This document shows positions 1 through 64,000 of a DNA stretch of 64,000 bases, piece after piece. The notes beneath the pieces are model-generated. The model saw nothing but the letters and a program-made list of their open reading frames with translations. It did not search any database and had not been told where the DNA came from. Source of the stretch: a virus; the IMG/VR virus record IMGVR_UViG_3300003314_000001, positions 1 through 64,000 of that record. One strand, written 5' to 3'. The position numbers were made by a program, and so were the translations under genes. Position 1 is the first letter of the stretch; every line of letters begins with the position of its first letter.

Positions 1-32
1 GGTAAAGACCTTGCTTGGAGGTATTCACAGAT

Positions 33-1031
33 ATGAGTCTTGTAGGATATTGGCCACTATCGGAGGATAGTGGTTCGACGGCATACGACCGTAGTGGCAA
101 CGGTAATGATGGGACTGTAAATGGTGCGACACTGAATCAGACTGGTATTCTTGGCACATCCAGTTATTCATTCGATGGGACTGATGATAATGTAATTATC
201 CCACATTCCACACATATTGATTTAACTTCTAAATTTACCATTTCTGTATGGTTTAAAATAAATGATTTATCTAAGAATATGACGGTATATTCAAAAAAAG
301 AATCTGATAGCAATGACTATAAATCTAATTATAAATTAACATATAATGAAAGTGATGATGTATTAAGATTCCTTATTGGGAATTCTACTGGTGATGGATG
401 GACAACAATTGATTATTCATCTCTTTCCAAAGGAACTTGGTACCATACTGTTGGATTATGGGATGGTAGTGACATAGCATTCTATATCAATAGTAAATTA
501 TTAAATAAAGAATCTTTTACTGGAATACCATATTCAACTACTGATAATTTATATATAGGTGACGATATTGAGTATAATTCTAATTTCAATGGGAATATAG
601 CTGATGTTCGCGTCTACGACCGTGCCCTTACTGAACATGAAATTACATCGCTTTATGCGGCGTCACAACGCGGTAGATACGTATCCAGCACGAAGACAAC
701 CCAATCGTTGTATGATGTAGTGAAAACGAACGTGAGTCTTAATGGACAGACTCTCACCGTTCATGTGAAGGAAGACGTTGATGGAGATGGAAAAGCTGAA
801 AATATAGACTCATTCAATCTGGAAGACGGAGAGAACAAATATTCAGTTAACAACCTTAGTGGAAATGTCGGAAACAGCGTATGGTTCGTCTTGGAAAGTA
901 AGAATTCGTCAGTAGTTTCCACAGCTACATTTGATTCTATTAAGCTTACCCAAGAATATGGTGATACGATATATTCTACTCCGGCTGGCGTTTGGAAAAC
1001 TAACAGTGACAATGTAGTGATTACAATATGA
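33..1031 (+). CDS. Tail-fibre/receptor-binding protein with LamG (concanavalin A-like lectin) domain
   Basis: ORF-track 15..1031 starts at TTG; the first ATG is at 33. Motifs DRSGNGNDGT, SYSFDGTDD, ISVWFK, WYHTVG and NIADVRVYDRALT..EI..LY form the Laminin_G_3 signature. Lies in the tail-fibre cluster. Confidence 0.75.
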   Translation: MSLVGYWPLSEDSGSTAYDRSGNGNDGTVNGATLNQTGILGTSSYSFDGTDDNVIIPHSTHIDLTSKFTISVWFKINDLSKNMTVYSKKESDSNDYKSNYKLTYNESDDVLRFLIGNSTGDGWTTIDYSSLSKGTWYHTVGLWDGSDIAFYINSKLLNKESFTGIPYSTTDNLYIGDDIEYNSNFNGNIADVRVYDRALTEHEITSLYAASQRGRYVSSTKTTQSLYDVVKTNVSLNGQTLTVHVKEDVDGDGKAENIDSFNLEDGENKYSVNNLSGNVGNSVWFVLESKNSSVVSTATFDSIKLTQEYGDTIYSTPAGVWKTNSDNVVITI

Positions 1032-1432
1032 TAGGTCTTGGTACTGGTTCCGTTTTCAAATGTGGTAACGGAGGAAATATAAAAACTATTGATAACAGCG
1101 ACCTTTCCGTTTTCGGAATAGAAAACGGGTGGGTTTACTGGAACGACCTATATCTGAATTCGTATAACGATATGACGTTGGACGTTTCAGATAGTTATAA
1201 TATAAATGGAACTGTGGAACACATTACAGGAGACCCCGTTTTCAACTTTGGGCTGACGGCTTCCCGACCTAATGGGAAGACTGATGTAAGAATTAGTGGA
1301 CTAAAACCTAACGCTCCATATCGATTGCTGTTCGACGGAGTGTTAGCGAAATGTAGTACTGGACGAGCGCACACAAAAACAAACGATAGCGGTATACTAA
1401 GATTGAACGAGGTTGTAATACCAAATGGCTAA
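1028..1432 (+). CDS. Hypothetical protein, tail-fibre module
   Basis: 134-aa ORF. ATGA overlap with the LamG gene stop. No recognisable motif. Confidence 0.5.
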   Translation: MIGLGTGSVFKCGNGGNIKTIDNSDLSVFGIENGWVYWNDLYLNSYNDMTLDVSDSYNINGTVEHITGDPVFNFGLTASRPNGKTDVRISGLKPNAPYRLLFDGVLAKCSTGRAHTKTNDSGILRLNEVVIPNG

Positions 1433-2081
1433 CGGAGAAGTGAGAGTTTCTGACGGTGAAAAGGCGGAAAGTCTGGAAGACCTTACAGATGAATTTCCGG
1501 AATTTCTTCCACGTTCGGACGTAGACCCTAACCTGAAATTACTGAATTCAATTGCTCATGAGTTTGATAGTCTTTCCGGTGATATTCTTGATGTAGATAA
1601 TGCTTCAACAATTCAGTATGCAGATTCAATTGCACAACTTGAAAATCTGGCAAAATTAATGGATTTATCTTCAAAGGAAGGAGAATCAAAAGAAAAATAT
1701 AGAAATCGGACTATTGCGGAATTCCAGAAACTTACGAGTGAGGGGACGGCGAAAGACGTTCTTAACAATTCGTCTACTATTCTTGGAATTGAGAATGATA
1801 AGATAGGATATAATAAATTGAATGAGAACGGAGCAATTCAGTTGAAGTGTCCCGGAAAGGCACTTGATAACTTAGCGATGACAGACAGCGAATTCCAAGA
1901 AATTATTACAAAGCACGCGGCGGCTGGATACCGCCTTGACGTTACTCGTAGAGGTACTTTCACTTACGTTAGTGCTTCGGACTACAATGACGGAAACATG
2001 GAATCACAGTACGGTTATAACGGACTTGACAGTAACGGAAATCCGAAAAACAATGGCGGAACTTACGCAGGACTGATTTAG
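1425..2081 (+). CDS. Hypothetical protein, tail-fibre module
   Basis: 218-aa ORF overlapping the upstream stop by 8 nt. Acidic, no recognisable motif. Confidence 0.55.
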   Translation: MANGEVRVSDGEKAESLEDLTDEFPEFLPRSDVDPNLKLLNSIAHEFDSLSGDILDVDNASTIQYADSIAQLENLAKLMDLSSKEGESKEKYRNRTIAEFQKLTSEGTAKDVLNNSSTILGIENDKIGYNKLNENGAIQLKCPGKALDNLAMTDSEFQEIITKHAAAGYRLDVTRRGTFTYVSASDYNDGNMESQYGYNGLDSNGNPKNNGGTYAGLI

Positions 2082-2082
2082 A

Positions 2083-2958
2083 ATGTCGAACTACAGTACG
2101 AACTTGAAAGATTGGGGCGCGGAAGGAACAGAATATCCGAATGGTTACAGTTACCTTGAAGGAGACCAGCCCGTTGACGCTTGGGATAACTACTTCAACT
2201 ATAACGTAATTAACGACATACAACACCTTATCGGACTTACGAACGATAGACTGGAATCCGATACCGGGTCCAGCCACCCATCCAGTCCGGAAGTGGGCCA
2301 CATCTCCCACCGGACTGATACACCCATTAAAGGTAAGGAAACCCTATACCATTACGATTCCACTAACTCTGAATGGCATAGGTTGATGAAGGCTGACGGA
2401 GACAAAATGACCGGAAACATCGACATGGGCGGTTATTCCATTAACGATACTTCCGGAACCCTTACTCTAAATTCAGATGTTCATGGAACTGGTTCTGTAA
2501 CAGTTGATGGAAAATCCACGTTCAATGATTCTATTTCAATTCCGGACAGTAGTATTGACGCTAACTCCGTTAAGGCTGACGGTTCCAGTCTTACGAAGAA
2601 ATATTTCCAAAGTTCAGAAAACGGTGAAGCTGTAACTGGAAGTCTTTCCATTGTTGGAATTGTTGGACTTGATAATAATGAAACGATGGAAGTTACTCAA
2701 GCGGCAATGATTAAACATGACTTGTCGCCGGTTTCTTCCGGTATCGACTTGGTTCTCTCTACTGGAACAAATAAGAGAGATACCTTGCTTTCCGGAGACG
2801 GTAGCACCATTTTCGGAGACGAAAATCCCGGTGTGACTTACACGAACACATCGGGTTCTTCGGAAGTGATTTTGGTTGCAGTTGATAACGGACACCACAA
2901 TACTGGTGCTGGAACGAACGAAAAAGTACATTCGAGCTTTATTGCGAAGGTGAATTAA
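2083..2958 (+). CDS. Tail-fibre protein
   Basis: 291 aa. N-terminus MSNYSTNLKDWGAEGTEYPNGYSYLEGDQPVDAWDNYFNYN resembles the conserved N-terminal part of haloarchaeal myovirus fibre proteins (recalled, not searched). Gly/Ser/Thr-rich C-terminal part. Confidence 0.55.
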   Translation: MSNYSTNLKDWGAEGTEYPNGYSYLEGDQPVDAWDNYFNYNVINDIQHLIGLTNDRLESDTGSSHPSSPEVGHISHRTDTPIKGKETLYHYDSTNSEWHRLMKADGDKMTGNIDMGGYSINDTSGTLTLNSDVHGTGSVTVDGKSTFNDSISIPDSSIDANSVKADGSSLTKKYFQSSENGEAVTGSLSIVGIVGLDNNETMEVTQAAMIKHDLSPVSSGIDLVLSTGTNKRDTLLSGDGSTIFGDENPGVTYTNTSGSSEVILVAVDNGHHNTGAGTNEKVHSSFIAKVN

Positions 2959-2959
2959 A

Positions 2960-3442
2960 ATGATTCGTGGACTTGATAGAGTTAATGATTACGTAGCAAC
3001 GATTGTTTCGACGGCAGATAATTATTCTGAACAGATAACATTGAGTGACGACGATACAATAAATGTTGATACAGATGCTTCTGCTTCAGTCTCCAATTAT
3101 CAGCCTGTAATCGAACACGAAAGCGAAAAGAAGCAGAAAGACACCAACGACTTGTTGTGGTATGATTGTAAAAACAATATTGATGCAAATTACACATTCA
3201 ATATTGAAACACGTTATAAGACTGAATACGGTATAACAGTTTATGATACCAGTGGAAATACAACAAATTATGATGGTGAAGACCTTCCTGTTACTGGAAA
3301 CCTAAATAATCTTGATAAGATAGAGGTTTATACTGGTTACAATGACGGTGATACAATCAAATGGCATTACTGGAATATGAAGATTGACGTTAATCAGACC
3401 AAGAGCGCAACAGTGAACACACAAAATATTAGCAGACAATGA
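2960..3442 (+). CDS. Hypothetical protein (possible fibre tip/assembly factor)
   Basis: 160-aa ORF starting 2 nt after the fibre gene. Asn/Thr/Tyr-rich with AT-rich codons. Function inferred from position only. Confidence 0.5.
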   Translation: MIRGLDRVNDYVATIVSTADNYSEQITLSDDDTINVDTDASASVSNYQPVIEHESEKKQKDTNDLLWYDCKNNIDANYTFNIETRYKTEYGITVYDTSGNTTNYDGEDLPVTGNLNNLDKIEVYTGYNDGDTIKWHYWNMKIDVNQTKSATVNTQNISRQ

Positions 3443-3669
3443 AAAAGAGGGAGCGCCTTGACAAACTGATTTCAGCGGACGTTCTCGGTGGCGCATGGAT
3501 TAGTGTTTCCGCTGGAAAAGTGGTGGAAAAGCTTCTCAATCTCTATTATCCGGATACTCTAGGACTATTGATAGGTTGGACTTTAGCGTTCCATTTATCT
3601 ATAGTTCTTGTTCTGTACTGGAAAGAGATTGAAGCAGTAGTTGACGAATACTTGTGGAGTAAATTATGA
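3439..3669 (+). CDS. Small membrane protein (holin-like topology)
   Basis: 76 aa. ATGA overlap with the upstream stop. Hydrophobic span LGLLIGWTLAFHLSIVLVLYW followed by a charged C-tail. Confidence 0.5.
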   Translation: MKKRERLDKLISADVLGGAWISVSAGKVVEKLLNLYYPDTLGLLIGWTLAFHLSIVLVLYWKEIEAVVDEYLWSKL

Positions 3670-4166
3670 TTCCGAAATTCCTACTTGGAGCAGACGACGA
3701 CTATTGGGAGAGTTTCCGAAGAACAGTATATCCGAGAATCCATCCGATTCTTCAAATGCTTCCGTTTCCGGCCTACTCGAAAGGACCCGTACACGAAAAC
3801 CAGTACGTTTGTACGGCGGAAGTCAACCAGAACAATCTGGAAGCCGAGTTGCGCGAAGCCGGGTTCTTTCGGAATCCGATAGCGGCGTACAAGAATCATC
3901 CGGACGGTCGGAAGAGCGTGGGGTCGTGGCGTCTCCTTCCCGCTTGCGACAAGACTGGAATGGTGGAAGACGATATGCAGTTACACGTCACGTTGTTTGA
4001 GTCGGAATACGAAGACCACGTTGACATTTACGCGCACTACGAGAAGAATTGGGAGAAGGACGCCACCGGACACCTGAAGGAATCCGGCTTCAGTGCCGCA
4101 GAAGGCGTCAGAATCGCGTCGGCAGTTATTGAAAGCTACACGTTCTTCCGAACGTACCAGAAGTAA
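3666..4166 (+). CDS. Hypothetical protein
   Basis: 166-aa ORF with ATGA overlap to the upstream gene. No recognisable motif. Confidence 0.55.
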   Translation: MIPKFLLGADDDYWESFRRTVYPRIHPILQMLPFPAYSKGPVHENQYVCTAEVNQNNLEAELREAGFFRNPIAAYKNHPDGRKSVGSWRLLPACDKTGMVEDDMQLHVTLFESEYEDHVDIYAHYEKNWEKDATGHLKESGFSAAEGVRIASAVIESYTFFRTYQK

Positions 4167-4170
4167 TACT

Positions 4171-4344
4171 ATGATTGAACAGATTGCACCTATTGACATG
4201 GCTTACATGCTCGGCTTCTTCATGGCGCTCGCTCTTCGCCGTGGACGAATTGACTCAATGATTGGCGGAATGATGAAGTGGTTCCCGAACGAAAAGAATC
4301 CCGGAATCGGTCCGAGAGAGGACTCGAACGGAGGTGAGAAGTAA
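4171..4344 (+). CDS. Small membrane protein
   Basis: ATG at 4171 inside ORF-track 4093..4344, 57 aa. Hydrophobic span IDMAYMLGFFMALAL, then RRGR and a charged tail. Confidence 0.4.
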   Translation: MIEQIAPIDMAYMLGFFMALALRRGRIDSMIGGMMKWFPNEKNPGIGPREDSNGGEK

Positions 4345-4442
4345 TGGGTTACTTCGAGGAATGTCCCGACTGTGGGTCCGCTGTAGCATTCATCGAGGGT
4401 TGTGAGAAGTGCGTGGCGCGCTGTGGTTGGTCGGCTTGTTAG
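4344..4442 (+). CDS. 32-aa zinc-ribbon mini-protein
   Basis: Below the ORF-track cutoff. TAATG overlap with the upstream stop. MGYFEECPDCGS..GCEKCVARCGWSAC carries CxxC..CxxC. Confidence 0.35.
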   Translation: MGYFEECPDCGSAVAFIEGCEKCVARCGWSAC

Positions 4443-4612
4443 GGCGGCTTCCCGATTGTATGAGTGGTCTCTGCGTTAACTACGTCACTCCGTAGGTCGC
4501 GGGCCGCTTCTACTTCTGACCCATTGAAATTCTCCGGATTTCGGAGGATGTGGGTCGCATACCTACAAACAAGCTCTGCTTTCAAAGGCGACAAATCAAC
4601 TGTCCGCTTCAT
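4439..4612 (-). CDS. Hypothetical small protein (57 aa)
   Basis: Hand-translated ORF MKRTVDLSPLKAELVCRY..., the last ORF of the minus block. 4-nt convergent overlap with 4344..4442. No motif. Confidence 0.25.
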   Translation of the reverse strand: MKRTVDLSPLKAELVCRYATHILRNPENFNGSEVEAARDLRSDVVNAETTHTIGKPP

Positions 4613-4706
4613 ATTCTTTCTAACAACACCAAAGTATAAAAACGTTACTCTGATGTGTCCCGGAAAAGGTTCAACTCCTGTCCGGGACTACTCACTCAAT
4701 ACGTAT

Positions 4707-4734
4707 CCGTTACAGGGTGAAATGACTGTAACGG
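4707..4734. terminator. Perfect 9-bp hairpin in the convergent late/early junction
   Basis: CCGTTACAG-GGTGAAATGA-CTGTAACGG, between the end of the plus late operon and the end of the minus block. Confidence 0.35.
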
Positions 4735-4789
4735 CGCTCTCCCATTAAAAACAGCTATTTTCGGAGGGAGAACGATTCTACGTCCTACT

Positions 4790-4885
4790 TTATCCTAAAT
4801 GAATATAATAAAAGAACATAATCGAAACGATAGCCATTAGAAACCCAAAGAGAAAAATATAGAATCCATCGTGGAAGCAAGGCAT
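4790..4885 (-). CDS. 31-aa single-TM mini-protein
   Basis: MPCFHDGFYIFLFGFLMAIVSIMFFYYIHLG. Its ATG lies 1 nt after the stop of 4887..5234. Confidence 0.3.
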   Translation of the reverse strand: MPCFHDGFYIFLFGFLMAIVSIMFFYYIHLG

Positions 4886-4886
4886 C

Positions 4887-5234
4887 TCAATTTTCGTCAT
4901 ATTCTTTCCAGTAGAGCGCGTTCACTTTCCGGACGAGAACGTCAACGTGACAGTCCATGTGACTTGGACAACTACAAGCAATCCGTTTCCCGTACAGACT
5001 TTTCAAGGCTTCCCGGAACCAACTCTTTTCCTCTATGAGCCACGTAAGGTCTCGCTCATACAGTTCAATTGCTTGGTCCCGGTCGTAGTCGTTCAACTTG
5101 TATGGATTGCCAAGCCAGCCTTCCTGACCTATCTCGTGGTTGTTAGCGGCTGTTGCTATGTTCCGCTCTCCGTTGTTTCCTCTGCCACCGTACAAGTCGT
5201 AGTCGTCGGTCGTATGGACTCTTTTTGTTGTCAT
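4887..5234 (-). CDS. DUF4326-like protein
   Basis: 115 aa. GNPYKL ... ACSCPSHMDCHVDVL fits the DUF4326 pattern (GNPF ... CxC ... CHxDVL) common in phages (recalled). Confidence 0.7.
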   Translation of the reverse strand: MTTKRVHTTDDYDLYGGRGNNGERNIATAANNHEIGQEGWLGNPYKLNDYDRDQAIELYERDLTWLIEEKSWFREALKSLYGKRIACSCPSHMDCHVDVLVRKVNALYWKEYDEN

Positions 5235-5485
5235 TGACTGAATGGTCTGGAATCCTGTATAGGGAATCCAAATGTTGTGATTTCGTATTCGCCGTCTTCA
5301 CGCTTCCCGACTTCCTCTAGTTGTTTGTAAGCCGACTCCCCACAACATAAAGCTATCGGATTTCCGTCAACGTAGAGAAGGTAATAATAGACTTCTTCAG
5401 ATAGCTCGTAAGTCTCCGTATCCCTCTCTCTACCGCTAAGATTGTCTTGGATTACCATAGTTATTTTATCTTTTCGTCTAACCAA
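5231..5485 (-). CDS. Hypothetical protein
   Basis: 84-aa ORF with ATGA overlap to the downstream gene. No motif. Confidence 0.55.
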   Translation of the reverse strand: MVRRKDKITMVIQDNLSGRERDTETYELSEEVYYYLLYVDGNPIALCCGESAYKQLEEVGKREDGEYEITTFGFPIQDSRPFSQ

Positions 5486-5586
5486 TACCTCTGTAAACCT
5501 CCGGCAAGACTCATGTACAGTATTATAAGGAAAGCTAACCCAGTAATATTTTCTGTCATATTCTTGTAGTGTTCAGCGAACCACAT
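5461..5586 (-). CDS. 41-aa single-TM mini-protein
   Basis: MWFAEHYKNMTENITGLAFLIILYMSLAGGLQRYWLDEKIK. Overlaps the start of 5231..5485 by 25 nt. Below the ORF-track cutoff. Confidence 0.3.
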   Translation of the reverse strand: MWFAEHYKNMTENITGLAFLIILYMSLAGGLQRYWLDEKIK

Positions 5587-5686
5587 GCTTGACACCGGAC
5601 TACACCCTCATTCCATGAATGTTGACAGTTGTTACAGACTCTCATTGGTTTTCATTCAGGAACGGATACAATGGAGTTTCACTCAT

Positions 5687-6511
5687 TTATGGCGCTCGTA
5701 GACTGTTGTTGTTCACGAAGCGGTCATACATTTCCGCCGTAATCGGAGCGTATTCCTCCATTAAGTCTGCCACCATTGACGCGAAATCCTGTGCTTCCCA
5801 TTGCGCCTTCTGGTTATCCCGAATGTCGAACAAATGCATGAGGCTACGCATGTTTCCGGAGAACGTCATGTTTACCGGAGTGGCTTGTGGCAGGAAGAAC
5901 CGGGCGTCCTCTTTCGGAATTCCAGCCTCAATTGCCTCACTATACCTTGCTACCGACATTTCCCAATGAGTTTCCAAAGTATCAGCCCATGTTTCATAGA
6001 TAGTAAGGTCAGATTCTGGTTCTTCCATTGAAGGTGGAACTACCGGGTCTTTTCCACCGAAATTTGCGTAACGTTGGCTTTGAACGTCCCAACTCTTGTG
6101 TCGGTGTCGCGTTACTTGAGCCATTGCGACTCGGCTAATGTCTTCTACGGCGAAGTAGAAGTTCACATGCTCGAACGGACCGAAGTGGCCGCGTCGAAGC
6201 AAGTCTGCTATCATCGCCCGCAACTTCGCCTGATAGATGAATCGGTCCGGGAATTTCTTCACACCATAGTTATTCCACCGCCGTTCCACATGGTCTTCAT
6301 CATACTCCCATTCTTCGCCAACTTCCTTGAGAAACACGAGGTCGGACGCTTCCAGATTGTACCCGTTTATTGCTTCTTCCGGACTGACCCCAATCAGCGA
6401 CTCTTCCATGTAGTCGCCACGGGCCGCATACGCTGGAATTTCGTCAGGGGTAAGGTTGTCGCTCGATTCCATCGCCAATCCGTTCGTGACCGCTTTTACT
6501 TCTATATTCAT
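5687..6511 (-). CDS. thyX: Flavin-dependent thymidylate synthase ThyX
   Basis: 274 aa with ThyX signature RHRHKSWDVQSQRY (RHRxxSxxxxSxR). Confidence 0.92.
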   Translation of the reverse strand: MNIEVKAVTNGLAMESSDNLTPDEIPAYAARGDYMEESLIGVSPEEAINGYNLEASDLVFLKEVGEEWEYDEDHVERRWNNYGVKKFPDRFIYQAKLRAMIADLLRRGHFGPFEHVNFYFAVEDISRVAMAQVTRHRHKSWDVQSQRYANFGGKDPVVPPSMEEPESDLTIYETWADTLETHWEMSVARYSEAIEAGIPKEDARFFLPQATPVNMTFSGNMRSLMHLFDIRDNQKAQWEAQDFASMVADLMEEYAPITAEMYDRFVNNNSLRAP

Positions 6512-6849
6512 CGGTTAAATACCGTGTATTCGTAAGTTTCAGCAACGAAATTTAGTTTGTTGTCTTCGGTTCCTGTCACTATGAAACTTTCAAGTTGAAG
6601 CTGTTCTATATCTGTTTCCGAAATTACCTTCAACTGTAATGGTTTTCCATGTTTGTTAAAGAAGTCCTTTCTCGAAACCTGAATATGTCTGAATTCTATT
6701 TCTCCTTCTATTTCTGTTCGTGTTAATACTGTTCTTCTATCACTAATGAATTTTATTACACAATCTACGTCGCAATCACTGTATACGAAACCATTACTTG
6801 CGACTACTCTAGCATTTTCCAATTCTATTTTTTGTTTTGATTCCATCAT
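6508..6849 (-). CDS. Hypothetical protein
   Basis: 113-aa ORF with ATGA overlap to the thyX start. AT-rich, no motif. Confidence 0.55.
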   Translation of the reverse strand: MMESKQKIELENARVVASNGFVYSDCDVDCVIKFISDRRTVLTRTEIEGEIEFRHIQVSRKDFFNKHGKPLQLKVISETDIEQLQLESFIVTGTEDNKLNFVAETYEYTVFNR

Positions 6850-6939
6850 TCTTGTAGATTTTCGTCGTGTCTTTCGCCCTCTGCCATCTTCCAGATTGTT
6901 GGAAGTAGGTCTTTTACAGCTTCGTCTCCGTCCTCTCCT

Positions 6940-7152
6940 TCAGGAACTATTATTTCCTTGGACATCCTTCTTCCGTCTCGCTAGCTTTCTTACCCGGAAT
7001 GCTATTTCTCTCGGCATACTGTAATCCCACAGTATTCCTTTATACTTTGAAGTATTTCTCCGGAATGCCCTTGCCTTGTTGTCTTTTTCTTGGGCGAATT
7101 CTACCAACTCTTCAACCGACATGTGTGGTTTTAAGTTCTCAATTTCACTCAT
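6940..7152 (-). CDS. Hypothetical basic protein
   Basis: 70-aa ORF with ATGA overlap to the upstream gene. Lys/Arg-rich. Confidence 0.5.
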   Translation of the reverse strand: MSEIENLKPHMSVEELVEFAQEKDNKARAFRRNTSKYKGILWDYSMPREIAFRVRKLARRKKDVQGNNSS

Positions 7153-7397
7153 AAGAAATCACCGAATCCGGTCTGTCCGGAGAGTCCGTCTCCCTCCTTA
7201 CCGTCTTGGTCTGTATTCTTAAAGCTTTCCTTCCACGGTCCCGATATTGGACGTTCATCAACACCGCCTTGAGCAGTTCGTTCCATGATTCTATCCTTCC
7301 TACACTTAAAGCACTGTAATCCTATTTCTTTATTGTTTGAAAAATCGTACACTCTCCGAACGTTATCAGTACTACCACAATCTTGACACTTAATCAT
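7149..7397 (-). CDS. Zinc-ribbon protein
   Basis: 82 aa. MIKCQDCGS ... LQCFKCRK carries CxxC..CxxC. Confidence 0.55.
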   Translation of the reverse strand: MIKCQDCGSTDNVRRVYDFSNNKEIGLQCFKCRKDRIMERTAQGGVDERPISGPWKESFKNTDQDGKEGDGLSGQTGFGDFL

Positions 7398-7420
7398 TGC
7401 TAAAATTTTTTAGGTGTTTG

Positions 7421-7675
7421 CTAGCAGTCGGGAAGTGGGTCGCCACCGTCGAACAAGTCAGTCATTTCTGGAATTTCTCGCTTCACTTTGTAATGCATGT
7501 CTTTTCGTTTAAGTTCCTTGGATATTGTTTTTCTTACATACCACAGGTTTCTGATACATTCGTGACAGTAGTAGAATGCATCAATTATGATGTTCGTTCT
7601 GCTCCTTTTTATTTTCTGGAAGTACGTAGTGTTCCTATGCTTCTTTTCCTCTCTACAGTTCTTACAGCGAGCCAT
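7421..7675 (-). CDS. Zinc-finger protein
   Basis: Internal ATG (MARCKNCREEKK...YYCHECIRN) of ORF-track 7421..7765. The upstream extension overlaps 7662..7886. The C-terminal codons carry the CAGTCGGGAAG motif. Confidence 0.5.
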   Translation of the reverse strand: MARCKNCREEKKHRNTTYFQKIKRSRTNIIIDAFYYCHECIRNLWYVRKTISKELKRKDMHYKVKREIPEMTDLFDGGDPLPDC

Positions 7676-7886
7676 ATGGATTGAATTCCTTTCCGTTCTT
7701 CGTGAGCCAGATTCGATTCGGTTCAGCGAAATCAACAAGACCGGAATTCTTCCATTTCCGGGCAAACTCGCGTGTCGTCATTGGGTGCAAGCCAATCTGA
7801 TTCCCGAGAGGAACAACACGTATCACGTCGCGCTTTTCTGCCCGTTCCTGTACTAGCTTGAACAGGTGGGCTTCCTCGTACTCCAT
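7662..7886 (-). CDS. Putative winged-helix DNA-binding protein
   Basis: 74 aa. The helix-turn-helix-like stretch MTTREFARKWKNSGLVDF and the small size suggest wHTH. Weak by-eye call. Confidence 0.45.
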   Translation of the reverse strand: MEYEEAHLFKLVQERAEKRDVIRVVPLGNQIGLHPMTTREFARKWKNSGLVDFAEPNRIWLTKNGKEFNPYGSL

Positions 7887-7948
7887 ACGTATCCCGAGAG
7901 AAGGTGCTACTATAGGTTTTATGGTTTCAGTCCGGAAGCCGCCGCGGG

Positions 7949-10495
7949 TCAGCAGAACGCCGACAGACCTGCCTGCTGTTGTCCCGATATGGCGGCGTCC
8001 ACATCAACTCCTATAGCGCCGAGAATCGGTTCCAGTGGAGAACGAATGGTCAGGTCTAACATCTTCACCGTGCGTACCTCAAGCCGACTCTCAAGCTCGT
8101 CGTCGGCATTCTCGAAGTCCTCGAACGTGATAACGTCCACTTCTTCTCCGTCAACCAGAACTTCCGGATTGTTGAGGTAGACCCGACCGGGTTTCGCACT
8201 GTTTTGCATTTCTACTCCCGTCAACTCCGACCAGAACTGGTAGCCGCGAAGGTGAGCCGTCACCGAATCGTACTCGTCAAACGGCTGTCCGAAACCTCCC
8301 GGAACCTTGATACGTTCCCATGACGGGTCTTCGCCACCAATCTCGTCGGCGGCGTCCTCCACAATCCGACTGATTTCCTCGTCCGACTTCAAGTCCAGAA
8401 TCGCGTGAATGACTTTCACTTGCGTTTCCTCGGACAGTTCGGAACTGTCAGACCGCTCCGAACCGTATCCAGTGATAGTGTACGACGGGCTTTCCATCCA
8501 CGTTCCTTCCTCCCACACGTCCTTGTGGGCGTACCGCTTCTTGTTTCCGGACTGGAAGAACGTCTCTGCGAGTGCTTCCGGTTCTATCTCCCAACGGTTG
8601 TCTTCTTCCGGAATACCAAACTCGGTGGCGAATTCCGGATACACTTCCTCGTTAAGCTCTCGGCAGATTTCCTTCGTCCGCTCCACACATTTCTCGTGGG
8701 AGTATTCGTCCGGGAACTTGATGTAGTTACTGTCCGTGTCACCGTAGGCGATTTTGCACTCGGTTTCCTCCCGAACGTATCGGGCGGTCTCCTTGATACA
8801 TTCTTGACCTAACTGTGTGACTGCTTCCGCCGCTTGCGGGTCGAACAGGAAGAATGGTTCCCACCCACCGACTCCGTATGTGGAGTTAGTGACAGTTTTC
8901 TTGGAACCGTATTCTTCCTCTTTCGCCTCGAATTCTTCCGTTCCCGGTTCCATCTTCTTTAGCTCCTTCTTCGCCGCTTCCTTCAGCGAAATGCCTTCGT
9001 CGGTAATCGCCGGAAGTGCCGCGTCCTTATCAAGTCGGAAGTACGCTACGTCACCAGTCTGTTCCAGCGGTGCTTCCGAAACGTTGATTCCGATACTCCG
9101 GAGCTTTTCGACCTTGGCTTCCAGACTGTCGAAGTTACTGTCTTCGTCCAGTGTTACCTTGGATTCCGACCCAAGATTGAACATCGCCATCGTGTTCGGG
9201 TACAGACTGGAAAGGTCGATACCCATAACATTCAGGAGAACACCAATGGACGGGTCGAAAACGTAGGAACCCTCAAAGTCGTAGTCCGGACGACCATAAT
9301 TCGTAGTCGGACCGACTTTCTCCCAATCGTGAAGCTTTCGCCGCGCCATCATCTCGATGTAGTCCGAATTGGAACGAGTGTCGTTCCAGTCTACACCAAC
9401 AACGTCCCGGAGCGTTCCCCAAAATGAGAACACTTCCAGTTCGTTGTTCAAGTCACGACATAGAGTAACGTCAACAGCGTTATAATTAAGGAGAAGTGTT
9501 GGGTCTTCCTTCCACATCTGGTGGTAGCCCATGTTAGTGTGTTCCACCTTATCCGCACCAATTTCCATTTGGGCTACGTCGCCAAGAGCCTTCACGTCCG
9601 GTTCCGTGAACTTCGTCCGAAGCCATGCGTCCTGTAAGTCGTAGACGGTTCGACCCTTGATGATTGGCGTTCCGGAACGAGTAACTTTACTGAAGCCTTC
9701 ACGGGAAAGACTTCCGGAATCCAATCCTATCTTATCGAACCGCTGGATGAAGTGGCGTGCGTCGAAATCCTCGAAGTTCCATCCGGTTAGAATGTCGGGG
9801 TCAGTGTTCTCAATGAAGTCCGAGAACGCTTCCAACATCATCTTTTCGGTCGGGCGAACTTCCAGTCGGTCCAAGTTCTCTGGTCGTCCGTTCGGGAAGC
9901 ATTCTTCCACACCTCTTCCACCAGTCTGGAAGAACCCAACCGTCTCGCCGTTGAACGAGTCTTCCGCGACTATGGACAGAATCTCCGTCTCACCGTCCTT
10001 GTCAAAGTTACCTCGGTCGTCAGTCTCTATGTCGATGTAGGAAATCCGGGATTCCGGTTCCTTCATCTCAATAGCTTCAACTTCCGAGATATGACATTCC
10101 TCGTCAGGGACACGGATTCCAGTATAGACTCCTGTCTGAATCCGGAACAACTGTTCGAGGGACACGTCCGCTCCGTAGCGGTCGTCGTAGTCGAAATACT
10201 TCTCCGCTATGTCTCGGGCGTCCCACTGACTCTCCACGTCGATACGCGACAAGTCTTCGTCCTTCCAGCCTTTCTTCACTGGGTCGTGTTCGATATTTTT
10301 AACGGACTGTACAGAATGAAGTTCGTCGGCTTTCTCATGGACCTTCTCCGTAGGGGCGAAGAAGCGCGGCTGTAGACCGTACACAGTCGCCGAATCAAGC
10401 CTGTTGTCTTCTGTACGTCCGTACAGTCTAATCTTCTGCTCGTTCGTATTGTAGTCCTTGACGGACTCCGTATTGGTGATTTTGAATTCTTTCAT
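7949..10495 (-). CDS. polB: Family B DNA polymerase
   Basis: 848 aa. Exo I YIDIETDD, Exo II GWNFEDFD, Exo III YNAVDV, motif A DLSSLYPN, motif B KKTVTNSTYG, motif C YGDTDS. Confidence 0.95.
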   Translation of the reverse strand: MKEFKITNTESVKDYNTNEQKIRLYGRTEDNRLDSATVYGLQPRFFAPTEKVHEKADELHSVQSVKNIEHDPVKKGWKDEDLSRIDVESQWDARDIAEKYFDYDDRYGADVSLEQLFRIQTGVYTGIRVPDEECHISEVEAIEMKEPESRISYIDIETDDRGNFDKDGETEILSIVAEDSFNGETVGFFQTGGRGVEECFPNGRPENLDRLEVRPTEKMMLEAFSDFIENTDPDILTGWNFEDFDARHFIQRFDKIGLDSGSLSREGFSKVTRSGTPIIKGRTVYDLQDAWLRTKFTEPDVKALGDVAQMEIGADKVEHTNMGYHQMWKEDPTLLLNYNAVDVTLCRDLNNELEVFSFWGTLRDVVGVDWNDTRSNSDYIEMMARRKLHDWEKVGPTTNYGRPDYDFEGSYVFDPSIGVLLNVMGIDLSSLYPNTMAMFNLGSESKVTLDEDSNFDSLEAKVEKLRSIGINVSEAPLEQTGDVAYFRLDKDAALPAITDEGISLKEAAKKELKKMEPGTEEFEAKEEEYGSKKTVTNSTYGVGGWEPFFLFDPQAAEAVTQLGQECIKETARYVREETECKIAYGDTDSNYIKFPDEYSHEKCVERTKEICRELNEEVYPEFATEFGIPEEDNRWEIEPEALAETFFQSGNKKRYAHKDVWEEGTWMESPSYTITGYGSERSDSSELSEETQVKVIHAILDLKSDEEISRIVEDAADEIGGEDPSWERIKVPGGFGQPFDEYDSVTAHLRGYQFWSELTGVEMQNSAKPGRVYLNNPEVLVDGEEVDVITFEDFENADDELESRLEVRTVKMLDLTIRSPLEPILGAIGVDVDAAISGQQQAGLSAFC

Positions 10496-10511
10496 GGGTT
10501 GTCGTCTTGGC

Positions 10512-10549
10512 GTCCCCTCTTACCGAGTACGACGAGGGACTTAAGGCTT
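10512..10549 (-). promoter_or_regulatory. Class-3 promoter-like repeat upstream of polB
   Basis: Gene-sense GCCTTAAGTCC-N12-TCGGTAAGAGGGGAC, 17 nt before the ATG. Confidence 0.5.
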
Positions 10550-10604
10550 CCGTTTGGTTATCCGGACAGTACCTTAACAGTACAGCACAGCACCTCAACA
10601 GCAC

Positions 10605-10670
10605 GACGCTTCCCGACTTTTACTGTACTTTTTCAATAGGTACTGTTTGGTACTGTTAACAGTGGTATGG
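10605..10670 (+). repeat. Long intergenic repeat, copy A
   Basis: GACGCTTCCCGACTTTTACTGTAC..GGTACTGTTTGGTACTGTTAACAGTGGTATGG. 12-bp palindrome ACTGTTAACAGT at 10652-10663. Confidence 0.7.
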
Positions 10671-10674
10671 TTTG

Positions 10675-11229
10675 TTACTCCGTTACCACATCTCTTATCT
10701 TCTGCTTGAACCGTTCTTCCGTCACGTTCCCGTTCCGGATTATCATATCCGTATGACGATTCAGGAGTTTATCGAGACCCCATTCGTTCTCCCGCTGGTC
10801 GCGTGCTTTCATTTCGGAAGGACGATTATTTCTCTCTTCAAAACCCCACTTCCAGCGTATTGGTTCCGGACACCGAATTCCGATAGTTACAACTTCAGTT
10901 TCCGGAAGAGCAAACTTGAAGGTGTCAACTTCTTCAATGCTCCGGATTCCGCTAACTGCGAGATTACTGTCACTATCAACCCGGTTGCGAGCCAGCTTCG
11001 CGGCGTATTCAGCAAAATAACCGAAGCTATTTTCAAGGCGTTGTTCGGTAGCCCACTGACCAATTGTGTTATCATCTACTTCTCTATGTTCGTTTTCGGT
11101 TTCGTTGCTGTACTTTTTCCGGACTACATTCGACATTTCTATCGTATGTAGTCCTTCTTCGTAGGCCGTTTTCAGCGCGGTCGTCTTCCCCGACGCGGGA
11201 TAACCCGCAAACAGATATGCTTTGTTCAT
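10675..11229 (-). CDS. P-loop nucleoside/nucleotide kinase-like protein
   Basis: 184 aa. N-terminal Walker A GYPASGKTT and a small kinase-like size. Confidence 0.65.
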   Translation of the reverse strand: MNKAYLFAGYPASGKTTALKTAYEEGLHTIEMSNVVRKKYSNETENEHREVDDNTIGQWATEQRLENSFGYFAEYAAKLARNRVDSDSNLAVSGIRSIEEVDTFKFALPETEVVTIGIRCPEPIRWKWGFEERNNRPSEMKARDQRENEWGLDKLLNRHTDMIIRNGNVTEERFKQKIRDVVTE

Positions 11230-11338
11230 TTTTCTCTCTCGGAAACTGATTACGTCCCGGTTCCAATCAGACCGGAAGCAGTCGGGAAGCCGCCCCGGCT
11301 ACCTCCGTTTGTCTAAAATGGAATCGGTCTAATCGGAT

Positions 11339-11458
11339 TCAGTCTTCGTTCTCGGCGTCAGGCGGCTCGCTCTCGTCCTCCACGAAATCTTGAGGGTCTT
11401 GGCCCTCACCTCCGTAGGAATCGAATGTGACCGGCTTCTCGTCCTTCTCGTCGGTCAT
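11339..11458 (-). CDS. 39-aa acidic mini-protein
   Basis: MTDEKDEKPVTFDSYGGEGQDPQDFVEDESEPPDAENED, ATGA-coupled to the upstream mini-ORF. Confidence 0.35.
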   Translation of the reverse strand: MTDEKDEKPVTFDSYGGEGQDPQDFVEDESEPPDAENED

Positions 11459-11517
11459 AGAAGCATCACCGCGAATATAATGATTACCGAGGCGATTAGA
11501 ACTTCCATACCAGTCAT
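11455..11517 (-). CDS. 20-aa hydrophobic mini-ORF
   Basis: MTGMEVLIASVIIIFAVMLL, ATGA-coupled on both sides. Confidence 0.3.
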   Translation of the reverse strand: MTGMEVLIASVIIIFAVMLL

Positions 11518-11630
11518 AGGAACATCACTAAGATTGCTACCGCCGCAAGTACTGTAACGACTGTCGTTGCGACACCCGCAATCACTATCAACTTCATGAT
11601 ACTTACCACGTCTTCAAAGAAGGCGTCCAT
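11514..11630 (-). CDS. 38-aa TM mini-protein
   Basis: MDAFFEDVVSIMKLIVIAGVATTVVTVLAAVAILVMFL. Its stop overlaps the next ATG (ATGA). Confidence 0.35.
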   Translation of the reverse strand: MDAFFEDVVSIMKLIVIAGVATTVVTVLAAVAILVMFL

Positions 11631-11646
11631 GCCTTCCGAATCGACC

Positions 11647-12156
11647 TTACTCATTGTCTTCCTCGGACTCTCCTTCGGTACTCTCGGTCTGTTCCTCGGA
11701 ATCCTTTAGAGCGGCTTCCGCCGCACTCTCCTCGGGTTCCTCGTCCTCCGAGTAGAGGTCCCAATCGTCCAGTTCCTCCCACTTGATACGCCACTCGCCG
11801 CCGTCTCGAATCATCGGAATATCCTCCGAATTATCAACGAGACGCTGGAGGTCGGCAACTTCCAGACTGAACGAGTCCATCAGCTCCGGAAGCTCGTCCT
11901 CAATATCGACCGTAATAGTGTAATCGCCGTACTCACCAAGGTCGATAGTGATGTTCGCCACCGCTCGCTCGTTGAACGTTCCAGAAATCGTCACTCGCTC
12001 CACACTGTCGAAGTAACCGACAGTCTCCTTCATGTGGTCCGGAAGGTTGTTTCGCTCGCTGTAGTCCGTGACAACGGCTTCCGCGCCGGTCGGGGTCTGG
12101 TCGTCGTTCTGTGCGCCGAAAATCTGTGCAATAGTACTGTAGATGTTTGCGAACAT
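11647..12156 (-). CDS. Hypothetical acidic protein
   Basis: ATG (MFANIY...) 2 nt after the upstream stop. The ORF-track 12201 start would overlap the nuclease gene. Confidence 0.6.
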   Translation of the reverse strand: MFANIYSTIAQIFGAQNDDQTPTGAEAVVTDYSERNNLPDHMKETVGYFDSVERVTISGTFNERAVANITIDLGEYGDYTITVDIEDELPELMDSFSLEVADLQRLVDNSEDIPMIRDGGEWRIKWEELDDWDLYSEDEEPEESAAEAALKDSEEQTESTEGESEEDNE

Positions 12157-12158
12157 TG

Positions 12159-13235
12159 TTATAGTTCTCCGAGTTTTTCCAGCTTGTACTGTCCGTACCA
12201 CACGGGATTGAAGAATTCGTCCTGTAGCGGCCAGTACGAATCAATTCCCATGTGTTCCGCAATCATGTCTTGGTCGTATCCCGATTCAATCATTCCGATG
12301 AAGGTTTTCTTTTCCTCGAACGGTTTCCCCCAATCGGATTCACAGTCGTCGTAGTTGTCACACTTCCCGTCCCCGTAGTGACATAGTGCGCCGGGACTAA
12401 TGCCGAAATCCTCCATTTCAGGATTCATGTCCGGCGGGGTAGTGTTCATCTTCCGGTTTCCGTCAGCGATAATCTTTTGAACGTAAGCCTGTCGTTCCGG
12501 GTCCGGTTCATCTACAAGGAAATCATGATTTTTGGGATAATAGCCTGCTATCCCGTCAACCTTGTAGTCTTCGGAGAATATCATTCCGTAATATTCCCCT
12601 TGGAGGAAGATTCCGTCGTCGCGGTACTTCTCGTCCGGAGTCTTCCCGGTTTTGAAGTCCACTATGACAACTCCATCGTTTCCGGAGACTTCTGGAACAG
12701 AAGCCGATGGAACTATCACGTCGGCGAAGCCCATCCAGTCCGGACCGTCGCCTTGCTCAAGCCACCCTTCTTCCTCTACTCCTCGGGGTAGCCATGCGTC
12801 TAAAGCGTATTCTATTACGGTCTTTCCGTCCCGTGGGTCGTCCAGAGACCGGAATTTCTTCGCCGCGTGTTCTTTCGCGGCTTCCGCTCGTTCCAATTCC
12901 CATGCTATGAACGAACTTACCATGTCCGTCCAGTCCGCCCATAGGAGAACGTCTTCCGGAAGGAACCGTGTAAGGTCCTTCGGACAGTCGGGAAGGGTCC
13001 CGCCGTCTTCGTAGTGTTCAAGCAGGTTCTCATAGTACACTTCGTAAGTATAGTGTACCCGAGTCCCCTGCTTCATGGCGTCCGTCTCTTCCGCTCTACG
13101 TCCGAGAACGTAGGTGTAGTAGAAGTTACGCCAACACTTCTCTGCCGTCAACAGCCGCGACTTACTCCAGTATGGTAGTTCTCCCTCCTTTGCTTCCTCC
13201 TTACACTTCTGTATTTTCGTTGTTTCCGAAGGCAT
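12159..13235 (-). CDS. Cas4/RecB-family PD-(D/E)xK exonuclease
   Basis: 358 aa. N-terminal Cys (EKCWRNFYY), GFADV, IVDFKTGK (D-x-K), QGEYYG (QxxxY) and a C-terminal Cys triad CHYGDGKCDNYDDC typical of a Cas4-type Fe-S cluster. Confidence 0.8.
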   Translation of the reverse strand: MPSETTKIQKCKEEAKEGELPYWSKSRLLTAEKCWRNFYYTYVLGRRAEETDAMKQGTRVHYTYEVYYENLLEHYEDGGTLPDCPKDLTRFLPEDVLLWADWTDMVSSFIAWELERAEAAKEHAAKKFRSLDDPRDGKTVIEYALDAWLPRGVEEEGWLEQGDGPDWMGFADVIVPSASVPEVSGNDGVVIVDFKTGKTPDEKYRDDGIFLQGEYYGMIFSEDYKVDGIAGYYPKNHDFLVDEPDPERQAYVQKIIADGNRKMNTTPPDMNPEMEDFGISPGALCHYGDGKCDNYDDCESDWGKPFEEKKTFIGMIESGYDQDMIAEHMGIDSYWPLQDEFFNPVWYGQYKLEKLGEL

Positions 13236-13623
13236 GGTCTGCTTCCTTTGTCAGCACGCTCATCGCGGTTTCCAGTTCTTTCCGGTACTCCCGAACATTT
13301 TCCAGAACGTCCCGGTAAGGGTCCGCACAGTAGTCTGGAATAAACATATCCTCGTAGGACTCGATTACGTTTTCCAGTTGTTGTTCGGTTTCCATCAGTT
13401 CTCCGTGTCGCTCGAACAGGTGTTCGTCAACGCTCTCGAAGCGGTCTTCCAGCGTAACCTCCGGGCGGTACACCTCATTCATTGCCATACTAATGGACTT
13501 GACGAGATTCCCGCTTGTTGCCGAAGTGTTCACTCCGTCACCTCGAACAACTACCTCTTGAATGTTTGGCGATTTGTTGATTTTTGCTCGAAGCGGTCCA
13601 CCGTAGATTTGCTCGTTACTCAT
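13201..13623 (-). CDS. Hypothetical protein
   Basis: 140-aa ORF, co-oriented and tightly packed. No motif. Confidence 0.55.
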   Translation of the reverse strand: MSNEQIYGGPLRAKINKSPNIQEVVVRGDGVNTSATSGNLVKSISMAMNEVYRPEVTLEDRFESVDEHLFERHGELMETEQQLENVIESYEDMFIPDYCADPYRDVLENVREYRKELETAMSVLTKEADHAFGNNENTEV

Positions 13624-13804
13624 TGTACTCTAAGTCGTGTTCGTCCGCTAACTCTTCAAGACGTTCCAGATGTTTCGTATTGTCTTGAATAATTAGCGTG
13701 CCGTCGTCTTCTTGTTTGAATGTGAGAGTCTTCCCGCCAGCGAACGCTTGTCGAAGAATTGCCTTACCCTTCGGGTCACGTGCTTCCCGCTCTTTACCCT
13801 TCAT
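13616..13804 (-). CDS. Hypothetical protein
   Basis: 62-aa ORF overlapping the downstream start by 8 nt. Confidence 0.5.
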   Translation of the reverse strand: MKGKEREARDPKGKAILRQAFAGGKTLTFKQEDDGTLIIQDNTKHLERLEELADEHDLEYNE

Positions 13805-13980
13805 TATCCAATGAAGAAACTATCGTCTTCAAGGAATTCTTCCAGAATATCTTCCGCCGAATCGCCATTCCGGAGTCGGTCCCTGTAATGTTCAATTCGT
13901 TCCACGTCGTCTTCCAGCTTCTCTTTCAAGTCGCCGAGGTCATTGATTAACTCGGCGCGGTCAAGGTTTTCTTCTTCCAT
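13804..13980 (-). CDS. 58-aa acidic helical mini-protein
   Basis: MEEENLDRAELINDLGDLKEKLEDD.... TAATG overlaps on both sides. Below the ORF-track cutoff. Confidence 0.45.
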   Translation of the reverse strand: MEEENLDRAELINDLGDLKEKLEDDVERIEHYRDRLRNGDSAEDILEEFLEDDSFFIG

Positions 13981-14123
13981 TAGAATGGACTGTTCTCTTC
14001 GTAGATAACATTCGCTGTTTCAAGGTCTAACCCTTGCTCTACACCACTCGCAAGTCGCTGAAGAAGTTTAGCTTCCTCACGGCAGTTCTCAATGAACTGT
14101 TTCTTAGTCTGGTGGTTCTCCAT
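13980..14123 (-). CDS. 47-aa mini-protein
   Basis: MENHQTKKQFIENCREEAKLLQRLASG.... TAATG overlap with the downstream gene. Confidence 0.4.
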   Translation of the reverse strand: MENHQTKKQFIENCREEAKLLQRLASGVEQGLDLETANVIYEENSPF

Positions 14124-14241
14124 TGTGAATCAGATACATAGTACGAGAAGAACGCAATTGCTCGTCTTCGGACACTTCACGGAGGGCTTCCCGACCTCTC
14201 CGGATAGTTCTCTCGGTCCGGCGAGCAATAGAATCAAGCAT
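14104..14241 (-). CDS. 45-aa basic mini-protein
   Basis: MLDSIARRTERTIRRGREALREV.... Preceded by GGTAAGGAGGGAGAAAGAG of a class-3 promoter repeat. Confidence 0.3.
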   Translation of the reverse strand: MLDSIARRTERTIRRGREALREVSEDEQLRSSRTMYLIHNGEPPD

Positions 14242-14246
14242 CTCTT

Positions 14247-14288
14247 TCTCCCTCCTTACCAAGAAGAGCAAGGGACTTAAGTCTTACG
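14247..14288 (-). promoter_or_regulatory. Class-3 promoter-like repeat
   Basis: Gene-sense CGTAAGACTTAAGTCC-N12-TTGGTAAGGAGGGAGAA. Confidence 0.5.
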
Positions 14289-14655
14289 CAATTGGAGGGT
14301 ATGGGTTCTCTCCGCAAGAAACGCACTCGTAGTCTTCTAACTCGTCTTTTGATACGGGGGAGTTACATTCGTTACATTTCGGAGTTGTACTTTTCTCTTC
14401 CTCAAGACGCGCCCAGTTCTCCGCGTATCCGGCAACGTCCGCCGGATTATCTTCGTCGTAGTGGCCGTTCTTACTTCGGGCTATCTTCATCAAGATGAAC
14501 ATGATAGCCGCGTCTATCTCGGACACGTCAACGCCAAGATACCAACTCCAAGCTCCAGCTATTTCATCGAAGGTATCTTCCGGTTCCCCATGTTGTTCCG
14601 GACGACTGTACACGATTTCCGCCGCCTGTTCTAAGATATAGGTATCGTGTTCCAT
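14284..14655 (-). CDS. DUF6378-like phage domain fused to a C-terminal zinc ribbon
   Basis: ATG (MEHDTY...). ILEQAAEIV..QHGEPEDTFDEIAGAWSWYLG..IMFILMKIARS..DVAGYA fits the DUF6378-type pattern (recalled). C-terminal CNECN..CVSCG. Confidence 0.6.
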   Translation of the reverse strand: MEHDTYILEQAAEIVYSRPEQHGEPEDTFDEIAGAWSWYLGVDVSEIDAAIMFILMKIARSKNGHYDEDNPADVAGYAENWARLEEEKSTTPKCNECNSPVSKDELEDYECVSCGENPYPPIA

Positions 14656-14789
14656 TAGTTTTCCTCGTCGTTCCAAGGGTGTGTCGGACAGTCGTGGTTT
14701 GAACACGTTGTTGCTCCGGCATGTACCTCTAACGTAGCTCCACACGTCTCACAGTCGTCTTCCGAGTCTCTTATATATGTTTTATTCAT
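14655..14789 (-). CDS. 44-aa zinc-ribbon mini-protein
   Basis: MNKTYIRDSEDDCETCGATLEVHAGATTCSNHDCPTH.... TAATG and ATGA coupling to neighbours. Confidence 0.4.
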   Translation of the reverse strand: MNKTYIRDSEDDCETCGATLEVHAGATTCSNHDCPTHPWNDEEN

Positions 14790-14911
14790 AACTTTACGAA
14801 TCCGGTTGCGCGTTTTGGACAGTCATCATTTGGGCACGTTCCTGTCCATCTGTTCGTTGTTCGGTCGTCTCTGTACACTGTTCCACAGCAAGATGTTGCA
14901 TACTTATTCAT
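14786..14911 (-). CDS. 41-aa zinc-binding mini-protein
   Basis: MNKYATSCCGTVYRDDRTTNRWTGTCPNDDCPKR.... ATGA overlap with the upstream stop. Confidence 0.4.
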   Translation of the reverse strand: MNKYATSCCGTVYRDDRTTNRWTGTCPNDDCPKRATGFVKL

Positions 14912-15228
14912 ACCATTTGACTTCGGACTCGGATGATTTTTCCAACGAATCGGTCTACTCGTCCCGGCCACGCCACATAGACGAAACCGCCGTCGTATCC
15001 AGCTACTTGGACGTTCTTCGTTTCGTAGTTTCCATCCTTCGTTTTCAGGACAAGCTTGTACGGCTCTCCGTTAGTGATTAGTTCGTGGATTTCTCCACCT
15101 TCTAATGAGTCTTGTCTTCCAGTCCGGGTGGCGTACCGGAGCTTCCCGTTCAAGACCATTGCGTCCACTACGTCTTGTTCAGTCCACTGTTCGCCGTCTC
15201 TCTGTAGGGTTACTTCCGTTGGTTTCAT
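14908..15228 (-). CDS. Hypothetical protein
   Basis: 106-aa ORF directly downstream of a class-A promoter repeat. Confidence 0.55.
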   Translation of the reverse strand: MKPTEVTLQRDGEQWTEQDVVDAMVLNGKLRYATRTGRQDSLEGGEIHELITNGEPYKLVLKTKDGNYETKNVQVAGYDGGFVYVAWPGRVDRFVGKIIRVRSQMV

Positions 15229-15243
15229 GGGTTGTCAACCTTC

Positions 15244-15272
15244 GTTTTCAATGAGCTATTTCATGCACCTTG
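15244..15272 (-). promoter_or_regulatory. Class-A promoter-like repeat
   Basis: Gene-sense AGGTGCATGAAATAGCTCATTGAAAA, 16 nt before ATG 15228. Confidence 0.5.
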
Positions 15273-15379
15273 AAGGTCGGAAAGCTACCGCCAGTCCAGC
15301 GCCGCCGACAGGCGACCCTGCCAGCTTTCAGTCGGATACAATTCCTTCAACACGTCGTTCGTAACATCTTGAAAATCGT

Positions 15380-15778
15380 TCATTCTTCCACGTACTCCTT
15401 GATGTTCTCCGCCGTAGTCGGACCGACACCATCCACTTCTTCCAACTCGTCGGTCGAAAATTTCCGAACGTCCCGCTCGTTCTTGATTCCAATGTTGGCG
15501 AGATTCTTCGCCGTGCTTTCACCTACTCCGTCGATTTCACCGTAGTCTACCGGAACGGGGTCTTTCACTCTTTTGGATACGTTTTCACCAGATTCTTCCG
15601 GAATCTCGCTTTCAGGAGTTTCTTCCACACCGTCAGTATCTTTGACAGAATCATGTAGTTCTACCAGTGCAACGAACTGTCCGGAACTGAAAGGACGGTT
15701 CGTGTACGTCTCTATTATCTCGCCCGGTACTTCCATCACTTCTTCTACCTGAATCGTAAGGAACGTATATCGGTTCAT
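15380..15778 (-). CDS. Helix-hairpin-helix DNA-binding protein
   Basis: 132 aa. Two HhH motifs, IDGVGESTAKNLANIG and VDGVGPTTAENIKEY. Confidence 0.65.
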   Translation of the reverse strand: MNRYTFLTIQVEEVMEVPGEIIETYTNRPFSSGQFVALVELHDSVKDTDGVEETPESEIPEESGENVSKRVKDPVPVDYGEIDGVGESTAKNLANIGIKNERDVRKFSTDELEEVDGVGPTTAENIKEYVEE

Positions 15779-15783
15779 TATTG

Positions 15784-16167
15784 CTAGTCTTCTACGTTGA
15801 TTCCAGCACGAAGCACTTCTCGGTCGCCGTCCTGAAGCCGTCCAGTCAAGTTGAACGCGGACTGTGCGAGACGACGGAATCGTTTCTCTAATTGGACTGT
15901 CTCGGCGTCGTCAGCCTTCTCATGAAGGGCTTGGTGCATTTCCCGTCCCTTACCCTTTATTTCATCGAGGTTGTCATGTAGCTCGTTCAGGCGGTCTTCG
16001 TACTCGGCGGCTTCCCGCTCTTGAACAGACTCAGGGTCTTCAGCCGTTTCTACAGGCTTAGTGGCTTGAAGGTCCTTCTTATCGCCTATCTCCATTATTT
16101 CTTCAGCAGACATTTCTTTTTCTTGCTTTTCCACTTCGCCTTCACCAGAATCGAGATTTTCGTCCAT
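15784..16167 (-). CDS. Hypothetical acidic coiled-coil protein
   Basis: 127-aa ORF, co-oriented and Glu-rich. Confidence 0.55.
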   Translation of the reverse strand: MDENLDSGEGEVEKQEKEMSAEEIMEIGDKKDLQATKPVETAEDPESVQEREAAEYEDRLNELHDNLDEIKGKGREMHQALHEKADDAETVQLEKRFRRLAQSAFNLTGRLQDGDREVLRAGINVED

Positions 16168-16169
16168 TG

Positions 16170-16634
16170 TTAGTCTCTATAAGCGTCAGCGTCGTTCGAC
16201 GGACCGGGGTCTCGTAGAGCCGGAGGTCTCTGGTATTTGTTTCCAGAAGCACCCCTGTTACGATTATTGGCTTCGTTAGCCGACCCTTGACAGTACTTAT
16301 CTCCGTAGATTGTTCCAGCGAAACTCTTGTCATCTTCCGGACGGTGACTGATAACAAGACCACATGATTGACAGACTACTTCTCCACGGTCGTCGTAACG
16401 TCCGATTCCGTCTTCGCATTCCGGACAACCCATGTGGTAGTCGAACGTGTTTTTAACGTATTTGCTCTTATCGTCCTTGGGAATGACCACACTGTGTCCG
16501 GTCAACTCCATGACTCGAATCCAGTGGTCGTCCTTGTCCGGAAGCTGGTCGAACCTGACAGGTTCACAGACGACGTTATCCTCGGCACGAATTTCTACAG
16601 CAGTCTTATCAGCACGCTTGTCGATTTTGTTCAT
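16170..16634 (-). CDS. Protein with TFB/TFIIB-type zinc ribbon
   Basis: ATG at 16634 (ORF-track GTG at 16682 is the alternative). CPECEDGIGRYDDRGEVVCQSCGLVI matches the TFIIB zinc-ribbon pattern CPxC..D...GExVCxxCGLV. Confidence 0.6.
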   Translation of the reverse strand: MNKIDKRADKTAVEIRAEDNVVCEPVRFDQLPDKDDHWIRVMELTGHSVVIPKDDKSKYVKNTFDYHMGCPECEDGIGRYDDRGEVVCQSCGLVISHRPEDDKSFAGTIYGDKYCQGSANEANNRNRGASGNKYQRPPALRDPGPSNDADAYRD

Positions 16635-16773
16635 TTGTCGGGGGGAGAGAGTTAGTTTCTGGTCAGTTCGTAGAATTCTCACAAACCTGTTCTAAGTCGG
16701 GAAGCGTGCATCCAGCGGTGGGGGTTTTCCACCTACTTGAGACAAAGGGAAGCGGGTCATTTAAGTCTTCTGA

Positions 16774-16962
16774 TTACTGTTTCCGGAGTGTGACGCCAAC
16801 AGTACCGAAGTTGTAGCTTCTTCCCGTCCGTTCCGTTTCTTCCTTCACAAGCTCCCACGCCTTCCGGAGAGCTTGAATGTAAGTTGGTCCGGAAACAGTC
16901 CAGCGTCCCTTCTGCACGGTGTCGTCGTACTGTACGTCAACAGCGTAAGTGTCTTCTGTCAT
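16774..16962 (-). CDS. Hypothetical protein
   Basis: 62-aa ORF starting 2 nt after the upstream stop. Confidence 0.5.
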   Translation of the reverse strand: MTEDTYAVDVQYDDTVQKGRWTVSGPTYIQALRKAWELVKEETERTGRSYNFGTVGVTLRKQ

Positions 16963-16963
16963 T

Positions 16964-18217
16964 TCAGTAGACCTCTGCTAGATTCACGAATTCTGTCTTC
17001 TCCCATGTTTGTTCGTCCGATACTGCAAGGAAGTATCCGCACGGGTATCCGAATTCGCCCATCGCTTCCGCGTACTCCGAAGGCGGCGCTATCGTTCCAC
17101 CCATGAAGACACGTCGTCCGTTGTAGTGTTCGTTCTTCAACTGGTGGTTGTGGCCGTAGAAGCCAAGGTCGAACTGGTGTTCGTCCTTCCAGCTACCCCA
17201 TAGGCTCTGCTGTGAGCTTGTTCCGATGTGACCCCGAGTGTTCTGTCCGTGGCGTAGGTGTCCGCGCCACTCTCCATCACGAAGATAGAAGTTCGTGTAG
17301 TACTCATGTTCATCCATGATAAACGTAATGTTATCGTACTGGTTCTTATTCCGGAATGCACTCTTCCGGATGTTGTGGTCCAGTAACGCACAGAGGAAGT
17401 CGTCGGCGTTCGCGTCTCCGGAACTACCATCCACTCGGAATTCTCCGTGGTTTCCATTCTGACAGACCACTTGAACAGTCGGGAAGCGTTCCGAGAGTCG
17501 CGCTACCACCTGCTCGAAAACGGAGATAGCACGAATCAACTGGTCCTTGATAGTCTCGTCAACGTCCCAAGACTGCCCATCGTAGATAGCCTCGTTCGTG
17601 ACTATATCCCCACCGAGAAGCAGGTGAACGGTGTCGATAGTGTATCCAGCGGCTTCCAACTCGTCCGCCCACTGGATGAACTTTTGGAGAAGGTAGAAGA
17701 TTCGGTTTTCCGCAATCTCCGAACTGAAGATTTCTTCCACCTGTTCCTCACCGTCCGGTTGTCGGGTAACGCTAACATGCTTGTCTCCGAAGTGACTGTC
17801 CGTAACGTGAAACACTAAGTCCAACCCGCCAGACGTTGCTTGAAGGCCGCCGTCCGCAACTGGTTGAGGGTAATTGTTTCGCTTCTCCTTCCAGTCTTCG
17901 ATTTCGGCGAAGAATTCGTTCGCTCTTTTCGTAATCGTTTGTTTTGCGACGTTATTGCTACGAGCTCCCTGCTTCGTTGCATTAACGGGTCCGTCTTGTT
18001 CCGTGGGACTGATTATCGTGTACTGTTCGTGGGTTCCGTAGGTCTTACCAATCTGGAATTCGGTGTCTTCCAGATTGTTCACCATGCCGCTAATGTGGTC
18101 GTACACCGCGCTCTTAGAAATACTAAGCTTGTTCTGTATTTCTTCCGCGCTATGGTCTTGTTCGGCGAGCAATTCGTAGACTTGTCGCTGTCGGTCGGTC
18201 AAATCCTCGAAAGACAT
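16964..18217 (-). CDS. HTH domain fused to calcineurin-like metallophosphoesterase (Mre11/SbcD-like)
   Basis: 417 aa. N-terminal LTDRQRQVYELL..ISKSAVYDHI (HTH). Phosphoesterase motifs HVTDSHFGD, LGGDIV, NGNHGEF, GHNHQ. Confidence 0.8.
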   Translation of the reverse strand: MSFEDLTDRQRQVYELLAEQDHSAEEIQNKLSISKSAVYDHISGMVNNLEDTEFQIGKTYGTHEQYTIISPTEQDGPVNATKQGARSNNVAKQTITKRANEFFAEIEDWKEKRNNYPQPVADGGLQATSGGLDLVFHVTDSHFGDKHVSVTRQPDGEEQVEEIFSSEIAENRIFYLLQKFIQWADELEAAGYTIDTVHLLLGGDIVTNEAIYDGQSWDVDETIKDQLIRAISVFEQVVARLSERFPTVQVVCQNGNHGEFRVDGSSGDANADDFLCALLDHNIRKSAFRNKNQYDNITFIMDEHEYYTNFYLRDGEWRGHLRHGQNTRGHIGTSSQQSLWGSWKDEHQFDLGFYGHNHQLKNEHYNGRRVFMGGTIAPPSEYAEAMGEFGYPCGYFLAVSDEQTWEKTEFVNLAEVY

Positions 18218-18227
18218 AATGTGTCGG

Positions 18228-19463
18228 TTAGTGTTTCGCTATCTCCTGTAAGTCCGGACTGTCCCGGAACGTCTTACAAGAGTCTTTCAGGCAGAACTGT
18301 TCTGCCGTCTCCAGTATCTTGGAGCAGTTGAACTGCTGGTAGTCCCGCGAGAGGACTTCCTTAATTCGTTTATGTGTCGTTTCGTAGTCATAATCCGGAC
18401 TGGAAGCAAAGAATTCATGCATGACCACCGGGTGAGTACCTACCGAGGCCATAGCGAGAATCGCTTGCATTTCCATGTTGTGAGACGCAACACCCTCCGA
18501 AAACATCTGGTCGTTCTCCCGGAACCGCCAGATACAGGGTTTCCGTCGCAACAACATCTTCAAATCTTCCAGTTCAATATCCCGATTTGCCTGCTTCCGG
18601 TACTCCTTGTACTTTTGCTCGTCCTTAACGGACACAGTTCCAGTACTCGTATGAGTATCAACGGAAGCATTCCGGATATTGTTACGGATGATTTTCGCGC
18701 TACGTTCCTGTTCCGTCCGTTTCGCACCTTCCGGAACACGACGAGGATTCCGCGTCATTTTGACGTAATGTTCTACGCCAATCTGCTTCATTTCCTCGTT
18801 CGTAACCGGAATACAGTACCGTTCTTCTTGGAAGGCTTTCGTTGCTTTTTCGTGTATGGTGTTTGGCAACCTTGTCAATCGTGCTAAGTCCCATCCGGAA
18901 CTTACGTCGATGAATTCTTCAAGGTCGTCGTATCCAGACACTTCAATAAGTCTCTCTACTACTATATCCGTGAACGATTCCATTCCGTTCCGGAATTGCG
19001 CTGGACTTCCAGCACTGAATGAAATCGCTGGAAAGTCTAAGTAGAGGTGTGCGCCCTTGAAACCGGAGAGAGACCAACGGAAGTAGTCGTCCTTCCCGGC
19101 TTCTTCAAGGGCTTCAGCGACCGCGTTAAGCCTATCCAAGAGCTTCTTCATGTGGAGAGCATACTTGTGTCGCTGTATCTCTCCGTCTGACGTGAACTTC
19201 GTTTTATCCACGTCGAAATCTATCATGAGTGTGTCTATCAGGGGTATGTTTTGTCCATCATTTGTGGGGTGTCCCCACGGGAAGCTGTAAACGGACACGT
19301 ACCCCGGATAGTCCTTTTCGTATTTCTTGATGTTATGGACTAGTTCCTCTCGCCCTTGGGAAGTGAATTGACAGAATTCGCCACCCGCTTCTCCGACTGT
19401 ACGGCGAGGGAAGTTCGGCGTCCATACTTTTGCTGTTTCGTGTAATAGTTCTTGATGTTTCAT
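18228..19463 (-). CDS. Archaeo-eukaryotic primase (AEP/PrimPol-like)
   Basis: 411 aa. Motif I MIDFDVD, motif II SGFKGAHLYL, motif III RLPNTIHEK. Cys-rich C-terminal part. Confidence 0.7.
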   Translation of the reverse strand: MKHQELLHETAKVWTPNFPRRTVGEAGGEFCQFTSQGREELVHNIKKYEKDYPGYVSVYSFPWGHPTNDGQNIPLIDTLMIDFDVDKTKFTSDGEIQRHKYALHMKKLLDRLNAVAEALEEAGKDDYFRWSLSGFKGAHLYLDFPAISFSAGSPAQFRNGMESFTDIVVERLIEVSGYDDLEEFIDVSSGWDLARLTRLPNTIHEKATKAFQEERYCIPVTNEEMKQIGVEHYVKMTRNPRRVPEGAKRTEQERSAKIIRNNIRNASVDTHTSTGTVSVKDEQKYKEYRKQANRDIELEDLKMLLRRKPCIWRFRENDQMFSEGVASHNMEMQAILAMASVGTHPVVMHEFFASSPDYDYETTHKRIKEVLSRDYQQFNCSKILETAEQFCLKDSCKTFRDSPDLQEIAKH

Positions 19464-19476
19464 TCATTCAGCGTCG

Positions 19477-19516
19477 TCCCTCCTTACTAACACTGTGGTA
19501 AGGTTTAAGTGTTACG
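19477..19516 (-). promoter_or_regulatory. Class-3 promoter-like repeat upstream of the primase gene
   Basis: Gene-sense GTAACACTTAAACC-N12-TTAGTAAGGAGGGAC. Confidence 0.5.
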
Positions 19517-19517
19517 G

Positions 19518-19862
19518 TCAACTTCTTTTTTTGAGTAAACCCTTTTTATATCCTCGGAACAATTCACCAACCGTAAATGTTCCATCTAAGAACTTTTCTT
19601 TATTTGTTACTCGGAATTTGTTTGTATCACCAAGTCGTTCCAATCCGTTCTTTTCAAGAAACGGCTCTGAAAGTTGATGATTAAGACACCGAGAACAAAT
19701 TTTCACAGTAAGACCATCTGGAATCGGTTGTTCCCTGAATGGACTACATGAAGTAATACATTGACCACAATCCGGAAACCAAGACAATACTGCGTGATTG
19801 AAGTGTCCGTAGTGGTAAACTGTTCCACCGCTTGACTTAATAAGTGCTTTAGTACTAACCAT
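19518..19862 (-). CDS. Hypothetical Cys/His-rich protein
   Basis: 114-aa ORF in a locally AT-rich segment. No firm motif. Confidence 0.5.
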   Translation of the reverse strand: MVSTKALIKSSGGTVYHYGHFNHAVLSWFPDCGQCITSCSPFREQPIPDGLTVKICSRCLNHQLSEPFLEKNGLERLGDTNKFRVTNKEKFLDGTFTVGELFRGYKKGLLKKRS

Positions 19863-19874
19863 TTTTAATTTCTT

Positions 19875-20114
19875 TTACAGTCGGGAAGCCGCCGCTCGGA
19901 GTCGCTGAATCAGTCCCGTTGGCGGAACCGAACATTCAGCGAACTTTCCAGTAGCGTCCTTCCGAGTCTCGAACCTGTCACCACACTCGGAACACCGAAA
20001 TTTGTGAATTGCAGTCTCTTTAGTGTGGTTTGTGTGTTGTTGAACGTTGTACTTTTGCTGTAGTCGGTGTCCGTTCACGTAACGGTCGAACTTCCACTTG
20101 TATCCTACGTGCAT
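19875..20114 (-). CDS. Zinc-ribbon protein
   Basis: 79 aa with CSECGD...FAEC. The last codons carry the motif GGCTTCCCGACTGTAA. Confidence 0.5.
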   Translation of the reverse strand: MHVGYKWKFDRYVNGHRLQQKYNVQQHTNHTKETAIHKFRCSECGDRFETRKDATGKFAECSVPPTGLIQRLRAAASRL

Positions 20115-20117
20115 GGT

Positions 20118-21689
20118 TTACAGTGTAGCCTGTCCAGCCTGTCCAGACATGGACTTCTTCGGTTCCGATTCCGATTCCTGCTCGTCGTCGGCTTCCCGAC
20201 TGTCTCCGGATTCGTCGTCAGACCCACCATAAAGCGGGTCGTCCATACTTTCGATTTCTTCCACTGAATCTTCAGCGGCCTCGTTCAGTTCATTATCTTC
20301 CAAGATGTTCACTTCCTCGCCCGTAATAGGATGTTCCACCTCCAAGGCGTCACCTTCACAGAACTTCTTGATGTACTTTTCAGCCCGCTCTTCCGACATG
20401 GTTTCGCGGGCAATCATCTTCGTATCTTCTACAACTTGCTCCCAGTCCAGAATTTCGTTGCCTTCCAACGCTATTTCTTGACCGAGCATGGAGCAAGCGT
20501 AACTTACTCGTCCAGCGCCCTCGTTGAACTTCCGGACGTAGTGCTTATTGAACATAGCGTCCAGACTGTTCCGAACTTGGTCCTCGTTCGGGTTCAGTCC
20601 TTCCGCCTGAAGGATAGTCACCATGTCCAACACGTCGTACTCCGTGTTCGGGTTATTCCGCATTTCCTTCAACATCACCTTGTCAATCGCCTTCAGATTG
20701 AGAGCGGACATGACAAGGTTCTCACCGAAAATTTTCATTCCGTGGAAAGCGTCAGCCGGAGCGACGTACAACTCTGCCTGTCCGGAATCACTGATTGCTC
20801 CCGGAAGCTTCATTCGACGGTCGTGGTAGAACAGCGTGATTCCCTCAAGCATATCCATCAGCTTGAGGTTGTCGAAGCGTCCCTCCACGAACTTCGCCGG
20901 AATCGGCTCCTGCATGACCACTGCTTCCGATACCGGGTCTACGACTTTACCGTCGCCGTCTTCTCCGAATTTCTTTATCGGAATGTTATTATTGTGGTCC
21001 CGAATCTCTCCAAGACGCTCGTCGTCAATCCGAGGTTCGTACCGTCCGGATTTGATAGCGGCTTGTCGTCGCTGAATCTTCCGAGTTAGTTCTTCCGAAG
21101 CGTCCGTGTCCAGCACGATAACGCGCTTCCGGATTTCCTCGAAGTCGTTCCGGAGGTCGATTTTGTCGTTGTCGCTTGCGATTGTGAAGAAGCTGGAACG
21201 GGGCGCTTCCAAGACCATGTTCTCGATTTGGCCTTGAGTTCCGTCCGCGTCGGAAAGAGTCACGTCCACTTTTTCGTGGGTCGCGGCCTTCCCTTCACCG
21301 AACTGTTTCGCAATCGCTTCAACTACTTCGTCAATCGACACGAAGTCCATGAACCGCTGAATCGGGAACCGGTTAATCGTGGGAGATTTGTAGAAGGGAA
21401 CTTTCGCCGACATTTCACTCGGCCAATGATACCACTGTGTTCCCTTCTGTAATTCCATCTCCCAATCAATTTCTTCACTGGTGTCCGGAATCGGATGCCA
21501 CAACCATTCAGTCGCGTCCAGTATCTCGTCCTTCCCACCACGAGACGGTCCGTTGAGAATCACGTCTTCGCCGCAAATGGAACACGTATGGCAGGTCAGG
21601 ATGTTCTCCTTCTCGCCTACGATTCCACGGTCTCGGGTCGCTTCCGCAAGTTCTGACAGCGTTACGGGGTTGTCGTCAATTGCGCTCAT
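20118..21689 (-). CDS. Putative P-loop NTPase (family unresolved)
   Basis: 523-aa ORF. Walker-A-like NGPSRGGKD and Walker-B-like VIVLDTDASEE. Acidic C-tail. Replication-module neighbourhood. Confidence 0.45.
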   Translation of the reverse strand: MSAIDDNPVTLSELAEATRDRGIVGEKENILTCHTCSICGEDVILNGPSRGGKDEILDATEWLWHPIPDTSEEIDWEMELQKGTQWYHWPSEMSAKVPFYKSPTINRFPIQRFMDFVSIDEVVEAIAKQFGEGKAATHEKVDVTLSDADGTQGQIENMVLEAPRSSFFTIASDNDKIDLRNDFEEIRKRVIVLDTDASEELTRKIQRRQAAIKSGRYEPRIDDERLGEIRDHNNNIPIKKFGEDGDGKVVDPVSEAVVMQEPIPAKFVEGRFDNLKLMDMLEGITLFYHDRRMKLPGAISDSGQAELYVAPADAFHGMKIFGENLVMSALNLKAIDKVMLKEMRNNPNTEYDVLDMVTILQAEGLNPNEDQVRNSLDAMFNKHYVRKFNEGAGRVSYACSMLGQEIALEGNEILDWEQVVEDTKMIARETMSEERAEKYIKKFCEGDALEVEHPITGEEVNILEDNELNEAAEDSVEEIESMDDPLYGGSDDESGDSREADDEQESESEPKKSMSGQAGQATL

Positions 21690-21783
21690 GTATGGTTTCT
21701 TCTAGCCGCTTTTTTGCTATCAATACTCTGACAAGAATCACCTTGACTGGAACCGTTACCAGTCGGGAAGCCTCCTCGACCAG

Positions 21784-22389
21784 TCAGTACCACTCCTCGG
21801 CTTCACTTTTGGAAGTGAACATGTGGATTCCCGATTTACAGTTGGAATAGGTCGAGGTGTCCAGACTCTCTTCTGGTTCCACGAACGTACCGACACGGTA
21901 CTTGAAGTCACCATCCCGTTTTGCACTATCACGGAAATCGGGACTTCCCATGTCGGTTTCGGGAACGTGAAAGTCTTTCACGAACGCCTTACTACATCGC
22001 TTCTTGTGTTTTGAAGTGAAGGTCGCATATTGCGGATGAACGACCGTTTCACCTGCCGGAATCACAAGCTCCACGATTGCATTCAGTGTTGCCTTCCACG
22101 CAACCTTGGGTTCATCCAGCGTTTCCACAACTTCCTCCTTGTCTTCCAGTTTCTCCGTCACGTCTCCGTACACTTCCTCTGCGAAAAACTCCACGGTTTC
22201 AACGAGAGCGTCACGGTCTTCACGAAGCTTCTTCTCGTGTTTTTCAGCCGTCCTTCGTCGGTTCTTTTCTTTCGCCTTCCGAGTCTGGAGACGATTCCGC
22301 TCGTTCTCCAGTACTTCGATTTCGGCTTCCAGTTCTTCGATTTCGTTGTTCTTCGATTCGACAGTAGACTTTTTGGCAAGACCAAACAT
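21784..22389 (-). CDS. Hypothetical coiled-coil protein
   Basis: ATG (MFGLAKKS...) 42 nt downstream of the CTTCCCGAC motif. N-terminal Glu/Lys coiled coil. Confidence 0.55.
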   Translation of the reverse strand: MFGLAKKSTVESKNNEIEELEAEIEVLENERNRLQTRKAKEKNRRRTAEKHEKKLREDRDALVETVEFFAEEVYGDVTEKLEDKEEVVETLDEPKVAWKATLNAIVELVIPAGETVVHPQYATFTSKHKKRCSKAFVKDFHVPETDMGSPDFRDSAKRDGDFKYRVGTFVEPEESLDTSTYSNCKSGIHMFTSKSEAEEWY

Positions 22390-22440
22390 TGTTCTATTTT
22401 GGGTTCCGCAATTAATTAGCGAACTATACAAGTCGGGAAG

Positions 22441-22659
22441 CTACTCGCCGCGACCGTCTTCCATCTTCCGGGCCGCCTCTCGGCGAGTAATCCGGTCTTC
22501 GACGCGCTTCTGGACTTTCTTCTGTAGCTCTTTTTGTGCTTCATCCGGGTCGTCGTCTTCGTCCAGAAGCGCCTCACTGGACATTCCGATTTCGTAGTTC
22601 TCGTAGTTTCCGGTGTTTACTTTTCGACTATAGCTGGCCGTGATTTTCGTTTCTTCCAT
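22441..22659 (-). CDS. Hypothetical protein
   Basis: 72-aa ORF directly downstream of a class-A promoter repeat. Confidence 0.5.
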   Translation of the reverse strand: MEETKITASYSRKVNTGNYENYEIGMSSEALLDEDDDPDEAQKELQKKVQKRVEDRITRREAARKMEDGRGE

Positions 22660-22679
22660 TGTTGTAAAAGTTGGTCCGA

Positions 22680-22712
22680 AATTTCATGGGCTATTTCATA
22701 CACCTACCCCGG
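22680..22712 (-). promoter_or_regulatory. Class-A promoter-like repeat
   Basis: Gene-sense CCGGGGTAGGTGTATGAAATAGCCCATGAAAT, about 21 nt before ATG 22659. Confidence 0.5.
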
Positions 22713-22736
22713 ACAGGGTTTAGTTAATTAGCGGTT

Positions 22737-23708
22737 CTACTGGACGACTGTGGCGACCACTTCGTCCTTCCCACCGGCTTCCTCGACCTGTTCCTCCGAC
22801 ACGTCGCCGTCTTCCATCATCTCCGTCAGAAGCTCCGACACCGCCCCCTCGTTCGTGATAGACAGCTCACCGCAGGTGTCGTAGAAGGACTGAACGTCGT
22901 CCGGAGTACCGTTCGACTCGTCTTCTTCCTCGTCGTCGGCGTCGTCTTCCGGACTGTCTTCGTCATCTTCCTCCGGAACCTCGTTTGAGACGAAAATCGG
23001 GTGGTTGGTCTTCGCGTCCAGAACGAACGGATGATGGAACGTCCGACCCGTCTCGTCGGACTCCTTCGTAGTCATGGCGATAATCACTTCCCGACCCACA
23101 AGGTCTTCTCGAAGGGCCGCGTCCCCGTCCAACCATGCGTCCTGACTGTCTTCGTCCAGCACCACATCAGCCCCTTGAGCGCACAGAATCTTGCTCAGGG
23201 TCTTGCTCTTGCTCTTCGGTCCGTTATCCGTGCTACCCGCGAACATGACCATGCTGTCCGCAAGCGGAATCTCGTCTTCCGGAACGTTCGGGTTCCCGAC
23301 ACCGTTCGGGTCTTCCTCCAGTCGCGCCGCTTCCACGTCGTAGTAGTAGCTACTTCCGACGTAGTTCCGTTGGACGATTCCGGGAACGTCGTCCGGAGTC
23401 GTATCTTCCGACAGGACCGGAATCGAGGACTCGGCGTCCCACGACAGGACCTTGATAGCGCCCATGTCAGGTTCCCCGGTCTGTTCAGGGTCGCCGTCTT
23501 CGTCCTTCAGACTGTGGCCCGCGATACCGTCCACTAGAGTCACGTCCTTGATGTTGATACCGAGCGACTGTCCGTAGGGACTCTCCGAGTTGAAAACGCC
23601 GTCGAGGGTTCCACGGACCTTTGCGGGCGGTTCCATCTTGAGGTTCACGTCGTCGTCGTAGTCTCCGCTTCCGTTGCCGTCTCCGTCGAAGTCGTATTTG
23701 TCAGACAT
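22737..23708 (-). CDS. Hypothetical highly acidic protein
   Basis: 323-aa ORF with higher GC than its neighbours. Asp/Glu-rich tails. No firm motif. Confidence 0.6.
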   Translation of the reverse strand: MSDKYDFDGDGNGSGDYDDDVNLKMEPPAKVRGTLDGVFNSESPYGQSLGINIKDVTLVDGIAGHSLKDEDGDPEQTGEPDMGAIKVLSWDAESSIPVLSEDTTPDDVPGIVQRNYVGSSYYYDVEAARLEEDPNGVGNPNVPEDEIPLADSMVMFAGSTDNGPKSKSKTLSKILCAQGADVVLDEDSQDAWLDGDAALREDLVGREVIIAMTTKESDETGRTFHHPFVLDAKTNHPIFVSNEVPEEDDEDSPEDDADDEEEDESNGTPDDVQSFYDTCGELSITNEGAVSELLTEMMEDGDVSEEQVEEAGGKDEVVATVVQ

Positions 23709-23753
23709 TGTTAGTAGTCTACCGCAACCGATTGTTTTCCACTCAATTCGTCT

Positions 23754-23769
23754 CTCTTAGGGGGAACGA
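23754..23769. repeat. Left arm of the 16-bp inverted repeat flanking the tRNA island
   Basis: CTCTTAGGGGGAACGA, the perfect reverse complement of 25156..25171. Confidence 0.7.
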
Positions 23770-23803
23770 TTCCTACCTTATAAACTTTACTAAGTCACCT
23801 CGA

Positions 23804-23880
23804 TACGGAGACCGGGATTTGAACCCGAATCTTCCCTCTGGTGAAGAGAGACGCATTATGCCGAACAATGCTACCTCCGT
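23804..23880 (-). tRNA. tRNA-like gene, anticodon register ambiguous (CAC/Val best paired; UCA in the alternative register)
   Basis: Acceptor ACGGAGG/TCTCCGT, T-arm TCGGG-TTCAAAT-CCCGG, D-arm GCAT..ATGC. One extra nucleotide, and C at position 37 in both registers. Confidence 0.5.
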
Positions 23881-23964
23881 TGATTTTCTAACGCGCCCAT
23901 TTCCGGACTATTCAGTCCGTTACAGCGCGGGAGTACAGGCTGGCCTAACCTGATAGCTCCGGAG

Positions 23965-24038
23965 CGCCGTCCCAAGGACTCGAACCTCGAACAGTCTGCT
24001 CAACAGGCAGATACCCGTACCAGACGGGTCCGGACGGC
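23965..24038 (-). tRNA. tRNA-Asn (GUU)
   Basis: Cloverleaf folded by hand. Acceptor GCCGTCC/GGACGGC, anticodon arm TCTGC-CTGTTGA-GCAGA, T-arm CGAGG-TTCGAGT-CCTTG. Confidence 0.8.
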
Positions 24039-24459
24039 TCTTGTCTTCCTCCCTTCTCACAGAGAGGGTAGTAGAATATAAAAGTTTCGATGTGTCCGGA
24101 GCAGTAGTGCTTGTCCAGACACGCCCACGCCCCCGCGTGTCCCTGAAGTCCCCTACAATTTGTTGTCCGGCACGGCCCAAGGCCGGAGTCCCCGGCGGGT
24201 TGTGACACCCATACAAACCGGGGGAACCACTCGTGGTCAATTTTCATACCGGTTGATACCGGCTTCTCATTACGGTCGTAAACGGCGTTTCATTCGTTAG
24301 CACCTCCATCTATCACCCGTTTTTCACGGGCGTCTCAATACATATTTAACAAATATTTTGTCCGGAACCGGAAAGAGGCGACTTCTCTACGGACGCTTGT
24401 TAGCAGAACAGTCTCATTAGTGTTCTTATTAGTCCGAATCGCAGTTACAGTTCCGGTAA

Positions 24460-24532
24460 GGGACCCGGTAGGTGTCGAAACCTACAACTACTCTCCATTC
24501 CGGAAAGCACTCTACCATTGAGCTACAGGTCC
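24460..24532 (-). ncRNA. Aberrant tRNA-like element (GAA-like loop lacking U33)
   Basis: Good acceptor GGACCTG/CGGGTCC and D-arm GCTC-AATGGTA-GAGT. The anticodon loop is CGGAATG and the T-loop has 8 nt. Confidence 0.35.
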
Positions 24533-24655
24533 AAAGTGAGAAAATATGATAGAAGATACTCTACGGGGTGACTAGACCCATGCTTGTGGATTGTCGCCTC
24601 CTTGTCTTTATGACAAGGTGTTGACGACCTCTACCGGAACAAGCGGTCCGGCTCA

Positions 24656-24726
24656 TGGGTCTGGAAGAATTTGAATCCCCGAGAACAGCCGTTTGGAGCG
24701 GCGTTCTGTTCCTGACTTTCAGACCC
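24656..24726 (-). ncRNA. Degenerate tRNA-like element (CCA-containing loop, no D-arm)
   Basis: Acceptor GGGTCTG/CAGACCC. Long hairpin AGAACGCCG-CTCCAAA-CGGCTGTTCT. Weak T-arm GGGGA-TTCAAAT-TCTTC. Confidence 0.25.
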
Positions 24727-24873
24727 GGAACAGATATTTATATACCACCTCCTATGTGGGTGGTCCCGGATAGCCAGTCCGGATTCGGTGGCTAACCGTG
24801 GAAGTTGTATCTCTCTGGAATTCTGAAGGTTCCACCTTACAGTCTTCCTCAAGTACCGGATTCCAAGCCGGTA

Positions 24874-24947
24874 AGCGTTCGCCCGGACTCGAACCGGGAT
24901 TTCCGACTTACAAAGACGGTGTGTTGCCAATTAGCCACTACGAACGC
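24874..24947 (-). tRNA. tRNA-Thr (UGU)
   Basis: Acceptor GCGTTCG/CGAACGC, anticodon loop TTTGTAA (one T-T mismatch in the stem), T-arm CCCGG-TTCGAGT-CCGGG. Confidence 0.8.
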
Positions 24948-24951
24948 ACTA

Positions 24952-25036
24952 CGGGTACGACAGGATTCAAACCTGCAATCCCTCACGGGAACTTGTTTTC
25001 AAGACAAGCGCAATCGTTCATTTCTGCCACGTACCC
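24952..25036 (-). tRNA. tRNA-Ser (UGA), class II
   Basis: Acceptor GGGTACG/CGTACCC, anticodon arm CTTGT-CTTGAAA-ACAAG, long variable arm TTCCCGTGAGGGATT, T-loop TTTGAAT. Confidence 0.85.
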
Positions 25037-25039
25037 ATA

Positions 25040-25131
25040 CGGACGGGACCGGATTTGAACCGGCAATCCTCGTTCAAAATAAGGAACTGGATTAGCAATC
25101 CAGCGCAATTGTCCATTTCTGCCACCCGTCC
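25040..25131 (-). tRNA. tRNA-Ser (GCU), class II
   Basis: Acceptor GGACGGG/CCCGTCC, anticodon arm CTGGA-TTGCTAA-TCCAG, long variable arm, T-arm GCCGG-TTCAAAT-CCGGT. The 5' half is paralogous to tRNA-Ser(UGA). Confidence 0.85.
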
Positions 25132-25155
25132 AAGTCTAAGAACGACCGGGTAGGG

Positions 25156-25171
25156 TCGTTCCCCCTAAGAG
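25156..25171. repeat. Right arm of the 16-bp inverted repeat flanking the tRNA island
   Basis: TCGTTCCCCCTAAGAG. Adjacent 7-bp hairpin AACGACC..GGTCGTT at 25141-25160. Confidence 0.7.
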
Positions 25172-25192
25172 TAAGAGAGAAGGTCTGTTTCC

Positions 25193-25235
25193 TTCTCCCT
25201 CCTTACCAACACGTCCTATCTACTTAAGTCTTACG
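25193..25235 (-). promoter_or_regulatory. Class-3 promoter-like repeat facing the tRNA island
   Basis: Gene-sense CGTAAGACTTAAGTAG-N12-TTGGTAAGGAGGGAGAAGG, about 60 nt before tRNA-Ser(GCU). Confidence 0.5.
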
Positions 25236-25653
25236 TGTAGAGAGTGGTTTCGTTAAGGTCCCAACTCCGTTTCGCTTCATCTACCGGCACGACTTTCTGT
25301 GGGTCGTCGTACTCGATAGGGTGTCCGTTATTGAATTGGGCGATTCCGAATTCGTACACGTTCTCGCGGTCTTTCTCCACGATGATGATTGTTTCAACCT
25401 TACCTTGGTCCAGTAGGCGTTCCTGCTTCGAGAGCTTCTTCAGAATGGATTCGGAGACGGCGTATCCTTGAAGTTTCTCGAAGAAGTGTTTGTCGTCGTC
25501 GCCGTGGTCTTCCCGATTTCTACGGGATACATAGCACAGTCCTCGTTCTTCGGACCGTGCGAGGTATCCTACTGGTCCGCGACGGAAATGGTTGATGTTA
25601 CCTTTTTTATGCAACTCGGGTGGGCCGATTTCCTCGAAATCGTAAAGGGACAT
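25231..25653 (-). CDS. Hypothetical protein
   Basis: 140-aa ORF. Its stop overlaps the promoter repeat that faces the tRNA island. Confidence 0.55.
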   Translation of the reverse strand: MSLYDFEEIGPPELHKKGNINHFRRGPVGYLARSEERGLCYVSRRNREDHGDDDKHFFEKLQGYAVSESILKKLSKQERLLDQGKVETIIIVEKDRENVYEFGIAQFNNGHPIEYDDPQKVVPVDEAKRSWDLNETTLYT

Positions 25654-25673
25654 TTTTAATGGGCTAAACCCAA

Positions 25674-25886
25674 TTAATCGTCTTCTTGAAGACTTGTTTC
25701 TACGTTCATTTCTTGAACTTCTTCTTTTTCCAAGTATCTGCTTAAGTCATTCTGCAATTTCTCGCCGAGAAATTCAACTACTTCATCCTTGGAATCAAGT
25801 TCTTGTGACTCTTTGATTTCTTCGATTTCTTCATCAGTAATCGGCGATTCAAGAACGAAATCTATCTCTGCAATTGCTTTATTCAT
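25674..25886 (-). CDS. Hypothetical acidic protein
   Basis: 70-aa ORF with ATGA overlap to the upstream gene. Confidence 0.5.
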   Translation of the reverse strand: MNKAIAEIDFVLESPITDEEIEEIKESQELDSKDEVVEFLGEKLQNDLSRYLEKEEVQEMNVETSLQEDD

Positions 25887-26131
25887 TGTTTTTCTTCTGG
25901 ATTCCGGTCTACTTCTTGTCGGTCTTCCGTCACGAGAATCGTCCAGTTCCGGTTGAACATCTCGGTCTCGTAGGCGTCCAACTTCAGAAGGTCAGTTCCT
26001 TCCAGTTCGTCGTTAACGTACTTCTCTACGTAGTGACGCCATGATTCTTCCAGTTCTTCGTCGCTGTACTTGTTAGCGTTCTGTGCGTCGGTTCGACAAT
26101 CCGGTTCCGATTGGTTTTCTTCGTCTGTCAT
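25883..26131 (-). CDS. Hypothetical acidic protein
   Basis: 82-aa ORF, co-oriented. Confidence 0.5.
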   Translation of the reverse strand: MTDEENQSEPDCRTDAQNANKYSDEELEESWRHYVEKYVNDELEGTDLLKLDAYETEMFNRNWTILVTEDRQEVDRNPEEKQ

Positions 26132-26394
26132 GAGGCCGTGTTACTCCTTTATGCTTCTCGCAGAATCCTCTACCGTTCGGTACAGGCTTTCTATTACATC
26201 CGGGTGTTCTGCACATAGTTAGAACAGGGGTGGGGACAGTGTGTGACAGGTCTGTCCCCGAATGCCACCTTCCAGAATCGAACTGGAAACCACCGGAGAA
26301 AAGCCGGTGGTGCACCATGCGACGGTTGACGACAACCCAAGATTTCACCAATGTTCTGTCAAGCTCATTGGCTAGGAGAGAAAGTTCCCTACGC

Positions 26395-26438
26395 CTTCTC
26401 CCTCCTTACCAACAGTCTCCCTTGTATTAAGTCTTTCG
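26395..26438 (-). promoter_or_regulatory. Class-3 promoter-like repeat
   Basis: Gene-sense CGAAAGACTTAATAC-N12-TTGGTAAGGAGGGAGAAGG. Confidence 0.5.
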
Positions 26439-26473
26439 ACTGTAGGACGTGTAACCGGACCGGAACGGTCGCC

Positions 26474-26510
26474 AAGCTTAAGTGTAAGTACATTGTTGGT
26501 AAGACTCGCA
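26474..26510 (+). promoter_or_regulatory. Class-3 promoter-like repeat (plus-facing) for the C2H2 gene
   Basis: AAGCTTAAGTGT-N10-TTGGTAAGACTCGCA directly followed by ATG 26511. Back-to-back with the 26395..26438 copy. Confidence 0.5.
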
Positions 26511-27452
26511 ATGACGGAACAAGGAAACAGTACGACTCAACGGCTCTGTCCGTTCTGTGAACATCCGTTCGACAGTCAAGGTTTGTACATGCACGTCCGC
26601 AACACGGGCGGACCGAAGCATGGAGAACGGGGCTCTGTCCCGGACGGTTTTGACCCTCGGGAAGCACCTATCTTCGACCCGGAGGGCGATAACGAAATCG
26701 TGGAAACTGACCTTTCCAATGATTCGGACGAGAAGAGTCATAAACAAGGTCAGAAGAAGCTGTACAGGTGTCTGTACTGTGGCGACGACCAGAAGGGGAA
26801 GTCCGCTTTATCCATCCATCTCACGAAGTCCAGCGGCGACGAAATGCACCCGGAGGACGCTTCCACTTCGGACGAGATGTATTTCACGGTTCCGGCGGAC
26901 GAAAACTGGAACCCTATCATGGAGGAGGATACGGTTGACGAGATTGAGCGGCGCGAGCTTCGTGACCGGAAGATTTCGGAGAACCTTCCGGGAGCGGAAG
27001 GATTCGCTGATGTTGAATCGAGCTACGAGAACGATTCGGAGGATGAAATCATGAAATCTCATAACATGTGTTCGCTTACGAGTGCCGAAGTTGAACAGCG
27101 CCGCCAAGAAATCGTCATTCCGAAGGATGTGAACAAGACCGAGCAGGTCGCGGCGATTCTGACGCAGGAGGAACGGTTCTACGACCGCCCGGAAATAGTC
27201 ACGGATATGATTGACGGAAGTCGGACGACGTTCTACGAGGGTCGAAAGCTGTTCGACGCCTCCGGAGGAATCGACGTTAACAGTCGGGAAGCCGACGCCG
27301 CCGAGTCCGAACCTATTGAACCCGACGAGGAATCCGAGAGCGGCACGACAGTCGAAGTGAACGGAGAGAAGTTCGTTCCGTTCGAGGCACTTCAGGAAAT
27401 CGCTGACGCCACCAGTGAGGCCGCTGAAGAAATCATCAGTCGCTATCAGTAG
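26511..27452 (+). CDS. C2H2-type zinc-finger protein
   Basis: ATG at 26511 right after a plus-facing class-3 promoter. CPFCEHPF..LYMHVRNTGGPKH and YRCLYCGD..ALSIHLTKSSGDEMH are two C2H2-like fingers. Acidic C-terminal half. Confidence 0.6.
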   Translation: MTEQGNSTTQRLCPFCEHPFDSQGLYMHVRNTGGPKHGERGSVPDGFDPREAPIFDPEGDNEIVETDLSNDSDEKSHKQGQKKLYRCLYCGDDQKGKSALSIHLTKSSGDEMHPEDASTSDEMYFTVPADENWNPIMEEDTVDEIERRELRDRKISENLPGAEGFADVESSYENDSEDEIMKSHNMCSLTSAEVEQRRQEIVIPKDVNKTEQVAAILTQEERFYDRPEIVTDMIDGSRTTFYEGRKLFDASGGIDVNSREADAAESEPIEPDEESESGTTVEVNGEKFVPFEALQEIADATSEAAEEIISRYQ

Positions 27453-27618
27453 TCTCACTTTTCTCGTTAACTGGTTCTACGGGTGTACTTCCGGGTCTAC
27501 ACTCGGGACACAATGGACCACCGAACATTCCATTGCTTGCTTCCCGTCTCGGACCCTGCCAGTCACATCTGTCACTCGTACATCTAAGTATTCTATCGTC
27601 TTCGTAATCTGGCATCAT
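27436..27618 (-). CDS. Zinc-ribbon mini-protein
   Basis: ATG with ATGA overlap to the LAGLIDADG gene stop. RCTSDRCDW...CPECRPG. 17-nt convergent overlap with 26511..27452. Confidence 0.45.
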   Translation of the reverse strand: MMPDYEDDRILRCTSDRCDWQGPRREASNGMFGGPLCPECRPGSTPVEPVNEKSETTDSD

Positions 27619-28124
27619 AGGTCCCATTCCTCCCGGAAGTACTCTTGGTCGTACTTACTCCGCGTCGTTCTTGGGTTTAGTTCTCGAAGGTCTTCCAGCA
27701 TTCCAACTACCTCGATGAATTCTTCTTTCGTTCCAGTATGCTTCCCTTCCTGTAACGCCGGAACCAGTTCCCCCACTATCAATTCCGCTTCCTCATAACG
27801 GTCCAGTACGTAGGGACCAACGAGGTTTAGGAATCTGAGGACGCCACGCGGCTTCCCGATTGTGAGAGTGTACCGTCCGTCGTTCTCCCGGACCGAACAA
27901 AACACTCCATTCTTCGCACAGAAATCGTCTATCTGCTGTATCGCAATCGGACTCTTACGGCTGAAAGCAACCTCAAGCTCTATCGTATAGCCGAGATTGT
28001 AGTCCGAAGCCTTCTGGACCTTAGCACCAAGCGTGCCGCTTGTGTCAAGGATTCCAGCGATATAAGCCTTCGTAAGTTCATTTCGCATACTATCCATCGC
28101 CGGATTTGACTCATCCATGCTCAT
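27615..28124 (-). CDS. Free-standing LAGLIDADG homing endonuclease (single-motif type)
   Basis: 169 aa. KAYIAGILDTSGT fits the LAGLIDADG motif and the size fits homodimeric I-CreI-like enzymes. Confidence 0.7.
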   Translation of the reverse strand: MSMDESNPAMDSMRNELTKAYIAGILDTSGTLGAKVQKASDYNLGYTIELEVAFSRKSPIAIQQIDDFCAKNGVFCSVRENDGRYTLTIGKPRGVLRFLNLVGPYVLDRYEEAELIVGELVPALQEGKHTGTKEEFIEVVGMLEDLRELNPRTTRSKYDQEYFREEWDL

Positions 28125-28126
28125 TG

Positions 28127-28166
28127 TATCACCTTGTAACAGTCACCACCTCTTAAGTCTTACGGT
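28127..28166 (-). promoter_or_regulatory. Class-3-like promoter upstream of the LAGLIDADG gene
   Basis: Gene-sense CGTAAGACTTAAGAGG-N..-TTACAAGGTGATACA then ATG 28124. Confidence 0.45.
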
Positions 28167-28198
28167 GAACCTTGTCCGGACAACCGTACAAGGAACCG

Positions 28199-28240
28199 CA
28201 ACACTTAATAGGATAGACCGTCTTGGTAAGGAGGGAAGAA
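28199..28240 (+). promoter_or_regulatory. Class-3 promoter-like repeat (plus-facing)
   Basis: ACACTTAATAGG-N10-CTTGGTAAGGAGGGAAGAAGG. Back-to-back with the 28127..28166 copy. Confidence 0.5.
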
Positions 28241-28312
28241 GGAGCCTTCTCACAATCCTTACCACAGTACCCTAAACAGTACCAACCGAAACAATACAGC
28301 AAACAAGGAAGG

Positions 28313-28392
28313 TGGGGACACTTCCAGACTTTTACTGTACTTATTCAATAGGTACTGTTTAGGTTTGTACTGTTAAGGTACTGCTGTGCTGT
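28313..28392 (+). repeat. Long intergenic repeat, copy B (diverged)
   Basis: GGGGACACTTCCAGACTTTTACTGTAC..GGTACTGTTTAGGTTTGTACTGTTAAGGTACTG. An inverted GTACTGTTT-type box lies upstream at 28265-28283. Confidence 0.6.
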
Positions 28393-28433
28393 ATGCTTTG
28401 TGAGACTGTTACCACATTCCTCTAAAAATAATT

Positions 28434-28955
28434 ATGGACTGCAATAGTACCGTCCAAGAGATAACCATGAACTACGATGAAAATGAAGGTAGAGAGCCTC
28501 TGACAACACCTGACACGGAGAATAGTACGAAATTTAATGCGAACGAAGCTGACGACCCCGAAAAATTCGACAAGCTTTCCGGAATAAATACCGGAGTGGT
28601 TGACAGTTTCGGAAACGCCGACAACAGTGCTGTTTCCAGACAAGACCGAGCTTCCGCATTCGACATAATTTCCGATAAAGCAAACCTTCCGGAATTCCTT
28701 CGGCGGGAAGGACGTAACCTAATCATGGATGAAGTGGACACGAAGAAACTTTCTCGTCCCGGAACATCCGTCCACATCATCGCATTCTGTCTCGCCGTCT
28801 GCCTCGTCAACGAACGATGTGACCGACGCAACTATCACCCTCAAGGCAAGGACAACGACGTGTATCTTGCTGAAACACGGAAGGAATTCGGTTTCGACAC
28901 TAAACTAATTCATAGTTACCTTCAGAAGCTTCGTAACGAGGTGAAGGAACTATGA
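28434..28955 (+). CDS. Hypothetical protein, possible single cyclin-like (TFB-core-like) repeat
   Basis: 173 aa. ANLPEFLRREGRNLIMDEV..GTSVHIIAFCLAVCLVNE..FGFDTKLIHSYLQKL resembles one TFB cyclin repeat by eye. Needs a profile search. Confidence 0.5.
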   Translation: MDCNSTVQEITMNYDENEGREPLTTPDTENSTKFNANEADDPEKFDKLSGINTGVVDSFGNADNSAVSRQDRASAFDIISDKANLPEFLRREGRNLIMDEVDTKKLSRPGTSVHIIAFCLAVCLVNERCDRRNYHPQGKDNDVYLAETRKEFGFDTKLIHSYLQKLRNEVKEL

Positions 28956-29386
28956 CGAATCTTCCGCCTATTGTGGTTGATACCCGAGAGCAGAAGCCGT
29001 ACAAGTTCTACAGTCAAGACGTAATCCGCCGGAAGTTGGATACCGGAGACTACTCTGTTGACGGGTACGAAAACATTATTGCAGTGGAAAGAAAAAGTCT
29101 AAGTGACTATCTTCAATCAATTACTCACGAACGACGCCGATTCGAGCGGGAAGTGGAACGAGGAAGCAACATGGAACGGTTCGAGGTTATCATCGAAGCC
29201 TCCGAACAGGAAGTCCGGGACGGCGACTACTATCCTGACGTTCCACCTTTATCAGCAATTAATACCGCAAAAGCGTGGAGTCGGAACGACCGTTACGGTG
29301 TTCCATTCCGGTGGGCTGGTGGAAGGCGGGAAGCGAAAGCGTCCACCATCGACAAGCTCACCGACTGGTACGAAGAACTACGGTAG
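28952..29386 (+). CDS. ERCC4-type (XPF/Hef/Mus81-like) nuclease
   Basis: 144 aa. VVDTREQ and GDYSV...IAVERKSLSDYL (GDY...ERKxxxD) form the ERCC4 nuclease signature. Confidence 0.8.
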   Translation: MTNLPPIVVDTREQKPYKFYSQDVIRRKLDTGDYSVDGYENIIAVERKSLSDYLQSITHERRRFEREVERGSNMERFEVIIEASEQEVRDGDYYPDVPPLSAINTAKAWSRNDRYGVPFRWAGGRREAKASTIDKLTDWYEELR

Positions 29387-29563
29387 CGATAGCTTTTCTT
29401 CAGTTACGACGGAATACAAGTCTTGCCTGTACTCCAACGGCTCATCCTCGTACAGCATGTCTATCGCTTCTCGTATGGCGGCTTCCAGACTGTCTCCGTT
29501 CTTCTTGAACAGGTCTTTCGCCGCTTGCGTCACCAATTCCACCGCGAGACTGAATTCAGTCAT
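29378..29563 (-). CDS. Hypothetical protein
   Basis: 61-aa ORF convergent with the ERCC4 gene, overlapping the upstream gene by 8 nt. Confidence 0.45.
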   Translation of the reverse strand: MTEFSLAVELVTQAAKDLFKKNGDSLEAAIREAIDMLYEDEPLEYRQDLYSVVTEEKLSLP

Positions 29564-30278
29564 TGTCTATGATTCTCGGCGCAACTACTATGAACGTTTC
29601 GTTTTGAACGTCCGGAATCTTCACCGGATAATCACTATACATGCTCGCCGTTTCCACCCGATGAACACCTTGATATGGAAGATTTCCACCATACAGCTTA
29701 TTGATGTTCTTCAGGATTGGCATGGACACGTATTCCACTCGATTGGAATCATTCGAGTAGAACGTTGCCACTTCTTCAGCATGTAAGTCTGAATCATTAG
29801 CAGTAGTTTCTATCTTTTCCAGATTCGGACATCCATCCGATTCCGAAATTCTTTCTTCGTTAAACACGAAGGCCGTAGTGTAGGAACGAGTAATTATATG
29901 ACCATCAGAAACGTCAATATATTTAGCCCGGTAGTCAGTATTGCTTCTGGAGCTATCGTGACCAGAAGTAAGAGACCTACTACTAACTCCGAAAATCCGG
30001 ACGAACAACATCGCCTTCACGAATTCAGTTGATTTTCCACCGTAGTCAAGAATGTCTTCGTTTGTGACGATTCCATGACGGGCCTTATTCATGATTTCCG
30101 TGTGAAGTTTATCTTTATCCCGGATTAGCTCCATGATTGTCGTATTGAACTGCTTCTCACCCTTCAAGTAGCTAACGTACAGTTCTTTCGGAGTGGTGAA
30201 TCCGAACAGTTCGTTGATTTCAGTCGCCGTTTTCGAGCCGACTCCACTAACATCCGTGAGAATTCCACTACCTTTCAT
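29556..30278 (-). CDS. Hypothetical protein with N-terminal HhH motif
   Basis: 240 aa. LTDVSGVGSKTATEINELFG is HhH-like. Confidence 0.55.
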   Translation of the reverse strand: MKGSGILTDVSGVGSKTATEINELFGFTTPKELYVSYLKGEKQFNTTIMELIRDKDKLHTEIMNKARHGIVTNEDILDYGGKSTEFVKAMLFVRIFGVSSRSLTSGHDSSRSNTDYRAKYIDVSDGHIITRSYTTAFVFNEERISESDGCPNLEKIETTANDSDLHAEEVATFYSNDSNRVEYVSMPILKNINKLYGGNLPYQGVHRVETASMYSDYPVKIPDVQNETFIVVAPRIIDND

Positions 30279-30281
30279 GTT

Positions 30282-30563
30282 TTAAATACCTCGTTCCGCG
30301 TCTTCATTCATTGCCTGTTCCAGACGCCGCTCTTCCATCTTCATCTCCTGATGTGACGCTTCCACTGCTTCCTCATAGTCTCTCCTATTCATTCCACTGT
30401 TCGGACACGGTTCCTCCACTATCTCTCCGTCCACTTCAACTTCTATCGTTTCGTGTCCGCCGTCAGCGTACACTCCACCACACTCATCGCATTCTTTCGG
30501 AGGTTCTTCATTCCACGGTGCGTCTTTCGTTCCGGCAGAAACGCCGGGAGGATAATTACTCAT
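30282..30563 (-). CDS. Hypothetical protein
   Basis: 93-aa ORF with CDECGG and an acidic tail. Confidence 0.5.
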   Translation of the reverse strand: MSNYPPGVSAGTKDAPWNEEPPKECDECGGVYADGGHETIEVEVDGEIVEEPCPNSGMNRRDYEEAVEASHQEMKMEERRLEQAMNEDAERGI

Positions 30564-30736
30564 TTTGTTAGTATTGCAGAGCTAACCCATGCGGCCATCA
30601 AAACATTCAACAACCATAATAGCTTGGTTGCGAGCGGTACTACTTTTTCCGGGTCAGGTCCGGAGGGAGCTACACGACACAAATCTTCAACGACCAACTC
30701 TATCAGCTTCCGAAGAAGTTCTTTCTTGGAAGACAT
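30560..30736 (-). CDS. 58-aa protein with C-terminal TM helix
   Basis: MSSKKELLRKLIELVVEDL...LLWLLNVLMAAWVSSAIL. Abuts the upstream stop and has ATGA overlap downstream. Below the ORF-track cutoff. Confidence 0.4.
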   Translation of the reverse strand: MSSKKELLRKLIELVVEDLCRVAPSGPDPEKVVPLATKLLWLLNVLMAAWVSSAILTK

Positions 30737-30943
30737 TTATTCGACTTGTTCCGGAACTTCGATATTTCCTTCATCTACCTCTCGCTGTATCCGCTCTTGA
30801 AGACAACGGTGTCGAAGTTCTGAAATAGTGCCTCGCATGGCTTCGCATTCCACTTCGATTTTGGAATCATCTGTGTCTTCCTGTACTTCCTCGATTAGTT
30901 CTGCCGCGAACTGTAGTTTGCGTGTATTTTTCATACTTGTCAC
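30737..30943 (-). CDS. Hypothetical protein
   Basis: 68-aa ORF, co-oriented. Confidence 0.5.
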   Translation of the reverse strand: MTSMKNTRKLQFAAELIEEVQEDTDDSKIEVECEAMRGTISELRHRCLQERIQREVDEGNIEVPEQVE

Positions 30944-31185
30944 ACTCCTTCCGCCAACTTCCCCAAGTTGAACACCGATAGCTCGCCCGGTGTCAGGACG
31001 ACCGCCCCGTTTCGCCGCTTGTTCTCCTTAGCGACGAGACGGTTTGACGGAAAAATTATTAAAACTTCTATTCTCTTAGTTTGTTCTAGAAATCTTGTTT
31101 CATGATGTGTTTTCCTTTATATATTTATTCCACTGTTCTTCTGTCACGTACTCCGTGATTGGACCGGAATATTCTTGTGGATTGT

Positions 31186-31773
31186 TCATGGCGAATGTTC
31201 CTCTTTCACGTAGCCACAGACGGCGCACTCAACGCTCCCGTAGCGCGTTCCATCTGGTAGGCTTGCCTCGGACACCTTTTCAGCCTCGAAGCCGCACACG
31301 ACGCATTCCACGCCCTCTCGAAGCGACGAAGTACTCTTAGTGTTCCGTAGGTGGAACTGAAGCCGACCTTCGTACTCGTCCCACGGAACCAGACAGTTTT
31401 CGTTTATGGTTCGCGGACACTCCACGTCCGACCGGACGGCGACTTCCAGATTGTATGAGGGTCGAATTGTCACGTAGGGAGAAATAGTTTCGTGACCCAT
31501 TAACTCGTCGTCTTCATCGAACAGATTCAACATGTCTTCCTCTTCATGAAGCTCCCTGTAACGGTCCTCGTGCTTGATTCTACTAACATCATTTTCTCTC
31601 CAAGTAATTCCAGTTACTCGGAGCGGAATGCCACCATACTCGGCGTTCGCAAACCAGTGGCCGTTCGAGTTGTAATCAACCGTCACCAAATCACCTTTCT
31701 TGAACTTCGCCGTCCTTTCTACGTGTTCAGTAATCTGTTCTTTCTTTTCGTCCGTCATATTGTGCAGGTTCAT
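31186..31773 (-). CDS. Hypothetical protein with C-terminal CxxC pairs
   Basis: 195-aa ORF with CVVCGF...CAVCGY. Confidence 0.55.
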   Translation of the reverse strand: MNLHNMTDEKKEQITEHVERTAKFKKGDLVTVDYNSNGHWFANAEYGGIPLRVTGITWRENDVSRIKHEDRYRELHEEEDMLNLFDEDDELMGHETISPYVTIRPSYNLEVAVRSDVECPRTINENCLVPWDEYEGRLQFHLRNTKSTSSLREGVECVVCGFEAEKVSEASLPDGTRYGSVECAVCGYVKEEHSP

Positions 31774-31994
31774 AGTTTATCTACCAGTTTCACTCGGTCT
31801 TCGTACACTTTCCTCACGTCGGGCTTGTTCTTCACTTGCTCTACCGCTTCCTGTCTCGTAACAACATCCATGTAGAATGTGTCTGTCACGAGCTTACTGT
31901 TCCACTTTCCCATTCCTAGACTTCCAGTTTTTCGTTCCACTTTCGCCGGAACGTACCATACTTTTTTATCGGGCATTATGAACACATCTTGCAC
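31770..31994 (-). CDS. Hypothetical protein
   Basis: 74-aa ORF with ATGA overlap downstream. Confidence 0.5.
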   Translation of the reverse strand: MQDVFIMPDKKVWYVPAKVERKTGSLGMGKWNSKLVTDTFYMDVVTRQEAVEQVKNKPDVRKVYEDRVKLVDKL

Positions 31995-32158
31995 TTGATT
32001 GGTTCGTCTTCGTCTAACGTATCCAATGCGGTCTGACTGACGAATCCTTCGTTATTACAATCATCGCAGACGACGAAAACGAATTCTGGCGACACTATTC
32101 TTTCTCCGAACATGCTTGTTGTCAGTACTTGCTTCCTATCCTTGAACTTGAATCTCAT
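31976..32158 (-). CDS. Hypothetical protein
   Basis: 60-aa ORF, co-oriented. Confidence 0.45.
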   Translation of the reverse strand: MRFKFKDRKQVLTTSMFGERIVSPEFVFVVCDDCNNEGFVSQTALDTLDEDEPIKCKMCS

Positions 32159-32472
32159 TCTTCCACTTCCTCTGCTTCCACTAATGCTTCCTCGGCAGTT
32201 AACTCTGCCTGTTCTAAATGGTTGAGAATCCGCCGCAGTAGGTCGCCGTCCATTACTACTTTCTCCGAACTTACTATCTCGTCCGCTTGAATGGAATGGA
32301 AAGAAAACTGTTGGAAACCTTTAACTTTCACGATTTCCACTTCCACTTCTTCTGGAAGTTTGTCCTTCCGGACTTGTTCCAGCATGTTCTGTAGGGCGTC
32401 CATGCTGTTCGACGCTTTACCCCAATGGTTACTCCACATCACAATCGCTTCAAGGTCTTTGGTTTCAGTCAT
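32155..32472 (-). CDS. Hypothetical acidic protein
   Basis: 105-aa ORF with ATGA overlap downstream. Confidence 0.55.
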   Translation of the reverse strand: MTETKDLEAIVMWSNHWGKASNSMDALQNMLEQVRKDKLPEEVEVEIVKVKGFQQFSFHSIQADEIVSSEKVVMDGDLLRRILNHLEQAELTAEEALVEAEEVEE

Positions 32473-32617
32473 GATGAATGTTCATCTCGTTTTGCGTTCC
32501 ACAGTCGATACATTCCACAACCAAAACCTCAACTTCTTGGTCGCGGTGTCCTTTCACAAACTGGAAGTCGTCGCACTCACAGTCTTCCGCCTGACATTTT
32601 ATTAGTACGTTTGTCAT
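32465..32617 (-). CDS. 50-aa zinc-ribbon mini-protein
   Basis: MTNVLIKCQAEDCECDD...VVECIDCGTQNE. Directly downstream of a class-B promoter repeat. Confidence 0.4.
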   Translation of the reverse strand: MTNVLIKCQAEDCECDDFQFVKGHRDQEVEVLVVECIDCGTQNEMNIHHD

Positions 32618-32634
32618 ACTTGGGTTGTTGTCGC

Positions 32635-32673
32635 TGTTTCGGACTTTTCATAAAATATTTCAAACTATGTCCG
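32635..32673 (-). promoter_or_regulatory. Class-B promoter-like repeat
   Basis: Gene-sense CGGACATAGTTTGAAATATTTTATGAAAAGTCCGAAACA. Inverted ends CGGACAT/(A)AGTCCG. Confidence 0.5.
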
Positions 32674-32675
32674 GA

Positions 32676-32795
32676 CTATATCAGCAATAGAAATATTACT
32701 AAGAATAGTAATGTGAGAATTATCGAGTAGACTATCGACCAAGCAAACGGAGCCAGTATCCTTTCATGTCTTCTCTGTTCTTCTTTCGTAATCAT
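32676..32795 (-). CDS. 39-aa TM mini-protein
   Basis: MITKEEQRRHERILAPFAWSIVYSIILTLLFLVIFLLLI. ATGA overlap with the upstream stop. Confidence 0.35.
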   Translation of the reverse strand: MITKEEQRRHERILAPFAWSIVYSIILTLLFLVIFLLLI

Positions 32796-33082
32796 TCTTC
32801 GTACTCCGTAGGTGGCGGACACCCATATTTATTTTCCTCCATGAAGCTTTTTGCCGCTTTCACTGCTTTTACCTTCCCGGTCATTCCTCCACCATTATTT
32901 CCGGAAATGGTATGGGAGTCCGGTCCGTAACAGCTTGTAAAGAGAGCGGTCCAGTGTCCTCTCTTTTTTACTACAACAACCCGGTACGGACTGTTCTTGT
33001 ACGACCACTTCTTGAAGTCGGGAAGGCCCGTCAACTTCCTCCAACCGCCTATTCCACTTTCATCCTTAGTTGACGCGCTCAT
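32792..33082 (-). CDS. Hypothetical protein
   Basis: 96-aa ORF, co-oriented. Confidence 0.5.
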   Translation of the reverse strand: MSASTKDESGIGGWRKLTGLPDFKKWSYKNSPYRVVVVKKRGHWTALFTSCYGPDSHTISGNNGGGMTGKVKAVKAAKSFMEENKYGCPPPTEYEE

Positions 33083-33552
33083 CTAACTCTTTTTTCTTCC
33101 GCGTATTCCTTGAACAGTTCTCGGACTCGCTCCGTTTCGTCTTCGTGAACCCACAAGTCTCCGTATCGGTTGAAGATTGCGGGAGTGTCGCCGAGGTGGA
33201 TTTCACCCCGGAGAACATCCTTCTTGAACTGGCTCTTGGAATCCATCATTAATACTGGAATGCCGCGGAGTGCCGAGGCGAGCTTCCCGCTTTCATGGAA
33301 GTATTCTTCCTCGGTCTCCGGATTCCAGTATCGGTGGTCTTCAACTTTCATTTCGTCCTTCCTACCTGTCACGTACCGCTCCATTGCTGTTTCCAGTGGT
33401 GTTTCCGTGTAGTCCGTGTATTCCCGGATGTGGGAAGGAACGAACTGTCCGCGACTGTGAACGATTCCTGTAACCTCTCCGGTCGGAAGCCAACCGTAGA
33501 GGTGGTAGCCGTACTCTTGAATCATCAAGTACTTTTGGTCTTCAACGTACAT
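33079..33552 (-). CDS. Hypothetical protein
   Basis: 157-aa ORF with ATGA overlap downstream. Confidence 0.55.
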   Translation of the reverse strand: MYVEDQKYLMIQEYGYHLYGWLPTGEVTGIVHSRGQFVPSHIREYTDYTETPLETAMERYVTGRKDEMKVEDHRYWNPETEEEYFHESGKLASALRGIPVLMMDSKSQFKKDVLRGEIHLGDTPAIFNRYGDLWVHEDETERVRELFKEYAEEKRVR

Positions 33553-33570
33553 TATTTGTTTTTCTAGATT

Positions 33571-33720
33571 TCATTGATTACTTACTACTTTATTATGCCA
33601 CATTGGGTATAGTACAAAGTATACTAACCCAAGTACAATTGCAGTCACTTCGTTTTCTGCCACTCCTATACTTACTATTAGGACCGACAGAAAAATGTCT
33701 GTTATTGTTCTTTTATTCAT
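33571..33720 (-). CDS. 49-aa TM mini-protein
   Basis: MNKRTITDIFLSVLIVSIGVAENEVTAIVLGLVYFVLYPMW.... Below the ORF-track cutoff. Confidence 0.35.
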   Translation of the reverse strand: MNKRTITDIFLSVLIVSIGVAENEVTAIVLGLVYFVLYPMWHNKVVSNQ

Positions 33721-33856
33721 CTTTGTCTTTCTCTCCGGCGGCGGCAAGGTAGTTCAACATGAACATTATGTTTAACCTCTTGGTTCCTTTACCATTCTCT
33801 TTCCGTGCTTTACGTGCCGAGTACAACGCCATTTCAAGGTTTCCTTGTGAATTCAT
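33713..33856 (-). CDS. 47-aa basic mini-protein
   Basis: MNSQGNLEMALYSARKARKENGKGTKR.... Overlaps the next start by 8 nt. Confidence 0.3.
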   Translation of the reverse strand: MNSQGNLEMALYSARKARKENGKGTKRLNIMFMLNYLAAAGEKDKDE

Positions 33857-33858
33857 TT

Positions 33859-34290
33859 TTATTCAGTCTGGAAGTCGCGCATGGCTTGTTCTCGCGGGTC
33901 TAAGTCTTCTTCTCCGGTGTACTCAATCGTTTGTTCTTCCTTGTACCCACAGTCTTTACACCGGAGAATGCACACCTTTCCAGCAGGTATGAACTTCCAG
34001 TATCGGTGGTTGCATTCCGGACACCTTCCAGCATGTCCGGGGAAGTCTAACTGTTCCAGCACGTCATTCCAACATTCACCGCAAGCGCCGCTCGCCGGAG
34101 ACCTATTTCCACACACTTCATAACGGTCGCAAGCGTCCTCCGGAACATGTTCGACGTTTTCCAGATTCTTGATTCTTTCCTTCAGTTCGTCGTCAGTTAG
34201 TTCTTTCACGTCTTCCTCCTTTTCCGTGTCTTCCTTAGTTGTTTCGGTCTGTTCCTCTGCCGGGTCGTAGAATCCGTTATCAAAGCTCAT
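33859..34290 (-). CDS. Multi-zinc-ribbon protein
   Basis: 143 aa with several Cys pairs (CGECW, CPECN, CKDCG). Confidence 0.55.
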   Translation of the reverse strand: MSFDNGFYDPAEEQTETTKEDTEKEEDVKELTDDELKERIKNLENVEHVPEDACDRYEVCGNRSPASGACGECWNDVLEQLDFPGHAGRCPECNHRYWKFIPAGKVCILRCKDCGYKEEQTIEYTGEEDLDPREQAMRDFQTE

Positions 34291-34448
34291 TATTTTTCCT
34301 CCAATTTCTTTTGTCGTGCTTCTTTTCTGGCGTTGAATGCTTTTTCTCGGTCTTCAGAGTAGTGTTTCCGGTCGTATTTTTGTTCTATCCTTGCCAATTC
34401 ATCGTAAAACTTCGCCATTCTGATTGTTTCTTTCAATGAATATTTCAC
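34290..34448 (-). CDS. Small basic helical protein, paralogue 3 of 3
   Basis: GTG start at 34448 (ATG alternative at 34418). ...AKFYDELARIEQKYDRKHYSEDREKAFNARKEARQKK. TAATG overlap downstream. Confidence 0.4.
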   Translation of the reverse strand: MKYSLKETIRMAKFYDELARIEQKYDRKHYSEDREKAFNARKEARQKKLEEK

Positions 34449-34612
34449 TTTTCCATCACCTTATTTCGTGCCATTTTCCGAAGATAAAATGCTTCCGCTC
34501 TATCAATGCAATCCATCTTTGTCCGTCCTTCTTTCCGTTCGACGTTAGCCATTTTGTCGTACTTCCGTGCCGTATTTATCAAGATTTGTATTCTAGGACT
34601 GTATTTATTCAT
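34445..34612 (-). CDS. Small basic helical protein, paralogue 2 of 3
   Basis: MNKYSPRIQILINTARKYDKMANVERKEG..DRAEAFYLRKMARNKVMEK. ATGA-coupled. Confidence 0.45.
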   Translation of the reverse strand: MNKYSPRIQILINTARKYDKMANVERKEGRTKMDCIDRAEAFYLRKMARNKVMEK

Positions 34613-34767
34613 TCTTTCATCACCACTGCCCGAGCTTTCTTCCGAAGTCTAAACGCTTCCTTTCTATCGTAGGAGTAAAATTCACCTGCTGTAATCTCCC
34701 TGTCACGTCTCGCCATTCTGTCATGGTTCTGTGCTACGTTCACTAAGTATTGTACTCTCTTGTTCAT
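34609..34767 (-). CDS. Small basic helical protein, paralogue 1 of 3
   Basis: MNKRVQYLVNVAQNHDRMARRDRE..DRKEAFRLRKKARAVVMKE. ATGA-coupled on both sides. Confidence 0.45.
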   Translation of the reverse strand: MNKRVQYLVNVAQNHDRMARRDREITAGEFYSYDRKEAFRLRKKARAVVMKE

Positions 34768-35093
34768 TTTCCAAGTTCTCGTATTCGTTCTGCACCGTTA
34801 GGCTGAACAAGTCCGTCAGCCCAATTGATTATTTGTGGTCGTGCCTTCACTGTTCGGTCCGCGCTGAAGGCGTTGATGTGCCTGTCTGTCGTGTTTGATG
34901 TATCAACAGTCCTCCAACCAGTGTACTTCGTCACCTCGCCGTCACTGGTTCGATGTGCGTAGATACATCTATCATAGCCTATCAGGAGGGTGACTTGCCC
35001 GACTGACTTTACCTGCATGGTTTCGGTATGGTTCATCATTCCACTGTCACCCATTTTGAAATGAGCGAACAGTTCCTCGTTCCGAACTGTCAT
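34764..35093 (-). CDS. Hypothetical protein
   Basis: 109-aa ORF, co-oriented. Confidence 0.55.
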   Translation of the reverse strand: MTVRNEELFAHFKMGDSGMMNHTETMQVKSVGQVTLLIGYDRCIYAHRTSDGEVTKYTGWRTVDTSNTTDRHINAFSADRTVKARPQIINWADGLVQPNGAERIRELGK

Positions 35094-35108
35094 GTGGACT
35101 ACTTCAAC

Positions 35109-35786
35109 CTAATCCGCCATAAGTTCTTCCCCTATCGTATGTTTATGACCGTAGTCAACCAGAACAAGCTCGTCATCCACGTAGCCGACGTTCCGAGTTG
35201 CCCAATCTTCGTATTCCCAACCTAAGTCGGTACATTCGTCTCGGATTTCGTTCATTTCATTTCTCGAAACTCCACTATTATCAGCACGTCGCTGGACTAC
35301 CCAATCGAAATCTTCTCCGAAGTCGATTACCGGAGCAAGATACTCACCAATTGGTGTATCCTTTAGTCGAACCCATCCTTTCACTTCTTCTTCGTTCGCC
35401 CACTGGCTACAGTCAAGGACTCCTACACCTGCTGAAGCATGTTTTTTGATTTCCTTTACTACTAACTCTTCTGGATTATCGAACGGAATCTTCGTGTCTT
35501 CCTTCGGGAAGTAAACATTTCGGTAACACCCGTCCGAGATGTATTCCAGACCGTATTCTTTTTCATCTTCATGAGTGAATGACGAATTCATTGAGAAAAT
35601 GTTATTAAGCATTTTCCATGCTTCAGCATTCACTCGTTCCAGTTCGTCTCTCCAATGTTTTTCTAACTTGTCTTCCGGTCGAACGAACGTCTTCTGTTCG
35701 CCGTCCGGTTCCTTCATTTGAACGTCGCTCCAATTCTTTTGTAGGCTGTTCTCCTTCAGAACGTCACGTCGAAAATTCTTAGTCAT
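35109..35786 (-). CDS. Protein-kinase-like fold protein (degenerate G-loop), paralogue of 35786..36601
   Basis: 225 aa. LVVKEIKK, EEVKGWVRL, LAPVIDFG, DWATRNVGYVDDELVLVDYG align with its neighbour. Shared N-terminal WSDV..K.P and L.R.N.EA. Confidence 0.6.
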   Translation of the reverse strand: MTKNFRRDVLKENSLQKNWSDVQMKEPDGEQKTFVRPEDKLEKHWRDELERVNAEAWKMLNNIFSMNSSFTHEDEKEYGLEYISDGCYRNVYFPKEDTKIPFDNPEELVVKEIKKHASAGVGVLDCSQWANEEEVKGWVRLKDTPIGEYLAPVIDFGEDFDWVVQRRADNSGVSRNEMNEIRDECTDLGWEYEDWATRNVGYVDDELVLVDYGHKHTIGEELMAD

Positions 35787-36601
35787 TATTTTAGGACTCC
35801 TTTGTCAATCTCGTTATTGTAGCCGTAATCCAGAAGAACTGGTTCGCCGTCAATGTAGCCACAATTCCTTTGCTTCCAGTCACCGTAGGAGAATCCGAGG
35901 TCTCTGCATTCCTCCTTCATTTGAATTACTTTATCCAGCTTTACGTCCATGTGGGTTTCCGCTCGCTTCATTAAGACCCACTTGTAGTCCGTTCCGAAAT
36001 CGACTACTGGAGCAAGGTATTCTTCCACTTCCGTATCTTTCAGCCGGGAGTAGACTTTCACTTCTTCCTCGTTCGTCCATTCTTCATGGTGAGAGCAGAC
36101 TTTCAGAACGTAGTCTTCCGGATTCTCCAACGGAATCTTGGAATCTGAATCAAATCCGTAGACAGTCCGGAAGTTGCCCGACCCAATCATCGAAACACCC
36201 CACTCCGTCAATACCTTATTTTTAGGCATGGCGGAGAAGTCGTGATGGGAAGTGAGGTGGTCGAGCTTCAAGCGAGCTTCCCGATTAATTCTGTCCAATT
36301 GGTTACGATAACGTTGCTCTACAGCTTTCGTTCCACGTTTCGGAAGACGCTCCGTGTCAGAAGGCGTCTTCTTCCGAACATCACTCCACTTCTTACTTTC
36401 CGGAAACATGACTTCCGGAACTTCGTCTGCTTCTACATTAATTTGGAAACTTCCAGTGAATTTCCTTTTCATGTTGGTGTGTTTTCTCGGGTTTGATACA
36501 CTCATTTGTTTGAGTACTTTCTGTTCTACTTTCTTGTCGTCAGCTTTTTTCTCGTTCGATTCAGAACTACCAAAGAGATTTCTTAGGAAATCGGGAATCA
36601 T
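35786..36601 (-). CDS. Protein-kinase-like protein (RIO/Kdo-like atypical kinase)
   Basis: 271 aa. G-loop IGSGNFRTVY, beta3 Lys YVLKV, alphaC EEEVKVYSRL, catalytic-loop-like GDWKQRNCGY, DFG-like LLDYG. Confidence 0.65.
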   Translation of the reverse strand: MIPDFLRNLFGSSESNEKKADDKKVEQKVLKQMSVSNPRKHTNMKRKFTGSFQINVEADEVPEVMFPESKKWSDVRKKTPSDTERLPKRGTKAVEQRYRNQLDRINREARLKLDHLTSHHDFSAMPKNKVLTEWGVSMIGSGNFRTVYGFDSDSKIPLENPEDYVLKVCSHHEEWTNEEEVKVYSRLKDTEVEEYLAPVVDFGTDYKWVLMKRAETHMDVKLDKVIQMKEECRDLGFSYGDWKQRNCGYIDGEPVLLDYGYNNEIDKGVLK

Positions 36602-36612
36602 GCTTAGAGTTT

Positions 36613-36652
36613 CCGGAATTTTTTCATGTGCTATTTCATACTCCTATCCGGA
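36613..36652 (-). promoter_or_regulatory. Class-A promoter-like repeat
   Basis: Gene-sense CCGGATAGGAGTATGAAATAGCACATGAAAAAATTCCGG, about 12 nt before ATG 36601. Confidence 0.5.
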
Positions 36653-36653
36653 T

Positions 36654-36809
36654 TCAGTTATCGCACCGAATGCAACCGTTCTTCATTTTACTGTCTGTAC
36701 TCTCCAAACCACAATCCTCGCACTTCCAGTACTTGTGGTCTGGAACACCTCTCTTGTCACGTCCGGTATACGGACCGGAAACTTGTGATTCTTGCTTTCC
36801 AACAGCCAT
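36654..36809 (-). CDS. 51-aa zinc-ribbon mini-protein
   Basis: MAVGKQESQVSGPYTGRDKRGVPDHKYWKCEDCG...NGCIRCDN. Below the ORF-track cutoff. Confidence 0.4.
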   Translation of the reverse strand: MAVGKQESQVSGPYTGRDKRGVPDHKYWKCEDCGLESTDSKMKNGCIRCDN

Positions 36810-36848
36810 ACTTCTTTATGAGAAGACGGGATACTTAAGCTTTTCGAA

Positions 36849-36950
36849 CTATAGTTTGTCTCCCCATTTCGTCTTACTTCGCTTTGATTCCTTCTCGGCT
36901 TCTTTCACTTCCTCTTTCGCCTCGTCGTCCAGTTTGTCTTCCAGATTCAT
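36849..36950 (-). CDS. 33-aa charged mini-protein
   Basis: MNLEDKLDDEAKEEVKEAEKESKRSKTKWGDKL. ATGA overlap with the upstream stop. Confidence 0.3.
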   Translation of the reverse strand: MNLEDKLDDEAKEEVKEAEKESKRSKTKWGDKL

Positions 36951-37372
36951 TCTTCCGAGTAGTCGTTTGCGATTGCTCGAAGTTCGTGCGTCTGTTCCTT
37001 CATGTCCACCGTGTTCTGAACGAGTTGGAACACGTCTTCGTTCTGTATTTCGTCGGCTTCGGTTTCGGATGGAAGTTGCTTCTCGATTGTTGCGAGAGCA
37101 TCCATTACCGTACTGAACTGGCTTACAACTTCCTCGAAATTGATGTTACACAGTTCTTTTCGATTCTCCACTTGAGTCAACATCTCCTGCATGTCGCCCT
37201 CAAGGTCGTCCATCACATCTCTTTCGAATCCCGTTAAGGCTACGTGACCTTGGAGTTTTCCTAATGCATGAACCGCTGTAGCCATGATTTCTGTCGCTTC
37301 ATGTAACGCTTCTTCGTCAGTCGTCTTGGGTCCGTCTGAATGTTTCATTGTTAGGTTGAAATTCCACTTCAT
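36947..37372 (-). CDS. Hypothetical helical protein
   Basis: 141-aa ORF directly downstream of a class-B promoter repeat. Confidence 0.55.
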   Translation of the reverse strand: MKWNFNLTMKHSDGPKTTDEEALHEATEIMATAVHALGKLQGHVALTGFERDVMDDLEGDMQEMLTQVENRKELCNINFEEVVSQFSTVMDALATIEKQLPSETEADEIQNEDVFQLVQNTVDMKEQTHELRAIANDYSEE

Positions 37373-37374
37373 TT

Positions 37375-37414
37375 TGTTTCGGACATTTTCATAAAATGTT
37401 TCAAACTATGTCCG
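37375..37414 (-). promoter_or_regulatory. Class-B promoter-like repeat
   Basis: Gene-sense CGGACATAGTTTGAAACATTTTATGAAAATGTCCGAAACA (38/40 identical to 32635..32673), ending 3 nt before ATG 37372. Confidence 0.5.
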
Positions 37415-37418
37415 TTCT

Positions 37419-37544
37419 TTACAAGTACTTCAATCGAGTTCCACACCACGGACAGACTGATTCAACAGGTGAATCTTCTCTCCGTTTTCTCATTCCCGGT
37501 TTCGGAAATCCGCCACCACATTCCGGACAGGTGAACTTACTCAT
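37419..37544 (-). CDS. 41-aa zinc-ribbon mini-protein
   Basis: MSKFTCPECGGGF...VCPWCGTRLKYL. Overlaps the upstream stop by 8 nt. Confidence 0.4.
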   Translation of the reverse strand: MSKFTCPECGGGFPKPGMRKRREDSPVESVCPWCGTRLKYL

Positions 37545-37695
37545 TAATGTATCCTTTCAGCTTTCCGTAGTGATACTCGCAAACGTTCGTTCGTCTTCCA
37601 TCATCTGTTTCAATCAGGAAGCAGGCACGTCGCGGTATCAGGCACAGTCTACAGTCTCGGTTTAAACTGTCAGCAAGTTTTTCCACTAGTTCCAT
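37537..37695 (-). CDS. Hypothetical Cys-rich protein
   Basis: ATG (MELVEKLADSLNRDCRLC...) 2 nt after the upstream TAA. The ORF-track start at 37752 is TTG and overlaps the upstream gene. Confidence 0.45.
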   Translation of the reverse strand: MELVEKLADSLNRDCRLCLIPRRACFLIETDDGRRTNVCEYHYGKLKGYINE

Positions 37696-37697
37696 GA

Positions 37698-38627
37698 TTA
37701 CCTCATCCGGTTCTCCTTTCTCCACCTCCGTAGTCGCTTCGGAGTAAGCCAACTTCGCGCTTCCTCCAGTGCTTCTTCGTTATCCTTTCGGACAAGTATC
37801 GTTCCCCGAGTGGAACGGCTCACGTAGCGGCTCACGACGATACACTGGAAGTCGAACGGCCACTCCTGTTTTCCAGTATTGAATTCGTTATCTCGGGCTT
37901 GGTCGTCAATCCACATGTCGAATGCTCGCCGAACGAATGCGGAATCGTAGTCTTGTCGGGTTTTGACTTTCACCCATTCGTCCGGAACACCGTCGCCGCC
38001 GATGATTGATTTTACGGCGTCTGGAATGTCTCCGGGAAGCTCTTGTAACATTGTCGCTTCCGGCCAACTGTATCCTGAATCGTAAGCGACCGTTTTTTGA
38101 TAGTTGAATTCTCCGAAACCGCCGTCGAAGAATGCTCGGAGTCGGTGTGCTTCCCGACCGCTTATGGTTTGTTCGTAACAGTAACCACACATCTTATTGG
38201 AATGGTATCCTTTTCCAGTTCCCATTCCGAAATTGTAGGGAGTAGACAACGAATCTCCACAATAATGCAAGTCACTTATCTCACCAGTTGTGGAATCCAC
38301 AGCACTTTCACCATTCCTTGTTTCAACCTGAAAGTAGTGGTCTCCACAAGCCGGACAGTTGAATTCCGGAGGTTTGTTCGGGTCCAGTCTTTTCCAATCA
38401 TACCACGACGCCAAGTTCTCCACCGTTTCCTCCGTCGTCGGAAGCCGTTGCGTGATTCCGTGAAGTTCAACAGCCCGACCGAAGTTCCCGTCAGTCTTCT
38501 CCAACCACTCGATTAGTGCTTCCTTATCCTCGATTGAGTCCTCGTATTCCCGGTATATTTGTTCCGAGGCTTTGATTCCGAAGCTTTCCATCCAGTCGAT
38601 TACGTATTCTTTAGTGTATTTAGTCAT
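37698..38627 (-). CDS. Hypothetical protein with zinc-binding motifs
   Basis: ATG (MTKYTKEY...) 2 nt after the upstream stop. CPACGDHY and CGYCYEQ. The ORF-track N-terminal extension is Arg-rich and overlaps the upstream gene. Confidence 0.6.
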   Translation of the reverse strand: MTKYTKEYVIDWMESFGIKASEQIYREYEDSIEDKEALIEWLEKTDGNFGRAVELHGITQRLPTTEETVENLASWYDWKRLDPNKPPEFNCPACGDHYFQVETRNGESAVDSTTGEISDLHYCGDSLSTPYNFGMGTGKGYHSNKMCGYCYEQTISGREAHRLRAFFDGGFGEFNYQKTVAYDSGYSWPEATMLQELPGDIPDAVKSIIGGDGVPDEWVKVKTRQDYDSAFVRRAFDMWIDDQARDNEFNTGKQEWPFDFQCIVVSRYVSRSTRGTILVRKDNEEALEEARSWLTPKRLRRWRKENRMR

Positions 38628-38629
38628 TC

Positions 38630-39073
38630 TTATTCGTTGAGAACTTCTTTCAACTTGTCTCGGTACTCGGCGGTTTCGTCTTCCATCGGGTCTTCTGGAA
38701 CGAATTCCAGTTCGTCCCGAGCGATTCTCTTCCGGAACCAGTCTGGAGCGTCTGACAGGGCTTTCTCGAACGAAGTAGCACGATTCCACCCAACCTTCTT
38801 CTGGTTGTTAATGAAGTCAACTACATCTATTTGTGCCGCTTCATGTAGTCCTTCGATTCCGTCTTCGCTGACCATGTTGCTTTTCCCGAACACTACGTCC
38901 AGTACTCTCTCGAAACCACCATGATTAAATACACATCTGTACACGTAGTGGTCTTTTTCATCTACCGGATAAGTCCGGAAGCGCCGCTCGTAGTCCTCGT
39001 ATTCGCTTCTGATTCCAGCTTGACCGTTCTCCTGAAGCCACTTCGCCACGTCGATAAGTTTTTGTGCGTTCAT
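38630..39073 (-). CDS. Hypothetical protein
   Basis: ATG (MNAQKLIDVAKW...) 2 nt after the upstream stop. Confidence 0.55.
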   Translation of the reverse strand: MNAQKLIDVAKWLQENGQAGIRSEYEDYERRFRTYPVDEKDHYVYRCVFNHGGFERVLDVVFGKSNMVSEDGIEGLHEAAQIDVVDFINNQKKVGWNRATSFEKALSDAPDWFRKRIARDELEFVPEDPMEDETAEYRDKLKEVLNE

Positions 39074-39075
39074 GA

Positions 39076-39315
39076 TTACAGTCGTTCCAGTAGTTCGTCG
39101 TTCACGTTCTCGCCCCAATACGCCCGGCATCGAAGGTACGCTCGAAGGTGAGTGTCGCTCTTGTTCCACTCCATCAAGCAGGAAGTACAGACCTTGAACC
39201 ACTTTCCATATACTTGAATCAGAGTTCCGTTATGTTCGTACATCGAACTTCTGCAACCCTCACACTCCGTCTTGTCGTAGTTCCGACTGATTCGTTCCCG
39301 TTGTTGTAGGCTCAT
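39076..39315 (-). CDS. Zinc-binding protein
   Basis: ATG (MSLQQRERISRNYDKTECEGC...CTSC) with ATGA overlap to the upstream stop. Confidence 0.5.
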   Translation of the reverse strand: MSLQQRERISRNYDKTECEGCRSSMYEHNGTLIQVYGKWFKVCTSCLMEWNKSDTHLRAYLRCRAYWGENVNDELLERL

Positions 39316-39497
39316 TGTATCAGTTTCCGTCCGTTTTCTTCTTCCCATTCCTTTTTCGCTTCCGTGATTCTTCTCCGAACCCTGTCGTCGTAATCTTCCG
39401 GACTCTCCCACGGATATGGGAATGTGTCATGCTGTGTTCCGTTTTCTGTTATGTGGTTGAATCCAGATTGTTTATCTCTCCGGTTTGGCTTATTCAT
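39312..39497 (-). CDS. Hypothetical protein
   Basis: ATG (MNKPNRRDKQSG...) 1 nt after the upstream stop. Confidence 0.45.
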   Translation of the reverse strand: MNKPNRRDKQSGFNHITENGTQHDTFPYPWESPEDYDDRVRRRITEAKKEWEEENGRKLIQ

Positions 39498-39498
39498 T

Positions 39499-39735
39499 TC
39501 AGTTCTCTCCGAAGTTCTCGAAACCAGCTTCGTGACAACATTCCACACAGTCCGTTTCGGGGTCGGGGTCGTCTTCCGGGATTAATGGCTGGCCCGGAAA
39601 CTTTTCCTCGGATTCCGGAACGTTCACTTTGTCACCACAGAGCGACGTTTCGGAGTTGTTCTCGATTATATGCCAGCCGTCTAACCGCTTCTGCCAGTAC
39701 ATCCCGTCCGTTTCGTCGTCCGTAGGCCGTTTCAT
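39499..39735 (-). CDS. Hypothetical acidic protein
   Basis: 78-aa ORF with ATGA overlap to the upstream gene. Confidence 0.5.
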   Translation of the reverse strand: MKRPTDDETDGMYWQKRLDGWHIIENNSETSLCGDKVNVPESEEKFPGQPLIPEDDPDPETDCVECCHEAGFENFGEN

Positions 39736-40049
39736 TCTGTTTTCCTCGCCGCTTCGTACTGTTGCTTGTAGAAGTCTCCAAGGTGTTTCAGGAGCGTTTC
39801 AGTGTCTTCGTCCATAATGGACGTTCTATGTCTTCCGTGACTGTAGCCGTTGACTGTGCCACGGTATAGGTCCACTCCGACCTTGATATTCCTACTGTTA
39901 TAGAACACTGTTATTTCCTTCACAGTTCCATCAAGAGACACCGTTACCTCTATGTCAGTTACTTGTTCAGAAAGTTCATCTTGGCTTTCCATCTCTTCAA
40001 TCTCTCTCGCTTCTTTCGCCGTCTTTTCGGCAAGGGTAAGTTCTGTCAT
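39732..40049 (-). CDS. Hypothetical protein
   Basis: 105-aa ORF, co-oriented. Confidence 0.55.
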   Translation of the reverse strand: MTELTLAEKTAKEAREIEEMESQDELSEQVTDIEVTVSLDGTVKEITVFYNSRNIKVGVDLYRGTVNGYSHGRHRTSIMDEDTETLLKHLGDFYKQQYEAARKTE

Positions 40050-40070
40050 TGGTTTCTGTTTGAGTTGTGT

Positions 40071-40556
40071 TTACTTAACTGTTCCGCTTTCCTCGAACCC
40101 TTCCGGCTTGAAGGTGTAAAGTCTTTTCGTCTCGCCGTCACTCGGTCCTTTCGGATAAGCTGTTGTTTTGAACTTGTTTTCCTTATCTTCGTTCATCACC
40201 ACTGGAAGAATCCACTTGTGTTCTCCCTTATCCGACTCAATCGTAGCAACGAATCGGATAACAACTTCGCCGTCAACTATTCCTTCCAGTTCCGTTTCAC
40301 CTTCACGGATTAGGTATCGGAAATGCCAGTCCTGCACTCCGTACTTCCGGCGACCGTCGATGTAACCTTTACCATCCTGTCTGACGTATTCCTCCTTCCC
40401 GTATCCCTTATCTCTCGCCCGATTGATTGAATGTCCAGTCCAACCGTAGTCTTCCGGATTCCGAGAGAAGTTGTTCTTAATCAGTGCTTTCGCTCTTTCT
40501 TTCCTTTTAACGCTCATTGTTGTACTATCCATGAAGGCTACCATTTTCATTATCAT
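40071..40556 (-). CDS. Hypothetical protein
   Basis: 161-aa ORF just downstream (gene sense) of long repeat C. Confidence 0.55.
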   Translation of the reverse strand: MIMKMVAFMDSTTMSVKRKERAKALIKNNFSRNPEDYGWTGHSINRARDKGYGKEEYVRQDGKGYIDGRRKYGVQDWHFRYLIREGETELEGIVDGEVVIRFVATIESDKGEHKWILPVVMNEDKENKFKTTAYPKGPSDGETKRLYTFKPEGFEESGTVK

Positions 40557-40583
40557 CTTTCAAACTATGTAGTCTTCATAAAG

Positions 40584-40660
40584 AGGGACTTCCCGACTTT
40601 TACGGTACTATACCTTTACAGTGTACTGTTTGGTACTGTTAACAGTGTATTGTATGCTGT
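40584..40660 (+). repeat. Long intergenic repeat, copy C
   Basis: GGGACTTCCCGACTTTTACGGTACT..ACAGTGTACTGTTTGGTACTGTTAACAGTGTATTG. About 90% identical to copy D. Palindrome at 40635-40646. Confidence 0.7.
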
Positions 40661-40666
40661 TCCGGA

Positions 40667-40771
40667 CTACAGTAACCTCCAAGACTTACCTTCTTCACCG
40701 CATTCGTCACAATCCGCTCCCACTACTCTCGGTTCGCCGCATTCCGAACAGATTCCTATGTCTTTACTCAT
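40667..40771 (-). CDS. 34-aa zinc-ribbon mini-protein
   Basis: MSKDIGICSECGEPRVVGADCDECGEEGKSWRLL. ATGA overlap with the upstream stop. Confidence 0.35.
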   Translation of the reverse strand: MSKDIGICSECGEPRVVGADCDECGEEGKSWRLL

Positions 40772-40935
40772 TTTGCTTCCTTTGGATTCTTCAGATAGCT
40801 CTTAGCTACCCATTTCGTTTCACCTTTCTCTCCGAATTCACAGCTTTCCCGGAGACGTACTTTCGCCGACATGTCTCCAAGTTCCTTTACGGAAACTTGG
40901 ATTTCTTCGTTTTTAGTTTTGAGGATTCGTCTCAT
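40768..40935 (-). CDS. 55-aa charged mini-protein
   Basis: MRRILKTKNEEIQVSVKELGDMSAKVRLRESCEFGEKGETKW.... Far more protein-like than the antisense 127-aa plus ORF. Confidence 0.35.
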   Translation of the reverse strand: MRRILKTKNEEIQVSVKELGDMSAKVRLRESCEFGEKGETKWVAKSYLKNPKEAK

Positions 40936-41026
40936 TCTTTTGTCTTAAAATGTGCCAGATTGCACTCATTAACACAGCGAACACCGACATTTCAAATACT
41001 ATAACAACTTGAGTTATTGTATCCAT
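40913..41026 (-). CDS. 37-aa TM mini-protein
   Basis: MDTITQVVIVFEMSVFAVLMSAIWHILRQKNETNPQN. Confidence 0.3.
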   Translation of the reverse strand: MDTITQVVIVFEMSVFAVLMSAIWHILRQKNETNPQN

Positions 41027-41093
41027 ACCTCCACTAAGTATCCGGGAATCGAACCCGGAACTAACAGCCAGTTACCTTAAGCTTCTTTAAATC

Positions 41094-41588
41094 TTACTTG
41101 ATTGTTGCCATCATGTGAATTTCGTTCTTGTAGATTGAATTGATGAACATCTTTTGACTGTTGCCACTTTCTGTTTTGTAGTTGAATTCCAGTTGTTCTT
41201 CACCGAATTTTTCACCTTCCATCATTCCCATTCCGGTTTCGCTCCGGTAATTCAAGTTCAAGTGGGTGTCGGTTCGTTCCCACTTCAGACTGTTCAGGAA
41301 GTTCAGGAAGTTAAAAGCTTCGTCGTAGGTCAGGAACCACTTCTTGATTTCCCGATGTTCCTTGTGGTCGTAGGATGCCGTAAAGCTCACGTCTTCTAGA
41401 ATCATTTCGATTACTTCTCCACTTCCAGATTCTCCTGTATGGTAGTAGATTCCAAGCTTCCTGTTCGGGAAATCCGGAATCAGGTGGATTGTTGGGTCGT
41501 AGTCGTCGCGCTTCTGGATTGCTTTCAGGAAGTCTTTCAGTTCGTCGTAGCTTTCTTGAACTTTCAGGTTCTTCTTGTCGATTGTCAT
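41094..41588 (-). CDS. Hypothetical protein
   Basis: 164-aa ORF, co-oriented and AT-rich. Confidence 0.55.
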   Translation of the reverse strand: MTIDKKNLKVQESYDELKDFLKAIQKRDDYDPTIHLIPDFPNRKLGIYYHTGESGSGEVIEMILEDVSFTASYDHKEHREIKKWFLTYDEAFNFLNFLNSLKWERTDTHLNLNYRSETGMGMMEGEKFGEEQLEFNYKTESGNSQKMFINSIYKNEIHMMATIK

Positions 41589-41589
41589 T

Positions 41590-41895
41590 TTATTTCGCTC
41601 CGTTATTGAATGCTTCGTCCAGACACTTCGGGTTGAAACATCCGTCTTCCGACAGGAAGCTAATACTACACGTCAGTTCTTCCAACGTCGGAATGCCGTC
41701 TACTTCTTGCACTACAAACTGTGCGATTCCAGCCTTCCGGTCGGAATCTTGGGAATGAATTCCAACCTCTTGAATTTCTGACGGAACCCGACCGACAGCT
41801 TCCAAATGGTTGTCGTCGTACTTCGCTACGAGGTTGTGGTAGTTGTCTGTCGTGACCTTCACTTCCGTTCCGGTAAGTTCGCTTTCTAGAATCAT
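41590..41895 (-). CDS. Hypothetical protein
   Basis: 101-aa ORF ending 2 nt before the next start. Confidence 0.55.
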   Translation of the reverse strand: MILESELTGTEVKVTTDNYHNLVAKYDDNHLEAVGRVPSEIQEVGIHSQDSDRKAGIAQFVVQEVDGIPTLEELTCSISFLSEDGCFNPKCLDEAFNNGAK

Positions 41896-41897
41896 TG

Positions 41898-42002
41898 TTA
41901 GTAGCCCTTCTCAAGCCGTCTCTTTTCGACTTGGCGTCCAAAGTAGTGTTCAATCGTTCGGTCGCTACGGTTCGTTTCGCTACGGGGCAGTGTTCCGTTC
42001 AT
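41898..42002 (-). CDS. 34-aa basic mini-protein
   Basis: MNGTLPRSETNRSDRTIEHYFGRQVEKRRLEKGY. First ORF downstream of a class-A promoter repeat. Confidence 0.3.
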   Translation of the reverse strand: MNGTLPRSETNRSDRTIEHYFGRQVEKRRLEKGY

Positions 42003-42022
42003 TTTTCTAAGCACTTCTGTCT

Positions 42023-42058
42023 CCGGATTTCATGGCCTATTTCATGTCCTCCCTCCGG
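42023..42058 (-). promoter_or_regulatory. Class-A promoter-like repeat
   Basis: Gene-sense CCGGAGGGAGGACATGAAATAGGCCATGAAATCCGG, about 21 nt before ATG 42002. Confidence 0.5.
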
Positions 42059-42104
42059 AAAGGTTGAATTTCACGCTACTTCAAAAGTCGGGAAGCGTTC
42101 CAGC

Positions 42105-43292
42105 TTAGAGTCCCTGAAGCATCTCGTCAACCACTTCGTCTTCGTCCACTTCGCTCTCGAATTCCTCTTCCAGTTCCGCTTCGTGGTTCTCCAGAACGTA
42201 GTCCAGAACCATTTCCTCGTTGTCTTCCGCGAGCAGTTCCAGAACGCGCTCCGGCTTCTTCTGGATTGCGAGCTTCGTGTACTTGGCGGCCTTCCCGACT
42301 TCTTCCGTGTCTTCCGTAGTGTCTTCAGTCATAGTTTCGTCTTCAGCTTCTTCTTGTTCGTCGTCCGATTCCTCTTCCGTCTCCGTTCGAGGGTCGCCGG
42401 ACTCTTGGAATAAGTCTTGACCCTTGTAGACCGTACTGCTTCCCGAATTAGTCACGTCCATCAGGAACTTCCGCTTTTCGTCGGCAAGACTTCCACGGGC
42501 TTCCGGAACTTCCGAGCAAATTGCCGCGGTCCGTTGCTTTTTGTTCAGTCCCTCAATGTCTACCGCCCGAATTTGGGACTTGATAGACTCACTGAATGCG
42601 TCCGAATCCTCTTGACCGAGGTTATCGTAGTTACCCCGACCGCTGGATTCTTCCGTTTCTTCCTCTTCCTCTTCTTCCTCTTCGTTGTTCTTGTAGACTG
42701 GAATGTCCTTCTGGCCGAACGTCTCCACCCATTCCACCGGAAGGTAGAAGTCTTCCCATTGCTTGTTAGTCCGTGACTCAATCGGCGACTTGCCGACTCG
42801 GACCATTTCCGGATTATCCATCCAGACGGCTTTCCGGACCGGGAAACTTGCCTTATAGTCCTCTATCGTCACATCGTCCGGATTGATTTCAGTTTCCTCT
42901 TCGACTTGCTTGTAGAATTCGTCCTTAGCGGCCTCTTTCGCTTTTTTAGCCGCATAGCGAGAGTACAGGAATGCCAGCGGACTTTCAGCTTTCTCCCAAC
43001 TTCCGCCCGGAGTCTCTTCTGATTGACCTATCGACTTGTTCGGGAAACGGTCGTCTGACTGACTGTAGACCGTACTCGTCGGTTTCACGTTACCCATCTT
43101 TTCGCCGTACTTGGCGTACATCAGAAGAGCGAAAGCGTACTTCTCACCACCTGAAAGCCGCGACTTGAATTCAGTGAATTCGTGGGTTTCGTCGTTTCTG
43201 TCTTCTCGTCGTAGCACACCTTTCGGAGTGTTCGGGGCCGCATTGTTTTCCGAGTCGCTACCGAAGCCTTCCGCGTTTAGGGATTCACTCAT
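42105..43292 (-). CDS. Hypothetical highly acidic protein
   Basis: 395-aa ORF with poly-Glu tracts. No firm motif. Confidence 0.6.
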   Translation of the reverse strand: MSESLNAEGFGSDSENNAAPNTPKGVLRREDRNDETHEFTEFKSRLSGGEKYAFALLMYAKYGEKMGNVKPTSTVYSQSDDRFPNKSIGQSEETPGGSWEKAESPLAFLYSRYAAKKAKEAAKDEFYKQVEEETEINPDDVTIEDYKASFPVRKAVWMDNPEMVRVGKSPIESRTNKQWEDFYLPVEWVETFGQKDIPVYKNNEEEEEEEEETEESSGRGNYDNLGQEDSDAFSESIKSQIRAVDIEGLNKKQRTAAICSEVPEARGSLADEKRKFLMDVTNSGSSTVYKGQDLFQESGDPRTETEEESDDEQEEAEDETMTEDTTEDTEEVGKAAKYTKLAIQKKPERVLELLAEDNEEMVLDYVLENHEAELEEEFESEVDEDEVVDEMLQGL

Positions 43293-43410
43293 TGTTTTAG
43301 GGTTGTCGCACTTCTATCAATTATCGTTCAATTCTTCACCAACTTCCGGAAGGTTTCCGGAAGAAAAGACCCTATCCAAGAATCGAACTTGGAAAATTCC
43401 AGTTAGGGTG

Positions 43411-43548
43411 TCACTCCAATCGGGAAAGCGGAATGTCTCCGCCGGGGTCCCATTCCGAAGCTTCGCCGTCTCCTGCCGCTTCTTCTTCCGGACTTGGTTC
43501 GCCGAACGTTACCTTTTCGCCGTCTTCGTCGCGGCCAACTTTAGCCAT
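43411..43548 (-). CDS. 45-aa acidic mini-protein
   Basis: MAKVGRDEDGEKVTFGEPSPEEEAAGDGEASEWDPGGDIPLSRLE. Starts 2 nt after the upstream stop. Confidence 0.35.
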   Translation of the reverse strand: MAKVGRDEDGEKVTFGEPSPEEEAAGDGEASEWDPGGDIPLSRLE

Positions 43549-43550
43549 TC

Positions 43551-43856
43551 TTACACTTCCTTACCATCGTATTCTTTAACCACTAAGTCCATTTGCATTT
43601 CAATTTCCTTGAAATGTTGTCGAATGTCCATTGTTTCCTCGCGGTTTTCTTTCGGATATTGGCCCCATTCCGCGGCTTTTCCAAGGGACTTTATCATGTC
43701 CGTAACTTCATTCCGACTCCAACTTTTGTCGATGTTGTCGAAATTCGGAATTGGGTTTTCAACTTCTTTCCCGTCAAACGCATTCCGAATCAATTCCTCT
43801 TCTCTATCAGTCAATTCCACAAACACTTCCGGTTCGACATGGATTTTTGAATCCAT
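43551..43856 (-). CDS. Hypothetical protein (first gene of the minus block)
   Basis: 101-aa ORF bordering the ORF-free spacer. Confidence 0.55.
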   Translation of the reverse strand: MDSKIHVEPEVFVELTDREEELIRNAFDGKEVENPIPNFDNIDKSWSRNEVTDMIKSLGKAAEWGQYPKENREETMDIRQHFKEIEMQMDLVVKEYDGKEV

Positions 43857-46800
43857 ATTGACAGGGAAGACGGGGAGCCTTCCAGACTTAACACGTCCGA
43901 CCGTAACCCCTTGAACTGTCTACAATTCTATGTCTATTCAACTTTCTGTTTTAGTATGACTTGTTTCGCTAACACGTCCGTATCGGCGATACGGAAATAT
44001 CCGTTTCCGACGCGAGACTTATGATTTTATCCCGCTATAGTCCTTACCGACGTAACATTATAAGTTTACAATGTTTTCAGGATGAATCCATACTCAATAA
44101 CTGTTTTCCCGCGAGCATGACCGGACTTTGTGCGACACTTTACAATCGCCGCCTATCCATTTGACACTACTAAGGACGAATTACGCTAATCGTTCGGAAT
44201 ATCGGACCGAAACAACCCTTTCGCGCATTCCTAACTCGGAATGACGGAATTGTTGACGGAATCACGGATTACTCACAGTAGTTACTTCTTGAACTACCAC
44301 CTAATTCCATTCCGGAATTTCTTCCGAAATTTCGACAAATCACGGTATAGCTCTTGGCTATCCTTAACCAGTTCTACCTTTTTGTATCCTCCAAACTTCT
44401 CGAATCATCATTAACCTACGCCTATACTAAGTCTCTCAAGGTCCCAACGTTGGCCGCATTGTCAGACGCCGTATTGGGAATATTTTCAGTAGTGGTTTGT
44501 GCTTACATTCAAGCCCCCAACACTCATGGTTTAGGACGGGAAGGTGTTACCCTTCCGGTCCGGAAACGTTCCGAACCATTTTGGTTTCGTCCGACGCTTT
44601 GGTGTATCGCGCCAATTAGGAGTGTTGTCGTACACACAACCTTGAAGACTGTTAGGTACTTGTTATAACGCTTTTTCTCGTACCGTTCCATCCTACTATT
44701 TCGCCGGTCCGTTCCTATATCCTATCCGGAAAACTGCTAACTGCTACAAGGCTAATCTCATTCCGACCGTATTATGGCAACTCGCTTCCGTCCAATACTT
44801 ACTGTTTCACTTCCAGCTTTCTCTTTAGGGCCATATTATCGGGCGCATTCCGAGGTTACTTTCAAATGTGTCAAATTCAGGAATTACGTGTTTCCTTGGG
44901 ACCTTACCGCGGGAATTCAGTGACCTAATTATGGTGTGTGAGTGACAATTCACTCAAATGAGGGTTACACTCATTTTCCCATATCAACCCGGTCCTACCA
45001 GAAGGACATTTCAATTCACCTACCATACTTGTGGAGGAGTATGCCAACCCCGGAACGGGGTTCTTGAGGTATCACCGTACTAAGGCGGGTTTTCGTCCGG
45101 TCCCAAAGGGCCACGGTCATTGGAATGAGTACCTCGCGTCAATCCCCCGCAACGCCGGGATATAGACCCAATTTGGTTAGGGGCTTACATTGTTCCGGTC
45201 GGGCGTTCCCTTCCGGCCACATTACTTCGTTTGTGCCTTTCCCACTTAAGGGTTTCGATTCCGTTTTCCGGAACAAACGTCCGGACCGGAATCACCGGCA
45301 TTGAAGCAAACCCCCGAGAATTGAAAATGTGGAATCTTCCGCTTTCCATCTCGTTCGCACCTTCTTGCCATTTCGAGACATAATAGGAGTTGCTTGAACG
45401 GACTTTGCCTTTAAGGCCGTTTCCGGTTCACTTCATCGCTTTGCCGGAAGATTCCGTTTCCAACTTCGGGGGCTTTCTAAGGGATTCCGCCCGAAGGGGG
45501 AATCCCGGAAGGCCACTTCGACCTTCACATTACTACAAATGCACGGGGTACATATAAGGCTTTCGTTTCGGAACGACAAGGGTTTGAAGGTCTATGTAAC
45601 CTTGTACGTGCGCGGGCGCGGCGCGGGCGCGTTGCGAGGGTCGCATAATTGTACGTGCGCACGTAAGGACCGCCCTATACCATAATCCGTGAATCTGTAT
45701 CGGCCAATCGGAAGTGTAAGCTGAACGCCCACTTTATTAATCATGAAGGATAGAATGTACAAGTTCTTGCATAAAACCATTGTACAAGTCTGGAAGCGCC
45801 GCCAGTAGCCCGTTCCGGACCGTTCCGGACCGTTTAGGGTGTATCTATATAGACCTATTTTCCATCAATGTACAAGTCTGTGGGACGGTGTACATTCCTG
45901 TACACTAATGTAATGTCAACCTTCTAAGGGTCGGATTTTGATAACTGACGATATTATTCCACCCTTCAAAATATTACAAAGGCGCGAGAGGGCTTGAGAC
46001 GTACATACTGCAATCGCTCATTTTCGCGCAAAGGGTGGGGGTTTGACGGGGTAGAACCGGGTTGCAGGGTTGTACATCTGTGTACAAAAATATACACTGG
46101 AATACGAGTCGGCGCACCTTCCCGACCGTTTTTGTTCATCTTGTAAGTGTCAGATGAATAGATTACTAGCAGATGGCTGATTCCAAGACTGTGATGGATA
46201 ACAATTGTGTTAAGTGTCTGTGTGAGAGACATTTAGACTAACCAACCTGTAATCCAAAACCACCAAACAAACAACCAACGTGTCGGTTTTCCGGCGTTCC
46301 GGGATTGTTTGGTAGGGTTACATGTCAATCGTTCCATTATGCTATCACTGACAGTAATTCCCGGAATATAGGGTAGGGTGGCCGACACCCCCACCAGTTA
46401 GAACAATAACCAGTCTATATATGTGACATATAGATAGTTACCTGCTCAGAAATATTTCGGTTTTGGCGAGTTCCGGGGGGTTCTTGTACATCTTCGTGTT
46501 CATTGGTCTGTGTTGGGACGTGAATGTGTGCATGAACGTGTATAATTCCACCTTTTTGGGTGAATTCCGGACTCAAACCCCTCTAAAAGTGCAATTTTCC
46601 AGTTTCCGGCCATTTTGTTTAAGTATATGGGTCTCGTAGGGTGTTTTGGACGGAACGGACTTGCTCAACCCATCTTATCCAAGTACGTCCAATCCCAATC
46701 GGTGACGGCGGACTCTTCTCGTCCCTCGTCTTCAGTAGAACACTCTCATTCCATCCCTTAACAGTCGGGAAGCGGCCAGCGGCGGCGCGGCGTCTTCCAG

Positions 46801-47100
46801 ATTGTTCCGGGGGTGCGCGCGAGAAGGTCATTCAGGCGACAGTATGCAAGATGATGTATATTTCTGGACTAACCGAAAGATATTTATGCAAGAACAAACG
46901 ATAAGGAACCCCTTTCACTTATAAAAGACTCCAGAATCGGAGGGGGGTATATATAGGGTGAACAATTACTAAGGGTAGAGGGAGTACCCACACCGGAACA
47001 CAGCAACAGTTTCAATCCGGACAATATTTTACCATATCGGGTACTCCAACCAATACACCCTTTCAGTACCATACAATCCTATGGGCGGCGGCTTCCCGAT

Positions 47101-47132
47101 TGAATGAGTACTCATTGAATGTGTACTCATTG
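47101..47132 (+). promoter_or_regulatory. Tandem 17-bp operator-like repeat with 14-bp palindrome
   Basis: TGAATGAGTACTCATTG and TGAATGTGTACTCATTG, back to back. AATGAGTACTCATT (47103-47116) is a perfect palindrome. Follows GCGGCTTCCCGATTG, upstream of the first late gene. Confidence 0.5.
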
Positions 47133-47174
47133 GGAAGGTACAGTAACAATAGTACGCTTTGTGAATCTATTATC

Positions 47175-47906
47175 ATGGCACAGCAAGAAGTAACAGGAAT
47201 CACCACGGAAGAAATCGCGGAACTTCGTGAAGAATTCCTTGAGAAGCCGGAAGGCGACTTATACGACCTCGAAGACCGCTACTGCCTTGTTAAGATTCCA
47301 CACCAACCGGAAGACTACGACGGTCCGGACCGCTACTGCCCACAGAGAGCTAGCGACAAAACCAACGACGTATGGCGTTGTCGCGCTCATAAAGGACGCG
47401 GAACTTCAAGTCCCGGCGAAGAACTACAACGCGGAAATCCAAAACATCACATGTACTCTACACCAGACTATCTCCTTGAACATCTAAGCGAGGAAGAGCA
47501 GGAAGTCTACGACGAAATTATGTCGTGGGCTGAAAAATACGGAATTGACAAGGAGGAAGACCCCGCAGTCTACGACGACCTCCAAATGCTCGCCGTGGAA
47601 CGAGTACGTTCAATAAAGACCGGAGAGTACATCTTGAAGGAAGGAGAGACCCGCGAGACGCCTATCTATGGAGAAGACGGCTTGGAAGGCTACGAAGACG
47701 ACACGAACGCCATTTCGGAAGAACACCGTCGTCTAATCGGACTCATACAGTCGCTCAAGAAAGACCTCGGCCTCACTCGGAAAGAACAAATGAAGGCCGA
47801 CGACCGGAACATAATGGCCGAGAGCGCCGACACAACCTCTGAAGCCATGAGCGAACTGGTTTCCGACGAAGACAAGAAGTTCAACGTAGACGAATACGAA
47901 CCGTAA
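47175..47906 (+). CDS. Putative small terminase subunit / DNA-binding protein
   Basis: ATG at 47175. First gene of the late operon, just downstream of the tandem palindromic operator-like repeat and two genes before the large terminase. Function inferred from position only. Confidence 0.4.
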   Translation: MAQQEVTGITTEEIAELREEFLEKPEGDLYDLEDRYCLVKIPHQPEDYDGPDRYCPQRASDKTNDVWRCRAHKGRGTSSPGEELQRGNPKHHMYSTPDYLLEHLSEEEQEVYDEIMSWAEKYGIDKEEDPAVYDDLQMLAVERVRSIKTGEYILKEGETRETPIYGEDGLEGYEDDTNAISEEHRRLIGLIQSLKKDLGLTRKEQMKADDRNIMAESADTTSEAMSELVSDEDKKFNVDEYEP

Positions 47907-47946
47907 TCAGTTTCGACACGCTTCCCGATTGCTTACGGATTTTACT

Positions 47947-48141
47947 ATGAATAGAGAGACCGCAGAGTCCTCAACGGCGGAAGCCGGAGAGGGAACGACT
48001 GAACCGGGTAAGATTAATCCGATTGCCGACATGGACGGACATACCGCCACCGACGCTGGTTTCGAGTTTACTGGTGGCGAATATGGTCCCGAAACATGGA
48101 TTACGTGTGATTTGGATGGACTCCTTACCTTGGAGATGTAG
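47947..48141 (+). CDS. Hypothetical small acidic protein
   Basis: ATG 18 nt downstream of the CTTCCCGAT motif, 64 aa. Confidence 0.45.
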   Translation: MNRETAESSTAEAGEGTTEPGKINPIADMDGHTATDAGFEFTGGEYGPETWITCDLDGLLTLEM

Positions 48142-48246
48142 CCAGAACGAACGCACGCGCCGCGTGAGCGATTCCTTTAGATTGTGAGGGTGATACCTCA
48201 TGTCGAAGTAAGAATCGTCTGACGGGCCGTACAGGAGGCTCAAGTA

Positions 48247-50046
48247 ATGTCAGATATAGACGATAAAATCATCCAGAAGTTCGCGGATGAACAAGGACTG
48301 GACCCTGATAAAGTCAGGAAGCGGTGGCACAACAGTCCGGCCACCATAGCCGAAGACATATTCCGGATTGAAGACGTTGACACCGGACAACTTCGTGACT
48401 TGACACTGTTCCGACCGATTCAGACGAAGGTGGTTGACGCCTACTTCTACTCTGATTCCGGAACAATTAACATGTATAAGGGTCGCCGTATCGGTTATTC
48501 CTTCATTGTTATCGTCTGCTTCCTTCTGGAAGCGATGATGATACCGAATTCGGTGTATCCGGTTGTGTCAACGAAGGAAGACCAAGCGAAAAACCGAATT
48601 TCTGACGTTAAAGACCTAATTAAGCACGCTAAAATCGACATTCCGACGAAAAAGACCAATAAAGGAGAAGTTATTCTCTGGAACGGGTCGAAATTCAAGG
48701 CTTACTCCGGAAGTCCGGACAGTTCCCGTGGGGACGACTCCGCCCGCGGCGTTCTACTGGACGAAATGGCTTTCCTTGAAGACCAACAGGAAGTTAGTCA
48801 AGCGTTCGGAGCGTTCCTTGCGCTTGGTAATGACCGGAAGATGTTCGAGGTTTCCACTCCGAAAGTATCCTCGGACATGTTCATGCGGAACCAGAAAGAA
48901 GGTTCCAAAACAGGATACGTCCAGCGGTGGCGTGATTCCAACGGAAATTGGCATAAGCAGGACGTTAAGCCGAACGAATACCATGTTGGAATGGAATCCG
49001 CTGGAACACTGTCGATTAAACAGCCAACGTTCCATAACGCGGACGAAATCGACATAAATACTCCACTTTACAATCAGGAACTTAAGCCGGTTCGTCCCGA
49101 CTTGAACATTGATAAGGTGGAAGACGAGCGTTCCAAAGACCCGAAAGGATTCGGACAAGAATATCTGTGTAGGCCTGTTGACGACACCTACGCATTCTTC
49201 GATGAAGATTCCATTAAACGGGCTATGGAGCGCGACCTTCCCGACCTCCGACGTTCTAACATGACAGTGATGGGTGTTGACATTGGAATTTCCAAAGACG
49301 ACACCGTTGCCGCAATCGTGGAACACCGGAAAGACATGAAGGCTATGAGAGAGTTGGAGATTCTTAACGATACCAACTTGAAGGAAGCCGCGGAAACCCA
49401 TAAGAGAAATGAACAATTGCATCCTCGACACGTCGCACATCAAGTTGCCAAGAATCCTGACCGGAGCAACCCCGAACAAATCGCTTACCGTGTCAGTCAA
49501 CTGGCGGAAAAATACGACGTGGACTATATCGTTATCGACCGGACCGGACCGGGCGAAGGTTTCCGTAGTCAAATTGAGTCGAACTTCGGACGCGGACTTA
49601 TAGGATTCAACTTCTCCGACAAAGACGAAGTGGAATCAATGATGGGCGACATGAACAACGCCCTTCGGAACGACCGAGTAGTTCTTCCGAATCACGACCG
49701 ACTCTTGGACGAAATGTCGGCCATTCAGAAGGAACAACGTGAAGACTACACGAAACCGAAATTCACTGGAAAGGATTACAGTGAGTCAGGAAAAGACGAC
49801 ACCGCAATGGCGGCGGTCTTGGCGAGTTTCCCGCCGAACCTTCGTAAGCAACCTTCTACCTCTATGGATTCAGTTCAGAGAGAAGGAAAGCGGGAAATAA
49901 ACGAAGACGAGAAGAAGAAGAAACCCACCGCTAAGGTGGACGTTGAAGACACTTTCGAGCCGGAAAGAAACTTCGGACAGACGAATACGAAGAATAGGCG
50001 CGGAAAAAAGCGTAAAAAGTACAAATCGAGATACGGACGGGGATAA
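48247..50046 (+). CDS. Terminase large subunit
   Basis: 599 aa immediately upstream of portal. Walker-B-like VLLDEMAF, nuclease-domain-like MGVDIGISKDDTV. Basic C-tail. Confidence 0.85.
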   Translation: MSDIDDKIIQKFADEQGLDPDKVRKRWHNSPATIAEDIFRIEDVDTGQLRDLTLFRPIQTKVVDAYFYSDSGTINMYKGRRIGYSFIVIVCFLLEAMMIPNSVYPVVSTKEDQAKNRISDVKDLIKHAKIDIPTKKTNKGEVILWNGSKFKAYSGSPDSSRGDDSARGVLLDEMAFLEDQQEVSQAFGAFLALGNDRKMFEVSTPKVSSDMFMRNQKEGSKTGYVQRWRDSNGNWHKQDVKPNEYHVGMESAGTLSIKQPTFHNADEIDINTPLYNQELKPVRPDLNIDKVEDERSKDPKGFGQEYLCRPVDDTYAFFDEDSIKRAMERDLPDLRRSNMTVMGVDIGISKDDTVAAIVEHRKDMKAMRELEILNDTNLKEAAETHKRNEQLHPRHVAHQVAKNPDRSNPEQIAYRVSQLAEKYDVDYIVIDRTGPGEGFRSQIESNFGRGLIGFNFSDKDEVESMMGDMNNALRNDRVVLPNHDRLLDEMSAIQKEQREDYTKPKFTGKDYSESGKDDTAMAAVLASFPPNLRKQPSTSMDSVQREGKREINEDEKKKKPTAKVDVEDTFEPERNFGQTNTKNRRGKKRKKYKSRYGRG

Positions 50047-50049
50047 AAC

Positions 50050-51510
50050 ATGAGTAATGACGTAAGGCAGAGCATATATGAGCGAGTCCGGAATGGGGAC
50101 GTTGACGGTGTTGACGCCTCCAATTTCGCCCTTGACAGTCCAAAAGCTGTCATTAAAGAGGGTAATTCCGGTAGTGGCGTTGGTGGAAGCCGCGCTACAG
50201 AAGCTCCAGAGAACGAAATCGAAGACTTCCGGGAGATTGCTGACACGGACCCTCACGTCAACGAAGCTATTGATACGCTCGTTGACTTTCTCGTCGGAAG
50301 TGGTTTCAATGTTCAGCCTGCTAATATTCCCGGAACGGACGAAGGTCAGACACCTGAAGATATAGCGGAACTGAAGAAACTTATTGAAACTTCTACTTTC
50401 CAGACAGTGCTTCAGGAATGGGTCTGGCACGCTCTTGTTGACGGAACAGCCTTCCTTGAAATCGTTGTGGAAGATGATGTGTTTAAGCCGAAGGTTCTTC
50501 CAACGGAGCGCATGAAGATTCAGACTGACGATAAAGGAACTGTCCAAAAGTGGATTCTGGAACCTCCGGGCGGCGGAGGTCAAGATAGTGACATTAAGTT
50601 CAATCCGTCCGACCTTGCGATTCTAAGATTCCATAAACATCCGGGTGAAGACTTCGGACACAGTGTTCTGGAATCCTGTCACGAGCAAGCTGACATGCTT
50701 CGAGACATGGAGATTGACCTTGCTCGTTTCATCGCTACTAAGGCTTACCCGCCAATTCTGTGGAAGCTTGGAAGCGAGGAACGGCCTTGGACGCAGGACC
50801 AGATTGACGGATGGTTAGAGGAACTGGAAGAAATCGACCCGGAGAGTCAACTTGCGGTCGGTCACGACGTTGAACACGAAGTGGTAGGTGTTACGGACAC
50901 TTCCACTTCTTCTGGAGCTATGGAACTTGATTCCACTTTCAAACATCTTCAGCGTCGTATTGCCGCTGGAATTGGTGTTCCGGACTTCTTCCTGAATATG
51001 GGTGTTGACGTTTCGTCTGGAACTGCTCAAGTGGAAATGCCGAAGTTCGACCGCCGAATTCAGCGTTATCGGAGTATTATTAAGCAGGCTATCCGACACC
51101 AAATCTTCGTTTCGATTCTTGCAGGTGACGGAGACCCCGCTGACTATAATGAGGTTCCTCCGGACTTTGAATTCGGAACGCATAGTTCCGAGGAAGAACG
51201 TCTGGAAGCTGACAAGGCGATTAGTCTACTTAACAATGGCCTTATCAGTCCGGAAGCCGCCGCACGTAAGCTTGATATAGACCCGGAAACGGAGCTTCCC
51301 GACATTTGGAAGAATGGAAATCTTATTGAGGTTCTACAGAAGCTCGCTGGAAACGGCGATAATATTCAGAACCCTAATGGTGGTAGTCCGACTGATACGG
51401 GAACTGGAACGGATTCTGCTGGTGGCGAGGCTACAACTCGGGAGAAGCCCGCTACCGGAGACAATTCCGGCGATGATTCCCGGAATGGAAAAGGAGCAAG
51501 CGAAACGTGA
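50050..51510 (+). CDS. Portal protein
   Basis: 486 aa. Canonical position between the terminase and the prohead protease. Confidence 0.8.
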   Translation: MSNDVRQSIYERVRNGDVDGVDASNFALDSPKAVIKEGNSGSGVGGSRATEAPENEIEDFREIADTDPHVNEAIDTLVDFLVGSGFNVQPANIPGTDEGQTPEDIAELKKLIETSTFQTVLQEWVWHALVDGTAFLEIVVEDDVFKPKVLPTERMKIQTDDKGTVQKWILEPPGGGGQDSDIKFNPSDLAILRFHKHPGEDFGHSVLESCHEQADMLRDMEIDLARFIATKAYPPILWKLGSEERPWTQDQIDGWLEELEEIDPESQLAVGHDVEHEVVGVTDTSTSSGAMELDSTFKHLQRRIAAGIGVPDFFLNMGVDVSSGTAQVEMPKFDRRIQRYRSIIKQAIRHQIFVSILAGDGDPADYNEVPPDFEFGTHSSEEERLEADKAISLLNNGLISPEAAARKLDIDPETELPDIWKNGNLIEVLQKLAGNGDNIQNPNGGSPTDTGTGTDSAGGEATTREKPATGDNSGDDSRNGKGASET

Positions 51511-51516
51511 TGTAGT

Positions 51517-51777
51517 ATGGACGAAGACGAGAAGGAAGAAATTTTGCATCGACTTGACGAGAAGACGGATAGTCTACATGAAAACCAAAAGGAAATTCGG
51601 GACGACGTTCGTACCAATCGGGAAGTCTACAACGACCGTCTGAACAAGACGGATAATAGATTGGACAAGGTAGATGATACAGCCACCAGTAATAAGGTTA
51701 GGATTGCTGGTCTTGCTTTCGGTATCACCCTACTTCTTTCAATTGCAGTAAGAAATATGGGATGGATACCAGTATGA
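51517..51777 (+). CDS. Small protein with C-terminal TM helix
   Basis: 86 aa ending in IAGLAFGITLLLSIAV. Confidence 0.5.
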   Translation: MDEDEKEEILHRLDEKTDSLHENQKEIRDDVRTNREVYNDRLNKTDNRLDKVDDTATSNKVRIAGLAFGITLLLSIAVRNMGWIPV

Positions 51778-52442
51778 CAGAACAAGATGATTTGGACGTT
51801 GCAGGATTCAACGTTGAATTCCAGCGTCCGGAACAAGACTTGCTGGACGACGGCTTTAACGAGTACGGTGTCCGGGAGAATTATGACGGTGATGAACTGG
51901 AATCTATAGACGTTATCTATAACGCTATGGAACCCGGTATCCGTAAGGGAGTCGAAATCACACCAGAATTCCTCCGGACTGTCGAGGGCAACACACCCGA
52001 TAACGTTCCGATTCAGTACGACCACTCTCATTCCCAACGGATGAACGTGGGATACTTGAAGAAGATTAAGTATTCGGATAGTGCTGGAATGCTACGTAAG
52101 ATGTTCAATATTCCGAATACTGGTAGTCAGATTCGGGAGGACACTATTGCGGACTTTACGCATTCCACCGGACCGCAGATTAAGGACGGTAGCGTTGGGT
52201 TTGACCCTCGTTCTCTGGAATTCTCGGAACCAAACTCGGATGAAGCGAAGGCACAGTTCACGGACGGTAAGATTATTGAGTTTAGTCTTACTCCGTTCCC
52301 CGCTGGCTATGATAATGGTGGAATTACACCAAAATTCAGTCAGGCGGTTGAATCGTTTGCGGATAAAATGGAAGAACAGTCTGACGGTGGCAGTCAGATT
52401 GTGGAAGCGGAAAGCCAACTACAATACAGTCAACTAAAGTGA
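51762..52442 (+). CDS. Prohead (HK97-type) maturation protease
   Basis: 226 aa. IQYDHSH and EFSLTPFPAGYDNG resemble the HK97 protease His and E-x-S-x-x-x-x-PA motifs. Position after portal. Confidence 0.7.
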   Translation: MDTSMTEQDDLDVAGFNVEFQRPEQDLLDDGFNEYGVRENYDGDELESIDVIYNAMEPGIRKGVEITPEFLRTVEGNTPDNVPIQYDHSHSQRMNVGYLKKIKYSDSAGMLRKMFNIPNTGSQIREDTIADFTHSTGPQIKDGSVGFDPRSLEFSEPNSDEAKAQFTDGKIIEFSLTPFPAGYDNGGITPKFSQAVESFADKMEEQSDGGSQIVEAESQLQYSQLK

Positions 52443-52448
52443 TTCAAA

Positions 52449-52910
52449 ATGGATGCACTCGAATTCGGTAAGGAAATCGGCGACATGGAAGGAGCAGAAG
52501 CACGGGCTACTCTTCGAGATGTTCAGTCTCGCTACAGTAAGGCCCGACAGGAACATCAGGAAACTAAGGAAACCCTCTCGGAATACAAGGACAAGCTGGA
52601 AGTCGCCGAGGATGAAGCGGACGAAGCGCGGGAATTCTTCGCGTCGTTCGCGTCGGACGCTTCCGGACTGTCGAAGGACACTATTCTGGACAAGTTCGAT
52701 AGCGCGGACGAAATCCGTGAGGAATTCCTCGGCGACGAAGCGGAATTCAAGCTTGTTTCGGACGAGCAGGAAACGGAGACCGAGGATGAAGACGAATCTA
52801 CGTTCGCCGATAAGGAAGAGAAGTCGGACAATCTTCCCGGCGACGGTGGCTCTTCGGAATTCGGTGACGCCTCGCAGGTCATTAGCGGAATGACTGTGAG
52901 CCACGAGTAA
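52449..52910 (+). CDS. Putative scaffolding protein
   Basis: 153 aa, Glu/Asp-rich helical, between protease and capsid genes. Confidence 0.5.
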   Translation: MDALEFGKEIGDMEGAEARATLRDVQSRYSKARQEHQETKETLSEYKDKLEVAEDEADEAREFFASFASDASGLSKDTILDKFDSADEIREEFLGDEAEFKLVSDEQETETEDEDESTFADKEEKSDNLPGDGGSSEFGDASQVISGMTVSHE

Positions 52911-52944
52911 ACATTGCAGTAACTAACAAGGAGATTCTATAATA

Positions 52945-53424
52945 ATGGTTAATTTCGATATTGCGAACCCCAAGGACGACAACAACCGCTACGCTGGCGC
53001 GGCGGTCGAGGAACTGGACCAAGGCGACCTCGGTACGGTTAACGCGAACGGAGAGATTGTTCAAGCTGACGCCGCTGACGGCATTCAGGGACAGGCTATG
53101 GGTGTCGTTCTCACTCCTGTCCGTGACCCTTCGCATTCCCGTTACGGAGACCTTCAGTACGTCAAGAATCAGCTCAAGGAGAACCAGAACGTTCTCGTCG
53201 GCGAGGGCGACCGCGCTCTTCTCATCAAGGACGACCTTCTACTGGAAGACCTTGACGAAGCGGACTCGCTCACTCCCGGTAAGCCAGTCTATCTTGCCGA
53301 AGGTGGCGGCGTGACGCAGACCGCTCCGTCTACTTCCGGTTCGGTTGTCCAGATTGTTGGTGTCGCTCAGGACCCCAACTCGTTCCTGCTTGACGTTACT
53401 GTCGTGGACAGTACGAACGCATAG
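52945..53424 (+). CDS. Putative head decoration protein (DUF2190-like)
   Basis: 159 aa just before the capsid gene. Gly/Val-rich beta-type sequence. By-eye call. Confidence 0.45.
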   Translation: MVNFDIANPKDDNNRYAGAAVEELDQGDLGTVNANGEIVQADAADGIQGQAMGVVLTPVRDPSHSRYGDLQYVKNQLKENQNVLVGEGDRALLIKDDLLLEDLDEADSLTPGKPVYLAEGGGVTQTAPSTSGSVVQIVGVAQDPNSFLLDVTVVDSTNA

Positions 53425-53465
53425 ACTACTAACTAGCACTTTACAACAATAATTATTGATACACT

Positions 53466-54407
53466 ATGGCACGAAATACACGCATTCTTACGGCTGACGG
53501 CGTTCCGCTTGAGCGCCTGATGGAATACGGTGAAGACCTGACCGACGAATTCGAGGCTAACGCTGACCGGATGTTCCAGTCGCTACTTGGAACGGAAGTC
53601 AATCAGCGCGTCTTCCAGAAGCGCATTGGAGAAATCAATTGGCGGAAGGCCGCCGAGGGCGAGAAGCCCCGCACCGGAACTCTCGACAGTACCAGCATGG
53701 CGTTCACGATTGACGAATTCAATGCTGGTCTCGGTTGGGACCGGAACTACATTGAGGATAACCCCGGTTCGGTTCTCCGAGAGGAAATGGACGAACTGAT
53801 GAAGGGCGCGGACGAACGCATTTTCGAGGAAACCTTCACCGTCATGAAGAACGGTATCGCTGACGGTACGGAACTGGAATGGGCTACTCCCCCGTCGCCC
53901 GGTACTCGGGACTTCGCCGCTGACCACAACCACGTCTTCGATACTACCGGAGACCTCTTCGATGATTCCAACGCTCACAGCGTCCGGGAACACATTGCGA
54001 AAGCGGGCGTGGAACTTCAGCACCACAAGTATTCCGCTCGCGTTGCGTTCGTTAGTCCGGACCTTGCATGGAAGCTCCTTCAGGAAGACAGCAACAACCT
54101 GAATTTCCAGATTCGGGAAGCGCGCTCGCTCCTGAACACTCCGCTTCCGAACCTCGAATTCGACGTGAACGGTACTCGCGTCGTTCAGACGGCGGAACTG
54201 TCCGGTGACACGTTCTACGTCTTTGACGACACTCTCAATCCGCTCAAGTACAATTGGGTCCGTCCTGTTGAAGTTGTGCAGGGTGAGAGTCAAGCTCCCG
54301 TCAACGACCCGACCGAACTTATCGGGGCGCACGGTTCGGCGCGCTTCGGTATCAAGATGGTCAATCCGTGGGCGGGCGTCAAGGTCACTGCTACCAACAT
54401 CGCCTAA
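53466..54407 (+). CDS. Major capsid protein (HK97 fold)
   Basis: 313 aa. Canonical position after protease, scaffold and decoration genes. Confidence 0.8.
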   Translation: MARNTRILTADGVPLERLMEYGEDLTDEFEANADRMFQSLLGTEVNQRVFQKRIGEINWRKAAEGEKPRTGTLDSTSMAFTIDEFNAGLGWDRNYIEDNPGSVLREEMDELMKGADERIFEETFTVMKNGIADGTELEWATPPSPGTRDFAADHNHVFDTTGDLFDDSNAHSVREHIAKAGVELQHHKYSARVAFVSPDLAWKLLQEDSNNLNFQIREARSLLNTPLPNLEFDVNGTRVVQTAELSGDTFYVFDDTLNPLKYNWVRPVEVVQGESQAPVNDPTELIGAHGSARFGIKMVNPWAGVKVTATNIA

Positions 54408-54436
54408 TATTGGCGATAACTTTTTAGTACAGTCGT

Positions 54437-54793
54437 ATGGCTCATAAAGAAATTACTCCAAGTGACGTTCGGAAGGACGTGGCAAAGAACCGGAGCGGAA
54501 ACATTGGAAACGGAAACTCTCGGCGCGGTGGAAACCGAAAGCTACCTAACCTACGTGGACATGGCAGGTTCACGGACGAGGAATTACGGAAAGAAATAAA
54601 CCGGAACAGTCGGGAAGTGGGCGACCATACAGCAACCGAAATTATTCGGTATTACACTTATCTTCGTGTTTCTCTAATGTTAGAAGGTAAGAATCCTCCT
54701 TCCTCCATAAGCCACGCCCGAAGGTATGGATACGAACAACAACAGCATAAATTTTGGCGCGACCGAATGATTCGCGCACTTGATAAATCATGA
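54437..54793 (+). CDS. Hypothetical basic protein, head-tail module
   Basis: 118-aa ORF. Contains the 19-mer CAGTCGGGAAGTGGGCGAC. Confidence 0.5.
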   Translation: MAHKEITPSDVRKDVAKNRSGNIGNGNSRRGGNRKLPNLRGHGRFTDEELRKEINRNSREVGDHTATEIIRYYTYLRVSLMLEGKNPPSSISHARRYGYEQQQHKFWRDRMIRALDKS

Positions 54794-55161
54794 CAGTAGA
54801 AACCCGTGTCCGGACTCTTACGGACTACGACACAGAAATTATTTCGTCTTCAGACATGGATACTCTTATCGAGTTGTCCAAGGACGAAATTAAGGAAGAC
54901 ACCGGAATGGACGAAATTGACTTTTCTTCCGGAGCGGGAAAATCCGCCTTGATGTGGCTTACCTGTATTTTCAGTAAGATTCACGTTGGCGAGATTGGGG
55001 CGGAAGGATACCAAATTGGTGAAATTGAAACGAAAGACTTGAACGACCAAGCGAAAGTTTGGTTCGGACAGTATCGTTCTCGTCGCTCCGACGTTATTGG
55101 AACAAAAACCATTGGACACGCTAAACCGTCACGGTCTGGAAGGTCCTACGGTGATGAATAA
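54790..55161 (+). CDS. Head-tail connector module protein
   Basis: 123 aa with ATGA overlap. Function from position only. Confidence 0.5.
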   Translation: MTVETRVRTLTDYDTEIISSSDMDTLIELSKDEIKEDTGMDEIDFSSGAGKSALMWLTCIFSKIHVGEIGAEGYQIGEIETKDLNDQAKVWFGQYRSRRSDVIGTKTIGHAKPSRSGRSYGDE

Positions 55162-55520
55162 TGAAGCGACATAGGAAACACGTTAAGGTTAATATTAAAC
55201 GTGCCGGTAACAAGGCTGAAATTCTTCGTGCTTCCGGTGGAACAGAGAACGGCTACGGGAAAGTAACTGATTCCAGTTCTTCTTGGGGTCCAGTGGAAAC
55301 GACGTATGCCGTTCCGTCTTTTGATTCTGGTGATACGTTCCAAGAGCAGACTGTTACTGGAGGTACTCAAGATATTAATACTCCTGTTTTCCGATTTCCC
55401 TACGATTCAGTAGTTCAAAGCGAAGACCGAATCATATATGAGGGAATAGAGTACGAAGCTAAATCAGTTGCTCCATATAGCACTCACAAGGTTGCTCAAG
55501 TGGTGTCCGTTGATGGCTAA
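55161..55520 (+). CDS. Head-closure/adaptor-like protein
   Basis: 119 aa. Function from position only. Confidence 0.5.
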   Translation: MKRHRKHVKVNIKRAGNKAEILRASGGTENGYGKVTDSSSSWGPVETTYAVPSFDSGDTFQEQTVTGGTQDINTPVFRFPYDSVVQSEDRIIYEGIEYEAKSVAPYSTHKVAQVVSVDG

Positions 55521-56109
55521 TGGTAACATCACGATTGACGTAGAAGTCGATTCTGACGCTATTGTGGGCCGCATACGTGAAGCTTTCGAGGATGGAATAG
55601 ATGAAGCGGCGGAAGACCTTGGAGAAGACGGAACGGAGAAAGCCCGTCTTAAAATCGTTGAGGAAGGAGCAGTCTGGAAAGGAGAACTGCTCGCTTCTTT
55701 CAATACGAAGATAACAGACCAAGGTGGAACAACAATTGTTCAAATCGAGAACAATGCCGAGTACGCTAAAGCAGTAGATGAAGGTGTAGATTATTACGAG
55801 AACGCTCCACCAATTCATCGTCTTCTTCCGTGGGTGGAGGAACATCTTGGACACTGGACTCCTTCCGACTACGAGTATGCGAAGGAGGTAGCGGCCTACT
55901 TTAAGAAGAATAGTAACCGGGCAATAGACGAATACATGGATTTGGACGTGTGGAGGGCGTATGAGCTTCAGAAAGAGTTGAAGGTTCACGGTCTTGACGC
56001 GGTAGAATTCATGGATTTCGCGGAGGAATGGCTTGAACATCATGGTAGTTTCGTTGTCCGGAATAATATTTTAAAAGAACTACGGAAGAATGGTATAGAT
56101 GCAAGATAA
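55513..56109 (+). CDS. HK97 gp10-like tail-attachment protein
   Basis: ATG (MANGNITIDV...). Size and position fit the gp10-like family. By-eye call. Confidence 0.5.
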   Translation: MANGNITIDVEVDSDAIVGRIREAFEDGIDEAAEDLGEDGTEKARLKIVEEGAVWKGELLASFNTKITDQGGTTIVQIENNAEYAKAVDEGVDYYENAPPIHRLLPWVEEHLGHWTPSDYEYAKEVAAYFKKNSNRAIDEYMDLDVWRAYELQKELKVHGLDAVEFMDFAEEWLEHHGSFVVRNNILKELRKNGIDAR

Positions 56110-56635
56110 GGAATTAGTACAGTTGGTCGTTAGTGAAGCTGATTCCGCTACTGATTCCAGCGTCACGGTCAGAACGGACGGAGGCAGTCGGGAAGTGGGC
56201 GACGACCTGCCTCTCGTTGCATTGAATTGGAGTTCTTTCCGTGCGACAGACGACGAGTCTCATTCCAATTTCGATAAGCGTATTTTTGACGATTCCGGGA
56301 ACGAAATCGGAACGCGATATGTTTTTAAATATAATATGGAATTAGACTTTACGGTAAAGTCTGATGATGAAATGAAACGTGACGAAATTGGAGAAGCCCT
56401 ACAGCTACATTTCGCAATGTATGAAGGGAATACGGAAGCTCTCCATTCAGATACCTACATGGTGAAAACCGGCGATATTCGCCCCCGGAAAATTCCGATA
56501 AAGGAACCGGACTGGTATCAGAACGGACTGATTGTCAATATTCGGTATAATAAGTACGTATCCGATACTGGCAGTCTGGAAACTATCAAATCGGTTGATA
56601 AAACCATAAACGTACAAGAGGAACTTAACATATGA
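56099..56635 (+). CDS. Tail completion/terminator-like protein
   Basis: 178 aa directly upstream of the sheath gene. Contains the 19-mer CAGTCGGGAAGTGGGCGAC. Confidence 0.5.
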   Translation: MQDKELVQLVVSEADSATDSSVTVRTDGGSREVGDDLPLVALNWSSFRATDDESHSNFDKRIFDDSGNEIGTRYVFKYNMELDFTVKSDDEMKRDEIGEALQLHFAMYEGNTEALHSDTYMVKTGDIRPRKIPIKEPDWYQNGLIVNIRYNKYVSDTGSLETIKSVDKTINVQEELNI

Positions 56636-57927
56636 CACAGATTGGTGAAATTGGACTTCCCGGCGTGCAGGCTAACATTGACTCCGACCGCTCCTTCTCG
56701 ATTGCTGATGGAGCGCCGGATGACGTTGGCCTTGTCGGAGAAGCCGACCTTTCGAATGGTACAGCAGAAGCAAATACCGTCTACGAAATCAATACTCAAG
56801 GCGAAGCAAAGGAACGTTTCGGTGCGCGTTCTGACAGTCAACTTACGAAGAACGTTCAGGACGCACTTCAGGTTGGAGCGTATCCCGTCTATGCGTGCGC
56901 TACAGAGGAGAAGACGGCTACGGACGACCTTCAAGACCTTTCCGGTACTTCTGGAAATCTTGATAATTCACCGATTAAACCTGATGCTTCCACTGTTACG
57001 TTCAAGATTGACGGAACTTCCAAGTCTACCGTCTTTACTCTGGACGACCCTTCCACTAAGTCGCCCGGAACGGACGAAGTGTACATTAACCACGTCAATG
57101 GAAAGTACGAGGTTGACGCGGCTCCATCTGACGGAACAGATAACGATACCGCCGAGTACACCCACTTCGATTACACTTCGGCGATTCAGGCTATGGGAGA
57201 CCAAGAGGGCGAAACTATCGACATTCTCGCGTCCGTCACGGAGGAAACTTCTTCCGTCGAGGCGCTAAAGGACGAAGTTCTCCGACTAGAGGATAACTTC
57301 AACCTTGCTCTCGGTCTTGCCGGTGCCGGGTTGAATATTGTTACGGCGGACTACAGCAATCCGTTCGACACCAGTCGGATGCAACTTCTGTACCCGACCC
57401 GTACTGATTCCGGTGATAGCATTATCGGTGCTTACGCTGGTCTTCGTGCAACTCTCGGAATCAGCGAATCCACAATGCGGAAGCGCATTCGATTCTTGGA
57501 TTCCGTCCGGAAGACGCTCACCGAGTCGGACAAGAAAAACATGGACGCCGAGAACGTCGTTCCGGTGGAGAACCGGAGTCCCGGTGTCAGGTTCCGGTCC
57601 GACCCGACGTGTGTTTCAGACGAAAATACGGACGAGCAGAACATGCGTGATGGGCTTTCCCGACTTATCGTGGACGCCATTACAATGGTTGTTCACGAAG
57701 TGTCGGAAGACTTCATCGGGAAGCTCCACTCCGAAGACAACCGGAATGCAATGCGCGCCATTATCAGTAAGCGTCTTTCCGAACTTGTGGAACGGAACGC
57801 TGTTGAGGCGTACACGATTTCCGTTACGGAGCAGGACGCCTACACTGCTGACGTGAACGTTGGAGTGGAGACTGTCAAGCCCCTCCGGAACGTCATTGCG
57901 AACGTTACCGCCGGAGAGGTCGAATAA
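56632..57927 (+). CDS. Contractile tail sheath protein
   Basis: 431 aa followed by the tube, chaperone and tape-measure order typical of myoviruses. Confidence 0.75.
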   Translation: MTQIGEIGLPGVQANIDSDRSFSIADGAPDDVGLVGEADLSNGTAEANTVYEINTQGEAKERFGARSDSQLTKNVQDALQVGAYPVYACATEEKTATDDLQDLSGTSGNLDNSPIKPDASTVTFKIDGTSKSTVFTLDDPSTKSPGTDEVYINHVNGKYEVDAAPSDGTDNDTAEYTHFDYTSAIQAMGDQEGETIDILASVTEETSSVEALKDEVLRLEDNFNLALGLAGAGLNIVTADYSNPFDTSRMQLLYPTRTDSGDSIIGAYAGLRATLGISESTMRKRIRFLDSVRKTLTESDKKNMDAENVVPVENRSPGVRFRSDPTCVSDENTDEQNMRDGLSRLIVDAITMVVHEVSEDFIGKLHSEDNRNAMRAIISKRLSELVERNAVEAYTISVTEQDAYTADVNVGVETVKPLRNVIANVTAGEVE

Positions 57928-57943
57928 ATTCTGGTGATTTAGA

Positions 57944-58360
57944 ATGACAAACGAGGAAAACGCGGCTGACATTAAGATTAGCGCGAACGGTGTCACTATC
58001 ACTGTTGACCAGCTTCAGGTCAACGAGGAAGTGGACATTCAGAAGCGATACGGTTCCGGGTACAATCATCCGTCCGGTCGTTCTATGGGTCACATTGACG
58101 TGACTGGAAGCTTCACTATTAAGGGTATCGGAACGGACGCATTGAATTCTGTCTTCTATGGAGTGTTTGGACGACCTAAAGAATTCGACGCGATTACGAT
58201 TACCCACAAGAACGGGAAGTCCACGGACATTAAGGATTGTATCGTTACTAACCGTGGCTACGAGGTCTCTGACGGCGACATGACGGAGACGAGCTACGAA
58301 TTCGACGCGATGGCTATCCGCCACCCGTTCCAAAGTGACAACATCGCGGCTGACGCATAA
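57944..58360 (+). CDS. Tail tube protein
   Basis: 138 aa immediately after the sheath gene. Confidence 0.65.
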   Translation: MTNEENAADIKISANGVTITVDQLQVNEEVDIQKRYGSGYNHPSGRSMGHIDVTGSFTIKGIGTDALNSVFYGVFGRPKEFDAITITHKNGKSTDIKDCIVTNRGYEVSDGDMTETSYEFDAMAIRHPFQSDNIAADA

Positions 58361-58400
58361 TTACTTGAACAACTAATTTTTAACTTTTGAGTGAGTTACA

Positions 58401-58904
58401 ATGACTGAACAAGAACAAGACGAAGATTTCGATACGGAAAAGGACGAATGGGACATTTTCGAGCTAATGAAGCTTGGAAGCGAGTACCGGAAAGATTACA
58501 CTCTTACGGTTTTCGGACAGGATACGTCCGTTACGATTCGTCCGTTGATTGACGAGGAATCCATTCCGTATTCCGTCCAGCTTCAGAAGAAGTTCGGCGT
58601 GGATTCCAAGGATGAAGCCTTGGAGGAAGCCGAGGAATACGTGGAGGAAGCCCGCGACGAGGATGGAATCGACATGAGTGAAATCGACTCGGACTTCATT
58701 GAAATCATGAAGGACGTGTACGACGACGGCCATTGTCCGGAGTTGACGTGGCCCGATAAGTCCGAGGAAGAGCGGGAAGAGCGCGCCGAGTTCGTCCGCG
58801 ATAATTCGATGGACGGCGCTGTTATCGACATTTCGATGGAGATTCTGGACTTGTCCGGAACTATGGAAGACGCTCTGAAATTTCCGGGCGTCCGACAAAA
58901 GTAA
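58401..58904 (+). CDS. Tail assembly chaperone
   Basis: 167 aa, acidic, between tube and tape measure. An overlapping out-of-frame ORF follows. Confidence 0.55.
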   Translation: MTEQEQDEDFDTEKDEWDIFELMKLGSEYRKDYTLTVFGQDTSVTIRPLIDEESIPYSVQLQKKFGVDSKDEALEEAEEYVEEARDEDGIDMSEIDSDFIEIMKDVYDDGHCPELTWPDKSEEEREERAEFVRDNSMDGAVIDISMEILDLSGTMEDALKFPGVRQK

Positions 58905-58983
58905 CGGAATTTGGGTTCTCTACAAGGAGGGCGAAGGCTTCGGGAACGATAACGACCAGAAGAAGCTAACTCCCCTCCAGCGG

Positions 58984-59220
58984 ATGTTCATTCAGGTGAT
59001 GAAGGAGAAGGAAGCCGAGAAGCAACAGGAAGCGCAACAGGGCGCTTCTGGTGGAGCTTCCGGCGGCGCTTCCCGACCTGCCCCGAACCCTAATTACGAA
59101 CCGGGCGGTGGCGGGAAAGGAATGGACGAAACCACTGTCTACTATAACGATTCGTATGGTCCCGGTGAGAACCCGAACGAGGGCGTTGGCGACGAAATAA
59201 GAGAAAACTTAGATACTTAA
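58984..59220 (+). CDS. Chaperone extension ORF (frame open from 58879; possible frameshift product)
   Basis: Reading frame open from 58879 to 59220 and overlapping the chaperone 3' end. The run CAAAAG lies directly before the chaperone TAA. Confidence 0.4.
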   Translation: MFIQVMKEKEAEKQQEAQQGASGGASGGASRPAPNPNYEPGGGGKGMDETTVYYNDSYGPGENPNEGVGDEIRENLDT

Positions 59221-59226
59221 ATAATT

Positions 59227-60936
59227 ATGTCAGGAGACGGCGACGTGGACATTTCCGTCAAAATCAAGGACAACTTCTCCGGTACTCTTGAGAAGCTGGA
59301 ACAGCAGATTGAGAATCTGGATGAAGTTGTGGAAATTATCACTAAGCTTGATGATTCCGACCTTGACGAAGCCCTTGCGAAGAAAGAGGCTTTGGAAGGC
59401 GACACTCGGTCCACGCACATAGTTGACGTGATTGAACAGGGCGACAACTTTGACCCTCCCGGAAACTCTGATACATGGTCGGAACGGTTCAAGTTCCATA
59501 ATTCCGGCGTAAATCCCGAACAACAGCGGAACCTCGCAAGACAGATTGTTACTGGTGGCGCAACCACACCTTCTGACAATCATCCCGGTTCCGGTGCTGG
59601 AGCGAATATTCCGGACGGTATAGACCGCTGGATGAACGACATGGATACCTTGGAGGGCTTGAACAGTCGTGCCCGTAAAGGTCGGGAAGTGCCGCTGAAT
59701 GGACGCGACTGGTCTGCCTATCTCTCGGACGCCGCCAAGGGAGGAAAGGCTTCTGGAAGGCGACACGCCGCTTTTGAGGGATTCCAAGGGAAAGCGAAGA
59801 TGTGGGTTCCCGGAGACCCGGAACCTGTTAGCGGACCTAGTATTCAAGACCGGCTTCCCGACCTTCCAAATATCCGTAATAAGATTCCGGATAGGGACCA
59901 AATGGACTCGGGATTAGGTAAGTTAATCAGTTTCACCGATAAGTTCGACGGTAAGCTGAAGAAGCTTATGCCTACTATGCACAAGTGGATGCAGTTAGTT
60001 GCCGCTGTGCTTCCGATGATGATTAGTCTCGGAACCGCCGCTATGGGCGTAGCCGCTTCATTCGGAGCGGTCGCCGCCGCAGGTGGTGCTATCGTCGGTC
60101 TCGGTCTGATGGGAATGGACGACAAGAAGGAACGACTGGAACAGTTCCGTGAGGAATTACGGAATACGTTCGAGGGAACAGCGAAACAGTTCGCTCCTCT
60201 TGCCGATTCAATTCTCACAGAGATTCCGGGAATGCTTTCCGGTGTCAGTCAAGCTCTTGGTGGAGCGTCCGTCTTCAAGCAGACGTTCGTGAAAAGCCTT
60301 CAGACTGTTGCGGACTCTATGGAAACTCTCATACGGCGTGCTGTGTCGCTTTCTCCTATCATTGAGCAGTTGACCAACCGCTTCCTTGGACTTGTCACGT
60401 CCAGAATTGTGGACTTCTTGACGTGGCTTACGAAGGAAGCGTACCGGAATCAGGACGCTATGGTTTCCCTTTCGGAAATCTTCGGTAATATCCTGATTAC
60501 GATTTACAATCTGTCGAAGGCAGTTTCGGCGGTTGTAATTGGATTCAAGCCATTCTTCAGTATTCTGAAGATGATTTCTTCAGTCTTGAAGAACGAGTTT
60601 GCTGTTCGCATGGCTCAAGGAATCGCCCTTGTTTACACTATGACGAAGGCGATGAAGGCACTTCGGGCCGCTACTATGACAACTGGAATAGGCGCGTTGC
60701 TCGTTGGTGGTGGACTTATCGCTAACGAACTGATGTTCTCCGGACAGGACGGAAAGGGTGTTAGCGGATTCAATGGTTCCACTCCGTCCGGAATCGGTAG
60801 CTCCGGTGGAAGTGGCGACACTTACGTTATGGAAGTTGATGGTGACGTTACTGACCGACATATCAGGAAGTTCGAGACTATTTCCACTGGAAACACTAAT
60901 CAAGAATTCAGTAAGCGCGATAAGAGGGAACGATAA
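59227..60936 (+). CDS. Tape measure protein
   Basis: 569 aa. Central hydrophobic Gly/Ala-rich segments (LVAAVLPMMISLGTAAMGVAASFGAVAAAGGAIVGLGLMGM). Canonical position. Confidence 0.75.
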   Translation: MSGDGDVDISVKIKDNFSGTLEKLEQQIENLDEVVEIITKLDDSDLDEALAKKEALEGDTRSTHIVDVIEQGDNFDPPGNSDTWSERFKFHNSGVNPEQQRNLARQIVTGGATTPSDNHPGSGAGANIPDGIDRWMNDMDTLEGLNSRARKGREVPLNGRDWSAYLSDAAKGGKASGRRHAAFEGFQGKAKMWVPGDPEPVSGPSIQDRLPDLPNIRNKIPDRDQMDSGLGKLISFTDKFDGKLKKLMPTMHKWMQLVAAVLPMMISLGTAAMGVAASFGAVAAAGGAIVGLGLMGMDDKKERLEQFREELRNTFEGTAKQFAPLADSILTEIPGMLSGVSQALGGASVFKQTFVKSLQTVADSMETLIRRAVSLSPIIEQLTNRFLGLVTSRIVDFLTWLTKEAYRNQDAMVSLSEIFGNILITIYNLSKAVSAVVIGFKPFFSILKMISSVLKNEFAVRMAQGIALVYTMTKAMKALRAATMTTGIGALLVGGGLIANELMFSGQDGKGVSGFNGSTPSGIGSSGGSGDTYVMEVDGDVTDRHIRKFETISTGNTNQEFSKRDKRER

Positions 60937-60938
60937 TT

Positions 60939-61454
60939 ATGAGAATTAAACCAGCAGGGTCCGGTGGAAACCGTGGTTCGCCGGTAAACGAGAAACCTGT
61001 TCCGTTCAAATTATACGTTGACACGGAGGAATATAGTGTTGATAGGAATTATTCCTTCGGTCCGTTCTTCCCGCCTTCCGATTTCACAGTTACGAAGAAG
61101 CGGAATTTAAAGAAGGACGATAACGTATGTGAGGGCGAAACGGTTACTGATAATGGAAGCAAGAATCGAGTTATTTTTGTTTCCGGAATTCTTTCAGGTC
61201 AGTGGGAACTTCACGCTTTCGAGCAGATTTGCGACCTGAACAAGCCCCTTGAGGTGAACACTATGGGAGCGGCTTGGGAGGGAGAAGTTCGCGTAGAAGA
61301 AGGAGAATATCATGGACCAGTTGGGAAGGACACCCGCGACCTACATAGAGACGCGAACCACTGGAAGTACACCTTGCAGTTAGTTAGTACAGGACGAGAC
61401 GAATACGACAACTTCACGAAAGACGGAATTCTCGAAGAAGCAGATTCCTCTTAA
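60939..61454 (+). CDS. Baseplate/tail-tip module protein
   Basis: 171 aa in the position of XkdP/gp43-type proteins. No motif. Confidence 0.45.
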   Translation: MRIKPAGSGGNRGSPVNEKPVPFKLYVDTEEYSVDRNYSFGPFFPPSDFTVTKKRNLKKDDNVCEGETVTDNGSKNRVIFVSGILSGQWELHAFEQICDLNKPLEVNTMGAAWEGEVRVEEGEYHGPVGKDTRDLHRDANHWKYTLQLVSTGRDEYDNFTKDGILEEADSS

Positions 61455-61461
61455 AGTTATT

Positions 61462-62886
61462 ATGAATTGTAGCATGGCCCAAGGAACAGAACTTCGTTTT
61501 CTTAGTTCTGGTATCCGCATTCTTCCGAATCAGGTAGAGTACGAAAGCGATAAAGTGAATTACGATTACGCCCGCGTGGATATAACGAGGCAGGCGGGCG
61601 ACCATATTAAGGAGTATGCCGAAACTCCGGAACCTGTCGAAATCCGCACCGGAGACCGGAAGCTTGCGGACGTTTATTTTGGGACAGACAGTCTTACACT
61701 TGATAATGAAACCGCACAACTGGAACTGTTAGACGGACGAAAAGTTCTGGAACGGGGAGTTATAGACAAGCGGTTCCATACTGTAACTCTCGGTAACATA
61801 TTCGAGTTTTTCAAGAATAAGGTGGAAGACGCTGATATTGGAGAAGTAATCACCGACGTACAACTTGTTAACGCTGACCGTTCTAAAGTTACGGAAAGTT
61901 ATCAGGGAACTACGTATGCTGATTCCATGTCGGAAAACGAGATAGACCCCGACGACGCTTCCGGATTTACGAAAGCCTATTTACAGGTTGACGCTTGGAC
62001 ACAACGTTCCTTGAACGGTCTTGGTCCAATCCCGGATAGGGAAGAAGGCGGCTTCGACTTTAATCAAGCTAGTCTTGCTCAAGTTCTACAATTGATAGAG
62101 AAAGAATTTGAGCTACAGTCCTATATTGACGGAGACCGAGTGCTAAAGGTCGGAAATCCAGAAGTGGACCCGGAGATGTATTTCGCCGGTTATGGAAGTG
62201 ACATGTTTAAAGTTTCCGAGTACAACCTTACGACAGACCCGTCTGACGTGAAAATGATTTCCGTGAAAGGAGGATTTATTCAGGCTACACCATATACGGA
62301 ATCATCCTACCAAGTGGACGCTAGTGGAAGCGATAAAATGCAGTGGTGGGCGTTCGCAAGTACGGAATGGCCGGACGACCCTTCGGAGAAACAACTTCTT
62401 AATTCCCGGAAAGATAATACCTCAAATTATAGAACGGAAGGCCGTGTCATTTCCTTGGACCATAAGTCTTCCAAGAATAAAATGACGCTCAAGAAGTTAG
62501 CAGTCCGGAAGCTGATGAACGAGCTAATCCAGAAAGTATCTGGAAACATAGAAATCCAGCCTATGAAGTCGTCTATTAATAACGGCTATCCGCAGGACGT
62601 TAAGGTTGGTGACATAATTGGAGTATTCCCCGGCGACTTAGATAGTAACTGTGTTAATAATTTGTCTTCGGACGTTTTCACTGTAACCGGAGTTAGTCAC
62701 AATATTGACGGTCAATATGGATGGAATATGACAATCGACCTTTCCCGAATTCCACGACAGGATATTTACACGGCGGCTATTCCGTGGCCGAAGATTCCGG
62801 AAACTGGAAGCGACTACGAAGACTACGAAAAATTCTATAGAAAGGCAATGGAATACGACCAAGGAAGCGGAATGATTGATAACTAA
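61462..62886 (+). CDS. Putative baseplate hub (gpD/XkdQ-like position)
   Basis: 474 aa between the tape measure and spike-like genes. Confidence 0.5.
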   Translation: MNCSMAQGTELRFLSSGIRILPNQVEYESDKVNYDYARVDITRQAGDHIKEYAETPEPVEIRTGDRKLADVYFGTDSLTLDNETAQLELLDGRKVLERGVIDKRFHTVTLGNIFEFFKNKVEDADIGEVITDVQLVNADRSKVTESYQGTTYADSMSENEIDPDDASGFTKAYLQVDAWTQRSLNGLGPIPDREEGGFDFNQASLAQVLQLIEKEFELQSYIDGDRVLKVGNPEVDPEMYFAGYGSDMFKVSEYNLTTDPSDVKMISVKGGFIQATPYTESSYQVDASGSDKMQWWAFASTEWPDDPSEKQLLNSRKDNTSNYRTEGRVISLDHKSSKNKMTLKKLAVRKLMNELIQKVSGNIEIQPMKSSINNGYPQDVKVGDIIGVFPGDLDSNCVNNLSSDVFTVTGVSHNIDGQYGWNMTIDLSRIPRQDIYTAAIPWPKIPETGSDYEDYEKFYRKAMEYDQGSGMIDN

Positions 62887-62898
62887 GGTATTTAAATT

Positions 62899-63390
62899 AT
62901 GGTTAGCAATAAAGACACGAAGTCGATTATCGACACCGTAACTTCCGTAACCGTTCAGAACGGCTCAGTGTACGTCACAACGCGCTCCAGCAGACCGGGA
63001 GTGGAAAACCCCATGATACCCTACCGAAGCCCGATACCGTGGATTCTCATGGTTCCTGAGCAGGGTGACATGGTAGAGGTGTACGAGTTAGAGGACGGTA
63101 GCACTATGGCGAAGGCGTGTCATAGTCTTCCTCAAGGCGACTACAGCCTTCCAGACCTCGGTCAGCGGGACTTCATCATCAAACCAGACCCGAACACCGA
63201 AGTAAGAATCTCCGGACAGTCGGGAAGCATGGACATAAACATCAAGGCGTCCGGAACCGTCAACGTTGACGGAGACAGTATTACTCTTGGCACAGACGGC
63301 GGCGACAAGCCTCTGGTTACGGATGTAAACACTGGAAGTGACGGTACTGTATCAAGCGTAGAGAAGACAACTAAAACCAGTGCTGAATAA
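62899..63390 (+). CDS. Putative baseplate spike (gpV-like)
   Basis: 163 aa. PEQGDMVEVYELEDGS resembles the gpV OB-fold motif. Synteny supports the call. Confidence 0.5.
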   Translation: MVSNKDTKSIIDTVTSVTVQNGSVYVTTRSSRPGVENPMIPYRSPIPWILMVPEQGDMVEVYELEDGSTMAKACHSLPQGDYSLPDLGQRDFIIKPDPNTEVRISGQSGSMDINIKASGTVNVDGDSITLGTDGGDKPLVTDVNTGSDGTVSSVEKTTKTSAE

Positions 63391-63410
63391 GATAAGAGTA
63401 CAATAAAGGC

Positions 63411-63473
63411 GGGGACTTCCCGACTTTTACGGTACTCTTTTACAGTGTACTGTTTGGCACTGTTAACAGTAGT
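63411..63473 (+). repeat. Long intergenic repeat, copy D
   Basis: GGGGACTTCCCGACTTTTACGGTACTCTTTTACAGTGTACTGTTTGGCACTGTTAACAGTAGT, then ATG 63474. Confidence 0.7.
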
Positions 63474-63815
63474 ATGGTTTGGGAGACTATTAGCATGGAC
63501 CTTGCATTAGATAAAGACCTAAACATAGTTCTCGACGGAACGAACGACTTGAAAACCGTCGATAAGCAGGACGAATTGGAACAGTCAATTGGAATTGCCG
63601 TATATCAGTATATGGAAGACGGAATCGGAAATCTTGACCGGGAAGATACTCGGAAACGACTTACTCGGAAAGCAAGACGGGTAGCCCGCGATAATCGTTT
63701 CATAGATATGACAGTAGACATATCTTCAAAATGGGACGAAGACAAACCGAACACGCTGGTCTTCCAGATTGCCTACGGTTCCGATGAATTATCAGAAATG
63801 GAGATTAACGTATGA
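63474..63815 (+). CDS. Baseplate wedge small protein (gpW/XkdS-like)
   Basis: 113 aa. Synteny before the J-like gene. The ATG lies within long repeat D. Confidence 0.45.
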   Translation: MVWETISMDLALDKDLNIVLDGTNDLKTVDKQDELEQSIGIAVYQYMEDGIGNLDREDTRKRLTRKARRVARDNRFIDMTVDISSKWDEDKPNTLVFQIAYGSDELSEMEINV

Positions 63816-64000
63816 CAGTAGTTGACGGACGATACCAAGAAGACGCAGTGGAAGACGTGGTGGAAGCTATGATAGCAAACGCCAAAGATTCCTTCGGAGA
63901 AGACCTTAATGATGAACAGTATGCGGTCTTCCGGATGTTCTATCAGCCAATCGCTTCTAAAATCGTAGACCTCCAAGGCGATATTGGCCTTGTTCTGGAT
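63812..64000 (+). CDS. Baseplate J-like protein (5' part, truncated by window end)
   Basis: ATGA overlap. ORF open to the window end. Synteny after the gpW-like gene. Confidence 0.5.
   Translation, partial: MTVVDGRYQEDAVEDVVEAMIANAKDSFGEDLNDEQYAVFRMFYQPIASKIVDLQGDIGLVLD

Follow-up and report, generated by a model that had tools for sequence, protein, structure and literature searches.

A tandem pair of predicted minimal protein-kinase-like proteins encoded by a haloarchaeal tailed virus

The Kinase-PolyVal family (PF18762), described computationally by Iyer et al. (2017), comprises kinase domains of the Ser/Thr/Tyr superfamily that occur in the 'polyvalent proteins' of phages, some within giant multidomain proteins and others as ORFs of their own (PMC5512222). 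[quoted passage not shown] Hanks subdomains VIII–XI are also absent from the type III effectors NleH1, NleH2 and OspG, which are functional Ser/Thr kinases (PMC12756638); as OspG is activated by E2~ubiquitin (PMC11078946), truncated kinases can evidently be active, in some cases on condition that a partner is bound. The gp0.7 kinase of phage T7 (T7K) is an early-made protein-kinase-like (PKL) enzyme that phosphorylates many host proteins and disarms defences, and carries DPV in place of DFG within a full-size kinase domain, together with a C-terminal DNA-binding/shut-off domain (PMC13645617). Amongst cellular proteins, Escherichia coli YrbL (210 aa; YrbL-PhoP_reg, PF10707), a 'protein kinase-like domain-containing protein', is a small PKL protein from a PhoP-regulated gene. 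The RIO and Bud32 proteins, universal in archaea, are PKL proteins too; they are compact, have no activation loop and keep helices after DFG. For archaeal tailed viruses no protein kinase is on record, and the only kinase mentioned in their 2021 survey is thymidylate kinase (PMC8651126).

The window considered here is the whole stretch of viral DNA analysed, 64,000 nt in length. The only matches of its large terminase (TerL) are to haloarchaeal tailed viruses, with HRTV-25 the best at 52 % identity, and, judged by this marker, the virus is a haloarchaeal tailed virus, in keeping with the archaeal tailed virus named in a preliminary description made from the sequence alone. The two ORFs highlighted in that description are present at the coordinates it gave, and lie on the minus strand. 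The locus is laid out as follows.

35786..36601, minus strand: ORF B, 271 aa, the upstream copy; a predicted minimal protein-kinase-like protein with a long N-terminal extension.
35109..35786, minus strand: ORF A, 225 aa, the downstream copy; a paralogue of B.
35784..35788, minus strand: TAATG stop/start overlap from B to A, read from the sequence.
34764..35093, minus strand: an ORF of 109 aa directly downstream of A, with a pI of 7.9.

The stop codon of B and the start codon of A overlap by 1 nt within the TAATG, an arrangement consistent with co-transcription and possibly with coupled translation. In a BLASTP comparison the two products are 39 % identical over 211 residues (E=1e-49), and the alignment takes in the common stretches K.WSDV..K.P and L.R.N.EA, so that their earlier designation as tandem paralogues is borne out. 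The 109-aa ORF follows directly after the kinase gene in the closest relatives as well, with 70 % identity in L003 and 43 % in L009 (tblastn). None of the neighbouring ORFs, including this one, has a Pfam or PHROG match, and they provide no clue to function.

ORF B, the start codon of which is validated by the alignment of its N-terminus (M..F.L..LFG.SES) with homologues P0002 and P0003, can be divided into the parts below; conservation counts here and elsewhere derive from a family alignment of 139 sequences.

36305..36601, minus strand: residues 1-99, N-terminal extension, predicted to be disordered and basic, holding the conserved WSDV..K.P.
35789..36304, minus strand: residues 100-271, kinase-like core, as judged by AF2 model, Foldseek against the PDB and profile against the PDB.
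36167..36184, minus strand: glycine-rich loop GSGNFR, residues 140-145, with the family signature GxGxxR (G142 in 127/139, R145 in 134/139).
36098..36109, minus strand: beta3 VLKV with K167, the predicted ATP-anchoring lysine (138/139), which aligns with the Lys of AIK in TTK.
36059..36073, minus strand: alphaC NEEEV with N177 (127/139) and E180, the predicted Lys-pairing glutamate (132/139).
35864..35881, minus strand: catalytic loop DWKQRN with D241, the predicted catalytic base (130/139), K243 and N246 (127/139).
35822..35830, minus strand: DFG-like DYG with D258, the predicted Mg-binding aspartate (138/139), and Y259 (124/139).

Residues 1-90 of B have pLDDT values below 50, and the N-terminal extension has a pI of 9.9 and a net charge of +8, against a median pI of 4.65 for the proteome of the window. 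The WSDV..K.P motif within it is conserved in A, B, P0002 and P0003. The core then runs through N-terminal helices, strands beta1-beta5 with alphaC, one alphaE-like helix, the catalytic loop and the DYG, and the protein ends 13 residues past D258.

Relatives of the pair were found by an exhaustive HMMER search, which returned 308 representative homologues, most of them 130-200 aa long, so that the family contains at least 308 sequence clusters; word-indexed searching gave only three proteins each time. Its members come from archaeal as well as bacterial viruses (this haloarchaeal virus and proteobacterial phages). Both proteins match PHROG 4301 ('unknown function'; B E=4.9e-12, A E=3e-6; profile positions 18-173 of 225), and A is matched by the family HMM at E=3.7e-47 (hmmsearch). 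Conservation over the 139 sequences reaches 80 % or more in just 12 columns of the core, namely G142, R145, V165, K167, N177, E180, P198, D241, N246, G248, D258 and Y259. All five canonical catalytic positions of kinases are included, with K167, E180, D241, N246 and D258 conserved at 91–99 %, and the full K-E-D-N-D set is present in 114 of the 139 members, A and B amongst them. The Lys at D+2 that typifies Ser/Thr kinases is not conserved in the family: 72/139 members have a basic residue at this place, 22/139 have one at D+4 only, and 45/139 lack it at both positions.

That the motifs are a coincidence and the ORFs adopt an unrelated fold was considered, as searches with single sequences yield nothing significant. 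A and B alone matched no model of Pfam, NCBIfam or PADLOC, even at E<=10, beyond sub-threshold noise, and single-sequence searches of the PDB were likewise without a significant result. A YdjC match (E=0.01, 16 bits against a cut-off of 29.7 bits) and matches to an IgG-degrading protease and SWI3 (E about 0.3-0.5) were discarded as noise. A profile of four sequences against the PDB also gave noise only, whereas one built from 94 sequences (alignment A2) recovered TTK at E=1.8e-7 and CK2alpha at E=3e-6. In the alignment with TTK the glycine loop, beta3 Lys, alphaC Glu, DxxxxN and DFG motifs are all in register: E180 of B falls on the RNEI of TTK, its catalytic loop on DLKPAN and its DYG on DFG. 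The landmarks previously proposed for B thus stand, and the strings then quoted (IGSGNFRTVY, YVLKV, EEEVKVYSRL, GDWKQRNCGY and LLDYG in B, ISDGCYRNVYF in A) are all found in the translations.

Structural modelling leads in the same direction. The AF2 model of the B core has a pLDDT of 93.3 and a pTM of 0.89, and its Foldseek search of the PDB gave 198 matches at E<=1e-3, the best 50 of which, each at a probability of 1.00, consist solely of protein, RIO and WbdD kinases; CK2, Rio2, CDC7 and WbdD are amongst the matches listed. TM-scores are moderate, at about 0.5 normalised to the query, and a first, weaker model of B gave the same outcome. Against BFVD, uncharacterised small phage proteins come first and annotated viral Ser/Thr kinases after them. 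The preliminary description had named a non-kinase fold, or poor conservation of the catalytic Lys and Asp in homologues, as grounds for abandoning its proposal; the fold recovered is that of a kinase, and both residues are retained across the family. Since the conserved positions are exactly the catalytic ones, and the profile is in register with solved kinases, the motifs do not appear to be due to chance, and the unrelated fold, a highly improbable reading, is effectively refuted by conservation, profile and model together. Membership of A and B in the PKL superfamily (Pfam PKinase clan) is supported by predicted fold, residue order and profile similarity.

Individual family members point the same way in Pfam, where matches amongst the 94 are to YrbL-PhoP_reg (12, the family most often matched, best E=2.4e-6), DUF5898 (6), Kinase-PolyVal (5, best E=0.0034) and Pkinase (4), and more rarely to ABC1 (2), APH (2) and RIO1 (1, E=0.0012); the PKinase clan takes in these families (PMC9758233). 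The fusion partners of longer members are uninformative, except in P0048, which has two kinase domains and a DUF5824. No match to the locus was found in phages by blastn, and scans of IMG/VR, JGI metagenomes and GTDB genomes with family alignment A1 gave no relatives.

A point missed in the preliminary description is where these proteins stop. A and B end 14 and 13 residues, respectively, past the DFG Asp (family median 14), and consequently kinase subdomains VIII–XI are absent, with no activation loop, APE motif or alphaF-alphaI in either protein. By the marks of a canonical eukaryotic-type kinase (a PF00069 match, HRD, activation segment, APE and alphaF-alphaI) neither A nor B qualifies; the residues before D241 are variable, and hence there is no HRD. 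As alphaF-alphaI are absent, no recognisable peptide-binding platform is seen in either protein, and a role that depends on a partner, or one as an ATPase, might apply here as it does to RIO and Bud32.

On balance, A and B are probably catalytically competent minimal protein-kinase-like phosphotransferases, the catalysis, protein substrates, timing and role of which we infer from sequence and model. Such a protein would combine a complete ATP-binding N-lobe (GxGxxR loop, beta3 Lys and alphaC Glu) with a rump C-lobe consisting of one alphaE-like helix, a D-x-x-x-x-N catalytic loop and a magnesium-binding DYG. K167 and E180 (K111 and E134 in A) would position the ATP phosphates, N246 and D258 (N199 and D211) would bind Mg2+, and D241 (D194) would be the base when the gamma-phosphate is passed on to a hydroxyl. 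Lacking the HRD arginine and the activation loop, the enzymes would probably be constitutively active once made, whilst targets would probably be chosen by the N-terminal extensions, in which A and B are unlike each other, or by a bound partner.

The same catalytic core could serve other chemistry. A and B might be nucleotide-dependent switches or ATPases, such as RIO and Bud32, or kinases of small molecules, sugars, lipids or nucleic-acid ends, such as APH, Kdo/WaaP and WbdD, a reading that is unlikely but has several points in its favour: Rio2 and WbdD are amongst the best structural matches (1zar, TMq 0.51; 4azt, rmsd 4.5 Å over 160 columns), some family members weakly match APH, ABC1 or RIO1, the D+2 Lys is variable in the family, and both proteins are without an activation or P+1 loop and an alphaF-alphaG substrate platform. 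However, small-molecule kinases of this fold normally form the substrate pocket from extra C-terminal helices, and here no more than 13-14 residues come after DFG. The strongest sequence-profile matches, moreover, are bona fide protein kinases, TTK and CK2; NleH and OspG phosphorylate proteins despite being minimal (PMC12756638, PMC11078946), and the C-lobe-less phage kinases were judged by their describers to be nearer to protein kinases (PMC5512222).

Amongst described systems, Kinase-PolyVal is like these predicted phosphotransferases in layout, as A and B share the lost C-terminal subdomain, the intact active site and the phage context. In addition, P0048 is a multidomain protein of 1026 aa, PF18762 is weakly matched by the five members mentioned above, and the last N-lobe strand of A carries the Gln, a residue found at that position in 26/139 members. 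Differences are nevertheless plain: A and B themselves have no PF18762 match, even at E<=10, and position 211 of B is Met rather than Gln. Position 239 is C, V or Y, and, with no conserved His before the catalytic Asp, the family has no His-Asp insert. The signature here is GxGxxR, and the hosts are a haloarchaeal virus and proteobacterial phages. YrbL has the same GxGxxR loop (GTGRHR), yet hhalign of the family against it gives a probability of only 49.5 % (E=1.7e-4, 101 columns from the glycine loop to the catalytic loop); A and B do not match PF10707, the residue of E. coli YrbL aligned with the catalytic Asp is a Ser, the protein runs well past the catalytic loop, and its gene is cellular, not viral.

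The likeness to NleH and OspG is one of architecture alone, in the minimal layout without subdomains VIII–XI; those are bacterial effectors acting in eukaryotic cells, and are absent from the best 50 of the 198 Foldseek PDB matches. An analogy with T7 gp0.7, drawn in the preliminary description, is sound at the level of the superfamily but not as close kinship: hhalign returns a probability of 24.6 % over 34 columns (glycine loop to beta3 Lys), the motif here is DYG and not DPV, and there is no C-lobe, so membership of that type was rejected. The resemblance to RIO kinases is structural only, with the Rio2 structures 1zar, 1zao and 6fdn amongst the best matches (TMq about 0.5), whereas A and B do not match PF01163 and are without the helices that RIO and Bud32 carry after DFG. 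RIO1 is matched in Pfam by isolated family members alone, and under the curated cut-off: besides the single match noted above, P0046 reaches 21.7 bits where 22 are required.

The counterparts of these motifs in ORF A are as follows.

35520..35537, minus strand: glycine loop SDGCYR, residues 84-89, with Ser in place of the first Gly.
35451..35462, minus strand: beta3 VVKE with K111, counterpart of K167 in B.
35382..35396, minus strand: alphaC NEEEV with E134, counterpart of E180 in B.
35190..35207, minus strand: catalytic loop DWATRN with D194 and N199, counterparts of D241 and N246, and with its basic residue at D+4, not D+2.
35148..35159, minus strand: DFG-like VDYG with D211, counterpart of D258; the C-terminus lies 14 residues further on.

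Relative to B, the N-terminal linker of A is shorter and there is a 10-aa insert between beta3 and alphaC. It had been proposed that B is an active kinase and A a pseudokinase or divergent kinase with a degenerate glycine loop. The first Gly of that loop is indeed replaced, but the change is a minor one, as the same variant, SxGxxR, recurs in 8/139 members and DxGxxR is found in 15/139. A search of A for loss of the beta3 Lys, the catalytic Asp or the DFG Asp found none of them lost, and all five catalytic residues (K111, E134, D194, N199 and D211) are kept, which lends no support to the pairing of an active and a dead enzyme and points to continued selection for catalysis or nucleotide binding. 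Some observations do speak for A as a pseudokinase or regulatory subunit, no longer catalytic, that would modulate B or act as its scaffold. Besides the altered loop, the missing D+2 Lys and the insert before alphaC, A is the more divergent copy when compared with the single-copy orthologue of L003 (34 % identity against 44 % for B), and one copy of two other tandem pairs (L005-second and L007-first) has lost the alphaC Glu, so that degeneration of one partner does occur in this family. Even so, a basic residue at D+4 only is recurrent (22/139), and the DxAxRN form of the A loop is the canonical one of active tyrosine kinases; a pseudokinase role for A is accordingly rated as quite improbable.

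Tandem pairs are not confined to this window, and are found also in HATV-2 (gp108/gp109, annotated as hypothetical proteins) and in two metagenomic viral lineages (L005; L007/L008), whilst P0048 has two kinase copies fused within one protein. From this recurrence comes the suggestion that C-lobe-less kinases are obligate paired modules, which we regard as doubtful. It would fit with paralogues forming a hetero(pseudo)dimer that replaces the missing C-lobe or within which each partner regulates the other, or with a splitting of specificity between them. In three of the four pairs one copy has a DxK loop of the Ser/Thr-kinase type and its partner DxA or DxS; two such partners, A and L005-second, have Arg at D+4, generating a tyrosine-kinase-like Dx[A/S]xRN loop. 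Independent duplication of each pair is weakly supported by sequence: the pairs group together in full-data NJ trees with bootstraps of 0.18-0.59, and only three relationships are robust, namely the two domains of P0048 (bootstrap 1.0), L007a and L007b as mutual nearest neighbours, and A beside the B clade.

With regard to a role in infection, A and B would be co-transcribed within a leftward block of small non-structural genes, and would most likely act early in infection by phosphorylating proteins of the host and/or the virus, in the service of takeover or counter-defence, with early expression deduced from gene position only. The T7 kinase has recently been shown to be a broad counter-defence weapon (PMC13645617). 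Should the paired-module reading prove true, archaeal viruses would gain their first described system of virus-encoded protein phosphorylation, acting in host takeover or counter-defence. As HATV-2 is cultivated and carries a tandem pair, an experimental entry point is at hand. More broadly, PHROG 4301, a family of 'unknown function' with no Pfam or NCBIfam model, is given a concrete predicted biochemical activity, with A and B as new members of a little-studied class of viral mini-kinases, predicted to be enzymes. At roughly 135-170 residues, their core is amongst the smallest kinase-like domains with a full catalytic set, which makes it useful for finding out how little of the kinase fold is enough for catalysis.

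The kinase-like genes occupy adjacent positions in the window, and are the only two mini-kinase copies within it:

35786..36601, minus strand, ORF B, the upstream mini-kinase, 271 aa
35109..35786, minus strand, ORF A, its downstream paralogue, 225 aa

All of the coordinates and peptide strings quoted in the preliminary description were found in these minus-strand ORFs, and the tandem paralogy it proposed is confirmed by BLASTP of A versus B (39 % identity over 211 residues, E=1e-49). Relative to B, A is missing approximately 53 residues of N-terminal linker and has 10 additional residues between beta3 and alphaC. As the B stop codon shares 1 base with the A start codon (TAATG, 35784..35788, minus strand), co-transcription of the two genes is almost certain, and translational coupling is possible.

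Searched as single sequences against Pfam, NCBIfam, PADLOC and PDB, A and B returned nothing meaningful, with the sole matching profile being PHROG 4301, of 'unknown function' (E=4.9e-12 and 3e-6 for B and A, respectively). An exhaustive HMMER search using a 4-sequence profile identified 308 representative clusters at E≤1e-3, most of these homologues being 130–200 aa in size. Within a 139-sequence domain alignment of the family, conservation reaches 80 % or more in just 12 core columns, and these contain the complete protein-kinase catalytic set.

Conserved core columns of the family (B numbering; members with the residue; location where assigned)
G142, 127/139, glycine loop
R145, 134/139, glycine loop
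V165, 119/139, beta3
K167, 138/139, beta3 Lys
N177, 127/139, alphaC
E180, 132/139, alphaC Glu
P198, 116/139
D241, 130/139, catalytic Asp
N246, 127/139, catalytic-loop Asn
G248, 126/139
D258, 138/139, DFG Asp
Y259, 124/139, DFG position 2

The K-E-D-N-D set is complete in 114 of the 139 members, A and B among them. A 94-sequence family profile matched the solved kinases TTK/Mps1 (E=1.8e-7) and CK2alpha (E=3e-6), with GsGssRvVf, VvK and esEv falling in register with GSGGSSKVF, AIK and RNEI of TTK, and veDikpeNvG...liDYG with the kinase HSDLKPANF...LIDFG. Chance resemblance of the motifs was rejected on the basis of these profile matches, of the family-wide conservation of the catalytic positions, and because the structural models match kinases only. 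Single members of the 94 gave weak Pfam matches to YrbL-PhoP_reg (12), DUF5898 (6), Kinase-PolyVal (5), Pkinase (4), ABC1 (2), APH (2) and RIO1 (1), all of which belong to the Pfam PKinase clan (PMC9758233).

Full-length B, modelled with AlphaFold2 from 4 sequences, gave a mediocre result (pLDDT 59, residues 1–90 disordered), yet its structural matches were already to kinases only. For the B core (residues 100–271), the 94-sequence alignment yielded a pLDDT of 93.3 and a pTM of 0.89, and Foldseek returned 198 PDB matches at E≤1e-3, the best 50 of which were CK2, Rio2, CDC7, MSK1, WbdD or JAK1 at a probability of 1.00. Against BFVD, the top two matches were 235 and 188 aa long, like gp108 and gp109 from the cultivated virus HATV-2, followed by uncharacterised Sphingobium, Klebsiella (RaK2) and Pseudomonas phage proteins, and then by annotated viral Ser/Thr kinases. 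The kinase fold proposed previously is therefore upheld, as the fold matches kinases rather than another class, and the catalytic Asp and Lys are conserved in homologues. It is unlikely that A and B instead serve as an ATPase or switch, or as small-molecule kinases, in the manner of RIO, Bud32 or APH; the best-supported reading is that both are predicted active non-RD minimal kinases.

In the model, the core runs from two N-terminal helices through beta1, the G-loop, beta2, beta3 (K167) and alphaC (E180) to beta4, beta5, an alphaE-like helix, the catalytic loop (D241...N246), beta7 and beta8, ending with DYG (D258) and a 13-residue tail. Only 13 and 14 residues follow the DFG Asp in B and A, respectively (family median 14, interquartile range 9–28). 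Both are thus C-lobe-less kinases, a feature missed in the preliminary description, with no activation loop, APE motif or alphaF–alphaI (Hanks subdomains VIII–XI). The HRD His and Arg are also absent, as positions 239 and 240 vary, whilst the conserved N-terminal helices probably help close the hydrophobic core. Precedent for this architecture comes from the kinases of phage polyvalent proteins, some of which stand alone and are predicted to phosphorylate host proteins, as does the T7 kinase (Iyer et al., PMC5512222).

The residues K111, E134, D194, N199 and D211 are all kept in A, which argues against the earlier suggestion that it could be a pseudokinase paired with an active kinase. Its SxGxxR glycine loop recurs in 8 of the 139 relatives, alongside DxGxxR (15) and AxGxxR (7), whilst in its catalytic loop, DWATRN, the basic residue sits at D+4 instead of D+2, a recurrent class (22/139). 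The same arrangement is seen in DLAARN, the catalytic-loop form of active tyrosine kinases. Three of four tandem pairs combine a DxK copy with one that has DxA or DxS. The alphaC Glu is lost from one copy in two metagenomic pairs, the second of contig L005 (NPWAV) and the first of locus L007 (NEAAV), with their partners retaining it (L005:7407-8597, L007:3261-4389); hence an active plus degenerate pattern exists in relatives, and not in the pair described here. That A is a regulatory pseudokinase seems improbable. As predicted active enzymes, A and B are probably constitutively active, and would transfer the gamma-phosphate of ATP via K/E, D, N and D in the canonical manner, with targets chosen by the divergent N-terminal extensions or by a partner protein. 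Residues 1–99 of B (36305..36601, minus strand) are predicted to be disordered and are strongly basic (pI 9.9, net +8) within an acidic proteome, hinting at binding of nucleic acid or an acidic partner; this character is not obviously conserved in the B orthologues P0002 and P0003.

The wider genome contains the following landmarks:

7949..10495, minus strand, family B DNA polymerase
23804..26330, minus strand, seven-tRNA cluster (Val-CAC, Asn-GTT, Phe-GAA, Thr-TGT, Ser-TGA, Ser-GCT, Lys-TTT)
34290..34767, minus strand, three successive small ORFs (52, 55 and 52 aa), each with a 4-nt overlap with the next
34764..35093, minus strand, 109-aa ORF directly downstream of A
36654..36809, minus strand, 51-aa zinc ribbon-like ORF (CxxC...CxxC spacing), ~50 nt upstream of B
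48247..50046, plus strand, large terminase TerL
50050..51510, plus strand, portal protein

This is a tailed-virus genome, and its earlier attribution to an archaeal host is correct, since all 53 phage records matched by TerL are haloarchaeal tailed viruses (best HRTV-25, 52 % identity; HF1/HF2, 43 %) and the predicted proteome is acidic (median pI 4.65, with pI >7 in only 5 of 66 ORFs). A and B are placed upstream of the replication genes, in a long leftward block (~45 kb to 4 kb) made up largely of small non-structural ORFs. Ten ORFs around them were compared with Pfam and PHROG, and none gave a match. The 109-aa ORF, itself matching neither database and with a pI of 7.9 that is unusually high for this proteome, is kept beside single kinase genes in L003, a Logan contig (70 % identity), and in locus L009 (43 %), and could be a partner or substrate of the kinase pair. 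L003 is syntenic with this locus and encodes a B-like protein (44 %), followed by the 109-aa homologue and ORFs of 143, 157 and 96 aa, with no A. The three small ORFs are mutually paralogous (46 and 31 % identity; pattern A..YD..A...DR..AF..RK.AR) and have no tblastn match in L003, the gene table of which has only a 37-aa ORF there. Two kinase genes and three small ORFs, the latter unmatched in L003, point to local gene amplification. HATV-2 gp110, annotated 'Zn ribbon', immediately follows the kinase pair of that virus; the 51-aa CxxC ORF displays no tblastn similarity to the HATV-2 locus with which it was compared, gp110 included.

Of six viral contexts examined, four have tandem pairs, namely the window itself and the first three entries below; the last entry is an additional, fused example:

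HATV-2, a cultivated haloarchaeal myovirus (Soleiviridae), gp108 (235 aa) and gp109 (188 aa), both annotated hypothetical
L005, a 45-kb JGI contig, P0009 and P0014
L007/L008, P0010 and P0011, 22 nt apart
P0048, a 1026-aa multidomain protein, two complete tandem mini-kinase domains (293–459, 505–642) then DUF5824 (653–780), resembling the phage 'polyvalent proteins' of Iyer et al. 2017

Both members of every pair fall together in NJ trees, mostly with weak bootstraps: 0.44–0.59 for A with the B clade, 0.18–0.55 for gp108 and gp109, 0.41 for L005 and 0.35 for L007, compared with 0.98–0.99 for B, P0002 and P0003, and 1.0 for the P0048 domains. It is robust that the three nearest relatives of A are B and its orthologues, and that the two L007 copies, and likewise both P0048 domains, are mutual nearest neighbours. 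These sequence relationships indicate, but do not prove, either that duplication has recurred in separate lineages or that gene conversion has acted on a pair of older origin.

Few sequenced phages carry the family (41/50,697 records); among those that do are HATV-2, Erythrobacter phage XM05 (annotated 'kinase'), Stenotrophomonas phage Bhz59, and jumbo Escherichia, Salmonella and Erwinia phages, a few copies in the jumbo phages being annotated as Ser/Thr kinases. The 194-aa G17_00012 is a clear member (hhalign probability 98.8 %, E=8e-17). T7 gp0.7 was rejected (probability 24.6 %, 34 columns); T7-type kinases have DPV in place of DFG (PMC13645617). E. coli YrbL (L004:4453-5085) has the GxGxxR loop in common with the family, but in a weak alignment (probability 49.5 %) that places a Ser (MSLKPQN) opposite the catalytic Asp; if this is correct, conventional phosphotransferase activity may be lacking in YrbL itself.

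The kinase superfamily, the C-lobe-less viral architecture and automatic kinase labels on some bacterial-phage relatives were already known. What is new is a distinct family that no Pfam or NCBIfam model captures, its occurrence in archaeal tailed viruses, and the recurrence of tandem pairs across lineages. No virus-encoded protein kinase in archaeal tailed viruses emerged from a literature search, and a 2021 survey of these viruses mentions thymidylate kinase as the only kinase (PMC8651126). By analogy with the T7 kinase (PMC13645617) and polyvalent-protein kinases (PMC5512222), the pair might act in early host takeover or counter-defence. That such pairs form functional two-subunit modules is an as yet unproven possibility, and would, if true, be the more novel aspect of the family.

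What the first reader, a model, noticed from the sequence alone, without database searches (positions are those of the whole stretch)
43857..47174. 3.3-kb ORF-free, hairpin-rich spacer between the divergent early (-) and late (+) gene blocks
Elsewhere in the window genes are packed with ATGA/TAATG start-stop overlaps. Here 3.3 kb contains only six 60-104-aa ORFs in mixed frames and strands, and their translations are Cys/Trp/Arg-rich and non-acidic, unlike every credible protein of this genome. The DNA is highly structured. It has an 8-bp hairpin GGGATTCC..GGAATCCC (45481-45506), a 12-bp palindrome ACGTGCGCACGT (45653-45664) and a GC-only block GCGCGGGCGCGGCGCGGGCGCG (45610-45631). It also has a tandem CGTTCCGGAC x2 (45811-45830), an inverted repeat TCTATAT-N7-ATATAGA (about 46412-46432), a TGTACA iteron cluster, and copies of the CTTCCCGAC motif in both orientations (46118, 46762). 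A class-3-like element (gene-sense AAACTTATAATG..GTCGGTAAGGAC, 44042-44070) faces the early block. Candidate roles are a replication origin, physical genome termini or packaging site, or one or more long structured ncRNAs. None of these is assignable from sequence alone.
Basis: partly seen in the sequence, partly recalled or inferred. Interest (0 to 1): 0.75.

Follow-up and report, generated by a model that had tools for sequence, protein, structure and literature searches.

The report
Large structured early RNA beside terminus
The gene-free 3.3 kb between the early and late genes of this salt-loving archaeal virus is real. About half of it appears to encode a previously undescribed, roughly 1.7-kb folded non-coding RNA made from a conserved early promoter, and the rest is probably the genome-end/packaging region plus the late promoter.

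Summary
Window 43857-47174 has no coding potential in any frame, no Rfam or tRNA match and no protein-level relative.

The window is a Hafunaviridae-like haloarchaeal myovirus. The gap lies between the first early gene (minus strand) and the small terminase gene (plus strand). In isolates HF2 and HRTV-25 this position holds the physical genome ends.

I read two halves.

(1) 45531 to 43857, minus strand. A conserved archaeal promoter (BRE CGAAA, TATA TTATATG at 45551-45557, start near 45531) faces the early genes. The same promoter occurs in HF2, HRTV-25 and two metagenomic relatives. Downstream, the only close relative (L010) shows 26 doubly compensated base pairs in 660 nt, against 0-6 in shifted controls, including long-range helices.

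The equivalent 1.4-kb CDS-free stretch of 13 HF2-group genomes is strongly structured: 50 of 117 pairs covary in one 550-nt domain. Neither Rfam nor the papers I read describe it.

(2) 45575-47174. This holds a significant TGTACA cluster and conserved DNA blocks without covariation, which I infer to be the terminal-repeat/packaging region, then the conserved late promoter and terS leader.

Not shown: transcription, strand (about 75% confident), RNA function and the exact termini.

The parts
43857..45531 (-). Predicted long structured early leader / non-coding RNA of about 1,675 nt. It runs from the inferred start (AATGTG at 45531) to the ATG of the first early gene (43856).
   Evidence: Promoter orientation. 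Covariation with L010 over 44451-45112. No U5 tract on this strand before the early gene. No coding potential. The positional equivalent in the HF2 group is strongly structured.
45545..45573 (-). Conserved early promoter: BRE-like CGAAA at 45561-45565, TATA TTATATG at 45551-45557, and an initiator-like AATGT 26 nt downstream at 45527-45531.
   Evidence: An nhmmer profile of the HF2-group non-coding region hits this site and the equivalent sites in L006 and L016, all in the same orientation. HRTV-25 has the same architecture. The site is unique in the window.
44896..45106 (-). RNA domain B: a multi-helix domain closed by an 8-bp helix (TTGGGACC/GGTCCCAA in the window, ATGGTGGC/GCCACCGT in L010).
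   Evidence: 43 pairs, of which 12 are doubly compensated, 1 is G.U-compatible and 0 are broken. P=6e-5 even with the mismatch columns held fixed. Covariance model R1 finds only the window and L010.
44451..44700 (-). RNA domain A. It has a hairpin with conserved loop GUAACA and fully swapped stems, plus a 7-bp helix spanning 100 nt (AACACTC/GAGTGTT versus TTCACTC/GAGTGAA). It is tied to the segment just 3' of domain B by a conserved 10-bp helix, 44862-44871 with 44632-44645.
   Evidence: The 44862-44871/44632-44645 helix has a U.G to C-G change that is valid only on the minus strand.
45481..45506 (-). 8-bp hairpin near the 5' end of the predicted RNA, 25-50 nt from the inferred start.
   Evidence: Sequence read. 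Position relative to the start.
44040..44067 (-).
   Evidence: Related copies (CTTAATA/CTTAAGTA ... GTTGGTAAGGAGG) lie upstream of other minus-strand genes at 26402, 25199 and 7194.
45610..45664 (.). GC-only tandem (GCGCGGGCGCG x2) and the 12-bp palindrome ACGTGCGCACGT, 40-110 bp upstream of the early promoter.
   Evidence: Not alignable with L010. Function not assigned.
45756..46086 (.). TGTACA cluster (7 copies). It includes the tandem CCGTTCCGGA x2.5 (45810-45834) and conserved block C (45899-46086). Inferred terminal-repeat / packaging or regulator-binding DNA.
   Evidence: Cluster significance. Block C is 72% identical to L010 but shows no excess of compensatory changes. The 20-mer at 45813-45832 is 100% conserved in L010. 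The terminus position is inferred from HF2, HRTV-25 and the contig starts of L013 and L014.
46281..46307 (.). Short conserved block D, 89% identical to L010.
46412..46432 (.). Inverted repeat TCTATAT-N7-ATATAGA. The adjacent 31 nt (46428-46458) are 94% identical in the distant relative L005.
46872..47174 (+). Late promoter region and terS leader. TATA-like boxes at 46882-46888, 46919-46926 and 46948-46955, a conserved leader, and the tandem 15-mer ATTGAATGAGTACTC x2.3 at 47099-47132.
   Evidence: 77% identical to L010 and 75% to L011, continuous with terS. Positional equivalent of the HF2 class II repeat IR12c, which drives the 35-kb late transcript (PMC8707807).
47175..47906 (+). Flank: terminase small subunit gene.
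   Evidence: phrog_9231 terminase small subunit, E=2.4e-47. Homologous to HRTV-25 gp4.
43551..43856 (-). Flank: first early gene, 101 aa, an acidic ORFan.

Best explanation
The gap is the terminal control region of a Hafunaviridae-like haloarchaeal myovirus. It has two functionally different halves.

Left half, 45531 down to 43857, minus strand. A conserved archaeal promoter (BRE, TATA and an ATGT initiator) fires towards the early genes. It produces a roughly 1.7-kb non-coding RNA that folds into several helix-rich domains and, with no U-tract terminator in the way, probably continues into the first early gene. I take this RNA to be the first thing made after genome entry. I also expect it to have a function of its own (stable RNP, decoy or scaffold, possibly released by processing) rather than being a passive leader, because its size and multi-domain, long-range architecture far exceed known prokaryotic cis-leaders.

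Right half, 45575-47174. This is DNA-level. It contains short tandem repeats and a TGTACA site cluster, where the direct terminal repeat and packaging recognition most likely lie (about 45.76-46.1 kb). These are followed by the late promoter and the 5' leader of terS.

Shown: absence of coding, promoter conservation, RNA base-pair covariation, and the TGTACA clustering.

Inferred: transcription itself, the strand, read-through into the early gene, the position of the termini, and any function of the RNA.
For: Context.
- TerL and portal are 67% identical at nucleotide level to HRTV-25 (Hafunaviridae), and terS is confirmed.
- HF2 has a terminal repeat at 1-306, then no CDS until 1970. On the other end, terS lies 1.0-1.3 kb from the repeat.
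- HRTV-25 has the same layout with a 242-bp repeat.
- A gene-free gap of 2.5-3.3 kb upstream of terS recurs in relatives L005, L006 and L017.

Non-coding.
-. Mismatches against L010 show no 3-nt periodicity: 23/25/25 and 16/15/15.

Promoter.
- An HF2-group profile hits the same BRE-TATA-N19-ATGT unit in L006 (E=0.009), L016 (E=0.014) and the window (weak, E=2). All hits are in the orientation facing the early genes.
- Side by side, the units in the window, L006, L016, HRTV-25 and HF2 line up.
- L010 shares the first transcribed bases, TGTGAAGGTCGRAGYGGCC.

Structure in this lineage.
- Alignment A8 (window versus L010, minus strand) has 117 pairs, 26 with changes on both sides, against 0-6 in slid controls.
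- Domain B has 12 of 43 pairs doubly compensated and none broken.

Structure in the HF2 group (13 genomes).
- The region is 80-90% conserved.
- Alignment-fold z-scores reach -12 to -15.
- The whole-leader fold (1,444 columns, HF2 540-1990) gives 71 helices; spans of 335 and 544 nt have 7 and 4 doubly compensated pairs and about 0% broken.
- In alignment A7, 94.3% of cells pair against 36-52% when slid, 50 of 117 pairs covary against 6-14, and the covariation score is 0.332 against 0.085 or less.

Strand.
- In the HF2 group there are 125 G.U cells against 21 A.C cells in A7, and 569 versus 382 in strand-specific folds.
- In the window lineage, three changes are valid only on the minus strand against one valid only on the plus strand.
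- The plus strand has T5 tracts at 44379 and 44672, inside or next to domain A. The minus-strand RNA has no U5 tract.

Right half.
- The TGTACA cluster is significant.
- Blocks C and E are conserved without excess covariation.
- Contigs of relatives L013 and L014 start 1021 and 1043 nt upstream of terS, matching the left-end distance in HRTV-25 (1004 nt) and HF2 (1276 nt).

Timing.
- The HF2 0-5 kb region is immediate-early (PMC7230728).

Novelty.
- No Rfam hit at E of 1 or less in the window, L010 or HF2-group loci.
- No mention in the HF2-group papers or the archaeal-virus survey I read.
Against: - Only one informative relative (L010) exists for this lineage, and it stops at 44451. Therefore 43857-44450 and most of 45107-45531 have no comparative support.
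- The structure was predicted from the same two sequences it is scored on.
- There is no transcript evidence for any of these viruses. Published HF2 RT-PCR and primer-extension work did not probe the region.
- The window's own hit to the HF2 promoter profile is weak (E=2). It is credible only through its context and the side-by-side comparison.
- The strand call is moderate. The closing helix of domain B carries one U.G that fits only the plus strand.
- Homology of the RNA body to the HF2 leader is not demonstrated. Profile and covariance-model searches find only the promoter. The shared 16/18-nt motif (CCCGYCTTAGTACGGKG) is of borderline significance.
- Single-sequence folding energies are unremarkable.
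- The proximal promoter-like element at 44040-44067 could mean that the early mRNA does not include the long RNA.
- The terminus position rests on analogy only. The terminal repeats of HF2 and HRTV-25 show no sequence similarity to the window.
Confidence: 0.68

Rival explanations
1. The structured RNA is real but is transcribed from the plus strand, in late-gene sense, for example from a start near 44.1-44.4 kb running rightwards through domains A and B.
For: Watson-Crick compensations are strand-symmetric. One U.G in the closing helix of domain B (L010), and two possible U.G pairs next to the domain A hairpin, fit only the plus strand. Domain B folds about equally well on both strands.
Against: The conserved promoter faces the other way. 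Three one-sided changes fit only the minus strand. T5 tracts at 44379 and 44672 lie on the plus strand, inside or next to domain A. In the HF2 group the early-gene sense is favoured by the G.U/A.C counts and by energy. No plus-strand promoter was found conserved, because L010 ends at 44451.
Confidence: 0.12
2. The long RNA is only a passive or cis-regulatory 5' untranslated leader of the early operon, affecting stability or translation control, with no independent function.
For: There is no terminator between the promoter and the first early gene. In the HF2 group the covarying hairpins run right up to the start codon at 1970. Its position directly upstream of the early genes is conserved in every relative.
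Against: A length of 1.4-1.7 kb with domain-closing helices spanning 335-544 nt is far beyond known prokaryotic leaders (own knowledge). The window has a second, proximal promoter-like element at 44040-44067 that could serve the early genes on its own. Domains A and B are conserved about as well as terS at nucleotide level, 74% against 77%.
Confidence: 0.25
3. The whole region works at the DNA level only (replication origin, terminal repeat, packaging signals). The apparent compensatory changes reflect DNA hairpins or cruciforms, or single-stranded replication intermediates.
For: In related isolates the genome ends lie in this interval. The region has palindromes, tandem repeats and a significant TGTACA cluster. 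HF2 annotation places putative nick sites at the repeat borders.
Against: Loops are conserved while stems vary, which is the opposite of protein-bound palindromes. Helices pair segments 100-550 nt apart. G.U pairs alternate with Watson-Crick pairs. No ORB-like origin site lies in the region. The covarying part and the repeat/TGTACA part are physically separate.
Confidence: 0.05
4. The region consists of decayed or frameshifted protein genes, or a foreign insertion such as a mobile element or intron remnant.
For: In HF2 the equivalent interval carries one real gene (a HalOD1-domain protein), and in HRTV-25, HRTV-24 and HJTV-2 small ORFs are annotated there.
Against: There is no coding signal in any frame. 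Six-frame fragments hit only the homologous DNA of L010/L011, equally in all frames, and no gene of any other fetched locus. There is no substitution periodicity, no group I/II intron or other Rfam hit, and no long flanking repeats typical of an insertion. The gap is conserved in position across the clade.
Confidence: 0.03

Closest known systems
Left-end non-coding region of haloviruses HF1/HF2 and other Haloferacalesvirus genomes (HF2 nt 306-1970)
   Same: Same genomic position, between the terminal repeat/terS side and the first early gene. Same BRE-TATA-ATGT promoter unit facing the early genes. Short tandem repeats upstream of that promoter. A CDS-free stretch of 1.4-1.7 kb with strong base-pair covariation. 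A shared 16/18-nt motif (CCCGYCTTAGTACGGKG) at 450-530 nt from the predicted start.
   Different: The RNA body is not alignable by blastn, nhmmer or covariance model. The HF2 version is more G+C-rich and thermodynamically much more stable. HF2 has a real gene (HalOD1-domain) between the repeat and terS, which the window lacks. The HF2 region is itself not described as an RNA in the papers I read.
Large 'ornate' bacterial/phage non-coding RNAs (GOLLD, ROOL, OLE, HEARO; Rfam families)
   Same: Size class above 500 nt, multi-domain architecture with long-range closing helices, conserved loops with covarying stems, unknown biochemical function. GOLLD and ROOL are often phage-borne (own knowledge).
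   Different: No covariance-model match at any threshold tried. The host is an archaeal virus. The RNA sits directly downstream of an early promoter and upstream of genes, so it may be part of an mRNA.
Left-end early region of coliphage T7 (terminal repeat, host-polymerase promoters A1-A3, about 0.9 kb before gene 0.3) - own knowledge
   Same: A non-coding stretch next to a direct terminal repeat at the end of the genome carrying the early genes. It has promoters for the host polymerase and is transcribed first.
   Different: The T7 region is mainly promoters and is not known as a large covarying RNA structure. There is no sequence relationship. Whether this end of the archaeal virus enters first is unknown.
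phi29 prohead RNA (pRNA) - own knowledge
   Same: A structured viral non-coding RNA encoded next to a genome end and made from an early promoter. It shows that terminus-proximal RNAs can act in packaging.
   Different: pRNA is 174 nt, belongs to protein-primed podoviruses, and has a defined hexameric or pentameric ring function. There is no similarity in sequence, size or genome type.
HF2 class I/II intergenic repeat promoters (PMC8707807)
   Same: Repeated AT-rich promoter elements upstream of gene blocks. The late-promoter block at 46872-46958 occupies the position of HF2 IR12c upstream of terS, and the 44040-44067 element is a repeated promoter-like unit.
   Different: There is no sequence similarity to the HF2 repeats. 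The far-upstream early promoter is single-copy in the window, and per that paper HF2 left-end transcripts are not explained by the repeats.

Membership tests
Any Rfam 15 family (including GOLLD, ROOL, OLE, HEARO, group I/II introns, RNase P, SRP RNA, ribozymes, riboswitches) | Covariance-model score at or above the family's gathering threshold | tested here: not met
   Whole window at gathering thresholds gives only 4 tRNAs elsewhere. Region 43500-47500 at E of 5 or less gives two sub-threshold snoRNA chance hits. L010, L005, L006, L017 and HF2-group loci at E of 1 or less give nothing.
HF2-group left-end structured leader (provisional family defined here) | Lies between the terminal-repeat/terS side and the first early gene, in early-gene sense | tested here: met
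   Synteny: terS at 47175, first early gene at 43856. HF2 layout. The orientation relation is confirmed by the profile hits.
HF2-group left-end structured leader (provisional family defined here) | Driven by the conserved BRE-TATA-N19-ATGT promoter unit | tested here: met
   The window's own profile hit is weak (E=2); the side-by-side match is what makes it convincing.
HF2-group left-end structured leader (provisional family defined here) | Detectable sequence or structure homology of the RNA body | tested here: inconclusive
   blastn finds none. nhmmer finds the promoter only. Covariance model R1 of domain B gives only a weak HF2 hit, E=2.6, on the expected strand around CCGUACUAAG. The 16/18 shared motif lies at a similar distance from the start.
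HF2-group left-end structured leader (provisional family defined here) | Multi-domain secondary structure supported by compensatory changes | tested here: met
   Window lineage. HF2 group.
Direct terminal repeat / physical genome end of Hafunaviridae | The same 230-740 bp sequence present at both physical ends of virion DNA | not testable with these tools
   The window is an assembled metagenomic contig that runs through the region. A repeat would be collapsed, and read data are not available here.
Direct terminal repeat / physical genome end of Hafunaviridae | Located about 1.0-1.3 kb upstream of terS and about 200-240 bp upstream of the early promoter | tested here: inconclusive
   Both rules point to 45.76-46.18 kb, which coincides with the TGTACA cluster and block C. 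There is no sequence similarity to known repeats.
Archaeal Orc1/Cdc6-type replication origin | ORB / mini-ORB repeats flanking an AT-rich unwinding element, usually next to an orc1/cdc6 gene | tested here: not met
   The ORB-core pattern, allowing up to 3 mismatches, has 25 matches in the window but none between 43857 and 47174. The adjacent genes are terS and an ORFan.
Protein-coding gene or pseudogene | Codon-usage signal, 3-nt substitution periodicity, or protein-level similarity to any gene | tested here: not met
tRNA / tmRNA / CRISPR-like array | Cloverleaf genes, or regularly spaced direct repeats | tested here: not met
   ARAGORN finds no gene in the region. TRF finds only 2-4 copy micro-arrays.

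The most novel reading that the evidence does not exclude
Hafunaviridae-type haloarchaeal viruses share a previously unrecognised class of very large (1.4-1.7 kb), multi-domain structured RNA. It is encoded next to the genome end, made from a conserved promoter as the first viral transcript, and acts as an RNA in its own right (RNP scaffold, decoy for a host factor or defence system, or catalytic RNA) rather than as a simple leader. It would be one of the largest structured non-ribosomal RNAs known from any prokaryotic virus, and the first from an archaeal virus.
Probability: 0.4. Interest if true: 0.88.

Novelty: new variant of a known kind. Interest (0 to 1): 0.72.

Why it matters
Large structured non-coding RNAs outside the ribosome are rare. 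Each new class (OLE, GOLLD, ROOL) has opened a research line, and none is known from archaeal viruses.

This candidate is directly testable. The equivalent region sits in HF1, HF2 and more than 30 sequenced isolates that grow on tractable Halorubrum or Haloferax hosts. Northern blots, dRNA-seq, structure probing and deletion genetics are therefore feasible.

It also changes annotation practice. The 1.4-3 kb left unannotated, or filled with tiny hypothetical ORFs, at the ends of hafunavirus genomes probably encodes RNA.

Finally, it gives a concrete hypothesis for what these viruses express first after genome entry.

Tried and rejected
Searches for closer relatives.
- blastn of the region against 50,697 phage records: no match.
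- Exact-pattern scans with the best conserved block in IMG/VR and JGI metagenomes: nothing, not even the source contig.
- TerS-based metagenome scan: nothing.
- TerL-based scans of IMG/VR and GTDB genomes: nothing closer than 72% TerL identity.
- Homologues of the adjacent 101-aa early gene: only itself.
- As a result, only L010 and L011 inform this lineage.

Homology of the RNA body.
- Covariance model of domain B against distant relatives and HF2/HRTV-25 ends: no significant hit.
- nhmmer with the HF2 profile: only the promoter.

Termini.
- Similarity of HF2 and HRTV-25 terminal repeats to the window: none.

ORF-gap survey.
- A crude stop-codon-gap survey of 25 TerL-linked loci was uninformative, because spurious ORFs fill G+C-rich DNA.

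Motifs.
- A 'sponge' idea based on repeated CUUAG/CUAAG loop motifs. These are enriched in the HF2 group (12 against about 2 expected), and CTTAGTA occurs 3 times in the window against 0.1 expected. They are absent from the L006, HRTV-25 and L017 leaders, so it stays a lead only.
- Leaderless translation from the ATG at the predicted start. The ATG is followed at once by TGA in the window, and the frame is not conserved in the HF2 group.

Origin and thermodynamics.
- ORB-type origin: no site in the region.
- Thermodynamic 'hairpin richness': not beyond chance.

Literature.
- HF2-group papers, the archaeal Caudoviricetes survey and the HRTV-DL1 paper contain no description of this RNA.


Full report
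WHAT THE WINDOW IS

TerL and portal genes downstream of the region match Halorubrum tailed virus 25 (Hafunaviridae, Laminvirus) at 67% nucleotide identity, and HF1/HF2-type viruses more weakly. The gene starting at 47175 is a terminase small subunit (phrog_9231, E=2.4e-47). Its products are acidic, as in haloarchaea.

The window is the reverse complement of nt 2107-66106 of a 66,106-bp metagenomic contig, Logan SRR8450738_8991. Genes run leftwards (minus strand) from 43856 and rightwards from 47175. GC and AT skews switch in between.

THE OBSERVATION

I trained a codon log-odds model on 41 long acidic ORFs of the window. It scores the flanking genes at +15 to +64 and every frame of 43.86-47.1 kb below zero. 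The source assembly's gene caller left the same 3.2 kb empty.

All quoted motifs are at the quoted coordinates. TGTACA is clustered well beyond chance: seven of sixteen window sites lie within 331 bp.

The region is not thermodynamically exceptional. Folding z-scores in 200-nt windows are mostly between 0 and -3 and close to those of the coding flanks. 'Hairpin-rich' therefore overstates what the single sequence shows.

Rfam gives nothing, ARAGORN gives nothing in the region, and blastn against 50,697 phage records gives nothing.

NOT DECAYED GENES

I translated 98 stop-free fragments of 25 aa or more from all six frames and searched them against every fetched locus. They matched only the homologous DNA of L010 and L011, in all frames alike. 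Substitutions against L010 show no codon periodicity: 23/25/25, 16/15/15 and 22/14/23. Minus-strand mini-ORFs are basic.

THE GAP IS A CLADE FEATURE AND SITS WHERE ISOLATES HAVE THEIR ENDS

TerS homologues led to contigs of relatives.
- L006 has a gene-free 2.7 kb upstream of terS, and L017 has 2.5 kb, each bounded by a divergent minus-strand gene.
- L005 has 3.3 kb of ORF-poor DNA up to its contig start.
- L010 (TerS 84% identical) has 2.7 kb with no called gene.

In HF2 the 306-bp terminal repeat is followed by no CDS until nt 1970. At the other end terS starts 1,276 nt from the end, with one small gene and a class II repeat between. HRTV-25 has a 242-bp repeat, terS 1,004 nt from the left end, and only 43-66-aa ORFs annotated for about 1 kb at each end. 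The window's gap is thus the circularised junction of the two genome ends.

COVARIATION WITH L010

L010 is collinear with the window from 44451 to terS. Conservation is patchy:
- block A, 44451-44697: 74%
- block B, 44854-45095: 74%
- a 20-mer at 45813-45832: 100%
- block C, 45899-46086: 72%
- block D, 46281-46307: 89%
- 46872 onwards: 77%, continuous with terS

In blocks A and B the differences fall in stems and are compensated, while the loops stay constant.
- Domain B (44896-45106) is closed by TTGGGACC/GGTCCCAA in the window and ATGGTGGC/GCCACCGT in L010.
- Inside it, the hairpins GAGTG-ACAATT-CACTC versus CCGG-ACAATT-CCGG and TGAG...CTCA versus TCGG...CCGA also swap.
- With a hand-curated structure of 43 pairs, 12 are doubly compensated, 1 is G.U-compatible and none is broken. 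This accounts for 25 of the 48 substitutions in the domain. When I randomised the L010 base at the same mismatch columns, the result was matched in 6 of 100,000 trials.
- Domain A has a hairpin with five stem pairs changed on both sides around a constant loop, and a 7-bp helix across 100 nt with AA/TT changed to TT/AA.
- On the minus strand the joint fold of 44451-45112 has 117 pairs, 26 doubly compensated, against 0-6 when the 3' partners are slid by 1-3 columns.
- A column-shuffle test had already singled out these two intervals.
- Blocks C and E show no excess of compensation. I read them as DNA-level elements.

THE HF2 GROUP AS A WELL-SAMPLED EQUIVALENT

HF2 nt 300-1975 is conserved at 82-90% over its full length in about 30 Haloferacalesvirus genomes and at 72% in the HRTV-24/HJTV-2 subgroup. 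Curated records annotate no CDS there. I aligned 13 genomes.
- Sliding alignment folds give z-scores down to -12 to -15, with two to three times more doubly compensated pairs than column shuffles between nt 450-1450 and 1650-1950.
- A global fold of 1,444 columns (HF2 540-1990) gives 71 helices, including 759-772/1082-1094 (12 bp, 7 compensated, 1% broken) and 738-746/1274-1282 (9 bp, 4 compensated, none broken). A span-limited fold of the wider 300-1990 interval gives 477 pairs, 131 of them doubly compensated.
- For the 550-nt domain at 735-1285, the tools report 117 pairs. 94.3% of cells pair (36-52% when slid), 50 pairs change on both sides (6-14 when slid; 25 in shuffles, 0 of 500 reaching 50), and the covariation score is 0.332 (0.085 or less when slid).
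- Rfam has no match.
- The HF2-group papers I read mention conserved tRNA-like sequences and a hammerhead but not this region. The transcript work covered 'the entire predicted coding region' only and notes that left-end transcripts are unexplained. The survey of archaeal Caudoviricetes does not mention it either.

PROMOTER AND STRAND

An nhmmer profile of the HF2-group region found one short unit shared with the distant relatives, always in the orientation facing the early genes: L006 (E=0.009), L016 (E=0.014) and window 45573-45528 on the minus strand (E=2).

Side by side, the window, L006, L016, HRTV-25 and HF2 all read CGA(A/C)(A/G)G(C/A)C-TTATAT(G/A)-(T/C)A(A/C)CCC-N11-13-(A)ATGT. This is a BRE-like purine box, a TATA box and an initiator-like ATGT 26 nt downstream, which is the standard geometry of archaeal promoters (own knowledge). 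The HF2 group has two such TATA boxes in tandem. L010 shares the first transcribed bases. The ATG at the start is followed by TGA in the window, and its frame is not conserved in the HF2 group, so it is not a leaderless gene.

Strand evidence:
- In the HF2 domain, G.U cells outnumber A.C cells 125 to 21. Folds made separately on each strand give 569 versus 382 G.U cells and -830 versus -772 kcal/mol.
- In the window lineage, three one-sided changes are tolerated only on the minus strand and one only on the plus strand.
- The plus strand carries T5 tracts at 44379 and 44672, whereas the minus-strand RNA has no U5 tract from 45531 to 43857.

I put the early-gene sense at about 75%.

The predicted RNA is 1,675 nt in the window, about 1,420 nt in HF2, about 1.1 kb in L006 and about 0.9 kb in HRTV-25.

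A repeated promoter-like element at 44040-44067, related to units upstream of genes near 26402, 25199 and 7194, could give the early genes a second, proximal start.

IS THE WINDOW RNA HOMOLOGOUS TO THE HF2 RNA?

Position, promoter, upstream tandem repeats and size agree. The RNA bodies do not align.

One 16/18-nt motif, CCCG(C/T)CTTAGTACGG(T/G)G, occurs on the same strand at 450 nt (window) and 530 nt (HF2) from the predicted start. By my estimate such a match is expected about 0.05-0.1 times by chance. In HF2 the motif pairs with a segment 300 nt upstream, whereas in the window it appears to pair locally. I leave homology of the body open.

THE RIGHT HALF

- Upstream of the early promoter lie the GC tandem and palindrome (45610-45664), the CCGTTCCGGA tandem (45810-45834), the TGTACA cluster (45756-46086) with conserved block C, then block D and an inverted repeat. 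The 31 nt next to that inverted repeat (46428-46458) are 94% identical even in distant L005.
- In HF2 and HRTV-25 the terminal repeat ends 200-240 bp upstream of the early promoter, and the left genome end lies 1.0-1.3 kb upstream of terS. Contigs L013 and L014 also start 1,021 and 1,043 nt upstream of terS. Both rules point to about 45.76-46.18 kb. This is inference. Repeat sequences are not similar, and an assembled contig cannot show a terminal repeat.
- No ORB-type origin site occurs in the region.
- From 46872 the sequence is conserved with L010 and L011. It carries three TATA-like boxes and a 200-260-nt leader to terS. This corresponds in position to HF2 IR12c, which drives the 35-kb late transcript.

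HOW IT MOST LIKELY WORKS

Shown: the region is non-coding, a promoter unit is conserved across the family and faces the early genes, and the DNA downstream encodes base-pairing that selection maintains.

Inferred:
- The host RNA polymerase fires this promoter immediately after entry. HF2 nt 0-5 kb is the immediate-early region (PMC7230728).
- The product folds into several domains.
- It either stays attached to the early mRNA or is released.

Because prokaryotic leaders of this size and architecture are unknown to me, I favour an RNA with its own function (about 0.4-0.5) over a purely cis-acting leader (about 0.25-0.3). What that function is remains open. A motif-repeat 'sponge' idea found only partial support.

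LIMITS

- One informative relative, ending at 44451.
- No expression data.
- Moderate strand evidence.
- The structure was predicted from the sequences it is scored on.
- The terminus is placed by analogy only.

Searches for more relatives in IMG/VR, JGI metagenomes and GTDB genomes failed.

Noticed in passing
L009 (HF2) 549-1969, and the equivalent stretches of L018-L029: The CDS-free 1.4 kb between the terminal repeat and the first early gene of 13 Haloferacalesvirus genomes is about as base-paired as an rRNA: 477 predicted pairs, 131 of them doubly compensated. It has no Rfam family and is not mentioned in the papers read.
   Followed up: yes
window 23804-26330, minus strand: A cluster of seven tRNA genes by ARAGORN (Val, Asn, Phe, Thr, Ser x2, Lys). 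Only four reach the Rfam tRNA threshold. Two are long-arm Ser tRNAs lying back to back.
   Followed up: no
window 1-5000 versus 47175-64000: The first 5 kb carry plus-strand genes with the same skew as the late block, and the window starts at a contig end. The contig is therefore probably a circularly closed or permuted assembly of a roughly 66-kb linear genome, with converging early and late arms meeting near 5 kb.
   Followed up: partly
window 45531-45526, minus strand; also HF2 549, HRTV-25, L006: The conserved initiator of the early promoter is an ATG. In the window it is followed directly by TGA, and in HRTV-25 by an 8-codon ORF. A start-stop or mini-ORF at the 5' end of the long RNA may be meaningful in mostly leaderless haloarchaeal translation.
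   Followed up: partly
window 44436, 45080 and 44178 (minus-strand CTTAGTA); HF2 leader: CUUAGUA occurs three times in the window's predicted RNA against 0.1 expected. CUUAG/CUAAG occurs 12 times in the HF2 leader against about 2 expected, often in hairpin loops such as GGUCUAAGACC. It is not enriched in the L006, HRTV-25 or L017 leaders.
   Followed up: partly
window 47099-47132: A tandem 15-mer, ATTGAATGAGTACTC x2.3, with each unit internally palindromic, lies 45-75 nt upstream of the terS start codon. The first unit is conserved in L010. It is a possible operator or translational control site for the late operon.
   Followed up: no
window 42105-43292, minus strand: The second early gene encodes a 395-aa, extremely acidic, low-complexity protein with runs of E and D. 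It has no PHROG match.
   Followed up: no
window 26402, 25199, 7194, 31024 and 44040, minus strand: A family of promoter-like intergenic units, CTTAA(G)TA-N12-G(T/A)(T/C)GGTAAGGAGGGAGA, precedes several minus-strand genes. It resembles in concept the HF2 intergenic-repeat promoters.
   Followed up: partly
L001 232-954 and L007 8627-9615 (HRTV-25 record 60626-61614); L027 and L028: The small ORFs (43-66 aa) annotated at the ends of HRTV-25, and several ORFs annotated inside the conserved leader of HRTV-24 and HJTV-2, overlap the predicted non-coding RNA or terminal region. They may be over-annotation.
   Followed up: no
L017 1422-2297: In the relative L017 the gene bordering the gap on the early side carries a helix-hairpin-helix domain (PF14520). 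The early-side neighbour is therefore not conserved across the clade, although the gap is.
   Followed up: no
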